Positions 1 through 64,000 of a stretch of DNA of 64,000 nt are shown piece by piece. The notes under the pieces were generated by a model. That model was not told where the DNA came from and searched no databases. It saw only the letters and a program-made list of their open reading frames with translations. The translations under genes and the position numbers were made by a program. How positions within the stretch are numbered: position 1 is the first letter of the stretch; each line of letters begins with the position of its first letter. The DNA lies in assembly GCA_000165345.1 (NCBI GenBank), contig CM000430.1, forward strand, positions 416,001 through 480,000, in the 5' to 3' direction.

Positions 1-96
1 TAAACAATGTGATAAATAGTTGTTTTTTTGATGCCGCCATTTATATGACCCTTAATTATTCATAAAAATTTCATTAATACGGAGATGAATTAGCTT

Positions 97-2259
97 TTGG
101 CTCCGCAAAAAGTTGCGTTTGTAGTAATAATGTCAATAGAGAGACCTTTTGATTATAAAACTTCATCTCTTTCATCATGGAATTTACAAGAATACATAGC
201 AACTTTGTCTAGCACGAATACATGCCTATTATTTGAAGATATTTCTTGTGTAACTGAATTATTTTCGTCCCTTTCTGAGATACAACAGAATATTGTATCT
301 AGACTTATGATTTTGGGAAATGGATATGGAAATTACATAGGAGAACAAGCTATGAATATATGGATACTTACAACAAAAAGAAATGAATTGGAATATGCAA
401 TTAGGAAATTAAGATCATTAAAAATAATTAAAGTCAATGTACTAGATTCTAACTCCCAAAAAAGTTCATCTGATTCTATTTCTGTGCAATACCAATTAAA
501 CCCAATATTTCAAAAAACTTTATCTAAATTTTTGTATGAAGGGGATATATCTATTGGATTTGAAATGCCAAAGAGAAAATCCGAGATAAAGATCTCGTAT
601 GAATCTCTCACGAAGTTTGTAAGAAAACAATGGAGTAATATTTTGAATATTATTGTTCAATTAAGCGGGAGTCAAAATGTTCCAAAAAATAGTGCTAATA
701 CATTTTATAAATTCAAATTAATTTCCCCGGACACAATAAAAGTTCTGGATAATATCCAATTAATTTCTTGCGATATTGGGAAATACAACAAAAGAAATTC
801 TTCTAATTCAAAGGGACTTAGAATTCAAATTGATAGTAGTTTATCTCAAGAAAGTAATGAACAGTTATTTGATGGTTTTGATCAAGAGGATAGATTTGGA
901 TCTCAAAATGACCAAAATGCACTAGACATATACAACGAGATAAAATATGGTATGGCTGGAAGCAATTCTAACAGTGAAGAAGAATATTTGCCAACCAATA
1001 ATTTAAAAATTAAACCAAAGAAGAGAGTTATTAGTGCCAAACATACCCTTGCAAAAAACCAAGTTGATAAAATATTTGAACAGAAGTTGACACCAAAAGC
1101 TTTTTGTTGGTTACTTTGTGATAGCTGTAATCAATTGTTAATGCTTCTTAATGGATTTATAAAATTAGTAGAGCTTGAGTCAAACATTGAAAATGGAGAA
1201 TACAATTTTAGTCAAATAAACAGTGAAAATATACTAAACCCAACAATTACAAATGTAATAAGTCTAATAATGCGTATTTCAAGTTCAAAAGTTGGCCAGC
1301 CAATTTCAATACATAAGAAAACGAATAATAATATTTTGATGCGATTTGTTTTGTTTGCATATGATTTAGGACTGCTCTATTTTGATGAATCTATTATTGA
1401 GAGTAGTCTATATTCTTTGAAAAATAGATTCGAAAATCTTCGTGATTTAAATATTGAATTATTGTACACTACTCCTTTTTCATTGTTGATTGGCTCTGAG
1501 GGTCTGAAACTTCAAAGTTTATACTCTGCATTTAAAATTGATGACAACTTGATTCAAAAAAGTGACCCCGAAAATATCCAAAATTTTCTTCTTCCATCAC
1601 ATTTTTATTTTGACGAAGAATTATGGCATAAATCAACAACTGAAACAAGCAATGTAAAAATAAACGAACCTAACTGTTTGAGTATGAACTCTACTCGTCT
1701 CGAGGCAGGAATTATTGTTCAAAGTAACTTTAGGATTTACTGTTATACAGCATCTCCATTACAAGCCAAGATTCTTAGACATCTATGTCAAGTTAAGGTT
1801 CGTGGCCCAAACATCATTTGTGGAATATTGACTAGGAAAGGCTTGTTATCCGCATATTCAATGGGAGTGTCAGCTGAACAAATACTTAGATTTTTTTCCA
1901 GCAACGCGCATCCAATAATATTAAGGCGATTTATGTTAGAAGGAACGAGTATTATACCTGTGAATGTAGAAACGCAGTTGAAACTATGGGAGAAAGACAA
2001 AAATAGACTCAAAATTTCCCATGCAAGCACCTTTTCAGACTGGGGAGCAAGCCCTAACGATATTCAGCTATTTAGACAAACGATACTCTATGCAAGAAGT
2101 AAAGACATATTACTTTACAATTCCCCCATTGAATTAACAGAAAAAGAACTAAACTTAAATGTTGAATTACAAAAAAAGATTATATTAGTTATAAAACAGG
2201 AATATGAAGATGATATTAAGACTTTTATTCGAACAAAAAGAGAAGTTATTAATAAATAA
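97..2259 (+). CDS. General transcription factor IIH subunit p52/Tfb2 (GTF2H4)-like, 720 aa
   Basis: Single 2163-nt ORF. The C-terminal block NFRIYCYTASPLQ...QILRFFSSNAHPII...QLKLWEKDKNRLKIS matches the conserved p52/Tfb2 core (NYRLYAYTESELQ...RAHPVM...RLWELERDRLRF) by eye. The N-terminus LQEYIATLSS...VSRLMIL resembles the p52 N-terminus. Contains N/S-rich insertions. Confidence 0.7.
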   Translation: MAPQKVAFVVIMSIERPFDYKTSSLSSWNLQEYIATLSSTNTCLLFEDISCVTELFSSLSEIQQNIVSRLMILGNGYGNYIGEQAMNIWILTTKRNELEYAIRKLRSLKIIKVNVLDSNSQKSSSDSISVQYQLNPIFQKTLSKFLYEGDISIGFEMPKRKSEIKISYESLTKFVRKQWSNILNIIVQLSGSQNVPKNSANTFYKFKLISPDTIKVLDNIQLISCDIGKYNKRNSSNSKGLRIQIDSSLSQESNEQLFDGFDQEDRFGSQNDQNALDIYNEIKYGMAGSNSNSEEEYLPTNNLKIKPKKRVISAKHTLAKNQVDKIFEQKLTPKAFCWLLCDSCNQLLMLLNGFIKLVELESNIENGEYNFSQINSENILNPTITNVISLIMRISSSKVGQPISIHKKTNNNILMRFVLFAYDLGLLYFDESIIESSLYSLKNRFENLRDLNIELLYTTPFSLLIGSEGLKLQSLYSAFKIDDNLIQKSDPENIQNFLLPSHFYFDEELWHKSTTETSNVKINEPNCLSMNSTRLEAGIIVQSNFRIYCYTASPLQAKILRHLCQVKVRGPNIICGILTRKGLLSAYSMGVSAEQILRFFSSNAHPIILRRFMLEGTSIIPVNVETQLKLWEKDKNRLKISHASTFSDWGASPNDIQLFRQTILYARSKDILLYNSPIELTEKELNLNVELQKKIILVIKQEYEDDIKTFIRTKREVINK

Positions 2260-2307
2260 TCCTTAAATTTTTGCTTTAAATCTATCGTATAGATGTAAAA
2301 TTTTTTT

Positions 2308-3951
2308 TCAAACGCTGTCTAATATTTCTAATACCTTACCAACTGCAATAGTTTTTCCCTCATCTCTCAATGTAAATCTTCCTAACTGAGGGCACTTAGC
2401 AAATTCTTCAATGCAAAGAGGATTGGTAAGGGACATGTTGCATGTCAACATATATTGAGATTTTACGAATGCAGGCCTACTCTTCTTTTTTTTCGTTGAT
2501 AATTCAACTCCTTCCAATAATTCCTCAATGCAGACCTCTTCACAAGATGTGTTACAGTGAATAATGCATTCATATCCACTTGTTATTAGCGGCCTTTGTT
2601 CTAACAGTTCAACAAGAAGCAATTGTGCCTTAAACTTCTTAACCACTGGGCATAAATCGCTTTGGGAGCATAAAACAAAACCTTTAGAAAGTGAGTCTTC
2701 ATCTATATTTAGTAACTTTATTCTTACATTTTCACCTGGGCCAGACCATGCATATTCATCCATTTCTTCTCCAAGACAAATGCTTTGTATTTTTGCCTTA
2801 GCACGATTAGGCATTACAACCAAATTATCGCCACATCTAATTGTTCCTAGTTCTATTTTACCCATTGCAATAACGCCATTATCTCTATAGCCGTCCAACA
2901 AAGGAATACGGATTATACCATTATCTTCATTACCTGACGAGCGATCAGGAACAGATAAATATTTATCTAGAATATCAAACAATGTAGGCTTTTCCATACT
3001 ATACCAAGATGCTCTATGATCAAAATACTTTGGATTAGATTGGTCCGAAACATGATATTTCAAATTTTGACCGAGCTGTCCTGAAATTGGGACAAAAAAT
3101 ATGTCTTTGGCAGGATTATAGCCACAAGTTTTCAAATATGGAGTTAGTTTTTTCTCAATTTCATTATAACGATTTTGATCCCACATGCATGTAGGATCAT
3201 CCATCTTGTTAATTGCAACAATTAATTGATTAACTCCTAGTGTTTTTGCAAGCATTGCGTGCTCTCTAGTCTGACCACCTCTTTCAAAACCAGTCTCAAA
3301 CTCACCTTTCCTAGCAGAAATTATTAATACGCCAATATCCGCTTGACTAGCTCCAGAGATCATATTTGGGACAAAACTTTTGTGGCCAGGGGCATCTAGA
3401 ATAGTGAATCTTCTGTTTTTCAAGTTGAATGCAGCCCTCCCCACTTCCACAGTCTTCCCCTTACTTCTTTCCTCTTCATTTGTATCCATAATAAACGCCA
3501 AAAACCACGACTCCCTATTCTTCTCCTTCGCCTCCCTTTCATACTTTTCCATAGTTCGCTGGTCTACTAATCCGCAAGTATACAAAATATTACCACAAGT
3601 AGTTGATTTACCTGCATCAACGTGCCCAATAAAAACGATATTCATATGAGGTCTTGGATCAGGCTCTAACAAAGAGGCATTTATAGATTTTCCTGATGTA
3701 TTATTAGTTGGTTGCGCTATACCAGAAGCTTGAAATTCATTGTTTGAAAGCGTAGAATTCTTATTATTTTCCGAATCAACGTCATTTTGTAAATTTAAAC
3801 TGGTTTCTAATTTTTGGGAAATCTCTTCGGCTTTTACATCTCCTCCAGAGCTACTGCCCCTTAAAGTGTCCTCCCAGCTATTCATGTTATATTCTAAGTA
3901 GCAACAATTTATGTCGATATTTGATTTTAAGACGCAAATCAATAGACACAA
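2308..3951 (-). CDS. Eukaryotic peptide chain release factor GTP-binding subunit eRF3 (GSPT/Sup35 family), 547 aa
   Basis: GTPase motifs NIVFIGHVDAGKST, ILDAPGH, INKMDD, plus ERGGQTREHAMLAKTLGV, which is nearly identical to eRF3 and closer to it than to HBS1 or EF1A. Short N/S-rich N-terminal extension and C-terminal beta-barrel domains follow. Confidence 0.85.
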   Translation of the reverse strand: MCLLICVLKSNIDINCCYLEYNMNSWEDTLRGSSSGGDVKAEEISQKLETSLNLQNDVDSENNKNSTLSNNEFQASGIAQPTNNTSGKSINASLLEPDPRPHMNIVFIGHVDAGKSTTCGNILYTCGLVDQRTMEKYEREAKEKNRESWFLAFIMDTNEEERSKGKTVEVGRAAFNLKNRRFTILDAPGHKSFVPNMISGASQADIGVLIISARKGEFETGFERGGQTREHAMLAKTLGVNQLIVAINKMDDPTCMWDQNRYNEIEKKLTPYLKTCGYNPAKDIFFVPISGQLGQNLKYHVSDQSNPKYFDHRASWYSMEKPTLFDILDKYLSVPDRSSGNEDNGIIRIPLLDGYRDNGVIAMGKIELGTIRCGDNLVVMPNRAKAKIQSICLGEEMDEYAWSGPGENVRIKLLNIDEDSLSKGFVLCSQSDLCPVVKKFKAQLLLVELLEQRPLITSGYECIIHCNTSCEEVCIEELLEGVELSTKKKKSRPAFVKSQYMLTCNMSLTNPLCIEEFAKCPQLGRFTLRDEGKTIAVGKVLEILDSV

Positions 3952-4080
3952 AATTCCAGCGCCAGATGATTAATTGTAAAGGAAATCATTGACCGAAGAT
4001 AATGCGATTGAAATTTTTTAGCAGTTCTGTTTTCTATTAGTGATATAAAGAATTTCACAATATGTAGAGGGAGAAATATC

Positions 4081-5127
4081 TTAAACTAATAATTTTTCAC
4101 ATTGAATAAGTGTAGAATATTCTGGTGAAATATCATCGTCCGGATGTAATTTGCAGTAATCAATTAGGAAAATCATGCGTTTGTTAACTTCTTCTCGGAT
4201 TTTGTCTTTTGATGAACTGCTAAGTTTAGGATTGAAGGCATTAATCAGTTCGAGTAAGGTCTCCGAGATCGTTTCGCCGTATTGAATATTTTGATATTCC
4301 TTGTTAGATATAGAGTTGTTTTTTGAAAGAGTTAAAATAGTATCTATGATCTTACTGTTATTATTTCCAATGATATATTCACTTTTGACTACTCCTTGTA
4401 TTAATAAGTGTCTTAATAGTGACAGTGCTCTTTCACGAACTCCTACATTTTCAGAATGAAGCCACAAAGCAATAAGTGGTATTCCATTATCGGAAATAAA
4501 TGAGCCTTCTAGGGTTTTATTATGGCGTACCAGTGATGATATCGCAGTAATTCCTTTTGATTTATTTGTTTCAGAATCTTCACCTTGAACGCTTTGTTTT
4601 AATAATGATAAAGCTCCTAATTTTGCAAATGAATTTTGTACAGGTAAGTTGTTTTGCATACTCTTTGAAAGTATTTGATATGTAATAGATCTGACTTCTT
4701 CTGAGCGAGACAAACAGCTCAATAATGGTTGAACTATTCCTAATTTCTCAAAGTTTAAGGCACAGTCAGGAAGTTCTACACAACGATCTATTACTGCAAG
4801 TGAGGCAAGCACTTCTTCATCTAAAAAATTTAAGTTTAGTTATTTCACTCCTATTACCAAACTTACCATTCGAAAGACTTAGTTTATCCTTCGCTTCTAA
4901 AATTAATTTATTTGGATCAACCACATTTTTCATAGCTTCTCTAACTGCTCCCTGAAGAAATTCCAATCTTTCTGGGTCAATGTGCCTAATATTAGAATTA
5001 GAATATGTATCCTCTATAAAAATATGTATTACAATTAATAAATAATAAATAGGGTACTTTTATACAGTAATTCGAACATACCAATGTATCTTGAAGACCA
5101 TTTCAAAAGTTGTGACCAGTCGAACAT
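4081..5127 (-). CDS. Hsp70 nucleotide exchange factor Fes1/HspBP1-like (armadillo repeats), 3 exons
   Basis: Model: join complement(4081..4820, 4867..5013, 5082..5127) with GTATGT and GTAAGT donors and TTTTTATAG/TTTTTTAG acceptors. Exon 1 encodes MFDWSQLLKWSSRYIG, matching the Fes1 N-terminal motif MEKLLxWSIANSQG. ILSKSMQNN and AISSLVRHN match Fes1/HspBP1 ARM-repeat landmarks. The ORF track shows only the last exon, with a GTG pseudo-start. Confidence 0.75.
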
Positions 5128-5285
5128 TTTTATAAATAAAATGAAAAGCAAATAATACCATGGCGCGTTGAAGTTGCATAAATAATATCGTTCTTTTCCT
5201 CTTTATAAAAATTGACCAATAACTATATTAATTGAAAAAGCTATAAATGTTTAACTATAACTTTTAGTTAATATTCAGACAAAAT

Positions 5286-8200
5286 ATGAGTTTTAAAGTA
5301 GAAAGTAATCTTGTTCGCTCAAGTACCTTAAAAAGTTACAATAAATCTTATATCAAGAAAACTAGAAGAGGGAAGATTAGAAAAGTCTCAAATGAAATTT
5401 ATGTTAGAAACGAGATACTATGCGGACTTAATTTTTGCACTTTGTGTTACGGGAAATATTCGGGTATTTCAAACCAAAAAGCTCGGAATATTATTTTTCC
5501 TAACTTTGATATATTTAATAAATACAGCGACTTCATTTTAGAAGATGAATCTTTAAATCACGTGGTGATTCCGTATTCAATACTCGACTATTTGAATGAG
5601 ACAGATAGAACCGTTATTAATAAATTAAGAAATAAACTTAGAAACCAAAATGAATTACCAATATTTAAAGAAATTGAACTGACGAGTGAAAATAACTTGT
5701 TTGATTATAATGTTAATCAGTATATTCGATTTCCAGACACGCAATTCACTGAAACATGTTTGAATCACTCAATTAGTAGATTTAATTTTGAAGATTGTGC
5801 TGGAAATTCAATTATAAAAGTAGCTATCTGGTTTATTAATCATTTATCAAAATCCAATATAAATATTCGTTTCTATATTTTGACAGAAAATGAAGAATGG
5901 ATCAAAAAATTTACTTCTAATTTATCATTTGACTCAAAATGTTTTATTGTAAATCCATATGAATATATTAATTTTGTCTCAAACGAATATGTAAATTCTG
6001 GTGATAAACTTCCTTTCAAAACATCGTTGGTGAATGATAATAGCCAACCAGAAAATAATTGCATTTTCACAGAATATGCCTCAGAAAGAGAGATTTTACA
6101 AGGAATTGACAGAGGAGTTTTATTTAAAGGCATATTGCGAATGATTTCTAGAAATAGGGGCGAAATAGAAGTAACAAACAAAAATAGAAAAATGACCGTT
6201 AATATAATTGGGCACCTTAATTTAAATAGGTCTATAGATGGTGACTTAGTTGTTGTTAAACTTGATGAAACATTAAATTGTGATGAAAAGAACTTAAAAT
6301 CCAAAATCAAATCTGAATTGGAGCTTGATCAAATAGAGGATTTTGAACATAGTGAAATAGCGGGAATAGGAAGTATTTTATTAGGAGATGACGATTATGA
6401 CGAAAATTCAGCATTAAACATCCAAAATATTAGCATTCAGAGTATAGAGAATGAAGATAATAATTCATTAGCTTTTTCTGAAAATACCAATTTTTCTGGG
6501 AGGGTTATTGGGGTATTAAGTCGCAATTGGGGTGAGTATTGTGGCTCTTTGGTTCCGATTAATTCAAATGACGATCGATTTAATATTTGCAACAACACCT
6601 CCACAAGGCAACATCGGATTTTTGTTCCAATCGACCCGAAAATACCAAAGATTATAATTCATACAAAACTTTCATCCACTATTGAAAATCAGAGACTAGT
6701 TGTAGTAATTGATGAATGGGACTGCTCATCATTTTATCCCACTGGGCATATAGTAGGAGTATTGGGTAAAGCTGGAGATCTTGAAACAGAAACTTCCGTA
6801 ATTTTACGTATAAGAGATATAAATTCATCTGAATTTTCTCCATCTGTTTTGAAATGCCTTCCAAATAATGATAGAAACGATGATTGGAAGCCGAATGAAA
6901 TTGACTTTAGAGATAGAGTTGATCTAAGAAATAAGTTAGTTTTTTCTGTAGATCCCCCAGGATGCAAAGACATTGATGATGCTCTAAGTATTGAATTGAT
7001 CAACCCAAATGATGATAATTCTCAAGAAAAGTGGTATCTTGTTTCTGTTCATATTGCTGATGTAACGCATTTTGTTAAGCCTAACACTCCAATAGATGAT
7101 GAAGCATCCAGAAGATCTAATACATGTTATCTTGTAAACAAAAGGATAGATATGCTCCCAGAAGAACTCACAACAAATATATGTTCTTTAGTTTCAAATA
7201 AAGATAGATTATCCTTCACATGTAATTGGGAAATTAACGAGAACGCAGAAATTAGAAATGTATACTTTAATAAAACAATAATAAATTCCAAGTACTCTTT
7301 CACATATCTTCAAGCACAAAATATCATTGATGACAAGTGCAACAATTCAGAAATAGCAATTTCTCTAAGAAGACTAATGAAAATTTCTCAAGTTTTAAGG
7401 AAAAATAGAATTAGTCGTGGTGCGATTGAACTCTCTTCTTCAGAAGTAAAAGTTGATTTTGAGGAATCCAGAAACTTATATCAAGACTTAAATCACAATG
7501 ATTTGGGCAAAGAACAAATTTCATCAGTAATTTTGAATATAAAAAATGTATACGCATATAATTATTTGAATACGAACTCAATGGTTGAGGAGTTTATGTT
7601 ATTGGCAAATGTTTCTGTTGCAAGGCAAATCATTTCAAAATTTCCAAACTGTTGTTTATTAAGAAGGCATCCTGAACCAAAGTACGATCAATTAGAGAAG
7701 CTTAAATATGTCCTTTCAAAAGTTGGAATCAGTAATTTTACCTATGAAAATTCATTAAGCTTATCTAACAGTTTGAAAAATATTCTAGATTCAGAAATTA
7801 TAAAGAAAAATCCCATTATTGGAAAATTGGTTCGAATTTTGACAACGCGTACAATGAATCAAGCATTATACTTCACAACTTGCAAATCTGTGGAGGGAAC
7901 ATTTCATTATGGCCTTGCAGAGGAAATATATACTCACTTTACTTCTCCTATTAGAAGATATGCTGATATTATTGTTCATCGTCTACTTTCGGCTTCTATT
8001 GGACTAGAGCCACTATGCGAATTAATTTTTGACAAAGACTATGTAAGTTCATGATATTTTAAATTTATTTTTATTCATTATTATTTTAGATGTTTAAGTT
8101 ATCAAATACGCTCAATAAAAATAAAAGAAATGCTCAAATGGCTGGTAGAGATTCAACAAGACTATTTATTTACCTTTTTTGTAAGCAAAACGGTAATCAA

Positions 8201-8490
8201 GAAACTGAAGGCATTATTATTCAAGTAAGAAATGACTCATTACTAATTTTTGTACCTAAATTCGGCTTTGAAGGTAAGTTAATAATCATTTAAAGGTTTC
8301 TAAATAATTGTTGATAGGCATTGCACCAATTGACAAGAGCAAATATATATTTGATGCTAATGTTCCTTACTTGAAAAATCTAGAGAAAGAAACTGATACT
8401 CTTAAATTATTTGATAAAGTAAAGGTTTCTATATATGCATCAGATGAATACTTCCAAAATAAGGTAATGATTAATATTATTTCTGATTAA
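5286..8490 (+). CDS. Exosome catalytic subunit Dis3/Rrp44 (RNase II/RNB family 3'-5' exoribonuclease), 3 exons
   Basis: Model: join(5286..8042, 8090..8273, 8318..8490). N-terminal CR3 cysteine motif (ILCGLNFCTLCYGK) and a PIN-like region. RNB motifs VFSVDPPGCKDIDDALSI and SPIRRYADIIVHRLL. After a GTAAGT intron, the downstream exons encode NKNKRNAQMAGRDS (the Rrp44 RHKMAQYAQRAS motif) and the S1 domain (LIFVPKFGFEGK). Confidence 0.85.
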
Positions 8491-8606
8491 TAGATATCAA
8501 TCCTTTATTGACAAGTGATTTAAATTGAAAAATTTATTTCCCAATATTATGCAGTGTTAGACCTGAGGTTGAATAATAATGAATATTTACAATAGCACTT
8601 GTTAAC

Positions 8607-9267
8607 TTACGATTTTTGTTCAGCAATACTTTTATCTGCCCTATAGAACGCAAGTTCAGACTCTAATTCTCTAATTGAGTTTTTTATATTCCTTTTCATA
8701 ACCTTTTTGTCAACCGTTGATATCAACTTCTCAAGTTGAATAATTTTTTTCGCTAAAAATAATTAGAATGAAAATTAAATTTTTAATAAACTTACATTCA
8801 ATTTTTTTCCTCTGATGTACTGTTGCAGAAAGAGATGATAATAAGTTAGTCAAAGCATCTGGGCGTATAACAACTAATGGTATCGGATTAATGCTTGGGA
8901 CCGCATCACCATTTCCAGTTGCGGTGTTCCTTATTTCTTCTCGAAGCTTTCCTTGATTGATACTTACAGGAGCAGTGTTAGGGAACTTTAAAGTCATCTT
9001 TATTGTTGTAGTTGGAGCCCCTGGGGTGGAAAAATTATTCAATTCACTAAATATCGGTCTCTTCTTGCTGAAACTCAAAACATCTGCAGCTTCTCCAACC
9101 AAATTGCTTGTGGCTCCATGTAGATTTTCGAGTTCTTTTTCGTGCTGTAATATACTTTGTCTAAGTTCTAGTAAATTGTTGATTTTATTGTCGCATCTAG
9201 CAACGTTTAAACAGTAGAAAAATAAAAATAAATAAGCAATAAATTGAATTCCAATAAAACCTTTCAT
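8607..9267 (-). CDS. Secreted protein (signal peptide plus coiled-coil C-terminus), 2 exons, unknown function
   Basis: Model: join complement(8607..8752, 8796..9267). Hydrophobic N-terminus MKGFIGIQFIAYLFLFFYCLNVARC. A 43-nt GTAAGT...TTTTTAG intron removes the odd ORF tail and adds a heptad-like C-terminus SKKIIQLEKLISTVDKKVMK...ELESELAFYRADKSIAEQKS. Weakly similar to the neighbouring gene at 9589..10155. Confidence 0.5.
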
Positions 9268-9383
9268 TATTAAAGTATATAAAGCCTTTTATCAGGGTTA
9301 TTATCAACCTTTGAGTATTTGAATTTTTTATTTTTGCAAAATAATTTAGTCATGCATTTTATTAAATTCACTTTAAATTTAAT

Positions 9384-9395
9384 TGCATGCATGCA
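9384..9395. promoter_or_regulatory. TGCATGCATGCA palindromic motif (apicomplexan GCATGC-type upstream element)
   Basis: aattgcatgcatgcattcc, read directly; about 120 bp upstream of the secreted-protein gene start at 9267 (minus). Confidence 0.45.
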
Positions 9396-9588
9396 TTCCC
9401 CACAAACTATTATCATTGTAAAAATTTAATTATTTTTTTAATATGAAGCCTGTTCCATTTAAAAAAAAAATGATTAATATAAAAATCCAATTTAGATTTT
9501 GAATCAAAGCAACTAATCAAAGTGTAAAATTAGGATAATATAAATTAATAAATAATTATTTGACTAAACCATTTAATAGTTAAATTTA

Positions 9589-10155
9589 TTATTTATAGAG
9601 TTCTGCATCAGCAGCAAAGTATGCAGCATTTTGCAAAGTACTTTTTAATGATACTGCTACTTGGTCAGAGTTCACTTTTGGATTTGTAACAGCTTGTGCG
9701 AGAGCCTGCTCATCTACATAAGCTGCACTTCCCGGAGTATTTGCTTCTTTTTGATAGCTTGCCGAGAGGCTTTCTATATCTAATATTGGCTGAGGTGAGG
9801 TTATAATTATCGGAACTTTTGGGCCAGTATTTCCAAAAAATGGCAACTCCCCTAAGCCTGATAATGGCCCATAACCAATTGAAAGCGCTATTGTATCTCT
9901 TCCGTGCCTCACTACAGTTGGAGCTGAACCACTTGATTGATTGTTTTTGTCTGTTATTGGGTCTCCAAATCTCGTTTTCCCTAATGCAGTATTTGATGAT
10001 AGTTCCTTTACCATTTCTTCAAGTGTTGCTTGCTGTTCGAGAAATGTTGAATATAAAGCTCTGTTTCCCAATAAATTCACTCTAATTGACCCAATGTAAC
10101 CGCATCCCATAAAGAGGAATATTAATCCAAAAAATAATCTATAATATTTATGCAT
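9589..10155 (-). CDS. Secreted protein (signal peptide), paralog-like to 8607..9267, unknown function
   Basis: 188-aa ORF with hydrophobic N-terminus MHKYYRLFFGLIFLFMGCGYIG. Shares segments with its neighbour: NLLGNRALY...LEEMVKEL versus NLLELRQSI...KELENL, and NTGPKVPIIITSPQPILDIESL versus NTATGNGDAVPSINPIPLVVIRPDAL. Confidence 0.45.
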   Translation of the reverse strand: MHKYYRLFFGLIFLFMGCGYIGSIRVNLLGNRALYSTFLEQQATLEEMVKELSSNTALGKTRFGDPITDKNNQSSGSAPTVVRHGRDTIALSIGYGPLSGLGELPFFGNTGPKVPIIITSPQPILDIESLSASYQKEANTPGSAAYVDEQALAQAVTNPKVNSDQVAVSLKSTLQNAAYFAADAELYK

Positions 10156-10569
10156 TTTGTCTTAAAAAATGAATAATTCAAATAATATTATACTCAAGAA
10201 TTAAAATCCTATGTTCAATTTAAACAATATTGCTAGAACTTCCTGAAATAGGAAAAATGGCTGCATGCGGAAACAGATTGCATGAATAAAAATACATGTA
10301 AAACGATACTTGTCACAAGTGACATTCATACCGCCATGTGTACGCATGATGACCGCCGAGTGTACATGTGGCTGAATTTACAGGTAGATCATTGTGGGGT
10401 CATTTTTACGCCAGTAAATTCAAATAATTTATAATTTATGTGGAAAAAAATATTGCCAGTTATTACAATAAAGTATTTTTAAAAAATATAATAAAAAGTT
10501 GTATATCGCACAAATTCGTAAGTTTGAAAACATGAAGGAGTAGTTAGGCAATTTATTACATTTTAGAAA

Positions 10570-10863
10570 TTGAAAATGACTCAAAACATCAAAACTAAGA
10601 AAGCTACTAAGGTATCAAAGAAAGAAGCAAAAAAAAATAAACCTAAGAGAGCAATGACTGCGTTTATGTATTTTGCTAGCAGTAGAAGAGCAGAGATTAC
10701 AGCAGCAAATCCAAGTTTGAGGTCGCAAGTTGCTGAAGTTGCTAAGATTCTTGGTGAGGAGTGGAGAGGGATGAGTGAATCAGATAAGGCACCATTCCAG
10801 AAGCAGGCAGATGCAGACAAGAAAAGATACGAACGAGAAAAGGCACAAATGGCAGGACAGTAG
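10570..10863 (+). CDS. HMG-box chromatin protein (NHP6/HMGB-like), 97 aa
   Basis: Lys-rich N-terminus followed by an HMG box: PKRAMTAFMYFASSRRAEI...LGEEWRGMSESDKAPFQKQADADKKRYEREKA. Confidence 0.85.
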   Translation: MKMTQNIKTKKATKVSKKEAKKNKPKRAMTAFMYFASSRRAEITAANPSLRSQVAEVAKILGEEWRGMSESDKAPFQKQADADKKRYEREKAQMAGQ

Positions 10864-11030
10864 AAGTATTCGAGTCGTAATCATATCTACTGCAAATTAG
10901 TTTTAACTTATTCCCTACCTCGACTGATTTACGAAACTATACCTGAGTGGAGGGAAATTATGATAAAGGAACCTAGGCCCAATAAAAGTATTATTAGTTC
11001 TCCACTAATCTGTTCATTGTTAAAATCTAA

Positions 11031-14000
11031 TCATTTAGTTTTGTTCCATGGCCCCTCTTCTACTCCAGGACAGATCGACTGTGCCATGTGCAGGTTGTTT
11101 TGTGAAATATATTTTGACGTATGGAGATTGCTTGCAGCCTTGTTTGAGAGCTCACTGGCTATTGGTTCTATTGTTTCGCCTTGACCTGTAGGATTGTTTA
11201 ACATTCCCGAATTAGATTTCATTTGTAGTATAATCGGCCCAATATCTGGAAGCGACGAGAGTAGACTTCCATCACGATAGCGCAGATTAAGTAGGCCGTT
11301 CAGAGTTACAAACGCAGTTTTCAGAAATGACTCATTTACGCCAAATGTGCACGTTTCTCTAACCAACTCCGCGTAATTTTGCACATGCTTAAGCATCTCA
11401 TAGTACTCTGATTGTTGCTCATGAAGTGTTCTGAAATAAAAGTTTGCAGCAGCCCCATCAAATTGTATAGGCCCAGGGTTGCAAAAGCGGTCTTGCATTG
11501 CCCAATGTTCCTGAACGATTTTTAACCAACGATATGCTTTACCTTTCAGATCCACTTCACTAGAAGGAATTGTAGGAATGTTGCTTGGGAGTTCAGGATG
11601 GGTCTCATCGTTGGAAGGAACAATTTTCATTAGGCAATTAAATGGTATTGCTGTCATTCTCCAATCGGAAACATCGCCGCACAACCCTCTAATAGAACAA
11701 AGATGGCCTGTTAGTCCGCTCTCAACAACTATCGAAGCAAAATGCCCAAGCGCATACCCTAGCTTTGCATCAAACTGTGATGGCATAGCAGATCTACCCT
11801 GATATCCAAAAAAGTGTGTAAACGGCTGAAAATTGCCATTATATTTATTATCTTGTTTTCTTTTCTTAAGCTCCTTTTTTATCATTAAAACAAGAAGTGC
11901 CTCGGTCTCTATCGCGGAAAATGCAGAGTCAACATCTAATGAAAGTATTTCTCTTCTAATGAACCTAGGTAATGACTTAAATAATGCGAGACTCCAGGGA
12001 GTCATTTTAGAAGAGTATTTACTTCCATCAAAGCTATCTGTAGGGCTATGTTCCTGATTCGCAGCCGAACTTTTGTTATCAGCCACATCTACGCGAGAGC
12101 TTTTTTCTTGGCTATTTGTGTGATCGGACAATGTGGGGTGATCGCTGTGTCCCAAACTCATCATTTCAGACATAAATAATTTCATCTCGGAATGTTCTTC
12201 AGCGAATCTTCGTAATTCATTTATTTCAGAAATTAAAATCTTCATATCTGGTAAATGTGAAAGTAATGCATCTGGAATGAGTACAGTTCCGAAGTTCTTT
12301 CCAAACTCCGCTCTCTTACATATTACATCTGCCACATCTTCTACGATGTGAACAAGAGTTTTATCAGCTGCTCCATATTCTTCAGCAATTATTACAACAT
12401 TTGGATGTGTCTGTAGTGCGCACTCCAGAACTTCATTTGAAGGTTGCCTTCCCATTAATCTAATAAAATGCCAATATTTAGGCATTGAAGCAGCATCCGT
12501 TAATACATTTCCAATTAAGCTTGCATACAATTTAGTGCTTGAATCAAACCCTACGCATGCCTCTACTAGATCATTTGCTAAGTTGTTAGACGCAGTTGCT
12601 GGGACGCCAACAACCTTAGTATTACAGTTATTTTGTAGAAAATACTCTGCCAAGATTGCGCCCTGGGTCATTCCAAATGCAGAGCCACACAATACAAGGC
12701 CATCCAAATGTAAACTTTCACAAACCTTTCTAGCCTTTTCCAAATTCTCTTTCGAAACTAAACACTCTGTATACGTTCTTCCAATTAATTCCGATCCTCC
12801 TTGATTTGGCAAAAGATCTACATCTTTCTCAGTAAGTGTAATATGCTTCCCTTGCAAAAATCCTTTAACTCCATAAAAGCCCAAACATCTTCCCCTTACC
12901 ATTTTCAGACGGTGGTATAGTCCCCATACCACATTTGCAATTCCAGGTGCTTGTCTAGACATAAGCAATACTCCTATTCTCAACCCTACATTGGGCTCTT
13001 CAGATGAAATGTCAAGTTGCGCTTCTTGGCAATAAAAGTGATTTGAATTACATAAATGAGGATAACAGGTTGTAATCTGTCTTTTTATCAGAGGATCAGA
13101 TAAATTATATTGAGTAGTCGGTTTACATCTTGCTTTAAGGTGGGTAAGTAGCAGTGGCAACGGAGGTCTATATGTTGTGCGATAAAGTTGGAGAGAGGAG
13201 AGGGTTCCCTGAATTCTATTAAATACACCTCTTTTCCCTCCCCCATTATTTGGTTGTACAATATTTATATCAGTATCTGTAACTGAGGCATCCTCTCCGC
13301 ATAATAAATCTTGTAACTCCGGCGTTCTTACAATATAAGGGATAGTTTCAGAGCATGGGCCTTCGAATTGTAAAGGTCCAGGCGCCCTATATAAATCTTG
13401 AAACTTCCAAATATCTCGAACCTGTTTTAATAGTTTGAAAAGTGGCCCATTCAAATCGACTAACTGACGAGTAACTGCAGCATAGCACTGACCGTCTTGT
13501 CTGGATTTTTTAACTTCCATAATTCTAGTAATACTTATACCGCATGCTTGCCAACTAAGAGGATTCCCTTCTAATCCTCTTATAACTGCCAAGTAACCAT
13601 TCATACCTTTATAAACCAACGCTCCTGCGCAATGGCCCAGTGCGTAACAATAGTTAGAATCAAAATTAGATGGCATGGCGCATCTTCCTTCATAACCCAA
13701 ATAATGATGCATCATTGTAAATCCAAAAGGCATCAGTATTGAGCCATTTGACTTATTTGAAATTTCTACCTGATCTGAAATTGTTTCCTTGGTTTGGCCA
13801 TGTTCAAAATCATAATAGAAAGATGTTCCATGCCTCCTATGTAACTCTGCTTCAACAAGTAGTATAAGTAATCTCTCTGTTGCTATTTTTGCAACTTGTA
13901 TTTGGCCAGTAGCCTCTCTATCAAGTAACAATTGCTCTCTAATATTTTCTGGAAGGTACTCCCAAATTTTTGCAGAAGACTCCGAAAGACAACTGCATAT

Positions 14001-15311
14001 CTTTTTATCAAAGTCGTCAGGTGAAGCTTCCTGATCGCATTCAGACCCCTCATACTTTAACTTATCAAGGATTTCATTTAATTCTTGAATTAAAATTTTC
14101 ATTTCTGGGATAAACTCAATTAAGCCTTCAGGTATTAATATTATGCCATACATTTTGCCCATTTTTGAACGCTCTTCCATTAAATCTACAATATTCTTCA
14201 CTATTTCAAATAATGTTATTCCTTCTTGTTCAACTTCTTCTGCAATGAAAACAATATTTGGTCTTGTTTGCAATGCGACTTCCAGAGCCAAATGCGATGC
14301 TGATCTACCCATAACTCTTACGAAGTGATAGACATTTTGTGATGTACAAATGTCTGAGCAAAGATTACCTACGCACTCAGCGTAAGTCCTCGCAGCAGTA
14401 TCAAATCCAAAAGAGACTTCAATAGCAGGGTTTTTTAAATCTCCATCAATAGTTTTTGGGACCCCTACAATACAAAAATTTTTGTTTTTCTTTGCCATGT
14501 AATCCGCGATCAACGCAGCATTTGAATTTGAGCCATCACCTCCAATAACAATTAATCCATGTAATTGAAGCTGCTCGCAAACTTTTTCAACTCTTTCCAA
14601 ATCTTGCTCTCCATTAATTCTCCCTCTACCAGACCAAAGCATATCAAAACCTCCTTGGTTTCTAAATCGATCCATTAATTCATCTGAAATAACCTTATAA
14701 GTTGATTTGAAAAGACCATCTAACCCACCTAAAAATCCGAATAGCTGGCTATCAGGGTGATGATTCTTAATAAAATCATATACACCGCAAATGACATTAT
14801 GTCCGCCAGGTGCAGGACCACCTGATAATACAATTCCAACTCTAAGAGCATGGTCTGAATTCTCCGAGTTCTTTGATTCATCTCGAGTTATTTCAATGCA
14901 TGGTCTCCCAAATGTGTTCGGTAACAATTCTTTGAGTTTATTCTCATCTTTTTGGATCAAGTCAGGAATTTCAATCTCTTTTATTTTTATGCAGTTTGAA
15001 GATAAGGAATATGGCAATGTTGGCACCCATTTTTGTCTTTCTAATTGCACGGGACTAAAGTTTTCAAAGAGATCTGCTGAGTGCAAATGAGGTTTTCCAC
15101 CCATTGACAATTTAAATGAGTCTAACCTAGTTGCAATATTACGTTCTATTGAATCTCTTCTACGAATATGCTTTTGAGACGTTATCGCTTTAGAAATTAA
15201 TGGAATACTACGTTCTTTATCGATATGAGTGTCTTCAAGTATTACAGCCAAACTTCTAAGCCGGCGAATAGCATTTCTTTGGCTTCTGTTCATTTCTCCA
15301 TTCAAAAACAT
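11031..15311 (-). CDS. Phosphofructokinase, long duplicated (beta-alpha fused) PFP-type, 1426 aa; phosphoryl donor (PPi versus ATP) not decidable from sequence
   Basis: The N-terminal half has canonical PFK motifs GGPAPGGHNV, IGGDGSNS, PKTIDGD and MGRSASH. The C-terminal half is homologous but degenerate at these positions (SRQAPGIANV, CGSAFGMTQG, PATASNN, MGRQPSN). The architecture matches the ~1400-aa apicomplexan PFKs. Confidence 0.9.
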   Translation of the reverse strand: MFLNGEMNRSQRNAIRRLRSLAVILEDTHIDKERSIPLISKAITSQKHIRRRDSIERNIATRLDSFKLSMGGKPHLHSADLFENFSPVQLERQKWVPTLPYSLSSNCIKIKEIEIPDLIQKDENKLKELLPNTFGRPCIEITRDESKNSENSDHALRVGIVLSGGPAPGGHNVICGVYDFIKNHHPDSQLFGFLGGLDGLFKSTYKVISDELMDRFRNQGGFDMLWSGRGRINGEQDLERVEKVCEQLQLHGLIVIGGDGSNSNAALIADYMAKKNKNFCIVGVPKTIDGDLKNPAIEVSFGFDTAARTYAECVGNLCSDICTSQNVYHFVRVMGRSASHLALEVALQTRPNIVFIAEEVEQEGITLFEIVKNIVDLMEERSKMGKMYGIILIPEGLIEFIPEMKILIQELNEILDKLKYEGSECDQEASPDDFDKKICSCLSESSAKIWEYLPENIREQLLLDREATGQIQVAKIATERLLILLVEAELHRRHGTSFYYDFEHGQTKETISDQVEISNKSNGSILMPFGFTMMHHYLGYEGRCAMPSNFDSNYCYALGHCAGALVYKGMNGYLAVIRGLEGNPLSWQACGISITRIMEVKKSRQDGQCYAAVTRQLVDLNGPLFKLLKQVRDIWKFQDLYRAPGPLQFEGPCSETIPYIVRTPELQDLLCGEDASVTDTDINIVQPNNGGGKRGVFNRIQGTLSSLQLYRTTYRPPLPLLLTHLKARCKPTTQYNLSDPLIKRQITTCYPHLCNSNHFYCQEAQLDISSEEPNVGLRIGVLLMSRQAPGIANVVWGLYHRLKMVRGRCLGFYGVKGFLQGKHITLTEKDVDLLPNQGGSELIGRTYTECLVSKENLEKARKVCESLHLDGLVLCGSAFGMTQGAILAEYFLQNNCNTKVVGVPATASNNLANDLVEACVGFDSSTKLYASLIGNVLTDAASMPKYWHFIRLMGRQPSNEVLECALQTHPNVVIIAEEYGAADKTLVHIVEDVADVICKRAEFGKNFGTVLIPDALLSHLPDMKILISEINELRRFAEEHSEMKLFMSEMMSLGHSDHPTLSDHTNSQEKSSRVDVADNKSSAANQEHSPTDSFDGSKYSSKMTPWSLALFKSLPRFIRREILSLDVDSAFSAIETEALLVLMIKKELKKRKQDNKYNGNFQPFTHFFGYQGRSAMPSQFDAKLGYALGHFASIVVESGLTGHLCSIRGLCGDVSDWRMTAIPFNCLMKIVPSNDETHPELPSNIPTIPSSEVDLKGKAYRWLKIVQEHWAMQDRFCNPGPIQFDGAAANFYFRTLHEQQSEYYEMLKHVQNYAELVRETCTFGVNESFLKTAFVTLNGLLNLRYRDGSLLSSLPDIGPIILQMKSNSGMLNNPTGQGETIEPIASELSNKAASNLHTSKYISQNNLHMAQSICPGVEEGPWNKTK

Positions 15312-15888
15312 TGAATTAACAAAATATATATAATATATTTTAAAAAATGAGTATTAGAGCTTCTGGCTGTAATACCGATTATGGTAAAATAAACAACCAA
15401 TATTTAATTTTGTTACTTAGATTTGATTTTAATAAAAATAAACACAAAGAAATGATACTAATTACACACAAACCCTATTAATTTATATCGTCACTCATAT
15501 TGAAACATATGCATCAGGATAATCTCCCGCCAATGAATTGAATTCCTATTAAACTTTTTTATGTTTTTAAAGCCTACTCAGAAATTATTTTTCTAAAATA
15601 TATGATTAATCTTTTAATTGACAATATATGCTTGCTATTAATTCAATTATATTTATCTTCAGTTGAAGTAAATTACATTTTTCTATGTTAAAAATTATTT
15701 TTGGTTCCCATTTTTTAATATTATCGTTATATTTGAAAAATGTATACCCCTATGCCAAATTTGATCTTGAATAGCTTATTAAATGTGTAATTTAATGAAC
15801 TATCTTATTCTAAAATTTTTTTTTTTTTAGAGGGCAAATTTGCGCCATCTAGATATTACATTACATGTAAATATTAGGCTTTTAGATC

Positions 15889-18800
15889 ATGTATTTCCAA
15901 CGCCAAGAAGTAATTGGATCGCCACCTATTCTTGCATCAATAAGATCAATTTTTTCTAATGAATCTAAGAAAGACAAATTGGGTCCAACATACCAGCTTT
16001 TTGTTGGAATAGGATATATATTTTATTTAATTATTTTTATGATTGTCATTACTAAAGTAATTCAGCCTAATGAAGAATATTCGTCAATATATAGTATTCA
16101 GAATGTACTAAAATCTGCAAATTGGAACCCTGACTTATCAACACCTAAAAATTCTATGCTATATAATATTCAGACAAATGGAGATATTCAAAATTGGATA
16201 TATTATGTTTTGGGCCCACCACTTTTAAATGGTCATATTGCAGATCAAAACCAAATTATTGGAGCCTCTCTAACAAAATGTGTCGGAGAATATATCAGTA
16301 ATGCAGTAGAAAATCAATATATTCCTTCAGACTATGGTGTTGTCAAGGTTCTCAGCCAAAGTAATTGTAAAAAAACCAAATTAAACTTAGTTTCAAGGAT
16401 TGCTTCTCCATATAAATACATGGAAGCTTTTTTTGATTCTTCTAAGGATTACGTTATTCAAGAAATCGAATCCAATCCTGAATTGCCAGTATTACCAAAG
16501 TTATTTAATAAAACAGATATAATTTCCTATACAGCAGAACTATTATTTTATAATGGAAATATTGACACATACAGCGTTGTATCATTTTCGTTCAATCTTT
16601 CTATCTTCGGTACATTTATCGTTGATGTATTATCTCAAAGCGCTTCGCCTATCAAAAAATATATTGGGTTTCCATGCGATGGAAGTTGTAATATAAATAT
16701 TACTCAGATAACTAAATCTGCGCTTTTTTTTACATATTGTGTTGTTTTTATTCTTCATTTGATATCAGGAATTATACTGCTCATTTCTAGTGCATCAGGG
16801 TCCCCAAGTTATTCATCCAAAGAGTCTGAAAGAAACGGTTTGGGGATTGAATCTTGGTCAAATTACTTTAAAGAAAGGTCGCTTTCTATTGCAATTCGAA
16901 TTTCTCACTTTTCTGTAATTTTATTATGGATTTCATCCGCAGTTTTAGTACAACTACTTCCAAACCAATCCCTAAAAAATATTTTAGAGCAAAGTAACCA
17001 AGCAGCAGAAAAGATCAATTTAAACCAATCATCCGAAATGCCACTATTAAATTCCATTATCTATACAATTAAAATTGCTTCAATTATAAAATTTACTGGA
17101 ACCGTAATTGCATGTATTGCATCACTTTTAATGCTGTTTAGGATCTTTCAGATTTTTTCATCTCTTTTTTCTCAAGTTAACGTTCCGCTAAAGACAATAA
17201 TGTTATTTTTTAGAAAAATTATTGGAATATTTTTTCTTATCAACCTAATTATTTTGACATTGGCACTTGGAATTATTATTTATTTACATATTGACAAGTA
17301 TTCACCAAATATTAAAGGAATTAAAGAGTCTATAAGTACCTCAATTTTTTCTATTATGCTTGCACCAATTTCTATTAGCCTGCAGGAGGAAACTACCGAA
17401 GAGACAATCTATAAAGTTCCAACAGTTATTTTTTTATCAATCGTATTGGGGATTCTAACTTTATACCTCCTATTAATTCCACTATCAACTGCCACCATAA
17501 TGTTTATTTACAATGAAGTTGAAATTCTTCAATCTTTAAAACAAAACACAGATAATATTTACACGATCAAAACGACTCTTAGTGCTTGGATTCAACAAAT
17601 TTTTTTTCTTTCAACATTCTGGCAATCAAAAAAAGTCTGGTCATTTTCGTCTCAATCGAATGACAAGGCCATAAAAATAAATCATGATATACAAAATGAG
17701 ATTGAGGCACAACACCAACAAGAAAGTAACAGTTTTGCAAAAGAAATCATTTTGAACCAAGGGGTAAACAAAACTAATAAAATGGACGAAAAAGGCATAA
17801 ATCAAGTGATACAACAAAAAAAGAAACAGTTTAAAAAATTTTTTGAGTTGCCTCCAAAGCTTGAATATATTCCATACCATCTTTTTTTCTTAATTGTACT
17901 ATTTTCCATAGTTTCTATACTATGGATTATTAATATAGCAAACTACCAGCTTCATACTGAAACAGGCGAAGTTATTTGGAAGATTCTCGATTCGCCTTTT
18001 AGAGCAAGATCATTCTATACATTTGATCCAACTTTGGATTTCTTCCCATACATGTTTAAAGATTGTTCTAAAAAAGATGAAAATCTCAATTTCTTATATG
18101 ACAAAAACCAGTTATCTAAAATTCCAGGAGAACTTCTCTACGGGCTATATCAGTCATACAGGCTCACAAATATTACTTCATTAAGTCACCTAAATTCATG
18201 GATTCAAAAAATTTTTATTCCGTTGATAAAAACAAAAAATACTCAGATTTCAGAAAAAAAGAATTTTTTGATAGATCTTGGCCATCCAACACTCTATTCA
18301 ACAGTTAACCCAATGTTATTATTTAAACAACATTTTAGTCCCGTTAAATGCAATTCTAATCCAATTTCGTCTGGATTATATTTAAGTACAATCTCTAGAT
18401 CAAAAAGCTCATTAAGCATTAAAGACATTTCAAATTTCAATCCATTGTCAGTAAATAATGTCCCAACTTCATTATCTGTTCCAAAGACCCAAATTCAAAA
18501 AATCAGAAATATATTCGCACGTATTCTTAAATTAGTGAATTTTAATCAGGGAATATTCAGTAGAGAGTTAACTACTTCTGCGGAAAAGAGTTCTCATATG
18601 GAGTCAACTCTATCAAGCTCAGGAGTAGATAGAATATTTTTTTTATATGCAGGTAAAGAATCAGAAATTTCCGAACAGTTTAATAAATCTTTACATGGGA
18701 ATGATGAAGGAAACTTATTTTGGGTTATAAGGTCTTATTCTCTTTCTACTGGAAGCGATGTAAATGTCGACTTAATCACTTCATTAGATTCGTTTGCTTC

Positions 18801-21345
18801 AAATGAAGACTTTAACATTCCTTTTGATGGTTTGTTTGATTATAGTATGGATACTCTAGAAATTTACTTCCCGATTATTATTCCAAATCAAAATTCTGTT
18901 TCATTGATAAAGTTAAAATTTGAACTTCTACGTACTGGGAAAATTGAAATTGAATATTCTTTTGATTTTGTGAAACATGAATGGATCAAACAAACTCTTG
19001 ATCAAAATGGGATTTATATTGATTCAAAAAATCAAGAAATTTCAGAAGATGTTGATGGAAATGAAAATGGAAGTGAAAACCAAGTCAAAGACTCGAATTC
19101 AAATTCAGGAATCTGGGTTTTTTCATTTGTTCTGATTGGGATACAGTGTTTTATTTTCCTAATATTCCTTATATTGGTCATTTACAATTTTTATAGAAAA
19201 AGATTATTAAGAAAAAGACTAATGAATCAAATAAATTATAAAATGGATATTTCAGAATCAGAAAGTGAAAGTGAAATACAAAAAAAAAAGAAAATTCGAA
19301 AACTTGGAATCAGAAAAATTGCAAGAAAAATCGGTAGAAAAGAAATAGAAAACGAGCAAACAACAATCAAAAAACAAAAACTAGAAACATTTGGAAATGT
19401 ACACTTAAATGAAAAAAAAAATGTTTTAGAATTTAGGAAAAAAAAGTTAGCACACAAGAAACAGAACAAAGAAATTAAAGAGGAAATCACTGATTCCAAG
19501 CAAATAGTTGAGGAAGAATTATACGATGAAGATATATTAAGTTTGTACAAGCTAAGTAATTTTAACATTTTAATTATTGTAATAATGTTAATTGCATTTT
19601 TCGTATTATTTTTTTCTTCAATCGCATATTATATTTTAATAATATCCACAAAAATTTCGATTAACATTAATTCAATTGATATTGAGGGTGGTTTTAATTC
19701 GATTGCTTCATCACATGGAGATCCATTGCCCTGGGAGATAGAAATATCAAACTTGAATGATATCAATTCGAAACTAAATATGATCGGTTCTAGTTCAGGT
19801 TTTTATAACGACAACGTGTTTTCCTTCAGTAATTTATTTGAAACAATAAATAACATACAAGAAATAAGCGGATACTTTGAGATGTTTGAAATAATCGGAG
19901 TTTTTCTTATTATCACATATTTATCCATTATTTTTATATACTCCAGCTTACTTGTTGATCGTCATCGTCGTGCAAAAATATTAAAGATGAGGCGTTACAT
20001 GGAAAAAACTGGGAAGAAACTAACTGGAAATTCATTCGAATCCCTCTCAGTGTTTACATTCATGGATACAACATCCCAAAGAGGTTTTAGCTGGAATGAT
20101 GCAAATTACGCACTTTTTCCTATTTTTTGTGTTGTTGCTTCAATTATTCTGATTTTTTCTTTGACAGGATATTCGATATTAGGCTATCAGGAGGCAACAT
20201 ATTTTTCATATTACTATTCAGTAATAAGCTCCCTATTAATGATTTTTAATTATAACAGTGTAAAGCAAGTAATGATGACGTCAATTACTCCAGATATATC
20301 AATTAGATTTAAATCAAATATTATTACATTTATTTGGAAGCCATTATATTATTTATTAACGTTTTTTACCTTTAATTTTATTTTAAAGGCATTAATTCCT
20401 GCTTCCATAATTTTTTATATGCGTTCAGTTGCATCTAAGAACTTGCAAATTTCACAGGATACTCTACTTTCAAAGTTAAATAATGTTGCAGTTACAAGAC
20501 CATCAATTCCAGTATTCACAAATGATTGCATCTCATTAAGAATGAAATTTTTTATCAAGGCACTTTATAAAAAATTAGGAAAATTTAAAAAATTTGATAT
20601 GAATTTAATGAAAGGTAACACAATTGAAGAGCAAAATGAAACAGAAGTAAATTTAACGGAAGGGAATCCTGACTGGATCTTTGCAAAATTAATACCGGAG
20701 CTTTTTAATGAAATAATTCATTATAAACTAAATATTGCAGAGCTTGTCAACAAAGACCAGCAGGGAATACAGGAAATAAGAGATTATTTAGGTAATATAT
20801 CACTCCAATTATTGTTAATTCAAGAACATTTAGTGAAGATTGAGTTTTTGAGATGTAAACTTTCAATGATAAGACAAGAATTGATGAAAATTGAAGATGT
20901 TAAAAAAGATATATCAAGAGGAAATAGAGAGTCTCAACACTATATTGATCGACTTTTACAGCGATTAATGAGTATTAATGATGAAATCGAACATTTGGAT
21001 GAAAGTAACAGAGTTTTAGGGCAAGAAAAAGAAACTGTTAAACAAAAAACATCAAGCGTCGCTGCAAACTATACTCTTCAAAAAGAAAAAGAAAAATTCT
21101 CAACTAATTTCTTGTTTGAATACGGTAATTCATATGCCAAAACATTATTTGAAAATTCCAAAATTAACGATATTGTCAGTAGCGATGAATATTCCAACGA
21201 AGATTCAGATGAACGCAAAGATCTTGATGAAACAAATAGAAATAGGGTCTCTGCAAATAATAACACAAAAAAAAGTATAATTAATTACATCGATAAAAGC
21301 GACAAAGACGATAGCAAAGTCAAGAATATTTGGAAAAGAGACTAA
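15889..21345 (+). CDS. Large multi-pass membrane protein, 1818 aa, orphan
   Basis: Uninterrupted 5.4-kb ORF in a 70% AT genome. N-terminal cluster of about 8 hydrophobic helices, a ~500-aa soluble middle, and a second cluster of about 6 helices (ILIIVIMLIAFFVLFF..., IIGVFLIITYLSIIFIY..., ALFPIFCVVASIILIF...). Contains Lys/Glu-rich low complexity (ESESESE, KKKKIRKLGIRK) and a C-terminal coiled coil. Confidence 0.6.
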   Translation: MYFQRQEVIGSPPILASIRSIFSNESKKDKLGPTYQLFVGIGYIFYLIIFMIVITKVIQPNEEYSSIYSIQNVLKSANWNPDLSTPKNSMLYNIQTNGDIQNWIYYVLGPPLLNGHIADQNQIIGASLTKCVGEYISNAVENQYIPSDYGVVKVLSQSNCKKTKLNLVSRIASPYKYMEAFFDSSKDYVIQEIESNPELPVLPKLFNKTDIISYTAELLFYNGNIDTYSVVSFSFNLSIFGTFIVDVLSQSASPIKKYIGFPCDGSCNINITQITKSALFFTYCVVFILHLISGIILLISSASGSPSYSSKESERNGLGIESWSNYFKERSLSIAIRISHFSVILLWISSAVLVQLLPNQSLKNILEQSNQAAEKINLNQSSEMPLLNSIIYTIKIASIIKFTGTVIACIASLLMLFRIFQIFSSLFSQVNVPLKTIMLFFRKIIGIFFLINLIILTLALGIIIYLHIDKYSPNIKGIKESISTSIFSIMLAPISISLQEETTEETIYKVPTVIFLSIVLGILTLYLLLIPLSTATIMFIYNEVEILQSLKQNTDNIYTIKTTLSAWIQQIFFLSTFWQSKKVWSFSSQSNDKAIKINHDIQNEIEAQHQQESNSFAKEIILNQGVNKTNKMDEKGINQVIQQKKKQFKKFFELPPKLEYIPYHLFFLIVLFSIVSILWIINIANYQLHTETGEVIWKILDSPFRARSFYTFDPTLDFFPYMFKDCSKKDENLNFLYDKNQLSKIPGELLYGLYQSYRLTNITSLSHLNSWIQKIFIPLIKTKNTQISEKKNFLIDLGHPTLYSTVNPMLLFKQHFSPVKCNSNPISSGLYLSTISRSKSSLSIKDISNFNPLSVNNVPTSLSVPKTQIQKIRNIFARILKLVNFNQGIFSRELTTSAEKSSHMESTLSSSGVDRIFFLYAGKESEISEQFNKSLHGNDEGNLFWVIRSYSLSTGSDVNVDLITSLDSFASNEDFNIPFDGLFDYSMDTLEIYFPIIIPNQNSVSLIKLKFELLRTGKIEIEYSFDFVKHEWIKQTLDQNGIYIDSKNQEISEDVDGNENGSENQVKDSNSNSGIWVFSFVLIGIQCFIFLIFLILVIYNFYRKRLLRKRLMNQINYKMDISESESESEIQKKKKIRKLGIRKIARKIGRKEIENEQTTIKKQKLETFGNVHLNEKKNVLEFRKKKLAHKKQNKEIKEEITDSKQIVEEELYDEDILSLYKLSNFNILIIVIMLIAFFVLFFSSIAYYILIISTKISININSIDIEGGFNSIASSHGDPLPWEIEISNLNDINSKLNMIGSSSGFYNDNVFSFSNLFETINNIQEISGYFEMFEIIGVFLIITYLSIIFIYSSLLVDRHRRAKILKMRRYMEKTGKKLTGNSFESLSVFTFMDTTSQRGFSWNDANYALFPIFCVVASIILIFSLTGYSILGYQEATYFSYYYSVISSLLMIFNYNSVKQVMMTSITPDISIRFKSNIITFIWKPLYYLLTFFTFNFILKALIPASIIFYMRSVASKNLQISQDTLLSKLNNVAVTRPSIPVFTNDCISLRMKFFIKALYKKLGKFKKFDMNLMKGNTIEEQNETEVNLTEGNPDWIFAKLIPELFNEIIHYKLNIAELVNKDQQGIQEIRDYLGNISLQLLLIQEHLVKIEFLRCKLSMIRQELMKIEDVKKDISRGNRESQHYIDRLLQRLMSINDEIEHLDESNRVLGQEKETVKQKTSSVAANYTLQKEKEKFSTNFLFEYGNSYAKTLFENSKINDIVSSDEYSNEDSDERKDLDETNRNRVSANNNTKKSIINYIDKSDKDDSKVKNIWKRD

Positions 21346-21379
21346 TAAATACTGGAAATTTGAAAGATATTTAATAAAA

Positions 21380-21787
21380 TTAAGAATATTCATATTTCGT
21401 TAATTTTTCTAGGGATTTGTCGATTATTTCAAAAATAAGTTTTTCTTTCTTTATTAAATTAAATTTTTTTCCGCATTTGACGAGTATTTGGTTTTCTGCG
21501 AGATGAGGAAAAAGAAATATTTGAGACGGATAATTCATAAAATAAAATAATGTATTCTGTGAATATCTTGAACATCGGGAATTGTTCCAGTTCTGAAGTG
21601 GAGTTAAACCAATTAAAATATCATCTCGAATCATTTTAGAAATTTTAATAAACCTGGATTTTTCAACGTCGCAAAGCATGTTCCATTTGCTCTCACACTC
21701 ATTCAAGGAGCGTAAATTTGAACTGTAGCCGAAAATGAGTTTTCCTGAGATATGAGGAACGCATGTGGCATTCCTAAGAGTTTCCAT
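21380..21787 (-). CDS. Hypothetical small protein, 135 aa
   Basis: ORF only, with no recognisable motif. Tightly packed between two larger genes (34 bp and 60 bp spacers). It could be an exon of a longer model. Confidence 0.3.
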   Translation of the reverse strand: METLRNATCVPHISGKLIFGYSSNLRSLNECESKWNMLCDVEKSRFIKISKMIRDDILIGLTPLQNWNNSRCSRYSQNTLFYFMNYPSQIFLFPHLAENQILVKCGKKFNLIKKEKLIFEIIDKSLEKLTKYEYS

Positions 21788-21847
21788 TTTTTATTAATCG
21801 GATTTGTTAGCGCTCGATTAAAATAAAATTTTTATTTTTTGGCACCA

Positions 21848-24766
21848 TCAAATCCACTTTTTTAGCTGATTTCTCTTTGAGAAATAAATGGAAATAGCTG
21901 TGATAGTTAGTATTAAAAATACCGTATTGATTATATTATAATAATTGAAATCATAAGGTAAAAGATCGAATGATGTATTTGGATATATTTCAAATACCTC
22001 TAGGGAATTAAATCCAACTGAAAGTAATTTACTTTTTGATTCATATGTTTCATGTGGGAATGAAAATATTTTTTTGCTGTTGAATTTCGTTGAAAATTTA
22101 ATTCTTTCTGATAGAATGGATTGGTAGAAAGGTAGATTACTGTTATGGATCAAGTTTTTCTTTTTACTTTTGTTAGGTCTTAATGTAGAGAATAATCTCT
22201 CTGGGATGCATTCAAATACGTTGCTTTTCTCACTCCCAAAGAGTATTATTTTGGAAGCTAATGATTCTGATGTTTTACTTAATAATGAGTAATCAATTGG
22301 TAGTTCATAGTTGTACAAGAATGTGGTTTCTTGGACATGAACATGCTTTTCAGAGTATATTTTTGACTCTTTTACATTTTTTTTGCTGGAAACCAGGAAT
22401 ATAAATTTGTCTAGCATATTAATACCCGTAGAAGTTTCATCTTTAATGAATTGAAATAATTCAAGAATTAAAATAACCGGTACTTTGTAATTTGAATGAA
22501 ATGACGTAATCAAAATGATATTTTGAAAAATTTCAAGTGTAAATGGAGGTTCAAACATTTTAGGCAAAAAAGATGAATATATTAAATTTCCATTAATTTG
22601 ATTAAACAAGAGAACTTTCTTTTTACTCGTAATAACGCCTAGCAAATACGGATAGTCAAATCTATTAATAATATTATATTTTTCATCAACAATTACTGGA
22701 AAACTTTTGCAATAGCTGCACTCAGGTGTAGAATAAACTGAAATTGCTTCGTCAAGATCAAATACATATTGCCAATGCACTTCTGAATCATACCCAGAGA
22801 TCATTTTATAACATTTAATTATGTTAGATTCATTTGTAAAATAAAAATAAGATTGATCTTTGATATTTACAGTTTTGTTGTCTAAGCCCAAAAATTTTGT
22901 TTTATTATGTTTGTCTAACAATATTAGCAGTGGGTTAATATTTTGCTTATTTGAGGTAAAGGGAGGGGTAGAAACTATCAATTTTGATGACTCAATATAA
23001 CTTTCAATTGAAATAGTTTTCCCAGAAAGAATTTCTATTCTTAAAATACTGGATTGATCAACAATAACCAATTCAGGCAATATCTTTCTCAAAACAAATA
23101 GCTTTTTTTTATATAGCTTAAGATGATCCTTTTGTCTTAAACTATCATTTCTCCAAATTATCTGGTGGTTATCAATATTATAGGCAAAAACTGAAAAATA
23201 CTTATTTATCGTAAACATAATAGTCCCGAATATCATCATATTTAAATTAGTTTTTGAATAGTTCGAGTAATTGTATAAATGTGCTCCGTTAATAAAACTT
23301 GAATTTTCGTAATTAATAGTATTACCTAAATTATAAGTGTGATTTCCTCGATTAAGATAAAACAAAATATTATTTTTATAATAGTCAGGGTCTGCACTAG
23401 TTGAAATTACGCCTTCATATATGCCATTTATTTTTGGACTAAAGCATTTTAAGGTTGTCCCATCACAATTTAACGAAATTGAGACTAAAAGTGAGTCATC
23501 CCACTGTAATAATAAGCCCATATTAGTAGAATATATTAAGTTTACGATTGGGCCATGCACCATTTTATTGTTTTTATTGAAATATTCAATCTTTAAATTG
23601 TATCTAAAAATTTTGTTGTCTCTAATGGAGGTAAAATAATTGAAGATAGTTGTAATACTTAAAATATTTGTAAGATCATTGTAACTTATTATTACTATAA
23701 ACCTAGAGTCATTTTCTTCGTCTTGAATAATCATTGCATTAGAACTTTGAACATTATCATTAATTGAGGAAAATGATTCAAGTATATAACTTGGATTAGA
23801 TTCAAATATATGGAAAATTTGATATCCTTTATTATATTTTTTCTTTGTTAATGTGATACCCATTTCAGAATTTTTGACCTGTCTTAGAGTTAATTCCTCC
23901 AAAATTGAACTGCAAATATTATTAAATGAAGACATATTAACTTTTGAATAAAAGTAATTTTTATTATTCTCGTCAATATTATAAGTAAATAGTCCGATAC
24001 TTTCGTTAATTGTGAACAATAAATTCATTATTCGACTTTTACCATTTAATGTTATTATCCCAGAGTTATAAAGAATTTTTTTTTCAGGGTCTATTTTTAT
24101 TTCGCGTCTAGGGTACTCATTAAGATTCTTATCGAGTGGGATAAAATCATAAATTTCGATTTCATTTTTCAATTCATTATAAACAATAGTTAATTGTTTG
24201 TTCATTTCATCAGTGTGGAAAAATAGGAAGATTTTGTGGGTACTTAATGAAAATCGTTCAAGTATACGACCATTTGACTCGTCAATAACGAAGTAGTGAT
24301 TGCCTATTGTTAGGAGAAGTTTACCAGGCAAATAGAATAATTTTCTTGTAAACTTTGAAATTGAGACATCCAATTCCAAGTCCCAATTTAGATTAATTTT
24401 TCCAAGGTTGTTAACCTTTATTTTTCTTAATACTGCTCTGCTATTAAATTGTTTTACAAGAATAATAAATGATTCGTTCCCAATTTTGATAAAATCGATA
24501 AGCTGATCTTGAGGAGAGTATTCTTGAATATTTCCTAGAATATCGGAGTTTTTCGTAGATATCACTCTTCCATTTTCAAAAAAAAACAGATTATTTTCCG
24601 AATGGTCAATAACTGAATAAATTGAGTCAATTCCAACTTTACTAATTCTCTTTGTCGAATTTATCCTTTCAAAAAAATTGCAAAATAAAGTAGCTATTAA
24701 AAGAAAGGTAATTCGAAGACAAAACATTTGGTTACGAGTTAAAACTAAAATTTGTGATAAAAACAA
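21848..24766 (-). CDS. Type I membrane glycoprotein, 972 aa; possibly ER membrane protein complex subunit EMC1-like
   Basis: N-terminal signal/anchor (ITFLLIATLFCNFF), a long N-rich lumenal region, a single C-terminal TM (IINTVFLILTITAISIYF) and a very short basic tail ending ...KKWI. Size and topology resemble EMC1. The assignment is by architecture only. Confidence 0.45.
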   Translation of the reverse strand: MFLSQILVLTRNQMFCLRITFLLIATLFCNFFERINSTKRISKVGIDSIYSVIDHSENNLFFFENGRVISTKNSDILGNIQEYSPQDQLIDFIKIGNESFIILVKQFNSRAVLRKIKVNNLGKINLNWDLELDVSISKFTRKLFYLPGKLLLTIGNHYFVIDESNGRILERFSLSTHKIFLFFHTDEMNKQLTIVYNELKNEIEIYDFIPLDKNLNEYPRREIKIDPEKKILYNSGIITLNGKSRIMNLLFTINESIGLFTYNIDENNKNYFYSKVNMSSFNNICSSILEELTLRQVKNSEMGITLTKKKYNKGYQIFHIFESNPSYILESFSSINDNVQSSNAMIIQDEENDSRFIVIISYNDLTNILSITTIFNYFTSIRDNKIFRYNLKIEYFNKNNKMVHGPIVNLIYSTNMGLLLQWDDSLLVSISLNCDGTTLKCFSPKINGIYEGVISTSADPDYYKNNILFYLNRGNHTYNLGNTINYENSSFINGAHLYNYSNYSKTNLNMMIFGTIMFTINKYFSVFAYNIDNHQIIWRNDSLRQKDHLKLYKKKLFVLRKILPELVIVDQSSILRIEILSGKTISIESYIESSKLIVSTPPFTSNKQNINPLLILLDKHNKTKFLGLDNKTVNIKDQSYFYFTNESNIIKCYKMISGYDSEVHWQYVFDLDEAISVYSTPECSYCKSFPVIVDEKYNIINRFDYPYLLGVITSKKKVLLFNQINGNLIYSSFLPKMFEPPFTLEIFQNIILITSFHSNYKVPVILILELFQFIKDETSTGINMLDKFIFLVSSKKNVKESKIYSEKHVHVQETTFLYNYELPIDYSLLSKTSESLASKIILFGSEKSNVFECIPERLFSTLRPNKSKKKNLIHNSNLPFYQSILSERIKFSTKFNSKKIFSFPHETYESKSKLLSVGFNSLEVFEIYPNTSFDLLPYDFNYYNIINTVFLILTITAISIYFSKRNQLKKWI

Positions 24767-24870
24767 AATATTATTTCCAAAATATGAATATTCTAAAATT
24801 TAGATACATCTATCGTGATAAATTAATTTATACAGTTTTTGGTAACCTTTTGGGGGGCAGCGGGATTAAA

Positions 24871-26559
24871 CTAGTCAAACTGGCAAACCACATCATCCCA
24901 CTTATTCAATTGTTTGCTACAGATAGCTTTTTGTTTTAAAGGTTTTTCATCTATGAAGTTCATATTTTCATTATTATACTCAAATTCCTTACATTTATTA
25001 ATTCTCTCAATATCTTGTGCCTTAAACTTGATCATATTTTCATCGGTAGATTCTTGAATTGCAAATTCAGAGGAACTTTGTGGAGGAGGAATAAAATATG
25101 GTATTTTCCCAACAATCCAATCATTAAGTATAATCTTTGCAGTTGTAATTAAGTCTATTTCTCCTCCACGTAAAACCTTCCCTAATCTTTTACCTACAAG
25201 AGTTAAAAATTCATCGGAATTTTTCCAATTATCTGTACTTTTTAGATTATATTTTTCTTTTATATGCCTTTCTTTAACAATATTTAATAATTGTTTTATA
25301 TAAATGCATGGGTCAGAAAGCTTTTCAGGTCTGACCGCTCCTCTCAGTACCACATTATAACTTGATGCATTTTCTGGTGGAACAATACCAGGGCAATCAA
25401 TTAGATATATTCTGTGAGTCAAGTGAATATACTGCCAGATCTTTGTTTCTCCTGCAATGGGAGCAACACTACAAACTTTACTCCCTCTTAAAGTATTGAT
25501 TATGCTAGATTTTCCTACGTTTGGATAGCCAATAAAGCCAACACTAACATGTTTTTTATCACTTAATAAGGATGCATATTGCCTCAAAACATGAAATAAA
25601 GTTCTTTTTCCAAATGAATTTGTAATACTTGAATGAAATGCAATAGTTGGTCTAATAGATCCATAAAAAGAAATCCACTTAGTAGCCACCCATTTAGGAA
25701 TTAAATCAACCTTATTTAATACAAACAAAATATGCTTGTTTTGATATTCTTTAGATATATATTCCTCTAAATATTTACACCTTGTACCTTCAGGATCCCT
25801 TGAATCCAAAACATGAATAATTATATCAGAACTATCAATAACCTTGTATAGTTCTTGCCAGATTCTCCTTGAAGTTCCTTTTCTTAACACTGAATCGTCA
25901 TTTAATAGGTCGAAACCTTCAAATTCACCTTTTCTTTCTGTTTTTTCAAGGTAAAAATCATTAGTTTCAAAACTATTGGGCTGCTCTTGGCTATAATTGT
26001 TATGAGTTTGTTCTATATTACTAGCTAATTCACTCAAGTTATCAAATTGAAAGATAATTTTAGGTTTTTTTCTTCTTTCATGCCCTTGGCCAAAAGTACG
26101 ATTATAAGGCTCTACATTTAATAAGTTAATTTTCTCACGAGTAAATTTCTCTGGACGAGAATTATTGTTCAAAAGAGAAGTTGGAAGTTTAGATCTTTTT
26201 AAAACGACAGAAAATGGATCTGATGATGCATTGGAGATTTCCTCGCGAAATGTTTCTAATTTATTTTGAGTGATTACTCTTGTATTTCCAAACCATTTTC
26301 TATCTGGCTCGATTCTGACCATAGTTCCTGAAGGCCGATCATTATTTGATAATTTTCCCCTTTCATTGTACATATTTAGCCTATTTATTGTATTTTTAGT
26401 TCTGTAAAAACCATTTTTCTTGTTTTCTCCTAACTTTCTATCTGGATTGGTGGACGCTGAGCTTTTTGAAATTGAAACTGTATTTTTTGATTTTTTAAGA
26501 GAGCGTATGGATTTTACACGCTCAATACCTGAACTTAGCCTTTTAGTTTTTTTTGTCAT
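24871..26559 (-). CDS. Nucleolar GTPase Nog2/GNL2 (circularly permuted GTPase), 562 aa
   Basis: NGP1 N-terminal domain (GFYRTKNT...RLNMY...EPDRKWFGNTRVITQNKLETFREE). Permuted G motifs in order G4 NKVDLIP, G1 GYPNVGKSS, G3 DCPGIV. Confidence 0.9.
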   Translation of the reverse strand: MTKKTKRLSSGIERVKSIRSLKKSKNTVSISKSSASTNPDRKLGENKKNGFYRTKNTINRLNMYNERGKLSNNDRPSGTMVRIEPDRKWFGNTRVITQNKLETFREEISNASSDPFSVVLKRSKLPTSLLNNNSRPEKFTREKINLLNVEPYNRTFGQGHERRKKPKIIFQFDNLSELASNIEQTHNNYSQEQPNSFETNDFYLEKTERKGEFEGFDLLNDDSVLRKGTSRRIWQELYKVIDSSDIIIHVLDSRDPEGTRCKYLEEYISKEYQNKHILFVLNKVDLIPKWVATKWISFYGSIRPTIAFHSSITNSFGKRTLFHVLRQYASLLSDKKHVSVGFIGYPNVGKSSIINTLRGSKVCSVAPIAGETKIWQYIHLTHRIYLIDCPGIVPPENASSYNVVLRGAVRPEKLSDPCIYIKQLLNIVKERHIKEKYNLKSTDNWKNSDEFLTLVGKRLGKVLRGGEIDLITTAKIILNDWIVGKIPYFIPPPQSSSEFAIQESTDENMIKFKAQDIERINKCKEFEYNNENMNFIDEKPLKQKAICSKQLNKWDDVVCQFD

Positions 26560-26769
26560 TTTATAGTTAACTTAATATTTCTACTATTGAATCGCTGAAT
26601 CTTTTTGTCAAACATGACCGCTGTCGATTAATTATTAAAATATTTGGAAAAGGCGCCTATACATTCAAAAGTGAATTACAATATGAACATTCATGACATT
26701 ATAAAAGGGAGTAATACATATTCTTTCAAAAATAATCTAACTAATTGAGACAAATTTACTGAAATAGTG

Positions 26770-27120
26770 TTATTCATTTGAATCTTCAATAATTACCATT
26801 CCTTCGATCACATCAGTATCAATAATATGTATGATTGTATCCCAATCTAGATCATTATTTCCATTTTTCGAATTACTAGTTGAGTTAATAAATCCTTTTT
26901 TCATGTTTGAATTTTGAGTTTTGTGTTTTACTATTAAACTAAAGCTCTCGTTATCGCTGCATTCATCCAATTCTGATGAGCTAGTTTTCCTGATACTTGA
27001 ATTCTTTTTTACTGAATTTTTTAGTCCTATTGAAATATTTGATTTGATCTTGCTTTTGTTATTTTCAACTTCGGTGTTGATTTCTTTAGAATAATTCGTT
27101 TTTGATTGCTCATTACCCAT
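26770..27120 (-). CDS. Small S/N-rich protein with a predicted N-myristoylation start (MGNEQSK), about 116 aa
   Basis: The ORF track extends through a poly-T tract (MYVDIYIYNCVFFFFFFF), which is implausible as coding. The first sensible ATG is at 27118..27120 and gives MGNEQSKTNYSK (Gly2/Ser6 myristoylation consensus). No homology recognised. Confidence 0.4.
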   Translation of the reverse strand: MGNEQSKTNYSKEINTEVENNKSKIKSNISIGLKNSVKKNSSIRKTSSSELDECSDNESFSLIVKHKTQNSNMKKGFINSTSNSKNGNNDLDWDTIIHIIDTDVIEGMVIIEDSNE

Positions 27121-27307
27121 ATGCCTTGAATAAATTTCGAGAAGAGCTAATAAAATAACAAAGCGTTGCAGAGCGCATGCAAAAAAAAAAAAAAAAAAAA
27201 ATACACAATTATAAATATATATATCTACGTACAAGAACGCACTTACATATTTTTATTAAAAATCAATAAATTAATATTTTAATAATTTATTTTTTAAAGT
27301 ATTAATA

Positions 27308-28516
27308 TCATCTGTGTAAATCATCCATTAGAATTTCTTTAAAACTAGGGTTGCTTGTGCCACCTTTTCTTCTTACTTCATTTTCAAAAATAGAGAAATC
27401 TTCTGAAACATTGGGAATCGACATATTTGATGAATCAATTCCCTCACAAATGAAACAACAACTTATTCTGTTTGATTTCATCCTTTTTAACAAAATTGAG
27501 CTATCGTCGCTTTGTATGTCTCGCTTTGATTGATCACAATCAAATCCAGCTTCAGGGTCAATGATAAGGTCTCCAAACTCAAAGTCAAGAAATTTGGATA
27601 TATCAAAGTTACTAGTTGTAAATGGTGGCCTTGTCATAGTAGGTAAAAACCATCTCCACGAAAACTTCGAGCCAAAAACCTGAATAAATAAGGAATATGC
27701 ACTTTTTTTTTTACTATATAAGTATTCTTGTTTTAAATGTTCAATTCCAGTTGTATTATTGATGATACAAACGACTTGATCAACAAACATTGCTATACAG
27801 AAAATTCCAAATATCAAGCCCTCAATAATCACACTAAAACCGAGTATAAACGATATTGGAGTGATGGTGCAGTCATAGTAGGGCGTTTCATTGGCTTTTT
27901 GGTTAAAATTTAATAATTCAGTTGTAGAGCTTAAAAGCTGAAAATCTAAATAAGAGTCATTAATATCGCTTGGATTTGGTAAAGGATATGAGATGCATTT
28001 ATAAAAACGAAGGCAAATAAGTATTAGCGAATAAGCACAAAAAAGGAACACATAAGCCAAAAATAGCAAAAAATGTTTTTGATTATTTATTCCAACACAA
28101 TTATTAATCCAGGGACAGTGGTGGTCCATTTTAAATATGCACCTTTTGCAAACCGAACAATGGTGCGTCCTTGGAGGTTTTAGATTATTACATTTCGCGC
28201 ATGAGCGAATAGAAACAGTTTGAGTCTGAAGTTCAATAGGTAATAAAATCTCGCCTTTATCACCATTGTTTGGCATCACTCCGGGATCAGTTGTGGTACA
28301 TGATAGATGACAAAATGAACAAATTATATATATAGAGTTACAAAGTATTAAATTAAATATAAATAAAATCCGTTCTCCTGAATCAAGAAATTTCTTTATG
28401 AAAAAGAAATTTAATATCAAAGCTGAATATAATAGTAGGAGTTCTGTAAGAATCATGCACAATATCCCGCAAATATCGTAAACAAACCAATTTGGTCTTG
28501 AGAAAATGTTCATCAT
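27308..28516 (-). CDS. zDHHC protein S-acyltransferase (palmitoyltransferase), 402 aa
   Basis: Canonical [51 protein letters not shown] flanked by four predicted TM helices. Confidence 0.85.
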
Positions 28517-29056
28517 TCCATTATAATTGTTTCCATATAAATCTAAAAGTTATTTCAGAACCTTTAAGGATCGAAATTAACTAACTTGAACAATTTACTT
28601 GCATTCAAGTATAGCTTGACCGCCTTAAAGAACAACATAAAACATCGTCACGTTCGCCGCCATCATTGTCCAACAACACATCTGAAGAAGAATACAAATA
28701 GAAACAAAGAGAATATTAAAAATTCATTTGAATAACAAAAAGAATTATTAAAATACCTAAGGCGATTAAGTTAATATTCTATTTCAAATAAAGATCCAAG
28801 TACGGAAGTTTGTGCTTGAATGCATCGCAAACTCTAGCAGATCAAAGTTCAGAATGCAAGTTTATAACAACAAATCCGTAAATTATTAATAGTAGAATAT
28901 ATACGAAACTCCCAAGTGGCTCAAAAACTGCCTATGCTTAACCGATAAGATTGAATTCTGAGGGCATTTAAGCGTAAAAACAGTCAAAAGTTACCTTTTT
29001 TTTTATCCTTGGAGTTAAAGTAGGGTATCAGTAGCTTAAAATATGTCAAACACAAG

Positions 29057-29347
29057 TTACTTATGAGCTGCCATATTCAATGGTCTTGCTACAGTTCCCT
29101 CTCTAAATCCATTCTTAAAGCGTCTAGCCATGGTCTTGAGATGCCTCATTCTACCAGTTCCAGTTGTTCTACGTCTCTTCGCCTTTTGACCCCAGTTGTA
29201 TGACCTCATTTTCGCTGATGGATAACCACATGAAGCACATCGTTTCTTTTGAACCATATAGGATCTTTGGCCGCAACGTCGGCATAGGAAATGAGTCTTG
29301 CCATGGTGCTTACCACGACTACCTGTACCTTTTCCTGCCTTACCCAT
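29057..29347 (-). CDS. RPL37: 60S ribosomal protein eL37, 96 aa
   Basis: [26 protein letters not shown]...[16 protein letters not shown]: the eL37 C4 zinc-ribbon signature, highly conserved. Confidence 0.9.
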
Positions 29348-29693
29348 GTTTCTTGAACTACTCTAACTTAGTGTATTACACAGTCTTACTCTTAAGAATG
29401 AGGAAGTTTTGTACAGATGTTACTTTTATTCGATTTAGTAATTCGGCAGAGAAAACTGTCTTATTAATTTAAGGCCCACGTCTATGATGAAGACAAATAA
29501 TGGTAACGTAATATACATTAAATCGCGCTTTTAACTTATTTTTAGTTTACATTCATCTGAATAATAAGACAGGACAAAATGGGCGTGTCAATTGCTATCA
29601 ATTTAATCAATTACTTAGAAAAAAATCGTACACGTCTTCTAAGCGGGGAAAAAGCTGTTAAAAAAATTAAAAAATTATTAGGACTTAGACTAC

Positions 29694-30905
29694 CTAAACT
29701 TGAATAATACGCGTAAGTCTCTGCAATCTATTTAGCAATAAGTCACCTTTTTGAACGAGCTCGTTATATTGATTTATTTTTTTGTCATTTCTACTACAGA
29801 TTATTACTTGCTTAACTTTGTCAATTGTACATGAGAGTTTTGAAGAAGATATGAAAGTTACAATATCTTTTTCTAGAAACTCTTGAGTAATTCCAAAAGA
29901 TTCTGCCATACTCAAAATAGAAACGGATTCGTATGGCTCAAGATACTGTATGTATGCCTTAGACCTGACTATTCTCAAATAATACTTGTGGTGGCGATTA
30001 AAATAATAGTCCTTCTGTAGTATATAAGTGATGTTGACTAACCTTTCGAAGAATTGGCTATACCTTCCGTAGTAGAAACTCTCGATGAATTCAAGTAAAA
30101 ACTTGTTATCTGGTTGTAGCGCAATTTTTAATATATCAGGACTAGTTAGTAGCTTTGACTTAATGGTTCTCCTGTCTATGGAAATTATCGACGAAACTAT
30201 TGTATAAAATATTAGACGATCGAATGAAATTAGTTCAGCTGCTGTGAATGTAGTTAGCGAATCCAGAAATAGTTCTGAAGCGGCAGAGAAATTTCTAGTT
30301 ATAAGATAATATATTGCCTTATAGACTTTAAATCTATTTTTCCTTTCCCAGTCACTAGTAGTTTTGAAAAGGTCCTCTGCTCTCTTAATGTACTTGCTAA
30401 TTAGATTCAGATCATTCCAAAAAAAACCTGTTCTAATTCCAAGAAAAAGCAGTTCTAACTTGAATCCGCCTATTGTTTTCTCAATAGCGACTTCTAATTC
30501 TTGTAAACTCTTTTCTTTTGAACCAATTCTAGAATAAAATACTAATTTTTTATAGTGGCAGTTTCTTACTTCTACATCACCGTAGTTTTCTCTTGCATCT
30601 TTGATTTTTTCATTAATCTCATTTAATTCACTATTATTATCTTCTATTAATACATCCAAAAACTTTTCGTCATTATCTAGAATCTTAATATCTTTACTGA
30701 GAATTTTGAATAGTGGGGCCATACTATTTTTTTTAATATATGAAAGAATTTCATTTTTCATTGATTCCTTCTCACCAAATTTACAATATTTTGAATCCAG
30801 CTGGCAAATTTTTTCTGAAAGCTTTAGATCTGGGACTGATTGTAGCAACTCCTCGGGGTTCATAGATAAGTCCAACACTTCTTTTAACTTGTTTCCAATA
30901 CCCAT
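29694..30905 (-). CDS. 26S proteasome regulatory (lid) subunit Rpn7/PSMD6, PCI domain, 403 aa
   Basis: C-terminal block RHHKYYLRIVRSKAYIQYLEPYESVSILSMAESFGITQEFLEKDIVTFISSSKLSCTIDKV...KGDLLLNRLQRLTRII aligns with the Rpn7/PSMD6 PCI tail (...KGDLLLNRVQKLSRVI). Confidence 0.8.
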   Translation of the reverse strand: MGIGNKLKEVLDLSMNPEELLQSVPDLKLSEKICQLDSKYCKFGEKESMKNEILSYIKKNSMAPLFKILSKDIKILDNDEKFLDVLIEDNNSELNEINEKIKDARENYGDVEVRNCHYKKLVFYSRIGSKEKSLQELEVAIEKTIGGFKLELLFLGIRTGFFWNDLNLISKYIKRAEDLFKTTSDWERKNRFKVYKAIYYLITRNFSAASELFLDSLTTFTAAELISFDRLIFYTIVSSIISIDRRTIKSKLLTSPDILKIALQPDNKFLLEFIESFYYGRYSQFFERLVNITYILQKDYYFNRHHKYYLRIVRSKAYIQYLEPYESVSILSMAESFGITQEFLEKDIVTFISSSKLSCTIDKVKQVIICSRNDKKINQYNELVQKGDLLLNRLQRLTRIIQV

Positions 30906-31018
30906 ATCGATTCTTCAAATTAACGACATACAAATTCCAGTGTATGATCTAATACTGAGTTTTTTTCTTTTATAAAACTTATGAGTAATAAACCAATCCT
31001 ACCCCTCAGAATTAATCA

Positions 31019-31040
31019 TTTGGCGGCATGCAGAAGCGGC
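31019..31040. promoter_or_regulatory. E2F-like TTTGGCGGC overlapping GCATGC in the divergent promoter between Rpn7 and the 31330 gene
   Basis: catttggcggcatgcagaagcggc, read directly. Lies between divergently oriented starts at 30905 (minus) and 31330 (plus). Confidence 0.45.
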
Positions 31041-31329
31041 TATTTTTTTAAATTTTTTTTATTTTACTAATTTCACCTTGAAAATTACAACACATTTACT
31101 TTGATAAATATAGGGCAATTTGATTGTTTGTTCCAAATACAGCAGATGATCGATTATTGCCATTTGTTGAATTTCGTATCTTTTTATTGTTAGCTTGACA
31201 AATAATGATATACTTCGTATTTATTAATCAGATTGGTAAATTATTTGACTTATATATATCTTATTAAGGAATTTAAAAATTTGATTATTCTTAGATCCCC
31301 ATCCCAAATTATTTGATGATACACATCTT

Positions 31330-32190
31330 TTGAGAATGAACAAAACGATTTCTTCTGACAACCTTAAGGATGCAGTTAGAAAGTGGCATGCAAAGAGAAA
31401 AAAAGACTCAAATAACCAAGCAAATAGTGAAAACACGGGATCAGAACCTGAAGGTATATTTGGTACAAAGAAGCATGATGTTAGACACATTTCTGCATGG
31501 AGCCACAATAATTTTGTTGAATCAAACCAATTATCTCACTTCACAAATGAGCAAAAAAGACCAAGACCGACTGTAATAGAGAACAACATTAAATATATAT
31601 TTGATGGGCCTTTGTCTTTTGATACTATAATGGCATTGAAAAGGAAAAAATCAAATGTGATTTTTAGCAATAATGAAAAAATCCTCAATAACCCCAATAT
31701 TGAACAAAATGATTCTAAAAGCGCAATAAATCAATGCTACACACATCAAACAAATAACTCTCAGGTAATGGACAATTTTAAAGATGAAATTAATATTATA
31801 TACTCAAAGTCTATAAGCGCTGTTCAAAATTTTTTCAAGATCAGTTCAATGTCTGAGGTAATAAATTTACTAGAATACATTTTAAACTTTTTATCATTCA
31901 GCACTCAAGAGTTGATCAGTAGATATAATAAAAAAGCTTATTTTGACAGGCATGAGAAGTCACTAGGCATTTGCATTAATTTTATTTTAAACAAATCTAA
32001 TCTAACGGATGAACAGTTTGACGAAACATCACTGGAATACCTTGCCAAATATCCTAAAGTTTTTGAATCACTTAAGACGTTGACCAAAATCAATGGGTTA
32101 AATGATACGGTACCCAGCGAAATAAGTAATCATATTCAAAAGTTAAACTCGCAGATTGACAAGATTTACAATTTGCTATTAAATAGGTAA
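31330..32190 (+). CDS. Hypothetical protein, 286 aa
   Basis: An 861-nt ORF, an unlikely chance length at this AT content. No motif recognised. Confidence 0.4.
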   Translation: MRMNKTISSDNLKDAVRKWHAKRKKDSNNQANSENTGSEPEGIFGTKKHDVRHISAWSHNNFVESNQLSHFTNEQKRPRPTVIENNIKYIFDGPLSFDTIMALKRKKSNVIFSNNEKILNNPNIEQNDSKSAINQCYTHQTNNSQVMDNFKDEINIIYSKSISAVQNFFKISSMSEVINLLEYILNFLSFSTQELISRYNKKAYFDRHEKSLGICINFILNKSNLTDEQFDETSLEYLAKYPKVFESLKTLTKINGLNDTVPSEISNHIQKLNSQIDKIYNLLLNR

Positions 32191-32226
32191 ATTAAAATAA
32201 TTTTCGTGCTCAATTAGCTTGTAATC

Positions 32227-34728
32227 TCACTTAACACCCTTTAAAATATTTGATAATGATTGTATTGAACAGATTATAGTTACAGCTTGTTTTGCCTTGC
32301 ATACGACTATTAGGTAATATATTAATTCTGTATATGAAAAAACTATTCTACACCTTTCAAAGTCTGAGCGTAGGATTCTCTGAGGAGATCGAATTGTTTT
32401 TTTGAGCAAAACTTTTAATTCAAGGGGAAGGAAGCTGTTGTGAACCAATTCTGTCATTTCAAATTTGACAATTCCACATAGTTTAAATACGTAGCTCCAG
32501 ATTGAAGACCTTATGGGATTAGTTGTGGGAACCTTATAAATATCACAAATTGTTGTAATGTTCTTATTGCAGTTATATAAAAGAATGTCTAATTCGTCCT
32601 TAATACACTTTGAGCATTCTCCTGAGTAAATCGATAAAATAGACCATGCAGTTTCAGAATAGAATTCATATTCTAGCATTTGAATTGAAAAACTATTAAG
32701 CATGCTCATGAAGTGTGCATTTTTATTTGTAAGGCATCCATTCTTCAATTCTTTTTTGTTTTTTCTAAACTCAAAGGTCTTTTCATTGTCTTTAAAACTA
32801 AATTTTTTGTTGGATTCCAGCTTATTTAGAACTAAATTAGGGCTTTCTATCCCAATAAAGTTGCTTATATGTTTGAATCTTCCGGATAAAGAATTAAACT
32901 GCAATTTTGGTTTAGAATTCATCACAGAGGAAAGAAGAACTCGATCAGCCTTATGCTTGTCAGAGTTTGATCTGAATAGAGGAATTTCGTCTTTGCTAAT
33001 ACCTAAAATATCGCCTTGGGGCGGAAAGTGATTAAGCAGATCCTTTATTCTAATCAAAGTTGAAACCTCTCCTTCATATTTTTGTTTTGAATGATACTCA
33101 CTCTCAAGATTTTTTTCATTATCATTAAAATTCTTAGTGTTGATTTGAGTGTATTCTTGCAGATATTCATTGGATCTAATTTGACTATCTGAAAATAAGG
33201 GCGTTCTATCTGAATTAGAGTAGTCTTTCCCCTCGTTAATTTGTTTCCTTTTTAACTTTACACTAATTGAGCTATCTAATATCCACTTTAAATCTATAAA
33301 GGAATTTATTTGAGAAAATAATCTAAGGTTGTAAATCTTGTTTAAACTGAAAATTGGAAGCTTTAAAAAACTTAATTTTGGCATTGACATATTTTTGTTT
33401 GTATTTGAAGTTGAATGATTGTTTTTTATACGATGGGTATAATTTTTTTCTTCCTTTTCTACATCTATATATTCTGATAAAATTTCTTTATAGTATGATG
33501 TTGTTAAGCTATCGGGATTTGAATTTTCATGAAAGAAATTCGATGAGATTACCTTTCGATATTCAAAGCAATCTTTCATAGTGGCTGGGTTTGGTTTGTA
33601 GCATGTATTCCCATCGCAATTCGGTCCTTCCAATGGATCTGGGCCAAGCTCCCAATGATCCATAGATGTTATTCCAAATGAACATGACAATTGCGATATT
33701 GATTGTATTGTTGTAACAATACATAAAATATGGCATAGTTCTGTTATTGTCCAAACTTGAGTATCTGAAACTTCTCCTATCAAATGGTTCATAAGTTCAT
33801 TAGAAATGTAGGCAGGTTCAAATGTAATACATTTTAGAAATTCAAAAAGCGCAAAGAATTTAACTGGTAGAGAATCTGAAGGATTTTCCAACCATTCAAT
33901 TGGACCATTGTTAAATATATACATTTGCATTTCTAATTTGATCATGTAATCGTTGTCGTATAAAGATGAACATAAAATCCCAATAAAGTGACGGTAGTGT
34001 AGTGGTAAAGCACCAAAGTTTTGATCTTCCATATTTATTTTGTAAGATTTGAGTAGCGCTTTTGCATATTCTGGAAGTATGTAAACAATTCTAAATACAG
34101 ACGGAATTCTCCCATAAAATGTATTGAAAACATCTTTCCAAAAAGTTTCGTTCTCATCTAAATAAAACTTGTTAGGAAAAAACCCAGGGGTACCAGGAAC
34201 TAAATACTCTGGAGAAATGAATCTTCCACAAGGAAGACAATGTTGATTATTTTCGCTATTTTCTGATGTAAATATTTTGATTGCTTCTCTAATTGAAATG
34301 CTACTTCCTCCCAGGGTGATGTTGAATAATAAATCCGGGTGTATATCTTTGATTTTCGTATAAAATAATGTGCTACTATACTCTGTTAATAACTTCTTTG
34401 GGTCCTCGTCTCTTCTTGAACCAATTGACCACGTTTCATTCAAACTGTTGATAATTGATTGCCAACTATTGGAAATAGACTCTCGAATATCTGAGTAGGG
34501 ATTTAGGCAAGTTGATAAGCGAAGAAGAATGCATAAAGATTGTTCAAATTTCCAGTAACTTGTTTCTCCATTTAACAATATTTGTTTCTGTATTACGTTG
34601 ACTCTATTTTCTATGTATCTTCCAATACTATTTGATTTTAGTCTTCCCCAGTTTGGAATATCCAAAAAAATACTAACAAATTCCTTATAGTTAACTAAAA
34701 GAAGAGATATTGGAAAACCATTATCCAT
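32227..34728 (-). CDS. Sestrin (PA26) family protein, 833 aa with insertions
   Basis: Sesn-A-like block GALPLHYRHFIGILCSS...GPIEWLEN...WTITELCHILCIVTTIQSISQLSCSFGI versus human sestrin [24 protein letters not shown]...WSLxELxxAxVLLxHxHxLxSFVFGCGI. Sesn-C-like block IRSSIWSYVFKLCGIVKFEMTELVHNSFLPLELKVLLKKTIRSP versus [43 protein letters not shown]. Confidence 0.6.
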   Translation of the reverse strand: MDNGFPISLLLVNYKEFVSIFLDIPNWGRLKSNSIGRYIENRVNVIQKQILLNGETSYWKFEQSLCILLRLSTCLNPYSDIRESISNSWQSIINSLNETWSIGSRRDEDPKKLLTEYSSTLFYTKIKDIHPDLLFNITLGGSSISIREAIKIFTSENSENNQHCLPCGRFISPEYLVPGTPGFFPNKFYLDENETFWKDVFNTFYGRIPSVFRIVYILPEYAKALLKSYKINMEDQNFGALPLHYRHFIGILCSSLYDNDYMIKLEMQMYIFNNGPIEWLENPSDSLPVKFFALFEFLKCITFEPAYISNELMNHLIGEVSDTQVWTITELCHILCIVTTIQSISQLSCSFGITSMDHWELGPDPLEGPNCDGNTCYKPNPATMKDCFEYRKVISSNFFHENSNPDSLTTSYYKEILSEYIDVEKEEKNYTHRIKNNHSTSNTNKNMSMPKLSFLKLPIFSLNKIYNLRLFSQINSFIDLKWILDSSISVKLKRKQINEGKDYSNSDRTPLFSDSQIRSNEYLQEYTQINTKNFNDNEKNLESEYHSKQKYEGEVSTLIRIKDLLNHFPPQGDILGISKDEIPLFRSNSDKHKADRVLLSSVMNSKPKLQFNSLSGRFKHISNFIGIESPNLVLNKLESNKKFSFKDNEKTFEFRKNKKELKNGCLTNKNAHFMSMLNSFSIQMLEYEFYSETAWSILSIYSGECSKCIKDELDILLYNCNKNITTICDIYKVPTTNPIRSSIWSYVFKLCGIVKFEMTELVHNSFLPLELKVLLKKTIRSPQRILRSDFERCRIVFSYTELIYYLIVVCKAKQAVTIICSIQSLSNILKGVK

Positions 34729-34890
34729 AGTTTGACACTAGTTTTTGTAGATAACATATTCAATAATTATACGCTTACGAATAAATAGATAGTAGCTTAC
34801 CGCCAATAAGGCAAATTTTTTTGGTACTTAAAAACTGTTAAAACAATATTCATTAAAAGCCTAAACACTTATAATGAAACTATTAAAGAT

Positions 34891-36276
34891 TCAACAGTAA
34901 AATCTAGAATCTAATGTATTACTATGAATATTAGTACAATGAAAATTATGGAATGAGCCAATACCTCCAGTTCCATTTATATTTTTATTAGCTTCTGCAT
35001 TACTCATTAAAATATTTCCCAGTCCTGATTCAACTTGGGAGTTACATAGTGTATTGCCAGATACCAGGTTTTGATGATTTTGCCTTCCTAATTGTCTCTG
35101 AAGGAGCTGCTCATTGCATTTATCAACAATAAAGGATAAAACTACGGATGGTAGGGTCTCTAATCCATTCATGGACCCATCGGAAGCAAATTTTGCACTA
35201 ACTGGCAGTGTTGTCAGGCCACTAAATGATGATGGAAAGTATGAAATTGTAATGTAAGAAAGATTTTGCGAAATTTCTGCGCATGGATGAATATTCCTGT
35301 TTTCTCTAAATGAAATAGACTGTTGTTGTTCACGCCATTGATCTGTTTTAAACGGATAGCCTACTGAAAATCCTGTAACTTGTGCCGAGCTGTTTGCATT
35401 AGAAATTCCGGTATTAAAAGCTCTGTAATGCTCGTTTGTATTGGATATATATTGATTATCGCACTTTAACTGTGTGCTGTTTTGGATATAACCACCATTA
35501 AAAGTATCAATTTTTGGATTGTCTGAACATAGAGAAATAGATGAATCATCTTTTAACTGGTTATTAAAATGGTTAACACTGTGCTCGGAATTAGTATTAT
35601 TTACATTTTTACCTGAAATAATTTTTGACAAGTTTCTCCTTCTTGACCATCTCTGTCTATCTGCAACTCTACAGGGCTCACATGATCTCATATGGGGTGT
35701 TGCATCACGCTTGTGACATCTCCAGCAAAGTTTTGGGTCGTCTCTACGTCTCCTTACCATGTTATTTTCTTTATTAATTGATTTAAATTTGTCTGAATTT
35801 ACCTTTTCTGTCAGATTATTCTCCAAATACGAAAACAAATTAAGGTTTTGGCTGGACTCCACATATTGATTTTCAGTTTTAAATTGGTTTTGATCTTTTA
35901 ATAAACAGTCTATTATTATTGATTTTGGAGTTTCTTCTTGAGAAAATGAGATAGACTCTGAAATCTTTTTATGATTTGTATTACCTCTGTGTATTTCCAG
36001 AAATTTTGGATTGCATTCAGAAGCGTTCACTTCTTCTGAAATATTGTTCGTACTGAAGCTACATTTGGAATTACTATGATTGTAATTTACATTTCCGTTT
36101 ACGTTTACGTTAACATTTACATTTAACTTATTACTGGTATTTTGAATACTTGTATTCAAGATTTTAGGAGAGTTGCTTAAATTGCTTGATGTCTCGTTCC
36201 AATTGCAAGCCTCTTCATCAAAAGATAAGATCATATCAGAGTTGATATATATTTCAGGAATTTGTATCCCTTCCAT
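34891..36276 (-). CDS. Asn-rich low-complexity protein with a basic Cys cluster (possible zinc ribbon/GATA-like), 461 aa
   Basis: Long ORF with an (NV)n repeat and N-rich tracts. Central RRRRDDPKLCWRCHKRDATPHMRSCEPCRVADRQRWSRRRN has a C-x2-C-x11-C-x2-C pattern in a basic context. Confidence 0.4.
   Translation of the reverse strand: MEGIQIPEIYINSDMILSFDEEACNWNETSSNLSNSPKILNTSIQNTSNKLNVNVNVNVNGNVNYNHSNSKCSFSTNNISEEVNASECNPKFLEIHRGNTNHKKISESISFSQEETPKSIIIDCLLKDQNQFKTENQYVESSQNLNLFSYLENNLTEKVNSDKFKSINKENNMVRRRRDDPKLCWRCHKRDATPHMRSCEPCRVADRQRWSRRRNLSKIISGKNVNNTNSEHSVNHFNNQLKDDSSISLCSDNPKIDTFNGGYIQNSTQLKCDNQYISNTNEHYRAFNTGISNANSSAQVTGFSVGYPFKTDQWREQQQSISFRENRNIHPCAEISQNLSYITISYFPSSFSGLTTLPVSAKFASDGSMNGLETLPSVVLSFIVDKCNEQLLQRQLGRQNHQNLVSGNTLCNSQVESGLGNILMSNAEANKNINGTGGIGSFHNFHCTNIHSNTLDSRFYC
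36082..36130. repeat. Imperfect hexanucleotide tandem repeat (TACRTT-like x8) encoding NVNVNVNVNGNVNYN on the minus strand
   Basis: gtaatt tacatt tccgtt tacgtt tacgtt aacatt tacatt taactt, read directly from the sequence. Lies inside the 34891..36276 ORF. Confidence 0.7.
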
Positions 36277-36606
36277 ATGACTGTCTTTATGAGACCTTAT
36301 TAATAACTTTCAATTAGTAAATATATATCAAAGTTCAAGTACATAGGATATCTAAACTCGTATTAAATCAAAACAGCTTAAATCTTCAGAAGTTCGGTTG
36401 CTTACATTTAGCATCTCTAATTATTTTGAAATATTCTGAATTTTCAAAAAAGGAATTTTTTCTCGTAAAAATTTCCCTCGTAAAAAAATTGGCTCCAAAA
36501 ATTGTCCCTCGCAACTATATTGAACTGTTCTAAAAAAAAACACATGGAAGATTACTTGAATTTAAAAAAGCAATATACTTGAGGTAAACTTCTCTAATTT
36601 ATCAAG

Positions 36607-37419
36607 ATGATGCAGAGTGAAGGTAGGTTTAACTCATCTTGGTCATTCTGTCCAAGCTAATTATCTTTAGACTGTAGTGATACTACCTTTACTACAACAA
36701 ATAATCCCTACTTAAGACTCTTAAATGCGTATATTGAAAAGACAACTGTTTACCCCAAATCCAGATGGTGTTTTTTATTCATTTTGATTTCAATTTTTGC
36801 ATTTAGAGTATATCATTGTCAAGGTATGTTACATTGTCATTAAAGTAGAATAATAACGTTTCGATTTATTATAAAATATATTTAACTTATTCTATATTTA
36901 TTTGGTATATTTTCTTAAATGCACTAATTATAGGTTTTTTTATAGTTACATATGGCCTTTCAATTTATTTATTAAATTTATTCATTGGGTTTTTGTCTCC
37001 GCAAATTGATCCAGAAGAAGAAGGTATGGTTCTTCCCATGCATGACACTCAAGAGTTCAGACCATTTGAAAGGAGGCTTCCAGAATTTAAATTTTGGATA
37101 TCTGCAACAAAAGCGACTATTGCTTCAATATTTCTAACATTCTTTGAAGTGTTTGACCTGCCTGTTTTCTGGCCGATACTTCTAATTTACTTTATTTTTT
37201 TGTTCATTTTGACAATGAGACAGCAAATTCAGGTAAGTGTATAAAATTATTATTGCATTTTAAAATAGTGACTAATATCCTTAGCATATGATAAAATACC
37301 GTTATGTTCCTTTTTCATGGGGGAAGCAAACGTATGGAGATATTACAAAGGGAAAACCAACAATAAATAAGAAAACAAGCCTGGGGGGAATAGGCTTGAC
37401 TTTGATAGGCGATAAGTAA
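36607..37419 (+). CDS. RER1: Rer1 (retrieval receptor for ER membrane proteins), 4 exons, about 200 aa
   Basis: Model: join(36607..36622, 36671..36823, 36934..37232, 37285..37419) with GTAGGT/GTATGT/GTAAGT donors and AG acceptors. The translation gives ...[16 protein letters not shown]...[27 protein letters not shown]...[15 protein letters not shown]...[37 protein letters not shown]..., matching yeast/human Rer1 almost motif for motif. The ORF track shows only exon 3. Confidence 0.85.
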
Positions 37420-37592
37420 CATTTCAATTAATACTATTTTTACTTGTTTTTTTTTCAAATTTTCAACAAGTTTACTTAAGGAGAATATGCGCCAATTGTA
37501 AATTTTATAGTCATTAGAACAATAAACTTCTAGATGAATAGATCTATAAGATTTTTCATAAATAATATTTATTTGAATTATTATTTTATTTA

Positions 37593-39626
37593 ATGGTCAG
37601 GTCAATATTATTTGCTCTTCCTCCTATTCCTGTTGGGCTACATGGGGAATTAGCTTCTGGACCAGTGATTCAAAGTAGTGTTGCAGAGTTTGCTTTTAAA
37701 AAAAAGATAGAACCGGTTGGTGAAGCATTTTTTTACAGGTATGAAGTGAAATACTCAAATAAAATTAACTTTTTAAAAGAAAAAATTAAAATTGAGAGTT
37801 CGATTCCTATCAATAATATCTATTCTCAAGAAGAGTGTAAAAAAAAATCTAAGAAGATATCTGGAAATAAGTCAGGAAACAAACTTGCCAAGGGCGTTTT
37901 ATCGTTGGCACGCCTGAAAGAGCTAGTTGAAGAAAAGGAAACTCTCTATGAAAAATTAGGGTTGGATGAAAATGTATGTGTTAAGGAAATTAAACAGGCA
38001 TACAGAAGACTAGTGCTTTCACACCATCCTGATAAAAATAAGGAAAATAGTTCAGACGCAAGGTCCGAAGAATTTCTTAAAATTCAGGAAGCATATGAAA
38101 TTTTGAGCGATAAGAATCTGAGGCACGCATACGATTCTGCATTGCCATTTGACGATTCTATACCAAGTGTTTACGTTAGCGAAAATAATGATTTTTACGA
38201 ATTTAAAGACTTTTTTTCACCTATTTTTCGCAGAAATTCACGATGGTCAATAGTAAAACCAGTCCCTGAAATAGGAAACATTGATGACAATATTGAAGTT
38301 ATTGAAAGCTTTTATGAATTTTGGAGAGGATTCCAATCGAATAGAGACTTTAGTATCCATGAAGAGCATGAGCTGAACCATGCGGAATGTAGAGAAGAAA
38401 AAAGGTGGATGGAACGACAAAATTTTAAAATTCGCTCAAAATATATTAGAAATGAAATTTCTAGAATTAACAGGCTTGTCGATCTCGCATATAAAAATGA
38501 TCCAAGGATTAAACAACACTTTGAAAATCTTAACAAGAGAAAAGAAGAGGAAAAGCGTAAGAAACTAGAACAGAAGAAAATTGAGGAAGAGAAAAAGCGT
38601 CTAATGGATGAACAACAGAAAAAAAAAGCAATTGAGCTAAAATCAGCGATTAAATCATTGCGAGTTTCAATAAGGAACAAAATGAAAAATATTTCTGATG
38701 TAAATATTTTTTTTGATAAATTTCAAAAGGAAGATTTTTCAGTATGTTTAAAAACTATTGAGGATTTTGATTGGATTCATATTTTTTTAAAAAATATGCA
38801 TTTAACTGAAGCAGCCCAAATCAATTCCATTGAAAAAATTAATTTAAAGCTATGGGAAGAATGGCTCCTTAAATTAGATCGCTTTCAACTTGAGCAATTA
38901 GACAATTTTTTGAATAAATGGATTGAAGTGTTTGGCGAGAATTGCAGTGATGATTATTTGAAAAAATTATACTTGATTTTTACTATTAAAATCCTTAACA
39001 TAAACAATTTTGATGCAAACAAGTCTTTGCAACCTACGAAAAAAATCAATGAAAGCAATATGTCTAATCTTTCGAACGATTACGTAACTGTAAATACCGA
39101 AAATTTATCTTCTGATTGGACAGTTTCAGAAATGAGTCTGCTCGCAAAAGCTCTCCAAAAATATCCCGGTGGTTACAAAAATAGATGGGATATGATTTCC
39201 GAATACCTTAAAAATACGAAAACAAAGGAGCAGATATTAACAAAAGTTAAAGAGCTATCCGAGTCTGAGAAATTGGCGAAGCTTTCCAATGAAGTCAAAG
39301 AAGATTCAGCCTTTGACACATTTATTCAGTCTAACAAAGGCGTTTTAAAAAAATTTGACAATATTCCCGATGTTAGAGATTATTCAGGTACTTCAATAAT
39401 AAACAATAGCGCAAAAAATGATGCTACACAGCAGAAGAAAGAAATTGATCTTTGGACTAGAGACCAGCAATGTTCATTAGAGAGAGCATTGAAACAATAT
39501 CCTTCTTCTTTACCTTCAAATGAAAGGTGGGAGTTAATCTCTTCTTGTATTCCAGGAAAAGATTCATCGCAATGTCTTGCTAGATACAAATTAATAAGAG
39601 AACGGTTATTAAAGAAACAAAAGTAA
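37593..39626 (+). CDS. Zuotin/DNAJC2 (ribosome-associated J-protein with DnaJ plus two SANT domains), 677 aa
   Basis: N-terminal zuotin motif IEPVGEAFF. J domain LYEKLGLDENVCVKEIKQAYRRLVLSHHPDKN...EFLKIQEAYEILSD, followed by a charged K/E helix. Two C-terminal SANT/Myb repeats (WTVSEMSLLAKALQKYPGGYKNRW...; WTRDQQCSLERALKQYP...RW). Confidence 0.85.
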   Translation: MVRSILFALPPIPVGLHGELASGPVIQSSVAEFAFKKKIEPVGEAFFYRYEVKYSNKINFLKEKIKIESSIPINNIYSQEECKKKSKKISGNKSGNKLAKGVLSLARLKELVEEKETLYEKLGLDENVCVKEIKQAYRRLVLSHHPDKNKENSSDARSEEFLKIQEAYEILSDKNLRHAYDSALPFDDSIPSVYVSENNDFYEFKDFFSPIFRRNSRWSIVKPVPEIGNIDDNIEVIESFYEFWRGFQSNRDFSIHEEHELNHAECREEKRWMERQNFKIRSKYIRNEISRINRLVDLAYKNDPRIKQHFENLNKRKEEEKRKKLEQKKIEEEKKRLMDEQQKKKAIELKSAIKSLRVSIRNKMKNISDVNIFFDKFQKEDFSVCLKTIEDFDWIHIFLKNMHLTEAAQINSIEKINLKLWEEWLLKLDRFQLEQLDNFLNKWIEVFGENCSDDYLKKLYLIFTIKILNINNFDANKSLQPTKKINESNMSNLSNDYVTVNTENLSSDWTVSEMSLLAKALQKYPGGYKNRWDMISEYLKNTKTKEQILTKVKELSESEKLAKLSNEVKEDSAFDTFIQSNKGVLKKFDNIPDVRDYSGTSIINNSAKNDATQQKKEIDLWTRDQQCSLERALKQYPSSLPSNERWELISSCIPGKDSSQCLARYKLIRERLLKKQK

Positions 39627-39660
39627 TATTTGTAAAAATTTAAAAGCAAATACCTCATCG

Positions 39661-40698
39661 TTAATTCTTATTGTCTGTAAATAATAAGATTGGAGATGGT
39701 TTTGATGTTGGCAATGGAGACAAGAAGCTATTATATATCTTTCTTGTTGGAGTAGAACTATTGGCTTTAGCTTTAGTAGATTTATCATCAACTGATTCAA
39801 TTAAAATACTAGGAATTGAAGATTTTCTGTGTTTGCTTATTGCGTTTTTCTTAACACCGCTTTCTGAATTTGATACGCTGGAAAGGAGCCTTCCAGGCAA
39901 TGAGTTCCTTACTCTTTTGTTTGTAATTCTGAATTGTAGCGAGGAAATGTAGTCTTCGAATCTGCTTCTAGCAAATTCTATATTTGAGTGAAAAGAATAT
40001 CCAACAGATCTAAATAATCGCGAATTAGAGTTTTTTGTTTCTGCAGCCTTAGCCAATGTATTTGTATTGCTGCCTATCAAAATATTCGAATTTTGTAATT
40101 GGCTATTGTTATGTATTCCACGGTAGTGCTCACTTTGATAGTTTCTTGCGATGTCTGCCGCTTGAATAAAGGTATCTGCCAGTAGTGAAGGGCTGCAAAT
40201 CTTATGTGAGGAATTATAACAGTTATTATGTTGATATAATTTTTTGCTAGTATTAGGTGAATTCATGCTTAAACCAAAAAACGATAGCTTAGAGTCATGA
40301 AATAATATATCAGTATCTTTCATTTCGCTTGAATGCGTTTCACTTTGAGATACAAATTTTTTATTTTTAATCTCACTAGGATCGTCTTCTCCTTGTTTAA
40401 CAGTAACCAAGCCACCACTCAAATAGTTTTCTCTTTCCCTGTTATACCTTTCGAAAACGCTAAGCATCAAATTACTGTTAAATTCAGCGAAATCCTCTTT
40501 TTTGTTGGCAAACTTTCCAAAATCAATTTCAATGTAGAGCGATTTTTTAAAATAAATATATGCACCATAAAAAGTAATTATTACAATTGAAATAGAAAGG
40601 AGTGATGTAATGATTCCAAACTCCTTCTCAAAATATTTCCATAAATAGTGCAAGCAAAAACATGATAAAATCGAAAGAAGTGGAGTTAAAAAAATCAT
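39661..40698 (-). CDS. Hypothetical membrane protein, S/N-rich, 345 aa
   Basis: Two N-terminal hydrophobic helices (LTPLLSILSCFCLHYLW; IITSLLSISIVIITFYGAYIYF), then a low-complexity S/N-rich region. No motif recognised. Confidence 0.4.
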   Translation of the reverse strand: MIFLTPLLSILSCFCLHYLWKYFEKEFGIITSLLSISIVIITFYGAYIYFKKSLYIEIDFGKFANKKEDFAEFNSNLMLSVFERYNRERENYLSGGLVTVKQGEDDPSEIKNKKFVSQSETHSSEMKDTDILFHDSKLSFFGLSMNSPNTSKKLYQHNNCYNSSHKICSPSLLADTFIQAADIARNYQSEHYRGIHNNSQLQNSNILIGSNTNTLAKAAETKNSNSRLFRSVGYSFHSNIEFARSRFEDYISSLQFRITNKRVRNSLPGRLLSSVSNSESGVKKNAISKHRKSSIPSILIESVDDKSTKAKANSSTPTRKIYNSFLSPLPTSKPSPILLFTDNKN

Positions 40699-40917
40699 AT
40701 TTACATATTAGTATTTTGCATCACTCAATTTATGGTGAAGTATTCTTGTATTCTTCTACAAAATTTCAGAAATTGAGAGTATTTTAAATTTAAAACGCGA
40801 ATTTTCTGAAATGTATTGTTCCATCTCATAATTTAACCCTATCATTAGGCGCAAGACATGAAAAAATAAATCGAGAAAAAAAATTTAGTATTTGTACACA
40901 AGTTTTTACCTATTTAA

Positions 40918-42603
40918 TTAATTTGAAATATTACACGAAATAACAGTAATATCATCAACAGACGTATTATTTGTCGAATTTAACCAAAAGCCTTGACATT
41001 TTTTTACTGCTGAATCAAGCTCTTTTTGTATGCAGAGCTTGTTATAATCTATTCTTGCCTCATCTGAAAATTTAAGGAACCCGTCTGTCGCCAGAATAAC
41101 TTTCATTGAACTCCCTTTTTCTATTTTCATTTCCCATATCTCAGGCTTATTTGAAATCCCAACTACTCTTCCATCAGAGTCTCCTAGACTTCTTGTAATA
41201 GAGAAAAGTTGTGGCTTTTTTTCTTCAATACGATTTAAAGAAAATCTGTTATTTTCATTTATAGTGGCTCCATTACCTATTATTCTCTCTTTCTCAACAA
41301 TATTGCTTAAATCGTGCCTTGGGGTTGAATAAATCGTGTCACCTGTATTTGAATCTACAATAATTCCCCCTGAGCTCCCTAACTGTACCATAATTAACCT
41401 TTCGAAGCCAATTATTGCAAAAGTAACGCTTGTGCCAGAAGTTCCGAAAGAACCTTCTCTTTCTAAATAGCCTTGAATTCCCTCGAATATTTTCAAAATC
41501 GAAATAATAATTCTTTTTTGGTTAAGTTCTTCTAGTGAACCTAAATAATGATTATAAGTGATATCTGAAATTTGGCTATTTTCCTCAAATTTGAAAGGCC
41601 CACCCAAAAAGATACTTTGTATTCCCTTAATGATCTTTTGCCTTACAATTGCAGCAACTTTATGTCCATAACGCCCGTGCCCATCAAAAACTCCAATAAT
41701 TAAGGTATTATTAGCTAGCTTTACAATGCAAAAATCGTCTTGATTCACCATACTTTTATTTATTCTTTTGCCCTTAACACACGCAAAGCTAATTCCCATT
41801 TCTGTAAGATTATTCTTGGCCAATTCTTCGCACGGCCTCCAAATGCATTTCTTTCTAGAGAACACTTCATTATCGTCATTTGAGTAGTCTCCACAAACAT
41901 AAAGTTTGAATGAATCTTCATCTAGTTCTTTATTAGCGTGTTTATTATTTCTAGCTTTAACTTTCAAGGGTGGAAGAGACTCTCTACCTTGTAGTGAAAT
42001 ACCGGAAAATTTAATCATTTCTTTGTGAAATAATTCTAATTTTAATTTTAACATTTGGTTTTCTCCCTCTTTACATATAATTATTTCCTTCAATTCAGAT
42101 ATTTGTTTTTTTAATTCCCTGTTTTCTTCGTATATGCTTTTTTCGTTGCAAATTGCAGATTCTCCTATTTGTTTTGCTGAGTTTATTTCTTTGGAAATAG
42201 TTCCAAAGGAAAGTCCGAGATTTGAATTTCCATTTCTCTTTTCAATGCTTAAAAGTGAGTTAAGTTTTTGCCTTGAAAGCTCTTCTAGTGATCTTTCAGT
42301 GCTTAATTCAAGCCTTGAGCTTCGAATTTCCTTTAAATTTATATTCCCTCTTACAGGGCTAGGAGATCTGGAAATTCTCCCTGCTCTTCTATGGATAAAG
42401 CTTGCAAAATTAGTTATTTGAGATCCTGAACTGGAGTTTAATCTATTCCATCCGCTTATTGTTGCAGACTGTTTGCTTGGACCAATTATGTAGCTTGGAG
42501 ATGGAGCAGAATTTTTTGTAGACAAAGTCGATAGGTGGCCTCCTGATAATGCTAGCTTTCCTTTACAGGAAATATTCTGATTTGAAGAATTGTACATATG
42601 CAC
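40918..42603 (-). CDS. PP2C-family Ser/Thr protein phosphatase with N-terminal coiled-coil region, 561 aa
   Basis: PP2C motifs FCIVKL...IGVFDGHGRYGHKVAAIV, GTSGTSVTFAII, ILATDGFLKFS and DDITVI. N-terminal S-rich region plus a coiled coil (ENRELKKQISELKEII...). Confidence 0.8.
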   Translation of the reverse strand: MHMYNSSNQNISCKGKLALSGGHLSTLSTKNSAPSPSYIIGPSKQSATISGWNRLNSSSGSQITNFASFIHRRAGRISRSPSPVRGNINLKEIRSSRLELSTERSLEELSRQKLNSLLSIEKRNGNSNLGLSFGTISKEINSAKQIGESAICNEKSIYEENRELKKQISELKEIIICKEGENQMLKLKLELFHKEMIKFSGISLQGRESLPPLKVKARNNKHANKELDEDSFKLYVCGDYSNDDNEVFSRKKCIWRPCEELAKNNLTEMGISFACVKGKRINKSMVNQDDFCIVKLANNTLIIGVFDGHGRYGHKVAAIVRQKIIKGIQSIFLGGPFKFEENSQISDITYNHYLGSLEELNQKRIIISILKIFEGIQGYLEREGSFGTSGTSVTFAIIGFERLIMVQLGSSGGIIVDSNTGDTIYSTPRHDLSNIVEKERIIGNGATINENNRFSLNRIEEKKPQLFSITRSLGDSDGRVVGISNKPEIWEMKIEKGSSMKVILATDGFLKFSDEARIDYNKLCIQKELDSAVKKCQGFWLNSTNNTSVDDITVISCNISN

Positions 42604-42796
42604 TATTCAATTATTTGAGTAACTTAAAATAACATATTTCCCTTTTATAGTTGTCCTCATTGACTGAAATGACTTTTCACACAAGACAAAACGTTGGCCA
42701 GGCTAGTTATTAGACTAAAGAGGGGGGAGCTAAATTTAAACAATTAATAGATTTAAATATGATTAAATATTCTAAATTAATTATGATTAGTGCCAT

Positions 42797-43720
42797 TCAT
42801 ATTACATTTGAATCTCCGAAAGCTATGCCATATTTCTTTATTACTTCTCCTAAAAACCTTAATGAATAAGAAAATTTGACAAACTCCTCTATTGTTACCT
42901 TCAATCTAAAATCCATGAGTAGTAGCGCGTCTACCTCCAATCTAGATAATTCAGTCTCTGAAACACCTCCAACGTGTGCGTAATGAGTATTTGGTAAAAA
43001 CTTGTCGTCGTACAGCTTAACTGAAATGACTAAAGTTGCCAGCATAAGGCGATGCGCGCTTTTCGTGTCGAAAATATATGATGGATTATTGTCAATAATT
43101 CTTTTAATATAAATGAACATTAACACAAATAAAGATGGGCTACATAAGAAGTACTCAGAAAGCCTTGCAAAATAATCTTTAATAGAAATGGGAGGGTTAA
43201 TCTCTGAGTCAAACAAAGTACAAAATTCGCTATTGGCTTTTCTTGTAGGCAAGCACTGCAAAATAAGCATAATATCACTCATTGCCCTACCAAAGGAATA
43301 TCTGTCCATTAAAACTGAATCATGGATATTAATTGCTTTATTTTCAGAAGTATAGTTTTTGGGGAAAAGGTGTAATACATCCAAGAGATTAGATTCTTCG
43401 TTAACTTCTTTATCTTCAAAAACTTTATAATTTTCAACTATTTCGCTCAACCTTATCCTTTTTAGAATAGTGTAAGCATTATATTTAGCATCTATAATTC
43501 TTAGTAAAAAGTTTAAATCTCCAATTATTAAATCATCCAAAACACTGCATTTAGACTTTTTAAAACCATTCTCATCATTAACAATTATCCTTCTGCGCAT
43601 TAATTGATTGGGATATAAATTGGCTTCACCGGGAAAATGCAGGTAGTTTTTTATTTCAGGGACTGATTCTCCTAGAATTTTACTATTGGGGTTAGTACTA
43701 ACTTCAGAGTCGCCTTTCAT
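42797..43720 (-). CDS. PHO80-like (P/U-type) cyclin, 307 aa
   Basis: Cyclin_N PHO80 signature: ISIKDYFARLSEYFLCSPSLFVLMFIYIKRI, SAHRLMLATLVISVKLYDDKFLPNTHYAHVGGVSETELSRLEVDALLLMDFRL. Confidence 0.75.
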   Translation of the reverse strand: MKGDSEVSTNPNSKILGESVPEIKNYLHFPGEANLYPNQLMRRRIIVNDENGFKKSKCSVLDDLIIGDLNFLLRIIDAKYNAYTILKRIRLSEIVENYKVFEDKEVNEESNLLDVLHLFPKNYTSENKAINIHDSVLMDRYSFGRAMSDIMLILQCLPTRKANSEFCTLFDSEINPPISIKDYFARLSEYFLCSPSLFVLMFIYIKRIIDNNPSYIFDTKSAHRLMLATLVISVKLYDDKFLPNTHYAHVGGVSETELSRLEVDALLLMDFRLKVTIEEFVKFSYSLRFLGEVIKKYGIAFGDSNVI

Positions 43721-43861
43721 ATTTCCGATAAATATTATTCATTCAATTAAAAAATATTTCTCGAATAAATAGCTTAGATCATATCCACAAAAATCTCAGC
43801 TAATCTAATCATTCCAATTAATCAGCAAGCTTTGATTAAATGTTAGAAAAATTAAGACTGC

Positions 43862-43875
43862 TCGCGCGAAAATTC
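43862..43875. promoter_or_regulatory. E2F-like site GCGCGAAAA upstream of the cyclin gene
   Basis: ctcgcgcgaaaattcgg matches the E2F core TTTCGCGC/GCGCGAAA, about 145 bp upstream of the cyclin start at 43720 (minus). A second E2F-like site, TTTGCGGCG, is at 44038..44046. Confidence 0.4.
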
Positions 43876-44216
43876 GGCATATAAAAATCTAGCGTACTTG
43901 TTTTAGAAAAAAGAAATTAGCAGTTCATACAACAATTTTTACTGCCTTAAGTTCCCCCCTATGCATTTTTGTTAGATCTCAGCTTAATTTAACATTAGTA
44001 TCAAATAGCTAAATTCCACATAGTAGCATTGAACACCTTTGCGGCGATATTATCGAAATTAAATTGTTGATTATTTAACTTTTAATCGTGGTAATTAATT
44101 AATAAAATCCCTATGTGGAAGATGGGTGCATTTTTTTTTTTTTTTTTGCGAATGTGGAAATAAATATTTTCTCAATTTTCAATAAACTAACTTTAATATA
44201 AACTAAGCTCAAATCC

Positions 44217-45680
44217 ATGGTTAAATTTGGTGCATACATTATAGAGAACAATGATAATGGACCACAATTAATAAGAAGAGAAAAGTCTGGGCCATTGATT
44301 GTCTTAAAGGTTGGAACATCAACTTTAACAAATAGCAGGACAGGCAAACTTTCGGTTTCAAATATCGGTGCGTTGGTGGAAACAGTATGTGATTTAATGG
44401 ATAAGGGATGCAGAGTTGTATTAGTGTCTTCCGGAGCTGTTGGAGCTGGATTGCTTCACATGAATATCAGAGAAAAACCAAATAAGCTTCACCTGAAACA
44501 TGCAATAGCTGCTATTGGCCAGCCACTACTAATGAGAGTTTATGAAGACTTTTTTTCTATGAGAGGCGCTAAGGTTGCTCAATTACTAATGACTAGATCA
44601 GACTTTGTCAACAAAGATAGATTTATTGACTTTAAGAACACACTATTGGATTTGATACATTGGAACGTTGTCCCAATAATAAATGAAAATGACTCTGTAA
44701 CAACTATTGATCTTCATTTCGGCGATAATGATACACTAGCAGCTTACTGTGCAATTGCAATATCAGCAGATTGGTTAATATTGGCTACTGATGTTGATGC
44801 GCTTTTTACAAAAAATCCTCGACTTCATAGAGATGCTGTTCCAATACTAAAAGTAAACAATATTGATTCAATTATTCATATGGAAAATGACGTTTCAGAT
44901 GAAAATTGTGGCACTAATTTTGGAACTGGAGGCATGAGAACTAAGATTTTTGCTGCGAGGATTGCGGCTGCAGCCGGAATTTCAACATTTTTAGTGAATG
45001 GGTCGCACCCCAACAGACTATTGCAACTAGTAGACTCAATAGATTTTAAACTGAATAAGGCTCATAATAACAATGCAATAAGTTCGTATTATAGTTCTAC
45101 TAGTGAAGCCAATGATTTAGAAAATGTTAGTCTGTGTGAAAGCTTGGATATGAATTCTAGTAGCATGGAAAGCCTTGCTGATACAAAAACATGTTTCGAG
45201 CATTCCTACTCCTCTATAGTTGGTAACTTTATCGAGGAAACCCCAGAATCAACACAAGTAGATAATGGCATAATTACATGTGCTTTGGAAGAACTATATC
45301 AAGGAGAATACATTGGTACTATTTTTGCTAGGCAGGCTCTAACTCAATCTATGAAAAATCATAAAAGGTGGATAATGAGCCTACCTATTTCTGGGAAAAT
45401 ATTTCTTGATAAAGGAGCTATCAAATCTGTTACTGCCGACTCAAAATCCCTTTTTTCTGTGGGAATTGTCAACGTGAAGGGTAAATTTGAAACAGGAGAT
45501 GTTGTTTCCATTATTTGCGACGGAGACAATGATGAAAGAGAAATTGCAAGATGTGTTTCCAATTTTAATTCTGAACTACTTAAGAAAATAATGGGTAAAA
45601 AGTCTTGTGAATTAAATGAGTTGTTAGGATTAAATTCTCAAGGAATTGTTTCCGATAGGGCAAATATAATAAAACTATAA
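44217..45680 (+). CDS. Glutamate 5-kinase (gamma-glutamyl kinase, ProB/Pro1-like) with C-terminal PUA domain, 487 aa
   Basis: Amino-acid kinase fold: LIVLKVGTSTLT...VVLVSSGAVGAG, DNDTLAAYCAIAISADWLILATDVDALFTKNP and GTGGMRTKIFAARIAAAAG. C-terminal PUA-like domain GKIFLDKGAIKSVTADSKSLFSVGIVNVKGKFETGDVVSI. An S/N-rich insertion separates the two domains. Confidence 0.7.
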   Translation: MVKFGAYIIENNDNGPQLIRREKSGPLIVLKVGTSTLTNSRTGKLSVSNIGALVETVCDLMDKGCRVVLVSSGAVGAGLLHMNIREKPNKLHLKHAIAAIGQPLLMRVYEDFFSMRGAKVAQLLMTRSDFVNKDRFIDFKNTLLDLIHWNVVPIINENDSVTTIDLHFGDNDTLAAYCAIAISADWLILATDVDALFTKNPRLHRDAVPILKVNNIDSIIHMENDVSDENCGTNFGTGGMRTKIFAARIAAAAGISTFLVNGSHPNRLLQLVDSIDFKLNKAHNNNAISSYYSSTSEANDLENVSLCESLDMNSSSMESLADTKTCFEHSYSSIVGNFIEETPESTQVDNGIITCALEELYQGEYIGTIFARQALTQSMKNHKRWIMSLPISGKIFLDKGAIKSVTADSKSLFSVGIVNVKGKFETGDVVSIICDGDNDEREIARCVSNFNSELLKKIMGKKSCELNELLGLNSQGIVSDRANIIKL

Positions 45681-45789
45681 CCAATTTAATAAAACTTTCC
45701 AGTTGCTATAAGCATTATTTAGGTGCGTATAGGGGTGTGTGTATGTGTGCTGAAATAAATTTATAATTGTATCATTTAAAAGCTAAAAA

Positions 45790-47424
45790 ATGGACTTTTT
45801 AAATTTTCCAAAATTCTTGTTTGGAAACATATATGAAAGTATATATGAATGTTGTGTAGTGAATGAGCGTAAACAAGAAAAAAAAGTTCAGCAGCAAAAA
45901 AAGCTAAAATTTAATAACTTAAATATATTATTTTACAATCAAAAAGACTTTCATGCAAACAAATATTCTTTAAGAGGATGCATGACTTCCAGAAACAACT
46001 ATAATTTTCAAAAAAGTGAAGAGTTTTTTACGTATAGAAAACCATACAATGAATCAAAGCTAGCTGCTTTTGAATATACAATTCCTATTGAAAAAACCCA
46101 CAGACAGCCCGTTGAAGATTATAATTCAAATTGTTGGTTAAGTCAGAAAAAAAAATCTGGATTCAAAATTAATATAATTCCATCTAGTAAAACGCAAATA
46201 ACTCCTTCTATTAATGTCCAAAAGGTAGTAAAGAATGAAAATGAATCTGAAAAAAAAAACTCTAAAAGTCAAATTAATGGAGCGAAATACATCATTCCCA
46301 TGCTTGATCTCAATTTTACTGAAAAAAGAAATAGCGAGTTAATGACATATAGAGAACATTTTTCTGCATCGAATAATAAACAGATTTCACCGATTCTAAG
46401 TAACTTTAAAGATAAAACACTTGAAGGTGGTAGAAAGTTGCAAAATGAATGGATCAATGTAAATATGCTTCTTTTATCTGCATACCATGATCGTACTATA
46501 CAAAGCACTAAAGCAAAAATCGAGATGTTAACATTTTATGCAATTGAAATTTGTTTTAAAAAAATAGATTCCAAGCTCCACATAATCGAAGAAGGCAGTT
46601 TTGGAAGGGTTTACAAGGGTAGGTATAATAACTGTGATGTCGCAGTTAAGGTACCAAATCTGGATACAATGAAATCAGACCCATTTGGAGTTACTGAAAG
46701 AATCTTAAGAGAATGGAAACTACTAGCAAAAATTAACCATCCTAATATTATTGGTTTCAAAGGTGGTATAATATTGCCTAACAAGCATATTTGGTTAATA
46801 ACAGAATTTATACAAGGCTGCGACCTACATTCACTAAAGTATAAGTTTAAGTATGAGATTCCAAAAGAAAAGGCCATAAAAATGATTAAGCAACTAATTA
46901 AAGCCTTAGACTTCCTACACACACCAACAAGGGAAAAGGGAATAATCATCCACAGGGATATTAAACCAGAAAATATTATTATTGATAATAATAATTGGAA
47001 TATTTATTTGTGCGATTTTGGAGATGCAGAAGAATTTGGCTCAGGAAACAAAAGGAGACTATCAGGTGCAACATGGCTTTATTCTCCAATAGAATTATTA
47101 AATGCAGATCCAATAGGAAATCATATATCAATACAAAGCGTTTCTCAATATAACGAGAAGTGGGATATTTGGTCGCTGGGATGTGTAATACAGGAATTTT
47201 TTGGAAATTCAAATCCTTTTGAGTATATTGTAGATTTTGCAGATAATTCTAACCAGATTTACTCAAAACTAGTGAAAGCTGTGAGAGAAAATAAGTACAT
47301 CCCCAATATACCCACAAATATCCACCCTCGAATCAGAAAGGTGATAGAGATGTGTCTTCAGCCAGATCCTCGTCTTAGACCTAGCGCAAAAGTTATATTA
47401 AAAATAATAGATAACGTTTTTTAA
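45790..47424 (+). CDS. Ser/Thr protein kinase with about 250-aa N-terminal extension, 544 aa
   Basis: Kinase subdomains: GSFGRVYKG...VAVKV, HRDIKPENIIID, DFGDAEEFG, WSLGCVIQEF. Confidence 0.8.
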   Translation: MDFLNFPKFLFGNIYESIYECCVVNERKQEKKVQQQKKLKFNNLNILFYNQKDFHANKYSLRGCMTSRNNYNFQKSEEFFTYRKPYNESKLAAFEYTIPIEKTHRQPVEDYNSNCWLSQKKKSGFKINIIPSSKTQITPSINVQKVVKNENESEKKNSKSQINGAKYIIPMLDLNFTEKRNSELMTYREHFSASNNKQISPILSNFKDKTLEGGRKLQNEWINVNMLLLSAYHDRTIQSTKAKIEMLTFYAIEICFKKIDSKLHIIEEGSFGRVYKGRYNNCDVAVKVPNLDTMKSDPFGVTERILREWKLLAKINHPNIIGFKGGIILPNKHIWLITEFIQGCDLHSLKYKFKYEIPKEKAIKMIKQLIKALDFLHTPTREKGIIIHRDIKPENIIIDNNNWNIYLCDFGDAEEFGSGNKRRLSGATWLYSPIELLNADPIGNHISIQSVSQYNEKWDIWSLGCVIQEFFGNSNPFEYIVDFADNSNQIYSKLVKAVRENKYIPNIPTNIHPRIRKVIEMCLQPDPRLRPSAKVILKIIDNVF

Positions 47425-47496
47425 ATTTTTTTTTTTTCATTAGCTATTTACAATTATGAAACCCTTGCGTTTATATTTTAATTTGAAATAGATTTG

Positions 47497-47540
47497 TTGG
47501 CGGCTTAGATCAAAGTACCGTAATGCGCATGCATCACGTG
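47497..47540. promoter_or_regulatory. Composite E2F-like (TTGGCGGC) plus GCATGCA plus CACGTG motif cluster upstream of the ferlin gene
   Basis: gatttgttggcggcttag ... taatgcgcatgcatcacgtgg, read directly; 50-90 bp upstream of the ATG at 47587. Confidence 0.4.
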
Positions 47541-47586
47541 GATGAATTATTTAAAAAAATATTATAATTAAATTTTTCTAATATAA

Positions 47587-50500
47587 ATGGTTAGAAACGT
47601 GAGATCGAAATATGTTGTTGGATTTACTATTCATGCTGGGAAGGGGTTTATTACTCCGAATCAAAGCCCAATAAACCCATTAGTTGTAGTAAGATGTTGC
47701 GGAAGAGAATACAGGAGCAAAATTAAGTACAATAAGTTAATTGCGACTCAATGGGATGAATCCCATTCATGGAACGATATATTTTTGACTGATTCTGAAT
47801 GGGAAATGTCATTTATTACTTTTGAGGTACAATCTGCCAATTCATTTTGGAAAAATGATGTAATTGGACAATGTTCAATACAATTAAAAACACTTAAACA
47901 GAGAAAAAATCACTTTTTAAAAAGGCATTTCAACATTACTGAGCTTAATGATACTTTTCCAAAAGGATTGCTTTATTTAACAGTATATGCATGCGGTCCG
48001 AATGATACTCCCCCGACAAGCGATATACTGGAATTAATGAATGCAGAAGAAGATAACTTTCAGAATAATCAAGTTGATTTCCTAAATCAAATTGTAGGAG
48101 CTCACGAAATGAAAAAAGAGTTCTCAACTTTAGAAAGAGAAAAGCAGATGTATAATTTATATGTAACAATTTATAGGGTTGAAGATTTATTATTCAAAAA
48201 AGGGCTAAGAGACCCTTTTATAACAGTAGAGTTTAGTGGTTGTAGTATGCAATCATCAATTGCTCGCGGTGTACTAGATCATAATTTTAATGAGTGCTTT
48301 AGATTTCCTGTTGTTGTACCAATCGTTGAGGACATAATAATATTAAAATTATGGGATAATTCAACAAAACCCCCAGCAATCATTACGCAAGGAAAGTTTT
48401 CATTTGCGAGAGTTAGATCTACAACAATCCCTGTAAGATGGTATAACTTTTATGGAAATTCTGCACTAAATATAGAACTTGGGAATAAATATTCGAACGA
48501 TATTTTCTTTACAGAAAATGTTTCTTCCCAAAGCGATATTTATTTAGGGAGAATACTTATTTCCATAAAAACAGAGCTATTAAGAAATAAAGATCAATTA
48601 ATGCCGGCTCAAGTGATAGCTGCTCAGCCGCTTGATGAGCTTTTTACTCAGCCATGCAATATAATCGCAGATGTATACTCAATTAAAGGCATTTTTGGAA
48701 GAAATGCATGCGTAGAGGTTTCGGTTGGGCCAAATAAACAGAGAACTGAATTTGTTTCGCGTGAGGTCGAAGGACAAAATTATGATAACTGTAAAAACAA
48801 TATAGTTAACAAATCAAAAAAACAACAAAGTATGGATAATTTTGTCTATGGGTCAACACAAGGTAGGGTTCCAAATATTGAAATTGAGTCTCAATCAAAG
48901 GAAGAATTTACTTGGGATATAATCATATCAGTTTATACTCACACTAATTCAAATGTTAATAAGGTGGATGCTCAAGGAATATTGAGTAGTAGTGAGCTGG
49001 CTCATGGTTCCAAAAGAGTTGCATATTGTCGATTAAAAATAATCGACATACCGCATTACATCGAAAATAAGCCACTACCACCTATTTGGATTCCATTAAA
49101 ACAAACAAGAGATGGTTGGATAGATATGATAGATAACAAGGAAAGAAGTTACAATAATAGATTTGAACCTTTATCAGAGACCGAAAACGAAAAAAATATT
49201 GAAACTAATAATATACAAGAAATTGACTTGTATAGTATTGGCTCAAGCGCTATCTTGATCTCAATTTCTAAGCAATTTGCTTCATCAGTAAAGCGTACAA
49301 AGAGGCACACAATAAAGTGTATAGATTATGAGTTAAGATGTTATTTGTATGCTTGCAGAAATCTTAATGAAACAGGAAAAGATAGGACAAATCCCTATAT
49401 AGTAGTTTCATGCAATGGAGTCTATACAACATCTTCTGTTAAAGTTAATACAAATAATCCAACATTTTTAGAATGCTTATTTTTGAGAGTGAAAATAGAA
49501 TCTGATCCTTTAACATCTTTTCCAACTGTTGCGCCCATCACAATAAGTGTATTTTCAAGACATAGTTGGGGAAAAAGATTTATCGGATTATGTACCTGTA
49601 TATATGACAGAATTAATGGAAGGAATAAAAATAATGAGCCTATTAGTACCTTAGAGCCATTTTGGATTAAATTAAAAGGTGGTGCAAGGTTGAACAATCA
49701 TGTCGGCGATATTTTACTTTGTATTGATATTGTTAAACTGTGCGATTCAAAAATGGTGCCACCACAACCTTTATTTCCAGAATTAAAAAGGGTACAAATG
49801 ATAGTTACTACTACTCTTCTTCAAGATTTATTTATGATGACTGAAGAAGATATTCAATATAATATTAAGTCAAAGCTTTCTCAGGATGAAGATTTATCAC
49901 TCTTAAACCAAGGAATAATAGGTTCAAAGATTGAAAGATATAGAATTTTAAAGGAGATGAATGGTAATTTTTTTCTTGAAAATCATGAAAGGGGAAATGT
50001 ATATTCAACAGAAATAAAAAACCCAGTTATTGAGTTCACTGTAAGCGCTTTTGGAAGAGTTGATGCTACCACAGAAGGATCTGAAAATGTTGGTGATAAG
50101 CTACTAAAAAATTCAGAGGGTAGAACAAAATCATCTAGTAGTATTCCAACATATAGGCAGATTGTACAGTGGAAGTCTATAACATCCGCTGGGGCAAAGG
50201 AATTTTTCAATAAATCTTGGAAAACTTTAAGAGGGTACAACTTCGAATTCTTCAAGACAATCTCTCTAGATATTTTTTTACCGTTATCACCATTATTTGA
50301 TCCAAGACTCACAATAAGAATCTTTGAAGGGTTAGTAGATGATTCTAAACTAGTTGGCGAGTTTGTTATATCTTTAGTTTCGTTTCTACCTTGGATACCT
50401 GATGTTGATTCTGCTCACGAGTGGATTTCTTCAAAGCATGATTTTTCTAATAACATAGATATTGCAAAAATAACAAATGTATTATCAAAAGGATCTAAAA

Positions 50501-52647
50501 AAAAAAACTTAATTAAACATTCTGGCTTAGCAAGTATTGCTCTTGCAGATATGGAAGAAGATAAAGAAAAAAAGATGAATTCAACAGCGCACCCTTTCCC
50601 TGCTGTTTCACAACAAGAAGAAATGGAAGAACTTAAAAAAAAAAGTTTAATGAACCACGGGTTAAACCAAGCTGGAGTTCCAATTACTTTAATAAAGTCG
50701 TATACTGTTTCCAATGTATATTACCCTAGGATATCGCAGAATATGTTCACGATTAATTTACATATCCCGTTTCACTTTATTATTGTTGCAGAAGGAAAGA
50801 CTACTGATAAAAGAAATAATTTGAAAATCATGATATCAAATTCAGGGATGGATACAGGAGGAGTGATTACTACAAGCACATCTGGAAAGACAGTTTCACT
50901 CCGCCCATCAATTGACTCAACTATGGAAGAATTTCTGTCAGATATTCTTATTCCAATAATTCCTGTGAGAAAAAAAGGGTTTGATGGAAAGATGAAGACA
51001 TTTGGGTACTTAAGGGGATATATTCTCTTAGCATTGCCTGGGGTACTAGATGAAATTAATTCTAAGAAGAGCAATGAGAATATTACAAACGATAATATAG
51101 ATGAAGACGAAATCATATCTCAAGAAATAAAACAAGCAGTTGAGAATAACAAAATTTCTAGATGTTACAGCCATGAGATGATCAGATACATAATAAATAT
51201 AAATAGTTTATATAAGAGGATCAAAGGTGATAATGTGTACCCAAATCCTGTAAGAGTACGTCTATATATATTGTCCGCATTGGCACTAGTAGTCCCAATT
51301 GACTATAGTGAAAATATTTATCAGCAATCACTTGAAAAAAAAACGTTCTTTGAAAAAATTAAAGATAAACTATCAATAATAAATATGTTTGAACAAAACA
51401 TAAGGATAAAATCATTTTATATTTCAATTGTTTACGGTTCAAAGGAAGAAAATTTTAGGTCGACTGCAAAGGGGACATTAAACCCTTTATTTTATGTATG
51501 CCAGGAGTATAACGTAAACTTTCCAGTTGAATCTAGGTTTGAGATTAGGGTTTGGGGAATACAAGAAAAAGTTTATCCATATCTAGCATGTAAAGTACTT
51601 GGGCTACTGAATCAGGAAAAGAAAGAAGATGGCGAAAATACCGATCTGAATGGAAATTCGAATAATGATTTGGTTATTAATGAAATTAATAATGAAGTTT
51701 GCCAGGAGTTGGGACCTGAATATGATGTTTTTATTGGGAGTACAGCCATGGACTTAACTGATAGATGGCATAGCAAAGAATGGCGTCAGATGATGAGAGA
51801 AGATCATATACCCATTGAATATCGTCCACTATACAGGGACTGCACAAGTAATGTCAACTATGGTTTGCTACAAATGTGGGTTGAAATTATGAGTTCAAAT
51901 AAAGCAGCAGTTACAAAAAGGTACGAGCTTTCAGAACCTGTACCAACAGAAGTGGAAGTTAGGGTCATTATCTGGGCAGGAAGAGATATAAAGACTGCAA
52001 ATAATTTAGATTATGGAGATTATTTATTTAAATCTACCCTGGATTGCAAACAGTATCCAGAATTTAGGCCAGATTTTGGTAATAATAACCCAAGGGTACA
52101 ACAGACTGATGTTCATTATAATTGTAGAACTGGGGAACCTGTTTTTAATTGGAGGCTTGTTTATCCGCACCTGGTAACACCAATAAGTGGTTGTTTACTT
52201 CAAATTTCAATTTACCATTATAGCTCATTTGGAAATCACGAATTTATCGGCGAAGTTAATTTGGACTTAAGGAAATACATAATGAATGTTGCAAATTCGT
52301 TAGAGGCAATTGATGAAGATGTCGAATTGCCACTTGTGAACTCACAAAGCGTAGATTCGTCATTTGATGCCGGTTTTGTGCAAGTGACAATTCAAATAAT
52401 TCCTCAGTCAGAAGCAAATAGTAAAAAGGTTGGAATGGGGAGAGATATACCAAATAGATTTCCGAAACTAGTAACTCCTTCAGTTGGAAGAAACTGGGAG
52501 GATTTCTTACAACTGAAGGAAAGGCAGGATGCACTTAGACCTATTTGGCTGAAAATAAGAATCGTTTATGTAATTTTTGCGATATTATTATTTTTTATCA
52601 TAGGTGCAGTATATCCTGCATTGTTTTACCAGTCAATTTATTCCTAA
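47587..52647 (+). CDS. Ferlin-like multi-C2-domain protein with C-terminal transmembrane anchor, 1686 aa
   Basis: Several C2-like beta-sandwich regions along the protein. A single C-terminal TM (IVYVIFAILLFFIIGAVYPALFY) with a few residues of tail. Architecture diagnostic of ferlins. Confidence 0.7.
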   Translation: MVRNVRSKYVVGFTIHAGKGFITPNQSPINPLVVVRCCGREYRSKIKYNKLIATQWDESHSWNDIFLTDSEWEMSFITFEVQSANSFWKNDVIGQCSIQLKTLKQRKNHFLKRHFNITELNDTFPKGLLYLTVYACGPNDTPPTSDILELMNAEEDNFQNNQVDFLNQIVGAHEMKKEFSTLEREKQMYNLYVTIYRVEDLLFKKGLRDPFITVEFSGCSMQSSIARGVLDHNFNECFRFPVVVPIVEDIIILKLWDNSTKPPAIITQGKFSFARVRSTTIPVRWYNFYGNSALNIELGNKYSNDIFFTENVSSQSDIYLGRILISIKTELLRNKDQLMPAQVIAAQPLDELFTQPCNIIADVYSIKGIFGRNACVEVSVGPNKQRTEFVSREVEGQNYDNCKNNIVNKSKKQQSMDNFVYGSTQGRVPNIEIESQSKEEFTWDIIISVYTHTNSNVNKVDAQGILSSSELAHGSKRVAYCRLKIIDIPHYIENKPLPPIWIPLKQTRDGWIDMIDNKERSYNNRFEPLSETENEKNIETNNIQEIDLYSIGSSAILISISKQFASSVKRTKRHTIKCIDYELRCYLYACRNLNETGKDRTNPYIVVSCNGVYTTSSVKVNTNNPTFLECLFLRVKIESDPLTSFPTVAPITISVFSRHSWGKRFIGLCTCIYDRINGRNKNNEPISTLEPFWIKLKGGARLNNHVGDILLCIDIVKLCDSKMVPPQPLFPELKRVQMIVTTTLLQDLFMMTEEDIQYNIKSKLSQDEDLSLLNQGIIGSKIERYRILKEMNGNFFLENHERGNVYSTEIKNPVIEFTVSAFGRVDATTEGSENVGDKLLKNSEGRTKSSSSIPTYRQIVQWKSITSAGAKEFFNKSWKTLRGYNFEFFKTISLDIFLPLSPLFDPRLTIRIFEGLVDDSKLVGEFVISLVSFLPWIPDVDSAHEWISSKHDFSNNIDIAKITNVLSKGSKKKNLIKHSGLASIALADMEEDKEKKMNSTAHPFPAVSQQEEMEELKKKSLMNHGLNQAGVPITLIKSYTVSNVYYPRISQNMFTINLHIPFHFIIVAEGKTTDKRNNLKIMISNSGMDTGGVITTSTSGKTVSLRPSIDSTMEEFLSDILIPIIPVRKKGFDGKMKTFGYLRGYILLALPGVLDEINSKKSNENITNDNIDEDEIISQEIKQAVENNKISRCYSHEMIRYIININSLYKRIKGDNVYPNPVRVRLYILSALALVVPIDYSENIYQQSLEKKTFFEKIKDKLSIINMFEQNIRIKSFYISIVYGSKEENFRSTAKGTLNPLFYVCQEYNVNFPVESRFEIRVWGIQEKVYPYLACKVLGLLNQEKKEDGENTDLNGNSNNDLVINEINNEVCQELGPEYDVFIGSTAMDLTDRWHSKEWRQMMREDHIPIEYRPLYRDCTSNVNYGLLQMWVEIMSSNKAAVTKRYELSEPVPTEVEVRVIIWAGRDIKTANNLDYGDYLFKSTLDCKQYPEFRPDFGNNNPRVQQTDVHYNCRTGEPVFNWRLVYPHLVTPISGCLLQISIYHYSSFGNHEFIGEVNLDLRKYIMNVANSLEAIDEDVELPLVNSQSVDSSFDAGFVQVTIQIIPQSEANSKKVGMGRDIPNRFPKLVTPSVGRNWEDFLQLKERQDALRPIWLKIRIVYVIFAILLFFIIGAVYPALFYQSIYS

Positions 52648-52838
52648 AGACATACCAAATTGATTTTTAAATTATTTATATTCGGCAGAATATTCAAGTT
52701 TGCGGTAAAAAAAAAAATACATAATTACATGGATTTGTGAAGAAAGGGTTTGGTTAAATGAATAATTCCAACTAAACTTATTCCTACGCAAATTTTATTT
52801 AAGTTATCAAATTAATATACATTATCTGTGTTTTTATA

Positions 52839-53345
52839 ATGAGTGATCATTCTTCACTCTTTTCTCTATCAAAAATTTCAATTAGCGACTTATTAATGTT
52901 AAAAGAGAAAAAATGTGAAAATAAAATTGAAAATGCAAAATTTATCACAAAGCCATCGAATCTTGAAGACATTTTTACAGAAGATTTTAAGCAAAAAATG
53001 GAGAGAAACAAGATTTGTTTGAGTGTGAACGCGCAAGGTGATGTTCTAACTCATTTTCCTCTTTTCTTAAATGAACCATTTACTTCTAATGAAAACAATA
53101 AATCTTTATCTGCAAGAATTGATACAAAAAAAGAAAATCTTCATTTAAATCAAACGAACAATAGCGCTATTTCAAAAAAAAGAAGTAAAATTAATGAAAT
53201 AATTGAAACTAACATTGGAGATCATTTGATTTATGAAATGAAGATTAACAAAAATCGATTCGCAAGAAAAGAGTTGACTAGCACAAAATTAATTTGGAAT
53301 TCAATTCAAGAAAATATTAAAAGTATTATTTCTTCTACTGAATAG
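52839..53345 (+). CDS. Hypothetical protein, 168 aa
   Basis: ORF only, K/N-rich, no motif recognised. Its 3' end lies 25 bp from the convergent GWD stop. Confidence 0.3.
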   Translation: MSDHSSLFSLSKISISDLLMLKEKKCENKIENAKFITKPSNLEDIFTEDFKQKMERNKICLSVNAQGDVLTHFPLFLNEPFTSNENNKSLSARIDTKKENLHLNQTNNSAISKKRSKINEIIETNIGDHLIYEMKINKNRFARKELTSTKLIWNSIQENIKSIISSTE

Positions 53346-53370
53346 ATAAAATTGATTCATTGATTTTTGT

Positions 53371-56300
53371 CTAAACCTGGGGTCTTGACTGTACAATAGC
53401 TATACTAAATGATTTTATGCTTGATCCTTGGCAATCTTCAATTATACAGCCCTCAATATCCTGTGGTATTTCGTCAAACTCATCTTGAACATAAAACGCT
53501 ATTGTTGCCAATTGTTTCAGTGCTTCATTTCTGTAATCTTGATCTTTTATTATTGGCTGACTCAGATACTTAACATATTTACTAATAGGATCGAATAGCG
53601 GAACTGACTGAAATACTCCTGCTCCTGCAAACCCTTCAATATCTTCTGCATTTGAGTCTGACCTAAAAATGAAGTTGCAAGGTATGTTACAATGATCAAT
53701 TAAGCTTCTATTATTTTGAGAAATTGGATTAAACATTGCAGTTGATTTTGAGGGAAACGAAACGACATTGATATTTTGAATAAAACTTTTATCTTTGTAA
53801 TTTTTACAGTTCCTTTTTCTTAATGCAGTAAATCCCATAGATTTCCCAAGTGTATTCGAAACTAATGTTTCCCCTAATCCAATAACCAATTCTCCATACA
53901 TCTCTTCGTATTCTGCTAAGTTAATATTCTTATTCTGAATTGGGTTTTTGCTGTGTAGTACAAAAGCGTATTTGGCATTCATTAACCTTTGAATTGCAAT
54001 CGACATGTATACATTTGACAGTGGTAATCCAATTTTTTTCATGTTCAAGAATGAAATTGGCTGATATACAGACATCCAAACCTTTATAATTTTCTCCCAA
54101 ATTAATTTCATCGAGTTGGAATGTTTTTGAATCCTTTCTTTATTAATTGCTTTTATAGTATCAACATTTATATTTTCTAAATCTAGCTGTACAAGTATTT
54201 TCATCGCATTTATTAATTCCTCAATTAGCTGAGTGCATGGTTCGACTTCATATTCAATGATATTGCAAACATTTTTAAGTATTTCAGATGCCTCTGGATT
54301 TTCTATTTTACATTGTTCTTCAAGAATATTTAGTTGGGAGGTTATTTTTTCAAATGTGCTGCTGTTCAATAATTTGTTCAATGTACCAAATGGTAAAGAA
54401 ACACAACTTGGTACAAAAAAAGGTAGTTCAATACTTTTTGATGTAAATAATCGTCTTAGCTTGACGAGGTTTAATGCCTTTTGCCCGACATTATTATTAT
54501 CCATTTCGCTTGGTAGTAAAACCCATTTGTTTAAGCCTTTAATTTTGTTTTTAAATTCGAAAAATCTTGATTTATACTTTACCTTTACTTGACTCAAAGA
54601 TTTGGTTGCAATCAATTCATTTTTATCTAAAATCTCATTGTTTTTACTGATATCTAGCCTCAAATCGCTTCTAATTTGTAAATTAATTATTTCATTTTCC
54701 TCTATAGAATTAATGAATTCTGAAATTTGAGGGTTTTGGCAAACAACTAGTAAAACATTCATATTCCTTGCTCTAACCGATAAATGAGAAAGTAAATCTG
54801 GTGAGTTTTCAGGGTTTGTCAAAATTATCCCAATTACATTCATTGGAATATCTTCCTCTCCAGAAATATTCGAGCAAGAAATTATTTTCTTATACGGATC
54901 TTCAGCAAGTTCTGTTATTTTGTTCAATTTCTTAAAAATTCCAGTGAAAATTTGGTCATCTCTCCATGAGGGGTGATAACTAATAAATTGCCAATCACTC
55001 AATTCATTAGGATCAGTTTTATTTAATAAATATTTATTTACTCGTTTAATTTGAAGTGAAATTGTGGAATATAGTGTAGAACGCAAAATTTCATCCATAA
55101 AATTTTTTATTATTGGATCGTCTTTAGATAGACCAATGCTTCTTCCGAAGAAAGTAACTTTTGGGTTCCATATTGAAAAAATATTATCCATCATTGATCC
55201 AATAAAAAGCTGTAGCCTATCTACTAAACTCTTCAAAATAAGAATATAGTTTTCTGTTGATTTATTCAATATTTTGAATTCTTTCCAATCAAAAATAATT
55301 GCTTCTAATTCTTTATTACACGGGTCATGCCCAAATAATATCCAGATGAAAGAATTCATTTCATCAATGAGATGTATAATATTATCATAGTTGTTATTTA
55401 TAGTGCAGATTGTTTGTATAAACATGCACTGCAAGTTTTCCAGGCCTAAATCCAAGTACATTATTTCTTTAATTGCATGAAAATTGCAAGTATCTGTATC
55501 CAATTGTTTCCCTCCGTATAAATTATAAATCAAATTTAAAATTTCTTCTCTTGCCCTATTAACATGCATTAATCGACCATGTAAAACATTTAAGTCTTTG
55601 GTGTTATCAAACCGTTTATTTTCCCCAAATATCACAGATGCGCAGATATTTTGTGATCTTTCATCCAAGTACTCTCTTGAATAATGAAATGATCTTTGAA
55701 GGTTTGATGCTTCGTGAACATCCACCAGCACCTCTAAATATTGTTCAAAATCAGATGCAAGAGTATTAACATCTAAGAAAGGAGGAATATATGGCTTTGA
55801 AGTAATTGGACGGTCATAAGATCTAATTTTTTCCCAAGATAATCCTTCTTCATGAAGTATCTTTGAAAAAATTTCTTCATTACCATTGTTTCTAAGGTAT
55901 CCAATAATTGAACGACATATTCCAACATCATCCGGAGTTGTATTATTATGTAACTTTTGATGCCATTGCTCGTAAAAGGTTCCATGATCTTCTGGAATAC
56001 GATTCTTATGCATAATATGTAGTATCCTATCTCTTACTTCCTGCCCACGAGATCCGCCTCTAATAATTGACTGGGCAATTAATCTAATTTGGTATCTGTA
56101 TTGAGGCATCTCCAGCCACTTTGATATTAGCGTTAATGAAGCTGTTTCTGCTGATTGAGCTAATAACCTCGGAGCAGTGTTATAATTTCTTTGCCAATCT
56201 AATACTCCAAGAGAATTAAATCTCATCCAAATCATAATCCATGCCCAGAATTCTTCACCACAAAGTATTGCGTCTCTAATATTCTCGGAGTTTATTGCTA

Positions 56301-58329
56301 TCAAATTATGATCAGTAGACTCTCGTTTGTTATTGGTTTCAAAGTCATACCATAATATTACATTTGAATTAGATATAAATTTGTAAGTACCATTTATAAA
56401 TTCATTTGACCATTTTTTAATAATCTGATCCATTAAATTATATCTGTGCATCAAAGTTATACTTCCCCATTCAACTTCTGCATTAATGATATCAAATACT
56501 ATATCTGACCAAATTCCTTTCCATCTGTCATTTTTTTTTTCTTGGAAGGAGATTACAATTTCTATATCTTTATCTCCTTCCTTGTGCCAACAAACATGAC
56601 CATTCTCGTCTAATGTCTTAAAAACACAAACGAACCGATCAAATGGCATTGAATCTATTAATTTGATTTTTATTTCAACTTCTTGTTCAAATATGTAATC
56701 ATCTACTTTATTTATTTCAGGCATATCGATTTCAGTTGAATCTTCACTTATTTCGTTGTATTCTGAAGATGAACAAAAATTTGAAAGATTTCTCCAGCTC
56801 TTTTTCCCTCTTATTGTTCGATCCAACATTCCACAGTGCAATACAAGTTTTCTTTTTGAAATCGTTTTTAATCTGATTATGCTATTTCCATTTTGAAGAG
56901 CAGATAGAATATGTAATTTTCCAATACCTTCGGAAATATCTACAATTTTATTTGTAATAATAAATTCAGATGAAATTAAATTAACCTTTAAAAATTCTTC
57001 GATTGATTTGTCTATTTCGGATAGAAATCTTTTTAGATTAAATTCCCAAGTTTGATTAGTTTTTTTCTTATTTATATCAAAGATAGAATTTAGAGACTTT
57101 TCTTCTTCATGATGGATAGAATATGGTAATTTAAAAATAAAGTCTTTATTGTTCTCTGACTTCACCCACTTAATTGGATATTTTGAAGTTTGTTTTGGCT
57201 TAAGCTTGATTACATAAACAAAACCTTTAAATAGCTGTAAAATTTCAATTGGAAATATTAATTTACATATAGAGTAATACTTTGTGATAATAAAATTTGT
57301 TTCGACAGACATTTCATCTATCCTAGTAAAATTTGAAATTAGATTGTGCCTTCTCAAATATTCGTATGGAGATAACCAATTTATCTTCTGCGTACATTTT
57401 GTAAAGCCAAAGTGAAGAGCCAATTCATATTCTTCGAGGTTAAATTTATTTTGATAATTATAGCTTGAGTTACCAATATCCGTATAAACTATTAATTCAA
57501 AAAAATCGTTGTTTTGAAATTTTTCATATGTTTTACAGGATACGACCCAAACACAATTATTCTCTGTGGTAAATTCATTGTATGAATATATAAATGAATC
57601 ATTAAGGATGAAGTGGGCATTTTTGTCTGTTGTATTTAATGATTTGGATTTTAAAGTATCTTCTGAATCCAATCCAATTTCAGAGAATTTTTGGAATAAA
57701 TGTTGATTTTGTTGGTCTTCGGAAATAATTAGTTCTATCCACTCTAAAAGGAATAACACTCTTCCAATTGGAATAAAAAAGTCAGAATTGTGTCTATCCA
57801 AATCTTTAATCCATATTTTCTCAGTTAAAAATAGTTCATTATTGGTAGAGTGAGGTGAAATTGAATACAGTACAAATGATATTCCCCACTCTTTGTTTAT
57901 TCCGTTAAGCCAATCCGGAGAATTTTTACAATTTTCTGTTTCATTAAATTCAACTTCATTAATAGAGATATATTTATGGGAAGATTTTAGATGAAGAATA
58001 TCAAGCATAATTTTGCAAGAATAAAATGAAAAATCGTCCGATATTTTAAGGCCAGTTTTACACGAGATTCCATCGTCATTTTTCTCTATTGTAGAACCAT
58101 TGGATAAAAAAAGACAATTTAAAGGCTGCATCCATTTAGATTTACTTTTTGGAACAATTCCCCAATGAAGTGTTATCAATTGATTTAAAAAATTATTATT
58201 TCGATATAAAAAGTTAATTTTTAAAGCTCTATTTTTATTTTCAAGTTCAACTTTGACTTGAATTTTTCCTCCGTTTGAGCAGTTAAAGTTATAAAGTTGA
58301 AACAATTGTATACCATTACCTTCATTCAT
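53371..58329 (-). CDS. Alpha-glucan, water dikinase (GWD/R1 family), 1652 aa
   Basis: Phosphohistidine-domain motif LLSHLSVRARNMNV (GWD consensus SHVSVRARN). C-terminal nucleotide-binding domain ending GFAGAGVFQSVPL...IPQDIEGCIIEDCQGSSIKSFSIAIVQSRPQV (GWD ends ...PQDIEGVV.DGKIYVVQTRPQM). Confidence 0.8.
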   Translation of the reverse strand: MNEGNGIQLFQLYNFNCSNGGKIQVKVELENKNRALKINFLYRNNNFLNQLITLHWGIVPKSKSKWMQPLNCLFLSNGSTIEKNDDGISCKTGLKISDDFSFYSCKIMLDILHLKSSHKYISINEVEFNETENCKNSPDWLNGINKEWGISFVLYSISPHSTNNELFLTEKIWIKDLDRHNSDFFIPIGRVLFLLEWIELIISEDQQNQHLFQKFSEIGLDSEDTLKSKSLNTTDKNAHFILNDSFIYSYNEFTTENNCVWVVSCKTYEKFQNNDFFELIVYTDIGNSSYNYQNKFNLEEYELALHFGFTKCTQKINWLSPYEYLRRHNLISNFTRIDEMSVETNFIITKYYSICKLIFPIEILQLFKGFVYVIKLKPKQTSKYPIKWVKSENNKDFIFKLPYSIHHEEEKSLNSIFDINKKKTNQTWEFNLKRFLSEIDKSIEEFLKVNLISSEFIITNKIVDISEGIGKLHILSALQNGNSIIRLKTISKRKLVLHCGMLDRTIRGKKSWRNLSNFCSSSEYNEISEDSTEIDMPEINKVDDYIFEQEVEIKIKLIDSMPFDRFVCVFKTLDENGHVCWHKEGDKDIEIVISFQEKKNDRWKGIWSDIVFDIINAEVEWGSITLMHRYNLMDQIIKKWSNEFINGTYKFISNSNVILWYDFETNNKRESTDHNLIAINSENIRDAILCGEEFWAWIMIWMRFNSLGVLDWQRNYNTAPRLLAQSAETASLTLISKWLEMPQYRYQIRLIAQSIIRGGSRGQEVRDRILHIMHKNRIPEDHGTFYEQWHQKLHNNTTPDDVGICRSIIGYLRNNGNEEIFSKILHEEGLSWEKIRSYDRPITSKPYIPPFLDVNTLASDFEQYLEVLVDVHEASNLQRSFHYSREYLDERSQNICASVIFGENKRFDNTKDLNVLHGRLMHVNRAREEILNLIYNLYGGKQLDTDTCNFHAIKEIMYLDLGLENLQCMFIQTICTINNNYDNIIHLIDEMNSFIWILFGHDPCNKELEAIIFDWKEFKILNKSTENYILILKSLVDRLQLFIGSMMDNIFSIWNPKVTFFGRSIGLSKDDPIIKNFMDEILRSTLYSTISLQIKRVNKYLLNKTDPNELSDWQFISYHPSWRDDQIFTGIFKKLNKITELAEDPYKKIISCSNISGEEDIPMNVIGIILTNPENSPDLLSHLSVRARNMNVLLVVCQNPQISEFINSIEENEIINLQIRSDLRLDISKNNEILDKNELIATKSLSQVKVKYKSRFFEFKNKIKGLNKWVLLPSEMDNNNVGQKALNLVKLRRLFTSKSIELPFFVPSCVSLPFGTLNKLLNSSTFEKITSQLNILEEQCKIENPEASEILKNVCNIIEYEVEPCTQLIEELINAMKILVQLDLENINVDTIKAINKERIQKHSNSMKLIWEKIIKVWMSVYQPISFLNMKKIGLPLSNVYMSIAIQRLMNAKYAFVLHSKNPIQNKNINLAEYEEMYGELVIGLGETLVSNTLGKSMGFTALRKRNCKNYKDKSFIQNINVVSFPSKSTAMFNPISQNNRSLIDHCNIPCNFIFRSDSNAEDIEGFAGAGVFQSVPLFDPISKYVKYLSQPIIKDQDYRNEALKQLATIAFYVQDEFDEIPQDIEGCIIEDCQGSSIKSFSIAIVQSRPQV

Positions 58330-58682
58330 CTCTTTAGTACATCTAAGATATAATTCTGTGCTTGAAATAATGCATGTTTAATAATTGTATTTCAATTTAG
58401 CTTAGGCTGCAGCTTGCGCATGTATTTAAATTGACTATTTTTTACATGCATGTAAATTCAAAAAGCCGGTTTAACCAACAATTATCAGGCGGTCCATTCT
58501 TATTTGAGAGGATATTTAATTTAATTAATAATAAATTATAACTATTGAAATTATTTGTACACAATTGTTTAATTTATTTAGCAAATTTACACAAAGTACC
58601 ACACTCGTCTTTGAAAAGTGAACATCTTTAATAATTTAATATACTGGAGTTTGCCTTTGTACTGATTTAAACATTCTTTACT

Positions 58683-60398
58683 ATGGAGGAAGAATCACCA
58701 GTTGGCTCTCCAATTCTAATATTAGATAAAAGCGATCCTGTATTTAATAGTGAATCCGAAGATGAAAATGTTTCTTATTCTGTGATTGATGTGGAAAGGA
58801 GAGAGAGGGTGGTGGAGACGTTTTCTTGGAGTCCTCAAGGAAGAGGGGCAGAAGCTGAGTGTAGGATTTCTATTGAGGAGTTTAGAATTCGAATAAAAAA
58901 TCTTTGCCAAGACTATTTTTTAGATTTTAAAACCCAAGACTTTATCAATGGACTAAAATGTATTTCTTGCCCTTCTTTACATAATTTAGTGATAGTAATT
59001 ACTATCAGAATGGCATTAGATTATAGTTTGAGCGTGCAACAACAGGTATCAGCACTGCTAACGATATTGAAAGACTCTCACTTGATTACTCAACAACAAA
59101 TTGAAGATGGCTTAGAAAAGCTTATCCAGTCTATAGACGATATATGTTTGGATGCGCCCTATTCTCCGGAGAGACTGGAATGCCTTGTAGATTGCGCAAT
59201 AGTTGACGGCATTATTCCATCTAATTTCAGATGTAGGTATCCTGAAGCTTTCCTAAACAAGCTGATTGAACTTCGTAGAATATCAGAAAATAATCCAAAA
59301 GAAATTTTTAATGTAAGTGAAATAGAGGGGCTGAATCTTCATCTAAAAACTCTTAGAACATTCAAGTCATTTATACTTGAAAATGAGGAGGACTTCTTTT
59401 CTTCAGGTTTTAACATTACCGAAGTTGAAAAAATAATATCAGATGCCCATTTGGCAGCTTATAAAACTGCATTTTGGAATGGAATTGACTGGACGGCTAG
59501 TTCTTTCGCGGAAAAGTCTTCTAGCGAAGCCAATTCAGTTCCTTCAACACTGTGTTTCAATCACGAGTTTGTAAAGAATATTGTAATTTCATCAATGAGC
59601 CGGAACAATTTACAAAGAGAGCTAGTTTCTAATGGGTTGAATTTATTATCGCCTTCGATAATCAATTCAGTTGACATCTCACTTGGATTTATGAGGATTC
59701 TTGGAAACTTGGATGATTTATCTCTAGACGTGCTTAATGCATGCGACCTTACAACTAAATTTATCGCAAGATGTATTGTGGACGAACTACTTCCACCTTC
59801 ATTTATAACGGTGAATTCAATTCTTCATATGGGAGGTCCTGGCGGAACTCAAGCTTTGAATATGTCCGAGCAGTTTTTACGCAACAAGCCGAGAAATTTG
59901 TTGAGACATCAGACACAAAATATCTGGTTGCAAAGTGAAGATGTGAAGGAGGATATTTTAATTAAGATGGAAGTTACAAAAGCACTAGATAAATATTCAA
60001 TTTCTCTTGACAAAAGAGAATGCATAAAAACACTTCACTCACTACCATTAACACAAACAAATAAAAAATACTTAGTTAAGTATATTATTCTTCACTTTAT
60101 TGAAAAAGTATCGCTAGGTTCAGATGATCAGTTATCAAATTATACTGGCGGCGATCAGTTTAAAAATAATTTCGTAGAGTTTTGTGACCGTGAGATGAGA
60201 GCAGGTATATCTTTACTAGAGTACTTATTGAGCCAAGGGTTCCTTGACGAGGATACAATTATGGAAGGATTTCATATATATCCAGATACTACACGTGACT
60301 TTGCATCAGTAGACCAACAAACACAAGAGGTTTTTTCAGTTTTTGTTTCAAAAGCAATAGAGCGCGCCCTGCTTCCATATAATTGGAAAACAAACTAG
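58683..60398 (+). CDS. MA3-domain protein, PDCD4-like (two MA3 repeats), 571 aa
   Basis: Two helical repeats, each ending in the MA3 signature LD(A/V)P...LE(C/N)...(A/I)(I/V)xD..(I/L)P..F: repeat 1 ICLDAPYSPERLECLVDCAIVDGIIPSNF, repeat 2 LSLDVLNACDLTTKFIARCIVDELLPPSFI. Confidence 0.55.
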   Translation: MEEESPVGSPILILDKSDPVFNSESEDENVSYSVIDVERRERVVETFSWSPQGRGAEAECRISIEEFRIRIKNLCQDYFLDFKTQDFINGLKCISCPSLHNLVIVITIRMALDYSLSVQQQVSALLTILKDSHLITQQQIEDGLEKLIQSIDDICLDAPYSPERLECLVDCAIVDGIIPSNFRCRYPEAFLNKLIELRRISENNPKEIFNVSEIEGLNLHLKTLRTFKSFILENEEDFFSSGFNITEVEKIISDAHLAAYKTAFWNGIDWTASSFAEKSSSEANSVPSTLCFNHEFVKNIVISSMSRNNLQRELVSNGLNLLSPSIINSVDISLGFMRILGNLDDLSLDVLNACDLTTKFIARCIVDELLPPSFITVNSILHMGGPGGTQALNMSEQFLRNKPRNLLRHQTQNIWLQSEDVKEDILIKMEVTKALDKYSISLDKRECIKTLHSLPLTQTNKKYLVKYIILHFIEKVSLGSDDQLSNYTGGDQFKNNFVEFCDREMRAGISLLEYLLSQGFLDEDTIMEGFHIYPDTTRDFASVDQQTQEVFSVFVSKAIERALLPYNWKTN

Positions 60399-60466
60399 TT
60401 CAATTCACTTTCTGCGATTAATATTCTACTCATAATGATATTTGCTAGGTAAATGTAGATATAATA

Positions 60467-63400
60467 TTAAATTTTTGAGAATTTATTGCAGTTATGTTTT
60501 AATATGGATTTTTGGTTCAAAATCATATTGTATAAGGAATATAGATCGCAGCTGTAACTCCAATCTAATAAATTATCAGGAAAGTCAAGAAAGTCATTTT
60601 CTATTGATTTCAACAACTTCTCGTAATCAATTTTAGAACTTTTTATAGAATTCAACAGACAGTTGTTATTTAGTTGTAATGCCATTTCAACAAAATTATC
60701 GTTATATTCTGTTTTATTTCGCTGATAGATCAGAGGAAACTTCGGTATTTCCGTATTAAAAGAGTGATCCAAAGCTTTCATATCTATTCCGAGAACTAGC
60801 TTGTCAGCATCTTCATTTGCATCCGAAATATTGCAAAATGGAGAAAACAAGATGCTTTCTGGACTTGGAATATTTTCGTTATATTTTTGATCGTCAGTTT
60901 CTGTAGTATCTTTTGTATTAAAAAAATCAATGACAAAAATCCATTGATAGAGGTGGAATTCAGGAATATCCAATAAAGATGCCAGGTCAACGAATTTCAT
61001 TGCTGAAATTTTGAGCCTCTTGTGATTTTTTAATCTAAAAATTTTAATTAATTCTGCTAAAACTATTGGCCAAAGTGGCATTAAAGATTGATAGTGTACC
61101 TTCAGTAAAAGTACTCTGAGGCATAGTATAACTTGCTCTGCTAAATAAACGAAATGGAGGCTAATATTTGAGTCAGAATCAATTAAATATTCTGGAGCCA
61201 GTTTTAAATTTTCAACCAGTTTTTCTAAAATGAGTGAAAGTTGTAATTGAAACGTATTCTCTGGGCAGCAAAAAATTAAAAAAGCAAGTCTTTTTATGTG
61301 GTTGCACCTATTTTGAAGTTCTGCAGCTTTTGTACTAAAAATTCCCATACTTTGTAAAGAAACATAAGTCTCGAGGATATTAACTCTTCCAACAGCAGAT
61401 AATGAAGTTGAATCGTATGAGACTAACTTTGAAATAATATTTGTCCAACATCTAAATGTTCTTCTGTCAATACAGAAAAAATTAGGTGAGTTCAAAGCTT
61501 CAATTACTGGCTTTCTGATACCTGAAAGGTAGTCTGGGAAAATCCTAAAAGGAAATGTGTCAATGTGAAGTAGCAGAAAGTATTTATGAATCATATTTGC
61601 GACATTATTATTCCTTTTTAGCAAGGGTTGGAACATCCAATCTAATGATTTAACTATACATGAGCCCCAAATATTTCTAAGAAACAGTCTTTTGTTACTT
61701 ACATGGAACGCAACCTCAGTATTATACATAATTAGGAACCCCAGAGAATAATATGAAAAAAGTAAACTGGGGTCATCACTAACAATTGATTTCGGACTAT
61801 TTCCTTGAATATTCGAGATTTCACGGGGAAGCTGTGATTCATGAGAAAAATCAAATTCTATTGATTGGAGAATTGCCTCAATATTTGGAGGAAGGGGCGG
61901 AAATTTATCAAATTGTTGAGGAAGAGCAGCCCCTGAAACTTTTGACGAGAAATTTTCTTGTAATAAAAATAGTACCATATAAATCAAATTATTTAAATTT
62001 CTAATCATTTTTTTATCTTCAAAAATACATAAAAGTCTTTTATCAAGGAAAAAAGATGAAGGCACATCTTTTGAGGAGGACATAGAACTATCAAGTGTTG
62101 AAAGTATTGTTGCAAACCATAATATACTTTTTGGTTGTTTAACATTTTGAAGGAATAAATTAAGTAATGTTGAAATAATTTCCCAAAGATTAAGAAATTC
62201 ATCTTGACCATTTGAAAATGGAGACGTTACGAGAACAGTGTATAAAAAGTGGTAAACCATTGTTTCTTTCCAAAATTTATGACAATAGATCCAACCTTTA
62301 TCTATGGTAATTTTTGAAAAGAATAATACATAACTTGGAACCTTTGCATCTTGAGTTTCATTATTATGGTTAAACTTCGTATTGTTTGGAGTACTGACAA
62401 CATTTGAATTGAGCCAAAAATATGAAAGAAAGTCACCAACTACAGAAAAAATGGTTGCAGGGCCAATCAATTCTTTGATTGAATTTAACTGAAATATTGA
62501 AATAATTGAAATATTTCTTAAGTCATTCGTATTTTCTTGATTTGATGAATTTCTTGATTTTGTTTTTATTATTTGATTATTTACATGAGACCAACAGGTA
62601 ATTCCTGAAAAAACAAATGCATCTGAAGCATTCCAAGCAATAATAAATGCAATTGAATCTACATAACGTAAAATTTGAGAACATACCATATCAAGATTTG
62701 CGGTTTCTTTTGACAATCTAATTTCATGTACAAAGTTGACTGATTCAATTAAAGCACTAAACAAAATTAAAATTGTATTCTTCAAAATTAAAGTTTTTGA
62801 AATTTTTGTTATAGAGCTAATTGTTTCAGGTGGATTATTAAGTAGTTGGGGAATGTGAACTAGGGAGTTGAGTTCAATATTAATGTTTTTATTTGGATAG
62901 GACTTTTGCGAACTAAAAAGCGAATAAATAAATCCTGAATTATTCTGAAAATTATTAGGTTTAGATTCACTGAGAGTATTTGAAGTAGGTAAAATTCCAA
63001 TAATATTCAATATAACTTTTAAAATTGAATCCAAGTATTGTAAAATTGCTGAATAGTTTTTATTAGAAATAGATACAACAAGTTCCATACACAAACATAA
63101 AATTATGGATTTAGCATTTTGAATAAGGGTTTCTTGATCAAGGTCTTCAAAAATTGATAGTGAAAGATCTAAATATGGTTTTATTAGTGACGAACACGAT
63201 GAAATAGATGAGTAATTTGTTGAAAAAATATAATGGTCATTTTTATTAATTTCAATTAGATTGTTGGATAAATTTGGGGTTTGCTGTATTCCACTGATCA
63301 AAATCGTAAAAAGCTTGGTATTTGCCGAAATAAGGCAGGATGGTTCAAGTTTATTACTAATACTTTTATATTGCCTTTGAATAAGTAGTATTGTATTCAG

Positions 63401-63994
63401 AAGTTGAATAGTCGGTGCTTGTAATGGGTATTTCCTTGTTGTTATTGATTCCTGCAAAGCCTCCAATACTAAGTTAATAATATTATACAAAATAGTCATT
63501 AATTTGTCTTCATAGTTGAATTTCTTTGAAACTACATAGTTATTACATATTTTATTTAAAATAAAATTCAAAGAATTAATTGCTGTACAATTCACCCTTA
63601 AATCACTAGAATTTGGAATATCAGCAATAAATAATGCAAGACAAATAAAAGAGAATGCTTCGAAATAATTCAATATTTCATATTGAAAAATATTAAGCGA
63701 GATTGGTAATTTATCAATTTTTGTATCAAAAAACACTTGAATAATATTAATATTTTCCATTGATATTAAGGCAACTAATCGCTCCAAAGAATAGATTATT
63801 CTTGCAAAATCTAAGCCATCTTTATATTGTAACCTTTTACTCGTTAAAAGGACGAATTCAAATCCTGATAAGTCAGCAAGAAGATGGTCCAAAATTAATT
63901 TTGGCGTTTCCATAGCTTGTATAATCCAAATTGAACAAGATGATTTAAGTTGAATGGAGTTTGAATCTAGACCTTCTAGAATTAGAAACGTCAC
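60467..63994 (-). CDS. Large Leu/Ile-rich helical-repeat protein (HEAT/ARM-like?), at least 1175 aa, truncated at the 5' end by the window
   Basis: Open reading frame runs from the stop at 60467 to the window edge with no start codon inside the window. No catalytic motif recognised. Confidence 0.5.
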   Translation of the reverse strand: MTFLILEGLDSNSIQLKSSCSIWIIQAMETPKLILDHLLADLSGFEFVLLTSKRLQYKDGLDFARIIYSLERLVALISMENINIIQVFFDTKIDKLPISLNIFQYEILNYFEAFSFICLALFIADIPNSSDLRVNCTAINSLNFILNKICNNYVVSKKFNYEDKLMTILYNIINLVLEALQESITTRKYPLQAPTIQLLNTILLIQRQYKSISNKLEPSCLISANTKLFTILISGIQQTPNLSNNLIEINKNDHYIFSTNYSSISSCSSLIKPYLDLSLSIFEDLDQETLIQNAKSIILCLCMELVVSISNKNYSAILQYLDSILKVILNIIGILPTSNTLSESKPNNFQNNSGFIYSLFSSQKSYPNKNINIELNSLVHIPQLLNNPPETISSITKISKTLILKNTILILFSALIESVNFVHEIRLSKETANLDMVCSQILRYVDSIAFIIAWNASDAFVFSGITCWSHVNNQIIKTKSRNSSNQENTNDLRNISIISIFQLNSIKELIGPATIFSVVGDFLSYFWLNSNVVSTPNNTKFNHNNETQDAKVPSYVLFFSKITIDKGWIYCHKFWKETMVYHFLYTVLVTSPFSNGQDEFLNLWEIISTLLNLFLQNVKQPKSILWFATILSTLDSSMSSSKDVPSSFFLDKRLLCIFEDKKMIRNLNNLIYMVLFLLQENFSSKVSGAALPQQFDKFPPLPPNIEAILQSIEFDFSHESQLPREISNIQGNSPKSIVSDDPSLLFSYYSLGFLIMYNTEVAFHVSNKRLFLRNIWGSCIVKSLDWMFQPLLKRNNNVANMIHKYFLLLHIDTFPFRIFPDYLSGIRKPVIEALNSPNFFCIDRRTFRCWTNIISKLVSYDSTSLSAVGRVNILETYVSLQSMGIFSTKAAELQNRCNHIKRLAFLIFCCPENTFQLQLSLILEKLVENLKLAPEYLIDSDSNISLHFVYLAEQVILCLRVLLLKVHYQSLMPLWPIVLAELIKIFRLKNHKRLKISAMKFVDLASLLDIPEFHLYQWIFVIDFFNTKDTTETDDQKYNENIPSPESILFSPFCNISDANEDADKLVLGIDMKALDHSFNTEIPKFPLIYQRNKTEYNDNFVEMALQLNNNCLLNSIKSSKIDYEKLLKSIENDFLDFPDNLLDWSYSCDLYSLYNMILNQKSILKHNCNKFSKI

Positions 63995-64000
63995 CTCTGG

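Follow-up and report, generated by a model that had tools for sequence, protein, structure and literature searches.

Two adjacent Cryptosporidium parvum genes encode conserved signal-peptide proteins that are expressed in female gametes and classified with the crystalloid body

Do two neighboring genes for small signal-peptide proteins on chromosome 2 of Cryptosporidium parvum belong to a fast-evolving tandem family of host-interaction factors, or do they serve the parasite elsewhere in its life cycle? The question was raised by a prediction made from a 64,000-nucleotide stretch of that chromosome (hereafter the window). The tandem, same-strand arrangement that it described is present, with open reading frames (ORFs) at 9589..10155 (188 aa) and 8731..9267 (178 aa unspliced), both on the minus strand, and the peptides it quoted were found, NTATGNGDAVPSINPIPLVVIRPDAL in the gene that starts at 9267 and NTGPKVPIIITSPQPILDIESL in the gene that starts at 10155. 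In the direction of transcription cgd2_2110 (10155..9589) comes first and is followed, after 321 nt, by cgd2_2100 (9267..8547). The gene with the intron and the TGCATGCATGCA element, which had been called the 5' gene or upstream copy, is therefore the downstream (3') member, cgd2_2100. The identity of the pair was determined by exact matches to protein entries of C. parvum Iowa II, by the label cpbgf_2002100 for cgd2_2100, and by published qPCR primers that map to 8854..8875 and 8967..8988 (cgd2_2100) and to 9916..9936 and 10093..10114 (cgd2_2110); the published primer pairs for these two genes and for cgd2_2130 all fall in the expected ORFs. Both genes are already catalogued, as is the AP2_1 motif discussed below.

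Comparison with orthologues led to a corrected, three-exon model of cgd2_2100. Exon 1 (8796..9267, minus strand, as are all parts of the gene), read from the ORF, holds the signal peptide, residues 1 to ~25 (9193..9267), recognized by its n-h-c features. Intron 1 (8753..8795; 43 nt, phase 1, GTAAGT..TAG) follows ..QRKKIE and is as had been proposed. It has GT..AG boundaries and is conserved in five species: C. muris (55 nt), C. ubiquitum (45 nt), C. felis (46 nt) and C. ryanae (53 nt) each have an intron at the identical position and in the same phase, with the conserved exon 2 after it. Its removal yields a 205-aa product identical to the deposited proteins WKS76506.1 and KAL5370003.1. Exon 2 (8611..8752), which encodes a helical C-terminal region beginning KKIIQLEKLISTVDKKVMKRNIKNSIRELESELAFYRADKSIAEQK, is supported by the spliced reading, the orthologues and AlphaFold2. 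The gene does not end at 8607, as the in-frame TAA at 8607..8609 that was taken for its stop codon sits in the donor of a second intron (8563..8610, 48 nt), where the exon ends in TC and the intron opens with GTAAGT. This donor is invariant in the five species, with intron lengths of 44–58 nt. Cross-species comparison placed beyond it a micro-exon of only 16 nt (8547..8562), which encodes ..S-SNTA and the stop codon, for a full product of 209 aa; the models QOY43023.1/cpbgf_2002100 and OLQ19070.1 use intron 2. C. parvum, C. ubiquitum, C. felis and C. ryanae all encode SNTA in the micro-exon, and every nucleotide difference among these four is a synonymous, third-position one. C. muris, which has SNTV, differs in addition at position two of the final codon and in its stop codon (GTT TGA for GCA TAA). 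Among the deposited orthologue models, several are truncated or wrongly spliced.

The second gene is simpler. The coding sequence of cgd2_2110 (9589..10155, minus strand) is a single exon for 188 aa, identical to EAK88782.1/Q5CTQ3, and is one uninterrupted ORF in all species examined. Its signal peptide, residues 1 to ~23 (10087..10155, minus strand), has an n-h-c layout with a putative cleavage site between MHKYYRLFFGLIFLFMGCGYIGS and IRVN. That both proteins start with a signal peptide, as originally predicted, was borne out by an n-h-c N-terminus in every orthologue (11/11 for cgd2_2110), with no later transmembrane-like segment. The orthologues of both genes have one to three K/R residues, then a 10-residue window of mean Kyte-Doolittle hydropathy 1.9–3.5, the exception being an N-terminally truncated C. 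ubiquitum model of cgd2_2110 that has no K/R. Across species only 5–7 of the 23 signal-peptide residues of cgd2_2110 are identical, and its mature part is 62–95% identical.

The two mature proteins are both cysteine-free and have opposite character, that of cgd2_2100 being basic (~20 kDa, pI 9.7) and that of cgd2_2110 acidic (~165 aa, 17.5 kDa, pI 5.1). AlphaFold2, run on 11-sequence alignments, returned models with mean pLDDT of 61 for cgd2_2100 (pTM 0.21) and 43 for cgd2_2110 (pTM 0.20). In the former, helices at residues 136–170 and 173–204 have pLDDT 70–84, and mature cgd2_2100 is predicted to be largely helical. A Foldseek search of this low-confidence model against the PDB returned only matches with E > 7, and a sequence profile search of the PDB gave no meaningful match for either protein. 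Pfam searches of both proteins and of their C. muris orthologues, read out to E = 10, gave noise only (best E = 0.013–4, unrelated families, far under the curated cut-offs). Single-sequence and profile searches of a 5.8-billion-protein collection found no homologues outside Cryptosporidium; the cgd2_2100 profile retrieved only Cryptosporidium proteins, and an exhaustive HMM search of 1.84 billion representatives found no homologue of cgd2_2110 outside its own family. Two UniRef names, "Ribosome recycling factor domain-containing protein" for cgd2_2100 and "Lipoprotein" for cgd2_2110, were rejected as artefacts of automatic annotation. A bacterial-type lipoprotein would require the lipobox Cys18 of LFMGC to be conserved, but C. 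felis and C. muris have I at this site and other species F, S or L, and the organism is a eukaryote.

An evolutionary comparison ran counter to the proposal that the pair had diverged rapidly. Estimates of dN/dS were 0.065–0.095 for cgd2_2100 and 0.028–0.049 for cgd2_2110, on par with the neighboring housekeeping genes (0.031–0.048; HMG-box ~0.03, PFK ~0.05), and the mature proteins of C. parvum and C. ubiquitum are 91–95% identical. Each gene occurs once, in conserved synteny, in all five species compared, which range from C. parvum to C. muris. Judged by these sequence comparisons, the mature proteins of both genes are under strong purifying selection. SKSR and MEDLE are tandem secreted-protein families of Cryptosporidium, which cgd2_2100 and cgd2_2110 resemble in being adjacent on one strand, small, equipped with signal peptides and restricted to the genus. 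The pair differs from them in having two members of barely recognizable kinship that are single-copy, syntenic and under purifying selection, and that are expressed in females rather than in asexual or invasive stages.

Published data place the transcripts of both genes in females, and they are absent from asexual stages and sporozoites. In the sorted-cell RNA-seq of Tandel 2019 both are at the floor value of 0.96 log2 CPM in asexual stages, rising in females to 6.57 in vitro and 7.51 in vivo for cgd2_2100 (logFC female versus asexual 5.6) and to 12.09 in vitro and 11.14 in vivo for cgd2_2110 (logFC 11.1). Both also belong to the 107 genes for which a single time point accounts for >80% of expression, in their case 72 h (Mauzy 2012). 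Depletion of the female-specific factor AP2-F lowers cgd2_2110 by log2 1.33, alongside CCp1, CCp2 and cgd2_790; cgd2_2100 does not figure among the genes with a significant change after AP2-F loss. Both cgd2_2100-RA and cgd2_2110-RA are in the 13-gene crystalloid-body class that Tandel et al. 2023 worked with, a classifier output of hyperLOPIT spatial proteomics as it appears in the R code supplementing that paper, a companion to the hyperLOPIT study (Guerin et al. 2023). No tagging or microscopy of either protein was found in the searchable literature. The two share with the crystalloid-body proteome a signal peptide, female-gamete-specific transcription and, as far as that code documents it, the spatial-proteomics class, and the AP2-F response of cgd2_2110 is similar in size (log2 -1.0 to -1.5) to that of the AP2-F-responsive subset, which includes CCp1/cgd7_1730, CCp2/cgd7_300, cgd2_790, cgd7_5140 and cgd8_4290. 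The better-known crystalloid members are large, multidomain proteins of adhesive type (LCCL, discoidin, ricin, PH-like) with Plasmodium orthologues, whereas cgd2_2100 and cgd2_2110 are small proteins free of known domains and of cysteine, with homologues in Cryptosporidium only. Membership of the LCCL/CCp (LAP) family was rejected since Pfam found no such domain, the PDB gave no sequence match and no homologue exists beyond the genus in the searches described above.

The upstream regions hold candidate elements for this expression pattern. As predicted, TGCATGCATGCA lies about 120 bp upstream of cgd2_2100, 117–128 nt from the ATG at 9267 (9384..9395), and is made up of the palindromic AP2_1 motif TGCATGCA twice, the copies overlapping. 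A G-box, TGTGGGG (9398..9404, minus strand), is situated 2 nt 5' of it on the sense strand of cgd2_2100. C. ubiquitum and C. felis carry the 12-mer unchanged, and all five species compared keep its TGCATG core. Beside this core the G-box is preserved in C. ubiquitum, C. ryanae and C. muris, while C. felis has TGTGGG there. A scan upstream of cgd2_2110 identified GCATGCA, a match to AP2_1 in seven of eight positions (10262..10268; TGCATGC on the plus strand), and a second TGCATG (10279..10284), which together span 107–129 nt upstream of the ATG at 10155; GCATGC itself is at 10263..10268, 108–113 nt from that ATG. Orthologues of cgd2_2110 have at least one GCATG-containing site (TGCATG, CATGCA or GCATGC) 78–178 nt upstream of the annotated start in each of the five species examined. 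The idea of a shared GCATGC promoter holds to the extent that an element of this type precedes each ATG by ~110–130 nt, but the elements belong to two separate upstream regions. In the window TGCATGCA is not above chance (two overlapping matches against 1.0 expected, with 28 of 100 shuffles reaching two), and its significance derives from its conservation across species rather than from its count.

AP2_1-like TGCATGCA is bound by AP2-F (cgd4_1110) and by cgd2_3490 (PF14_0633 orthologue group), both female-specific, and the female-specific cgd8_810 binds G.GGGG, an upstream motif already known from C. parvum. The likeness to these systems is an exact, doubled TGCATGCA adjoining a G-box at cgd2_2100 and the seven-of-eight match at cgd2_2110, the known binders being female-specific like both genes. 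However, AP2_1 occurs widely in the genome and has several ApiAP2 binders, some of them not stage-specific, so the motif alone does not specify female expression. At this locus the elements are putative binding sites. The footprinted G-box and AP2_1 element could act as a compact female-stage promoter. Cross-species alignment also brought out a highly conserved non-coding block (10290..10415) in the interval that separates cgd2_2110 from the divergent HMG-box gene. Within it are two GGCGG sites, an inverted G-box and several CATGTA sites. The block hardly differs in C. ubiquitum, C. felis and C. ryanae, comparisons in which synonymous sites have reached or nearly reached saturation, and C. muris retains part of it. 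It is likely a shared cis-regulatory module. Other identities for it were considered and rejected: as a non-coding RNA it has no Rfam match, and neither strand shows a covariation-supported structure or compensatory pairs. In the alignment, the C/D-box-like AUGAUGA..CUGA that C. parvum has in this block is not conserved in C. felis or C. ryanae, and a 50-codon ORF is frame-shifted in C. ryanae.

Taken together, these data make it probable in our judgment that cgd2_2100 and cgd2_2110 are separately promoted female-gamete genes whose signal-peptide proteins are delivered to the crystalloid body, a reading that leaves aside whether they are paralogues. Both genes would be kept off in the asexual stages and in sporozoites and be activated in female gametes, most likely through ApiAP2 factors acting at TGCATGCA (AP2_1) and the G-box ~110–130 nt upstream of each ATG. 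AP2-F has been shown to be needed for full cgd2_2110 expression, and the link between motif and factor at this locus is presumed. Each pre-protein would then enter the secretory pathway by way of a cleavable signal peptide, and the mature, Cryptosporidium-restricted proteins would reach the crystalloid body, to which the classification in the supplementary code assigns them, and be inherited by sporozoites. Their role is probably that of structural or matrix components for oocyst and sporozoite formation rather than one at the host interface.

Two other explanations of the locus must be weighed against this one. The host-interaction family put forward originally draws on features that the pair does have, namely signal peptides, small size, genus restriction and no known domains, but it now appears very improbable. 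The dN/dS values of 0.03–0.10, equal to those of neighboring housekeeping genes, the high mature-protein identity between C. parvum and C. ubiquitum, the one-to-one syntenic copies in all five species and the female-specific transcripts all argue against it. In addition, the supplementary classification puts the pair in the crystalloid-body class, not among rhoptry, dense-granule or small-granule effectors, and the genes fall in the female-gamete and crystalloid-body sets, not in the invasion or host-exported sets, as far as those sources document them. The other explanation concerns transcription: the genes could form a polycistronic unit that starts at the conserved block, with the intergenic TGCATGCATGCA serving only as an internal or alternative promoter. 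There are C. parvum reports of polycistronic transcripts of two to four same-strand genes with a single 5' open-chromatin peak that carries an E2F motif, and the present genes are on the same strand, closely spaced, and preceded by a block with GGCGG sites. Such a unit is nevertheless unlikely, as transcript levels of the two genes are ~4–5 log2 units apart in sorted females, only cgd2_2110 responds significantly to AP2-F loss, and the deep conservation of the intergenic AP2_1 and G-box is what would be expected of an independent promoter.

Whether the two genes descend from a local duplication, as was also proposed, is a closer matter. A collinear similarity is there, with all of its signal in the C-terminal halves, but it is marginal, with p from ~0.001 to 0.2 depending on method. 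BLASTP of one protein against the other gave E = 0.17, and hhalign P = 0.019 with signal peptides and 0.21 for the mature regions alone, at probabilities of 0.3–2.5% (0.3% for the mature regions). HMM-versus-sequence scores were at the 0.015–0.33 level of shuffles. Single-sequence Smith-Waterman comparisons against shuffles gave p = 0.001, 0.031, 0.078 and 0.018 in four species, and one alignment register was common to the four species pairs. Profile-profile Smith-Waterman gave z = 3.1–4.9 and p = 0.009–0.012 by column permutation (0.001 with cheaper gaps); circular shifts were dropped as a null because a local alignment survives shifting. By halves, the C-terminal portion reached p = 0.003 and the N-terminal p = 0.20. 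The profile alignment pairs each family's most conserved block, IPLVVIRPDALTNLLSSLSAT with VPIIITSPQPILD-IESLSAS, as well as C-terminal AFYRAD with AYFAAD. The two AlphaFold2 models are of too low a confidence for a comparison of folds; the order of secondary-structure elements is similar, which is weak evidence. No intron positions are shared, cgd2_2100 having two conserved introns and cgd2_2110 none, and OrthoMCL places the proteins in different groups.

On balance, a tandem duplication older than the radiation of the genus has a little better than an even chance of being correct. Adjacency, common orientation, similar length and shared expression and compartment class raise the prior for duplication, and if the genes are duplicates their divergence would be ancient and long frozen by purifying selection. 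A serious competitor, to which we give somewhat less than an even chance, is that the genes have no common ancestry and are neighbors recruited into one female-stage regulon, their likeness being one of composition and architecture. The architecture meant here is a signal peptide, an amphipathic helix, a linker and C-terminal helices. The BLASTP and mature-region hhalign values, the HMM scores, the non-significant N-terminal halves, the different intron content and the separate OrthoMCL groups all suit unrelated neighbors. Less readily explained without ancestry are the several independent scoring schemes that agree on one collinear register at p ~0.001–0.03 against shuffles, an alignment that superimposes each family's single most conserved block, and the placement of two co-oriented genes of similar length, expression and compartment class side by side. 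The weak case for shared ancestry of cgd2_2100 and cgd2_2110 is, like the corrected gene model, the faulty orthologue models and the footprinted promoter element, a modest gain of this analysis. The pair flagged as a candidate host-interaction family represents instead two of the 13 proteins of the crystalloid-body class, as given in the supplementary code. Being deeply conserved and confined to the genus, they are sensible candidates for tagging and knockout in work on transmission.

A more specific and rather doubtful possibility is that the proteins are ancient tandem duplicates specialized into an obligate hetero-oligomer of a basic partner, cgd2_2100, and an acidic one, cgd2_2110. Such an oligomer would build a Cryptosporidium-specific lattice or matrix that gives structure to the vesicles of the crystalloid body, which the female gamete would deposit and oocyst transmission would depend on. 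The helical C-terminus of cgd2_2100 has a net charge of +6 and the corresponding C-terminal region of cgd2_2110 one of -4, an asymmetry that is conserved in C. muris. The co-conservation, adjacency and co-classification of the two proteins are also consistent with a hetero-oligomer.

The window belongs to C. parvum chromosome 2; its 1426-residue ORF (11031..15311) and the two small ORFs match C. parvum Iowa II proteins exactly. Both small genes are on the minus strand, with cgd2_2110 (10155..9589; 188 aa; EAK88782.1/Q5CTQ3) transcribed first and followed by cgd2_2100 (start at 9267; EAK88783.1/Q5CTQ4; cpbgf_2002100 in the newer annotation). Their classical identifiers were fixed independently by mapping the qPCR primers of Mauzy et al. 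2012: those for cgd2_2100 match 8854..8875 and 8967..8988, those for cgd2_2110 match 9916..9936 and 10093..10114, and those for cgd2_2130 fall in the phosphofructokinase (PFK) gene. Since cgd2_2110 comes first in transcriptional order, the gene that the original prediction called the 5' gene or upstream copy, cgd2_2100, is the downstream one. The sequence observations behind that prediction were mostly right, the quoted peptide segments being present in both proteins, and its gene model could be improved.

The proposed intron of cgd2_2100 (intron 1, 8795..8753, minus strand; 43 nt, GTAAGT..TAG, phase 1) is correct, as it has GT..AG ends, its removal yields a 205-aa product identical to deposited proteins, and C. 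muris, C. ubiquitum, C. felis and C. ryanae each have a 45–55 nt counterpart with identical codon position and phase, after which the exon is conserved. The proposed gene end at 8607 does not hold, as the TAA at 8607..8609 sits within an invariant donor, TC/GTAAGT. A second intron of 44–58 nt is found in all five species, followed by a 16-nt micro-exon encoding SNTA and a stop (SNTV in C. muris). Nucleotide changes in the micro-exon of the four SNTA species are confined to third codon positions and are always synonymous; C. muris has further changes at the second position of the final codon and in the stop. Because the donor is invariant and the intron and micro-exon are conserved in five species, the best model has three exons (9267..8796, 8752..8611 and 8562..8547, minus strand) and encodes 209 aa, as in QOY43023.1. 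Retention of intron 2 gives 205 aa and its splicing 209 aa ending in SNTA, and public annotations hold both forms. In the segment 8547..8610 a conserved donor thus contains a stop codon (TCG/TAAGT read as TC/GTAAGT). The conserved S-N-T-[AV] terminus is loosely reminiscent of a class I PDZ ligand.

Several deposited orthologue models are faulty. Those of cgd2_2100 are unspliced, with spurious intron-encoded ends, in C. ryanae (locus L004, 3001..3680), C. xiaoi (P0040), the chipmunk genotype (P0033), C. parvum Iowa II (P0011) and C. hominis TU502 (P0016); removing the intron at its conserved position brings back the conserved C-terminus, as demonstrated for C. ryanae. For cgd2_2110, the C. ubiquitum model (179 aa; locus L002) appears N-terminally truncated, and an in-frame ATG 30 nt upstream of its start (region 2111..2140) would give back MHKSYRFLFG; the C. 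hominis TU502 model (P0004, 252 aa) has 64 spurious residues added at its N-terminus by reading through the promoter.

As originally proposed, both genes are predicted to begin with a signal peptide, since one to three basic residues followed by a strongly hydrophobic stretch open both proteins and every orthologue. These peptides share only 5–12 of 23–25 residues between species and the mature proteins 61–95%, the pattern expected for a cleaved targeting sequence. No candidate membrane-spanning segment follows the signal peptide in either protein or any orthologue, and for both proteins Pfam, PDB and AlphaFold2 failed to give a domain, a relative of solved structure or a confident fold, as did Foldseek with the cgd2_2100 model. 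No relatives outside Cryptosporidium were found by exhaustive profile search for cgd2_2110 or by sequence and profile searches of a 5.8-billion-protein collection. Both mature proteins lack cysteine and have opposite net charges (pI 9.7 for cgd2_2100 versus 5.1 for cgd2_2110), features repeated in C. muris; the charges would allow a heteromeric pair without demonstrating one.

Direct comparisons were consistent with the suggested local duplication of the genes but weak: BLASTP gave E = 0.17, hhalign P = 0.019 with signal peptides and 0.21 for the mature regions of corrected models, and Smith-Waterman comparison of mature proteins (1000 shuffles) p = 0.001 in C. parvum, 0.031 in C. muris, 0.078 in C. 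felis and 0.018 in C. canis, and each species aligned the C-terminal regions in an identical register. HMM-versus-sequence scores lay at the 1.5–33% level of shuffles, and profile-profile Smith-Waterman with column permutation gave p = 0.009–0.012 (0.001 with cheaper gaps). As several settings were tried, an honest overall level for paralogy is ~0.01. The signal is confined to the C-terminal halves (p = 0.003), where the most conserved blocks of both families are superimposed (IPLVVIRPDALTNLLSSLSAT on VPIIITSPQPILD-IESLSAS; AFYRAD on AYFAAD). Against duplication, the N-terminal halves are not significantly similar (p = 0.20), intron positions lend no support and OrthoMCL puts the two genes apart. 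Considering the similarity together with adjacency, orientation, size, expression and compartment, we lean slightly towards common ancestry. If a duplication occurred, it predates the C. muris/C. parvum split.

The original prediction also cast the pair as fast-evolving host-interaction factors, which several lines of evidence contradict. C. muris, C. ubiquitum, C. felis and C. ryanae all keep the gene order PFK >, HMG-box <, cgd2_2110 >, cgd2_2100 >, Dis3-like <. Where dS was not saturated, mature-region dN/dS was 0.065–0.095 for cgd2_2100 and 0.028–0.049 for cgd2_2110, alongside 0.031–0.035 for the HMG-box gene and 0.048 for the PFK C-terminus; both proteins evolve slowly. Expression is female-specific: in published sorted-cell RNA-seq, asexual stages show only the floor value for either gene (0.96 log2 CPM), and females give 6.6 (in vitro) and 7.5 (in vivo) for cgd2_2100 and 12.1 and 11.1 for cgd2_2110. 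In a bulk series, whose order (sporozoite, 24 h, 48 h) is inferred from the sample sheet, both seem off in samples 1–6 and are near 9 in the last three. Finally, in the sporozoite hyperLOPIT map as used by Tandel et al. 2023, both belong to the 13-gene crystalloid-body class. That class also lists another run of consecutive identifiers, cgd8_4290, cgd8_4300 and cgd8_4310, which hints that crystalloid-body components tend to cluster in the genome. According to reviews, crystalloid-body proteins are made by females for progeny sporozoites and the organelle's function is unknown. The genes, their expression, compartment class and motif are all already in the literature.

A GCATGC-motif promoter had been proposed as common to both genes. 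The motif does lie upstream of each, but as separate elements, so each gene has its own and the promoter is not shared. Upstream of cgd2_2100, TGCATGCATGCA lies at 9384..9395, 117–128 nt from the ATG. It is the sole TGCATGCA site of the 64-kb window, its two overlapping matches (1.0 expected) not exceeding chance; GCATGC occurs 13 times versus 6.4 expected. The element's weight comes from conservation and not from window counts: within an otherwise poorly alignable intergenic region, five species keep its TGCATG core unchanged, and C. ubiquitum and C. felis share the full 12-mer. TGTGGGG precedes the element in most species, and two of the window's three TGTGGGG sites lie upstream of cgd2_2100 or cgd2_2110. 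For cgd2_2110, GCATGCA lies 107–113 nt and a second TGCATG 124–129 nt upstream, and every orthologous promoter has at least one GCATG-containing site (TGCATG, CATGCA or GCATGC) 78–178 nt from the annotated start. A ~125-nt non-coding block (10290..10415) separates cgd2_2110 from the HMG-box gene (start 10576). Its sequence hardly differs among C. parvum, C. ubiquitum, C. felis and C. ryanae, whose synonymous sites have reached or nearly reached saturation, and C. muris keeps part of it. An inverted G-box (CCCCAC), two GGCGG and several CATGTA sites fall within the block, which has no Rfam match or covariation-supported structure and probably serves one or both divergent genes as a composite regulatory module.

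In the literature, TGCATGCA is the AP2_1 motif and G.GGGG the G-box, both over-represented upstream of C. parvum genes; AP2_1-like sequences are bound by the female-specific factors cgd2_3490 and AP2-F (cgd4_1110), and the G-box by female-specific cgd8_810. AP2-F depletion lowers cgd2_2110 2.5-fold (log2 -1.33), alongside CCp1, CCp2 and cgd2_790; cgd2_2100 is absent from the significant list. In the proposed mechanism, female-stage ApiAP2 factors, including AP2-F with its demonstrated effect on cgd2_2110, would work through the AP2_1 and G-box elements. The proteins would enter the ER via their signal peptides, go to the crystalloid body, as the proteomic class indicates, and be inherited by sporozoites, where they may have a structural or matrix role. 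Elsewhere in the window, GCATGCA occurs between divergent ORFs (31026..31032, flanked by 29694..30905, minus strand, and 31330..32190, plus strand), ~60 nt upstream of the plus-strand ORF 47587..52647 (47527..47533), and within a 154-codon minus-strand ORF, 26770..27234 (27175..27181).

What the first reader, a model, noticed from the sequence alone, without database searches (positions are those of the whole stretch)
32227..34728. Sestrin (PA26) homolog in a parasite lineage thought to lack TORC1 signalling
Both halves of the sestrin fold are recognisable: the Sesn-A block LPLHYRHFIGILCSS...SISQLSCSFGI and the Sesn-C block IRSSIWSYVFKLCGIVKF...LKVLLKKTIRSP. Sestrins are known as metazoan leucine sensors acting through GATOR2/TORC1, and as AhpD-like redox proteins. 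Cryptosporidium is reported to have lost TOR. A retained sestrin would therefore have to act in a TOR-independent role (redox? GATOR-like?), or mark an ancestral function. The protein carries about 300 aa of lineage-specific insertions.
Basis: partly seen in the sequence, partly recalled or inferred. Interest (0 to 1): 0.65.

Follow-up and report, generated by a model that had tools for sequence, protein, structure and literature searches.

The report
Divergent sestrin gene in Cryptosporidium
This is a real, intact sestrin gene kept under strong selection in a Cryptosporidium parasite that is reported to lack TOR, but it has lost the residues that sestrins use for their two known jobs, so it probably does something else.

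Summary

The gene is single-exon, syntenic across the genus and intact in ten Cryptosporidium species. dN/dS is 0.13 overall and 0.01-0.02 in Sesn-C, so it is not a relic.

- Sestrins are not confined to metazoans. Relatives include Eleutheroschizon, Lankesteria, Perkinsus, Amoebophrya, Dictyostelium and early fungi.
- The "ILCSS" cysteine (C253) is not the Cys125 equivalent. Cys125 aligns with an invariant Asn259.

All ten Cryptosporidium proteins also lack the acidic GATOR2/WDR24-binding residues: DDYDY is KFEMTE, D364 is Lys and E345 is Ser. His168 and His454 are lost too. The nearest apicomplexan relative keeps most of these (Cys125, DDY-Y, His168, His454; not D364). Retained are WTITEL (the WSLAEL motif) and the ligand-coordinating Thr386/Arg390/Glu451.

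The best reading is a non-catalytic, GATOR2-independent sestrin, possibly still ligand-binding. Public databases already label the domain. I found no paper that discusses it.

The parts
32227..34728 (-). Complete single-exon CDS of the Cryptosporidium sestrin ortholog (833 aa plus stop codon at 32227-32229)
   Evidence: ORF listing. PA26 hit at E=1.1e-28. Full-length orthologs of 809-855 aa in nine other Cryptosporidium species, aligned from Met1. Called gene in an NCBI assembly. dN/dS 0.13.
34249..34728 (-). Genus-specific N-terminal helical domain (aa 1-160)
34207..34233 (-). Conserved pre-Sesn-A motif PCGRFISPE (aa 166-174), equivalent to SESN2 44-PSAFIPVE-51
   Evidence: Invariant P166, C167, G168, R169, F170, P173, E174 in the genus. 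Aligns with the P-S-x-F motif present in most other sestrins.
33658..34158 (-). Sesn-A lobe (aa 191-357), AhpD-like all-helical domain
33952..33954 (-). Asn259 codon, the position equivalent to the peroxidatic Cys125 of SESN2
   Evidence: Two independent alignments agree. N is invariant in 10 of 10 Cryptosporidium. Cys is present in 107 of 122 other sestrins, including the nearest relative P0012. Coordinates checked.
33970..33972 (-). Cys253 codon (the Cys of 'ILCSS'), which is not the Cys125 equivalent
   Evidence: Aligns with SESN2 Ala119. It is Ser in C. ryanae, C. xiaoi, C. serpentis and C. muris.
33736..33753 (-). WTITEL (aa 326-331), equivalent to the WSLAEL motif of SESN2 (W189, S190, E193)
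   Evidence: W326, T327 and E330 are invariant. W is present in 117 of 122 and E in 114 of 122 other sestrins; S or T at position 190 is the common state. Motif definition from PMC11429811.
32698..33657 (-). Expanded linker (aa 358-677), with two fast-evolving disordered inserts (about aa 426-555 and 632-677) and conserved islands (aa 358-425 and 556-631)
   Evidence: pLDDT below 50 for aa 358-554 and 632-687. Insert dN/dS 0.17-0.35 against 0.06-0.11 for the conserved islands. The island at aa 556-631 (…DRVLLSSVMNSKP…) is shared with the Eleutheroschizon protein. L417 aligns with SESN2 L261.
32230..32697 (-). Sesn-C lobe (aa 678-833), the most constrained part of the protein
   Evidence: phmmer alignment to SESN2 382-476. 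pLDDT about 80-96 outside the lid. dN/dS 0.011-0.020 with 96-98% amino-acid identity at dS 0.7-1.1.
32506..32532 (-). VPTTNPIRS (aa 733-741), containing T736 and R740, equivalent to the ligand-contacting T386 and R390 of SESN2
   Evidence: Invariant block in the genus. T is present in 114 of 122 and R in 118 of 122 other sestrins.
32449..32466 (-). KFEMTE (aa 755-760), which replaces Y405 plus the DDYDY GATOR2-binding hinge (SESN2 405-410)
   Evidence: Gap-free alignment anchored by G402=G752 and N414=N764. D406 becomes F or S, Y408 becomes M or A, Y410 becomes E; only position 407 stays acidic (E or D). Other sestrins have D406 in 107, D407 in 108 and Y410 in 118 of 122.
32317..32340 (-). FSYTELIY (aa 797-804), equivalent to FRHSEKVH. 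E801 (=E451) is kept; K452 becomes L and H454 becomes Y
   Evidence: E is present in 109 of 122, K or R in 97 of 122 and H454 in 109 of 122 other sestrins. The Cryptosporidium states are invariant.
32599..32601 (-). Lys710 codon, a charge reversal at the position of SESN2 Asp364 (contacts WDR24 Arg228)
   Evidence: K in 10 of 10 Cryptosporidium; D or E in 99 of 122 other sestrins. Interface residue taken from PMC12507694.

Best explanation
The gene encodes the Cryptosporidium ortholog of sestrin. It was inherited vertically from the alveolate/apicomplexan ancestor and is kept by strong purifying selection. On the branch leading to the genus it lost the residues behind both characterised sestrin activities.

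Lost:
- The peroxidatic Cys125 is Asn.
- The acidic surface that docks on the WDR24 subunit of GATOR2 is gone: DDYDY is KFEMTE, D364 is K and E345 is S.
- His168 and His454 are replaced.

Gained: a structured N-terminal helical domain of about 160 aa and about 200 aa of disordered linker.

Kept, almost invariant:
- the two-lobed fold;
- the WSLAEL-type motif (WTITEL);
- the three Sesn-C residues that hold the amino and carboxyl groups of the bound amino acid in human Sestrin2 (T736, R740, E801).

I therefore think it most likely works as a non-catalytic regulator or adaptor that is independent of GATOR2 and TOR. It probably still binds a small amino-acid-like ligand in Sesn-C and passes that state to a lineage-specific partner.

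Shown here: family membership, fold, selection, synteny, and the pattern of lost and retained residues. Inferred: loss of peroxidase activity and of GATOR2 binding, ligand binding, and the nature of the partner.
For: - Functional gene. Intact orthologs in nine further species down to 42% identity. Identical gene order (zuotin, Rer1, unknown, sestrin, unknown, RPN7, L37e, DHHC) in C. ubiquitum and C. muris. dN/dS 0.13 overall, 0.05 in Sesn-A and 0.01-0.02 in Sesn-C.
- Derived motif loss. In a 133-sequence alignment with verified human SESN2, all ten Cryptosporidium proteins keep only 8 of 16 near-universal positions, while 108 of 123 other sequences keep 13 or more.
- Timing of the loss. The nearest relative, from the Eleutheroschizon duboscqi transcriptome, keeps 15 of the 16 panel positions, including C125, H168, T374, DDY-Y and H454; D364 is Ala there. 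Most of the losses are therefore specific to Cryptosporidium.
- Functional meaning of the residues. C125, D406/D407, S190, E451, R390 and T386 are described in PMC11429811. The WDR24 contacts E345, Y349, D364, D406 and D407 are described in PMC12507694.
- TOR absence. PMC3236823 and PMC12467227.
Against: - No experiment or structure exists for this protein. Loss of activity is read from residue identity only.
- WTITEL (the S190 motif, implicated in GATOR2 binding) and one acidic residue at position 407 remain, so a co-evolved GATOR2-like interface is not excluded.
- I could not search the Cryptosporidium proteome for WDR24, MIOS, WDR59, SEH1, TOR or Raptor with these tools.
- The lid region (aa 720-736) aligns poorly and is modelled at low confidence, and T374, Y375, T377, W444 and H86 are not conserved. 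Ligand binding is therefore uncertain.
- Retention of T386/R390/E451 is shared by nearly all sestrins and may reflect structural roles.
- The Eleutheroschizon sequence comes from a transcriptome of a host-associated parasite. Its shared Cryptosporidium-like motifs argue that it is apicomplexan, but contamination cannot be formally excluded.
Confidence: 0.55

Rival explanations
1. It is still a canonical nutrient sensor. It binds a residual GATOR2/SEACAT-like assembly (SEH1, SEC13 and a WDR24-like protein) through a co-evolved interface, and the output has been rewired away from TORC1.
For: W326, T327 and E330 of the WSLAEL-type motif and an acidic residue at position 407 are invariant. The hydrophobic interface positions (L191, L351, I352, L355, L472) remain hydrophobic. 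The review PMC11429811 argues that GATOR2-binding motifs are the oldest conserved feature of sestrins.
Against: D406 is F or S, D364 is K (a charge reversal), E345 is S, Q340 is L, S or Q, and Y408 and Y410 are lost. D406 and D407 are essential for binding in human cells (PMC12507694). TOR-complex subunits were not detected in C. parvum. Rag and GATOR1 are reported lost in P. falciparum, another TOR-less apicomplexan. No paper reports GATOR2 in Cryptosporidium.
Confidence: 0.15
2. It acts through AMPK/SNF1, as reported for metazoan sestrins, and serves as a stress-responsive scaffold for the AMPK heterotrimer, which Cryptosporidium retains.
For: AMPK gamma copies are reported in three Cryptosporidium species in a 2026 preprint (10.64898/2026.09.26.754375). 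From general knowledge, sestrin-AMPK links are described in animals (Budanov and Karin 2008). The new N-terminal domain and the conserved linker islands could provide a binding surface.
Against: No sestrin residues for AMPK binding are defined, so nothing could be tested here. This is not mutually exclusive with the best explanation.
Confidence: 0.15
3. It is an AhpD-like redox enzyme that uses a different nucleophile.
Against: The peroxidatic Cys125 is Asn in all ten species, while 107 of 122 other sestrins keep Cys. C253 is not conserved. C336 aligns with the buried V199. His132 is Glu.
Confidence: 0.07
4. It is a decaying leftover of the lost TOR pathway with no remaining function, or an assembly contaminant or horizontal acquisition.
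For: Half of the near-universal sestrin positions are substituted, and the protein carries long low-complexity inserts.
Against: Intact ORFs in ten species. dN/dS of 0.01-0.05 in the two lobes. Conserved synteny on chromosome-scale contigs of four species. GC content of 31%, like its neighbours. Nearest relatives are apicomplexans.
Confidence: 0.03

Closest known systems
Human Sestrin2 (SESN2; PDB 5DJ4, 5CUF, 5T0N; in complex with GATOR2 in 9LVJ)
   Different: - C125 is N, H132 is E, H168 is F, H86 is L, T374/Y375/T377 are C/N/N, W444 is R, DDYDY is FEMTE, D364 is K, E345 is S, R338 is Q, K452 is L and H454 is Y.
- A structured N-terminal domain of about 160 aa replaces 65 disordered residues.
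- The linker is about 200 aa longer.
- The organism is reported to lack TOR.
Sestrin from the Eleutheroschizon duboscqi transcriptome (P0012, TSA GHVT01097058), a protococcidian apicomplexan
   Same: Best non-Cryptosporidium hit, E=1.6e-39, and nearest in distance. Shares lineage-typical motifs (FYGRIP, PWTITELC, VPTT.PIR, D..L.SVM..(K/R)P), a long linker and an N-terminal extension.
   Different: Keeps the canonical C125, H168 (LAHRPW), T374, DDYHY and H454, scoring 15 of 16 panel positions against 8 of 16. The Cryptosporidium N-terminal domain is not detectably shared.
Non-metazoan sestrins (Dictyostelium, Perkinsus, Spongospora, Thecamoeba, Glomeromycota/Blastocladiomycota fungi; T. brucei and Naegleria in PMC11429811)
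   Same: They show that sestrin is ancient and widespread, so its presence in an alveolate is expected from vertical descent.
   Different: Nearly all keep C125 and the DDYxY hinge, and they live in organisms that have TORC1 (Perkinsus retains TORC1 and TORC2).
Amoebophrya sp. A25 sestrin (P0051), a parasitic dinoflagellate reported to have lost TORC1 and TORC2
   Same: A second case of a sestrin kept in a lineage reported to lack TOR complexes.
   Different: It keeps C125, H168 and the DDF-Y hinge, scoring 13 of 16. Motif loss is therefore not an automatic consequence of TOR loss.
Bacterial AhpD / carboxymuconolactone decarboxylase (CMD) family
   Different: Those are single-domain oligomeric enzymes with catalytic Cys residues. 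Here two fused lobes have no Cys at the catalytic position.

Membership tests
Sestrin homology family (Pfam PA26, PF04636) | Significant match to the PA26 profile above the curated gathering score, covering both lobes | tested here: met
   E=1.1e-28, 100.9 bits against 29.4, in two stretches. [quoted passage not shown] All nine orthologs carry PF04636.
Sestrin homology family (Pfam PA26, PF04636) | Pseudo-symmetric two-lobed all-alpha fold (Sesn-A, linker, Sesn-C) that superposes on solved Sestrin2 | tested here: met
   [not shown]
Sestrin homology family (Pfam PA26, PF04636) | Core motifs conserved across eukaryotic sestrins: WSLAEL (W189, E193) and LAHRPW (H168) | tested here: inconclusive
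   WTITEL keeps W, T and E (met). LAHRPW is ITFEPA, keeping only the Pro; H168 is F, while H is present in 105 of 122 other sestrins.
Sestrin as AhpD-like peroxidase | Peroxidatic Cys125 in the MAARxCxYL motif, with Y127 (and H132 in metazoans) | tested here: not met
   C125 is N259 in 10 of 10 species, Y127 is kept as Y261, and H132 is E266. The 'ILCSS' Cys253 aligns with A119 and is not conserved.
Sestrin as GATOR2-binding TORC1 inhibitor | Acidic DDYDY hinge (D406, D407) and the acidic alphaC1/C2 surface (E345, D364) that engage WDR24 R46, R121 and R228 | tested here: not met
   D406 is F or S, D407 is E or D, Y408 is M or A, Y410 is E, D364 is K and E345 is S. Residue roles are taken from PMC12507694 and PMC11429811.
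Sestrin as GATOR2-binding TORC1 inhibitor | Physical binding to GATOR2, and presence of GATOR2, GATOR1, Rag and TORC1 in the same organism | not testable with these tools
   No tool searches the Cryptosporidium proteome with foreign queries. The literature reports no TOR-complex subunits in C. parvum and no TORC1 or TORC2 in apicomplexans. No paper was found on GATOR2 in Cryptosporidium.
Sestrin as leucine sensor | Leucine-pocket residues: the T374/Y375/T377 lid, T386, L389, R390, W444, F447, E451 and the H86 latch | tested here: inconclusive
   Kept: T386 (T736), R390 (R740), E451 (E801), F447 (F797), and L389 as I739. Changed: T374 is C, Y375 is N/D/S/G, T377 is variable, W444 is R and H86 is L. 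The lid is 4 residues longer and modelled with pLDDT below 50. W444 and TYNT are largely metazoan features anyway.
AhpD/CMD superfamily | AhpD-like helical fold with a catalytic Cys (CxxC) motif | tested here: inconclusive
   [not shown]

The most novel reading that the evidence does not exclude
Cryptosporidium sestrin is a working metabolite (amino-acid-like) sensor that has been uncoupled from GATOR2 and TORC1. It has been rewired, through its new N-terminal domain and conserved linker islands, to a different output such as AMPK/SNF1, autophagy-like machinery or a trafficking machine. That would make it the first nutrient sensor described in a TOR-less eukaryote and a window on a TOR-independent function of sestrins.
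Probability: 0.2. Interest if true: 0.75.

Novelty: new variant of a known kind. Interest (0 to 1): 0.45.

Why it matters
Sestrins are studied almost entirely as GATOR2/TORC1 regulators and as antioxidant proteins. Here a sestrin is under very strong constraint (Sesn-C dN/dS about 0.01-0.02) in an organism reported to lack TOR. It has also lost the residues for both textbook activities.

This is a natural separation-of-function allele. Whatever keeps it under selection is a third activity, independent of TOR and of the catalytic cysteine. C. parvum is genetically tractable (from my own knowledge), so tagging, knockout and interaction proteomics could find that activity directly.

The gene also matters for parasite biology. 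How Cryptosporidium, an amino-acid auxotroph, senses nutrients without TOR is not known.

The significance is limited in three ways. Public databases already label the domain. Regulators that outlive a lost pathway are known from other cases. No function has been shown here.

Tried and rejected
- All three word-index homolog searches returned only the nine Cryptosporidium orthologs. This included two searches with alignments, one of them made of 48 diverse sestrins.
- The first AlphaFold run, with only the ten Cryptosporidium sequences, was poor (pLDDT 46.9) and I did not use it. The second run, with the 48-sequence alignment, worked.
- The afdb50 fold library, which could have listed other apicomplexan sestrin-like models by organism, was not available.
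- Searches for literature on sestrin in Cryptosporidium or other apicomplexans, and on GATOR2 in Cryptosporidium or Apicomplexa, found nothing relevant. Supplement searches of the sestrin review and the Sec13 paper were empty.
- I could not establish whether Toxoplasma, Plasmodium or Eimeria have sestrins. None of the 30 hits I was able to name came from them, but 120 of the 150 listed hits remain unnamed.
- An HMM of the N-terminal domain found only one weak hit (P0096, E=2e-4 in a database of about 165 sequences). I do not treat this as homology.
- The pseudogene and contaminant readings are rejected on dN/dS and synteny.
- I could not inspect pocket geometry or electrostatics, because the model coordinates are not exposed to the scripting tool.
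Full report
**Observation**

The window is AT-rich (about 31% GC). It carries closely packed, mostly intron-free eukaryotic housekeeping genes: Dis3, PPi-type PFK, EMC1, RPN7, a DHHC palmitoyltransferase, zuotin and a glucan-water-dikinase-like protein.

At exactly 32227-34728 on the minus strand there is an 833-codon ORF with an ATG start. Its product is identical to a called gene in NCBI assembly GCA_031892065.1 and 98% identical to a C. hominis protein. The window is therefore Cryptosporidium of the C. parvum type.

**Is it a sestrin?**

Yes, on both sequence and predicted structure.

- Pfam PA26 (PF04636) matches at E=1.1e-28, 100.9 bits against a gathering score of 29.4, in two stretches.
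- phmmer against PDB sequences finds only human Sestrin-2 (E about 1e-9). It aligns aa 206-365 with the Sesn-A lobe (SESN2 74-228) and aa 732-826 with the Sesn-C lobe (382-476).
- A first AlphaFold2 run with only the ten Cryptosporidium sequences was poor (pLDDT 46.9).
- A second run with a 48-sequence alignment of diverse sestrins and no templates gave pTM 0.73, with 275 residues at pLDDT 90 or above.
- Foldseek against the PDB returns human Sestrin2 chains as the top twelve hits, with TM 0.71-0.76 normalised to the target.

**Anatomy**

- aa 166-174: PCGRFISPE, the counterpart of the conserved PSAFIPVE motif of SESN2.
- aa 191-357: Sesn-A.
- aa 358-677: an expanded linker. It holds two disordered, fast-evolving inserts (about aa 426-555 and 632-677) and conserved islands. 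One island (aa 556-631) is shared with the Eleutheroschizon protein.
- aa 678-833: Sesn-C.

**Is it a live gene?**

- Nine other Cryptosporidium species, down to C. muris and C. serpentis at 41-42% identity, have full-length orthologs of 809-855 aa that align from Met1.
- Gene order is the same in the window, in C. ubiquitum and in C. muris: zuotin, Rer1, unknown, sestrin, unknown, RPN7, L37e, DHHC.
- Nei-Gojobori dN/dS against the chipmunk-genotype and C. ubiquitum genes is 0.13 overall. By region it is 0.05 in Sesn-A, 0.011-0.020 in Sesn-C, 0.14-0.15 in the N-terminal domain and 0.17-0.35 in the inserts.
- This rules out a decaying relic, a contaminant or a recent transfer.

**Where does it sit among sestrins?**

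An exhaustive profile search of 1.84 billion representative proteins found 344 relatives at E of 0.001 or better. The hits I could name fall into these groups:

- Apicomplexa: Eleutheroschizon duboscqi (the best hit, E=1.6e-39; the TSA prefix GHVT was identified through PMC10304595) and the gregarine Lankesteria metandrocarpae.
- Other alveolates: Perkinsus chesapeaki and Amoebophrya sp.
- Other protists: Dictyostelium, Thecamoeba, Spongospora and a red alga.
- Fungi: Glomeromycota, Blastocladiomycota, Mortierellomycota and Saitoella.
- Insects.

A 2024 review had already aligned 213 non-metazoan sestrins (PMC11429811). The premise that sestrins are metazoan proteins is therefore outdated. The Cryptosporidium gene is best explained by vertical descent.

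**Functional residues**

I aligned 133 sequences with L-INS-i. The set included human SESN2, whose remembered sequence I confirmed to be identical to 5dj4_A. The table uses SESN2 numbering.

| SESN2 position | Role or motif | Cryptosporidium (all ten species) | Other 122 sestrins |
|---|---|---|---|
| C125 | peroxidatic Cys | N259 | Cys in 107 |
| H168 | LAHRPW | F303 | His in 105 |
| T374 | pocket lid | C720 | Thr in 107 |
| D406 | DDYDY hinge | F or S | Asp in 107 |
| Y408 | DDYDY hinge | M or A | Tyr or Phe in 114 |
| Y410 | DDYDY hinge | E | Tyr in 118 |
| K452 | HSEKVH | L | Lys or Arg in 97 |
| H454 | HSEKVH | Y | His in 109 |
| D364 | WDR24 contact | K710 | Asp or Glu in 99 |
| E345 | WDR24 contact | S | not near-universal: Glu or Asp in 44, Lys in 27 |
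| R338 | repositioned by Leu binding | Q | Arg in 60, His in 21 |

- Retained and invariant are Y127, W189/T190/E193 (WTITEL), L261, T386, R390, W394, F447 and E451. Position 407 stays acidic (E or D).
- On a 16-position panel, Cryptosporidium scores 8. Of the 123 other sequences, 108 score 13 or more. The only others at 8 are three proteins that matched the Cryptosporidium profile only in the Sesn-A region.
- The Eleutheroschizon protein scores 15 of 16, so most of the changes arose on the branch leading to Cryptosporidium.
It is not the Cys125 equivalent.

**What the changes mean**

- Per the literature, C125 is the site of the intrinsic antioxidant activity.
- D406 and D407 are essential for GATOR2 binding. 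E345, Y349 and D364 contact WDR24 R228 in the 2025 cryo-EM structure, where binding is described as driven mainly by an acidic Sestrin2 surface meeting a basic WDR24 surface (PMC12507694).
- In Cryptosporidium, three of those acidic positions are neutral or basic. The hinge segment is predicted to be helical rather than a loop (model-level observation).
- I infer that both the peroxidase chemistry and canonical GATOR2 docking are gone.
- This fits reports that C. parvum has no detectable TOR-complex subunits (PMC3236823) and that apicomplexans lack TORC1 and TORC2 (PMC12467227).
- I could not verify the absence of TOR or GATOR2 myself, because no available tool searches the Cryptosporidium proteome with foreign queries.

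**Proposed mechanism**

- The most constrained region is Sesn-C. It includes the invariant VPTTNPIRS and FSYTELIY blocks, which carry the equivalents of T386, R390 and E451. In human Sestrin2 these hold the carboxyl and amino groups of bound leucine.
- The lid and the hydrophobic floor differ: T374 is C, W444 is R and H86 is L. If a ligand is bound, its identity is open.
- I commit to a non-catalytic, GATOR2- and TOR-independent regulator or adaptor that probably still binds a small amino-acid-like ligand. Its output would run through a lineage-specific partner, possibly docked on the WTITEL face, the new N-terminal domain or the conserved linker islands.
- Confidence is about 0.55 for the whole statement. 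It is high for family membership, selection and motif loss, and low for ligand binding and the partner.
- The rivals are a co-evolved GATOR2-like interaction (0.15), an AMPK-linked role (0.15; AMPK gamma is reported in Cryptosporidium), a redox enzyme with another nucleophile (0.07) and a non-functional relic or artefact (0.03).

**Novelty**

- The domain assignment is already in public databases. PF04636 is precomputed on all orthologs, and NCBI names the C. canis and C. felis proteins as sestrin-like.
- I found no paper that discusses a sestrin in Cryptosporidium or any apicomplexan.
- What appears new is the combination found here: strong constraint, loss of both hallmark motif sets, and a genus-specific N-terminal domain, in a lineage reported to lack TOR.
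- Amoebophrya, also reported to lack TOR complexes, keeps a near-canonical sestrin. Retention of a sestrin without TOR is therefore not unique, and motif loss is not an automatic consequence of TOR loss.
- I rate it a new variant of a known kind, of moderate interest (0.45).

Noticed in passing
window 34891-36276 (-): A 461-aa ORF immediately upstream of the sestrin gene has no Pfam match. It is syntenic in C. ubiquitum (460 aa) and C. muris (441 aa). It contains a Cys/His-rich basic stretch (CWRCHKRDATPHMRSCEPCRVADRQRWSRRR) that looks like a small zinc-binding or DNA-binding motif.
   Followed up: no
window 31330-32190 (+): A 286-aa ORF with no Pfam match is convergent with the sestrin gene, with only 36 nt between the two stop codons. 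The syntenic counterpart is 289 aa in C. ubiquitum but 488 aa in C. muris.
   Followed up: no
window 15889-21345 (+): An 1818-aa ORF has no Pfam family at E of 0.001 or better. It is the largest unannotatable gene in the window.
   Followed up: no
window 44217-45680 (+): This gene has an amino-acid-kinase domain plus a PUA domain, the glutamate-5-kinase architecture. That is notable because, from my own knowledge, the parasite is regarded as lacking most amino-acid biosynthesis.
   Followed up: no
P0051 (Amoebophrya sp. A25, 749 aa): [quoted passage not shown] This is a second 'sestrin without TOR' case, but without the motif loss seen in Cryptosporidium.
   Followed up: partly
P0056 (Lankesteria metandrocarpae, 812 aa): A gregarine sestrin has independently lost Cys125 (Ala) and Tyr127 (Gly) but keeps D406, Y408, Y410 and H454. 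The redox motif and the GATOR2 motif can therefore be lost separately within Apicomplexa.
   Followed up: partly
[not shown]
   Followed up: partly
window 34800-34806 (- strand), 71 nt upstream of the sestrin ATG: A G+C-rich TTGGCGG element sits in an otherwise very AT-rich 160-nt intergenic region. It might be a promoter motif. I did not test it for enrichment.
   Followed up: no
window 11031-15311 (-) and 53371-58329 (-): A double-length phosphofructokinase (1426 aa, two PFK stretches) and a 1652-aa protein like alpha-glucan water dikinase lie in the window. Both are carbohydrate-metabolism genes and are unrelated to the finding.
   Followed up: no
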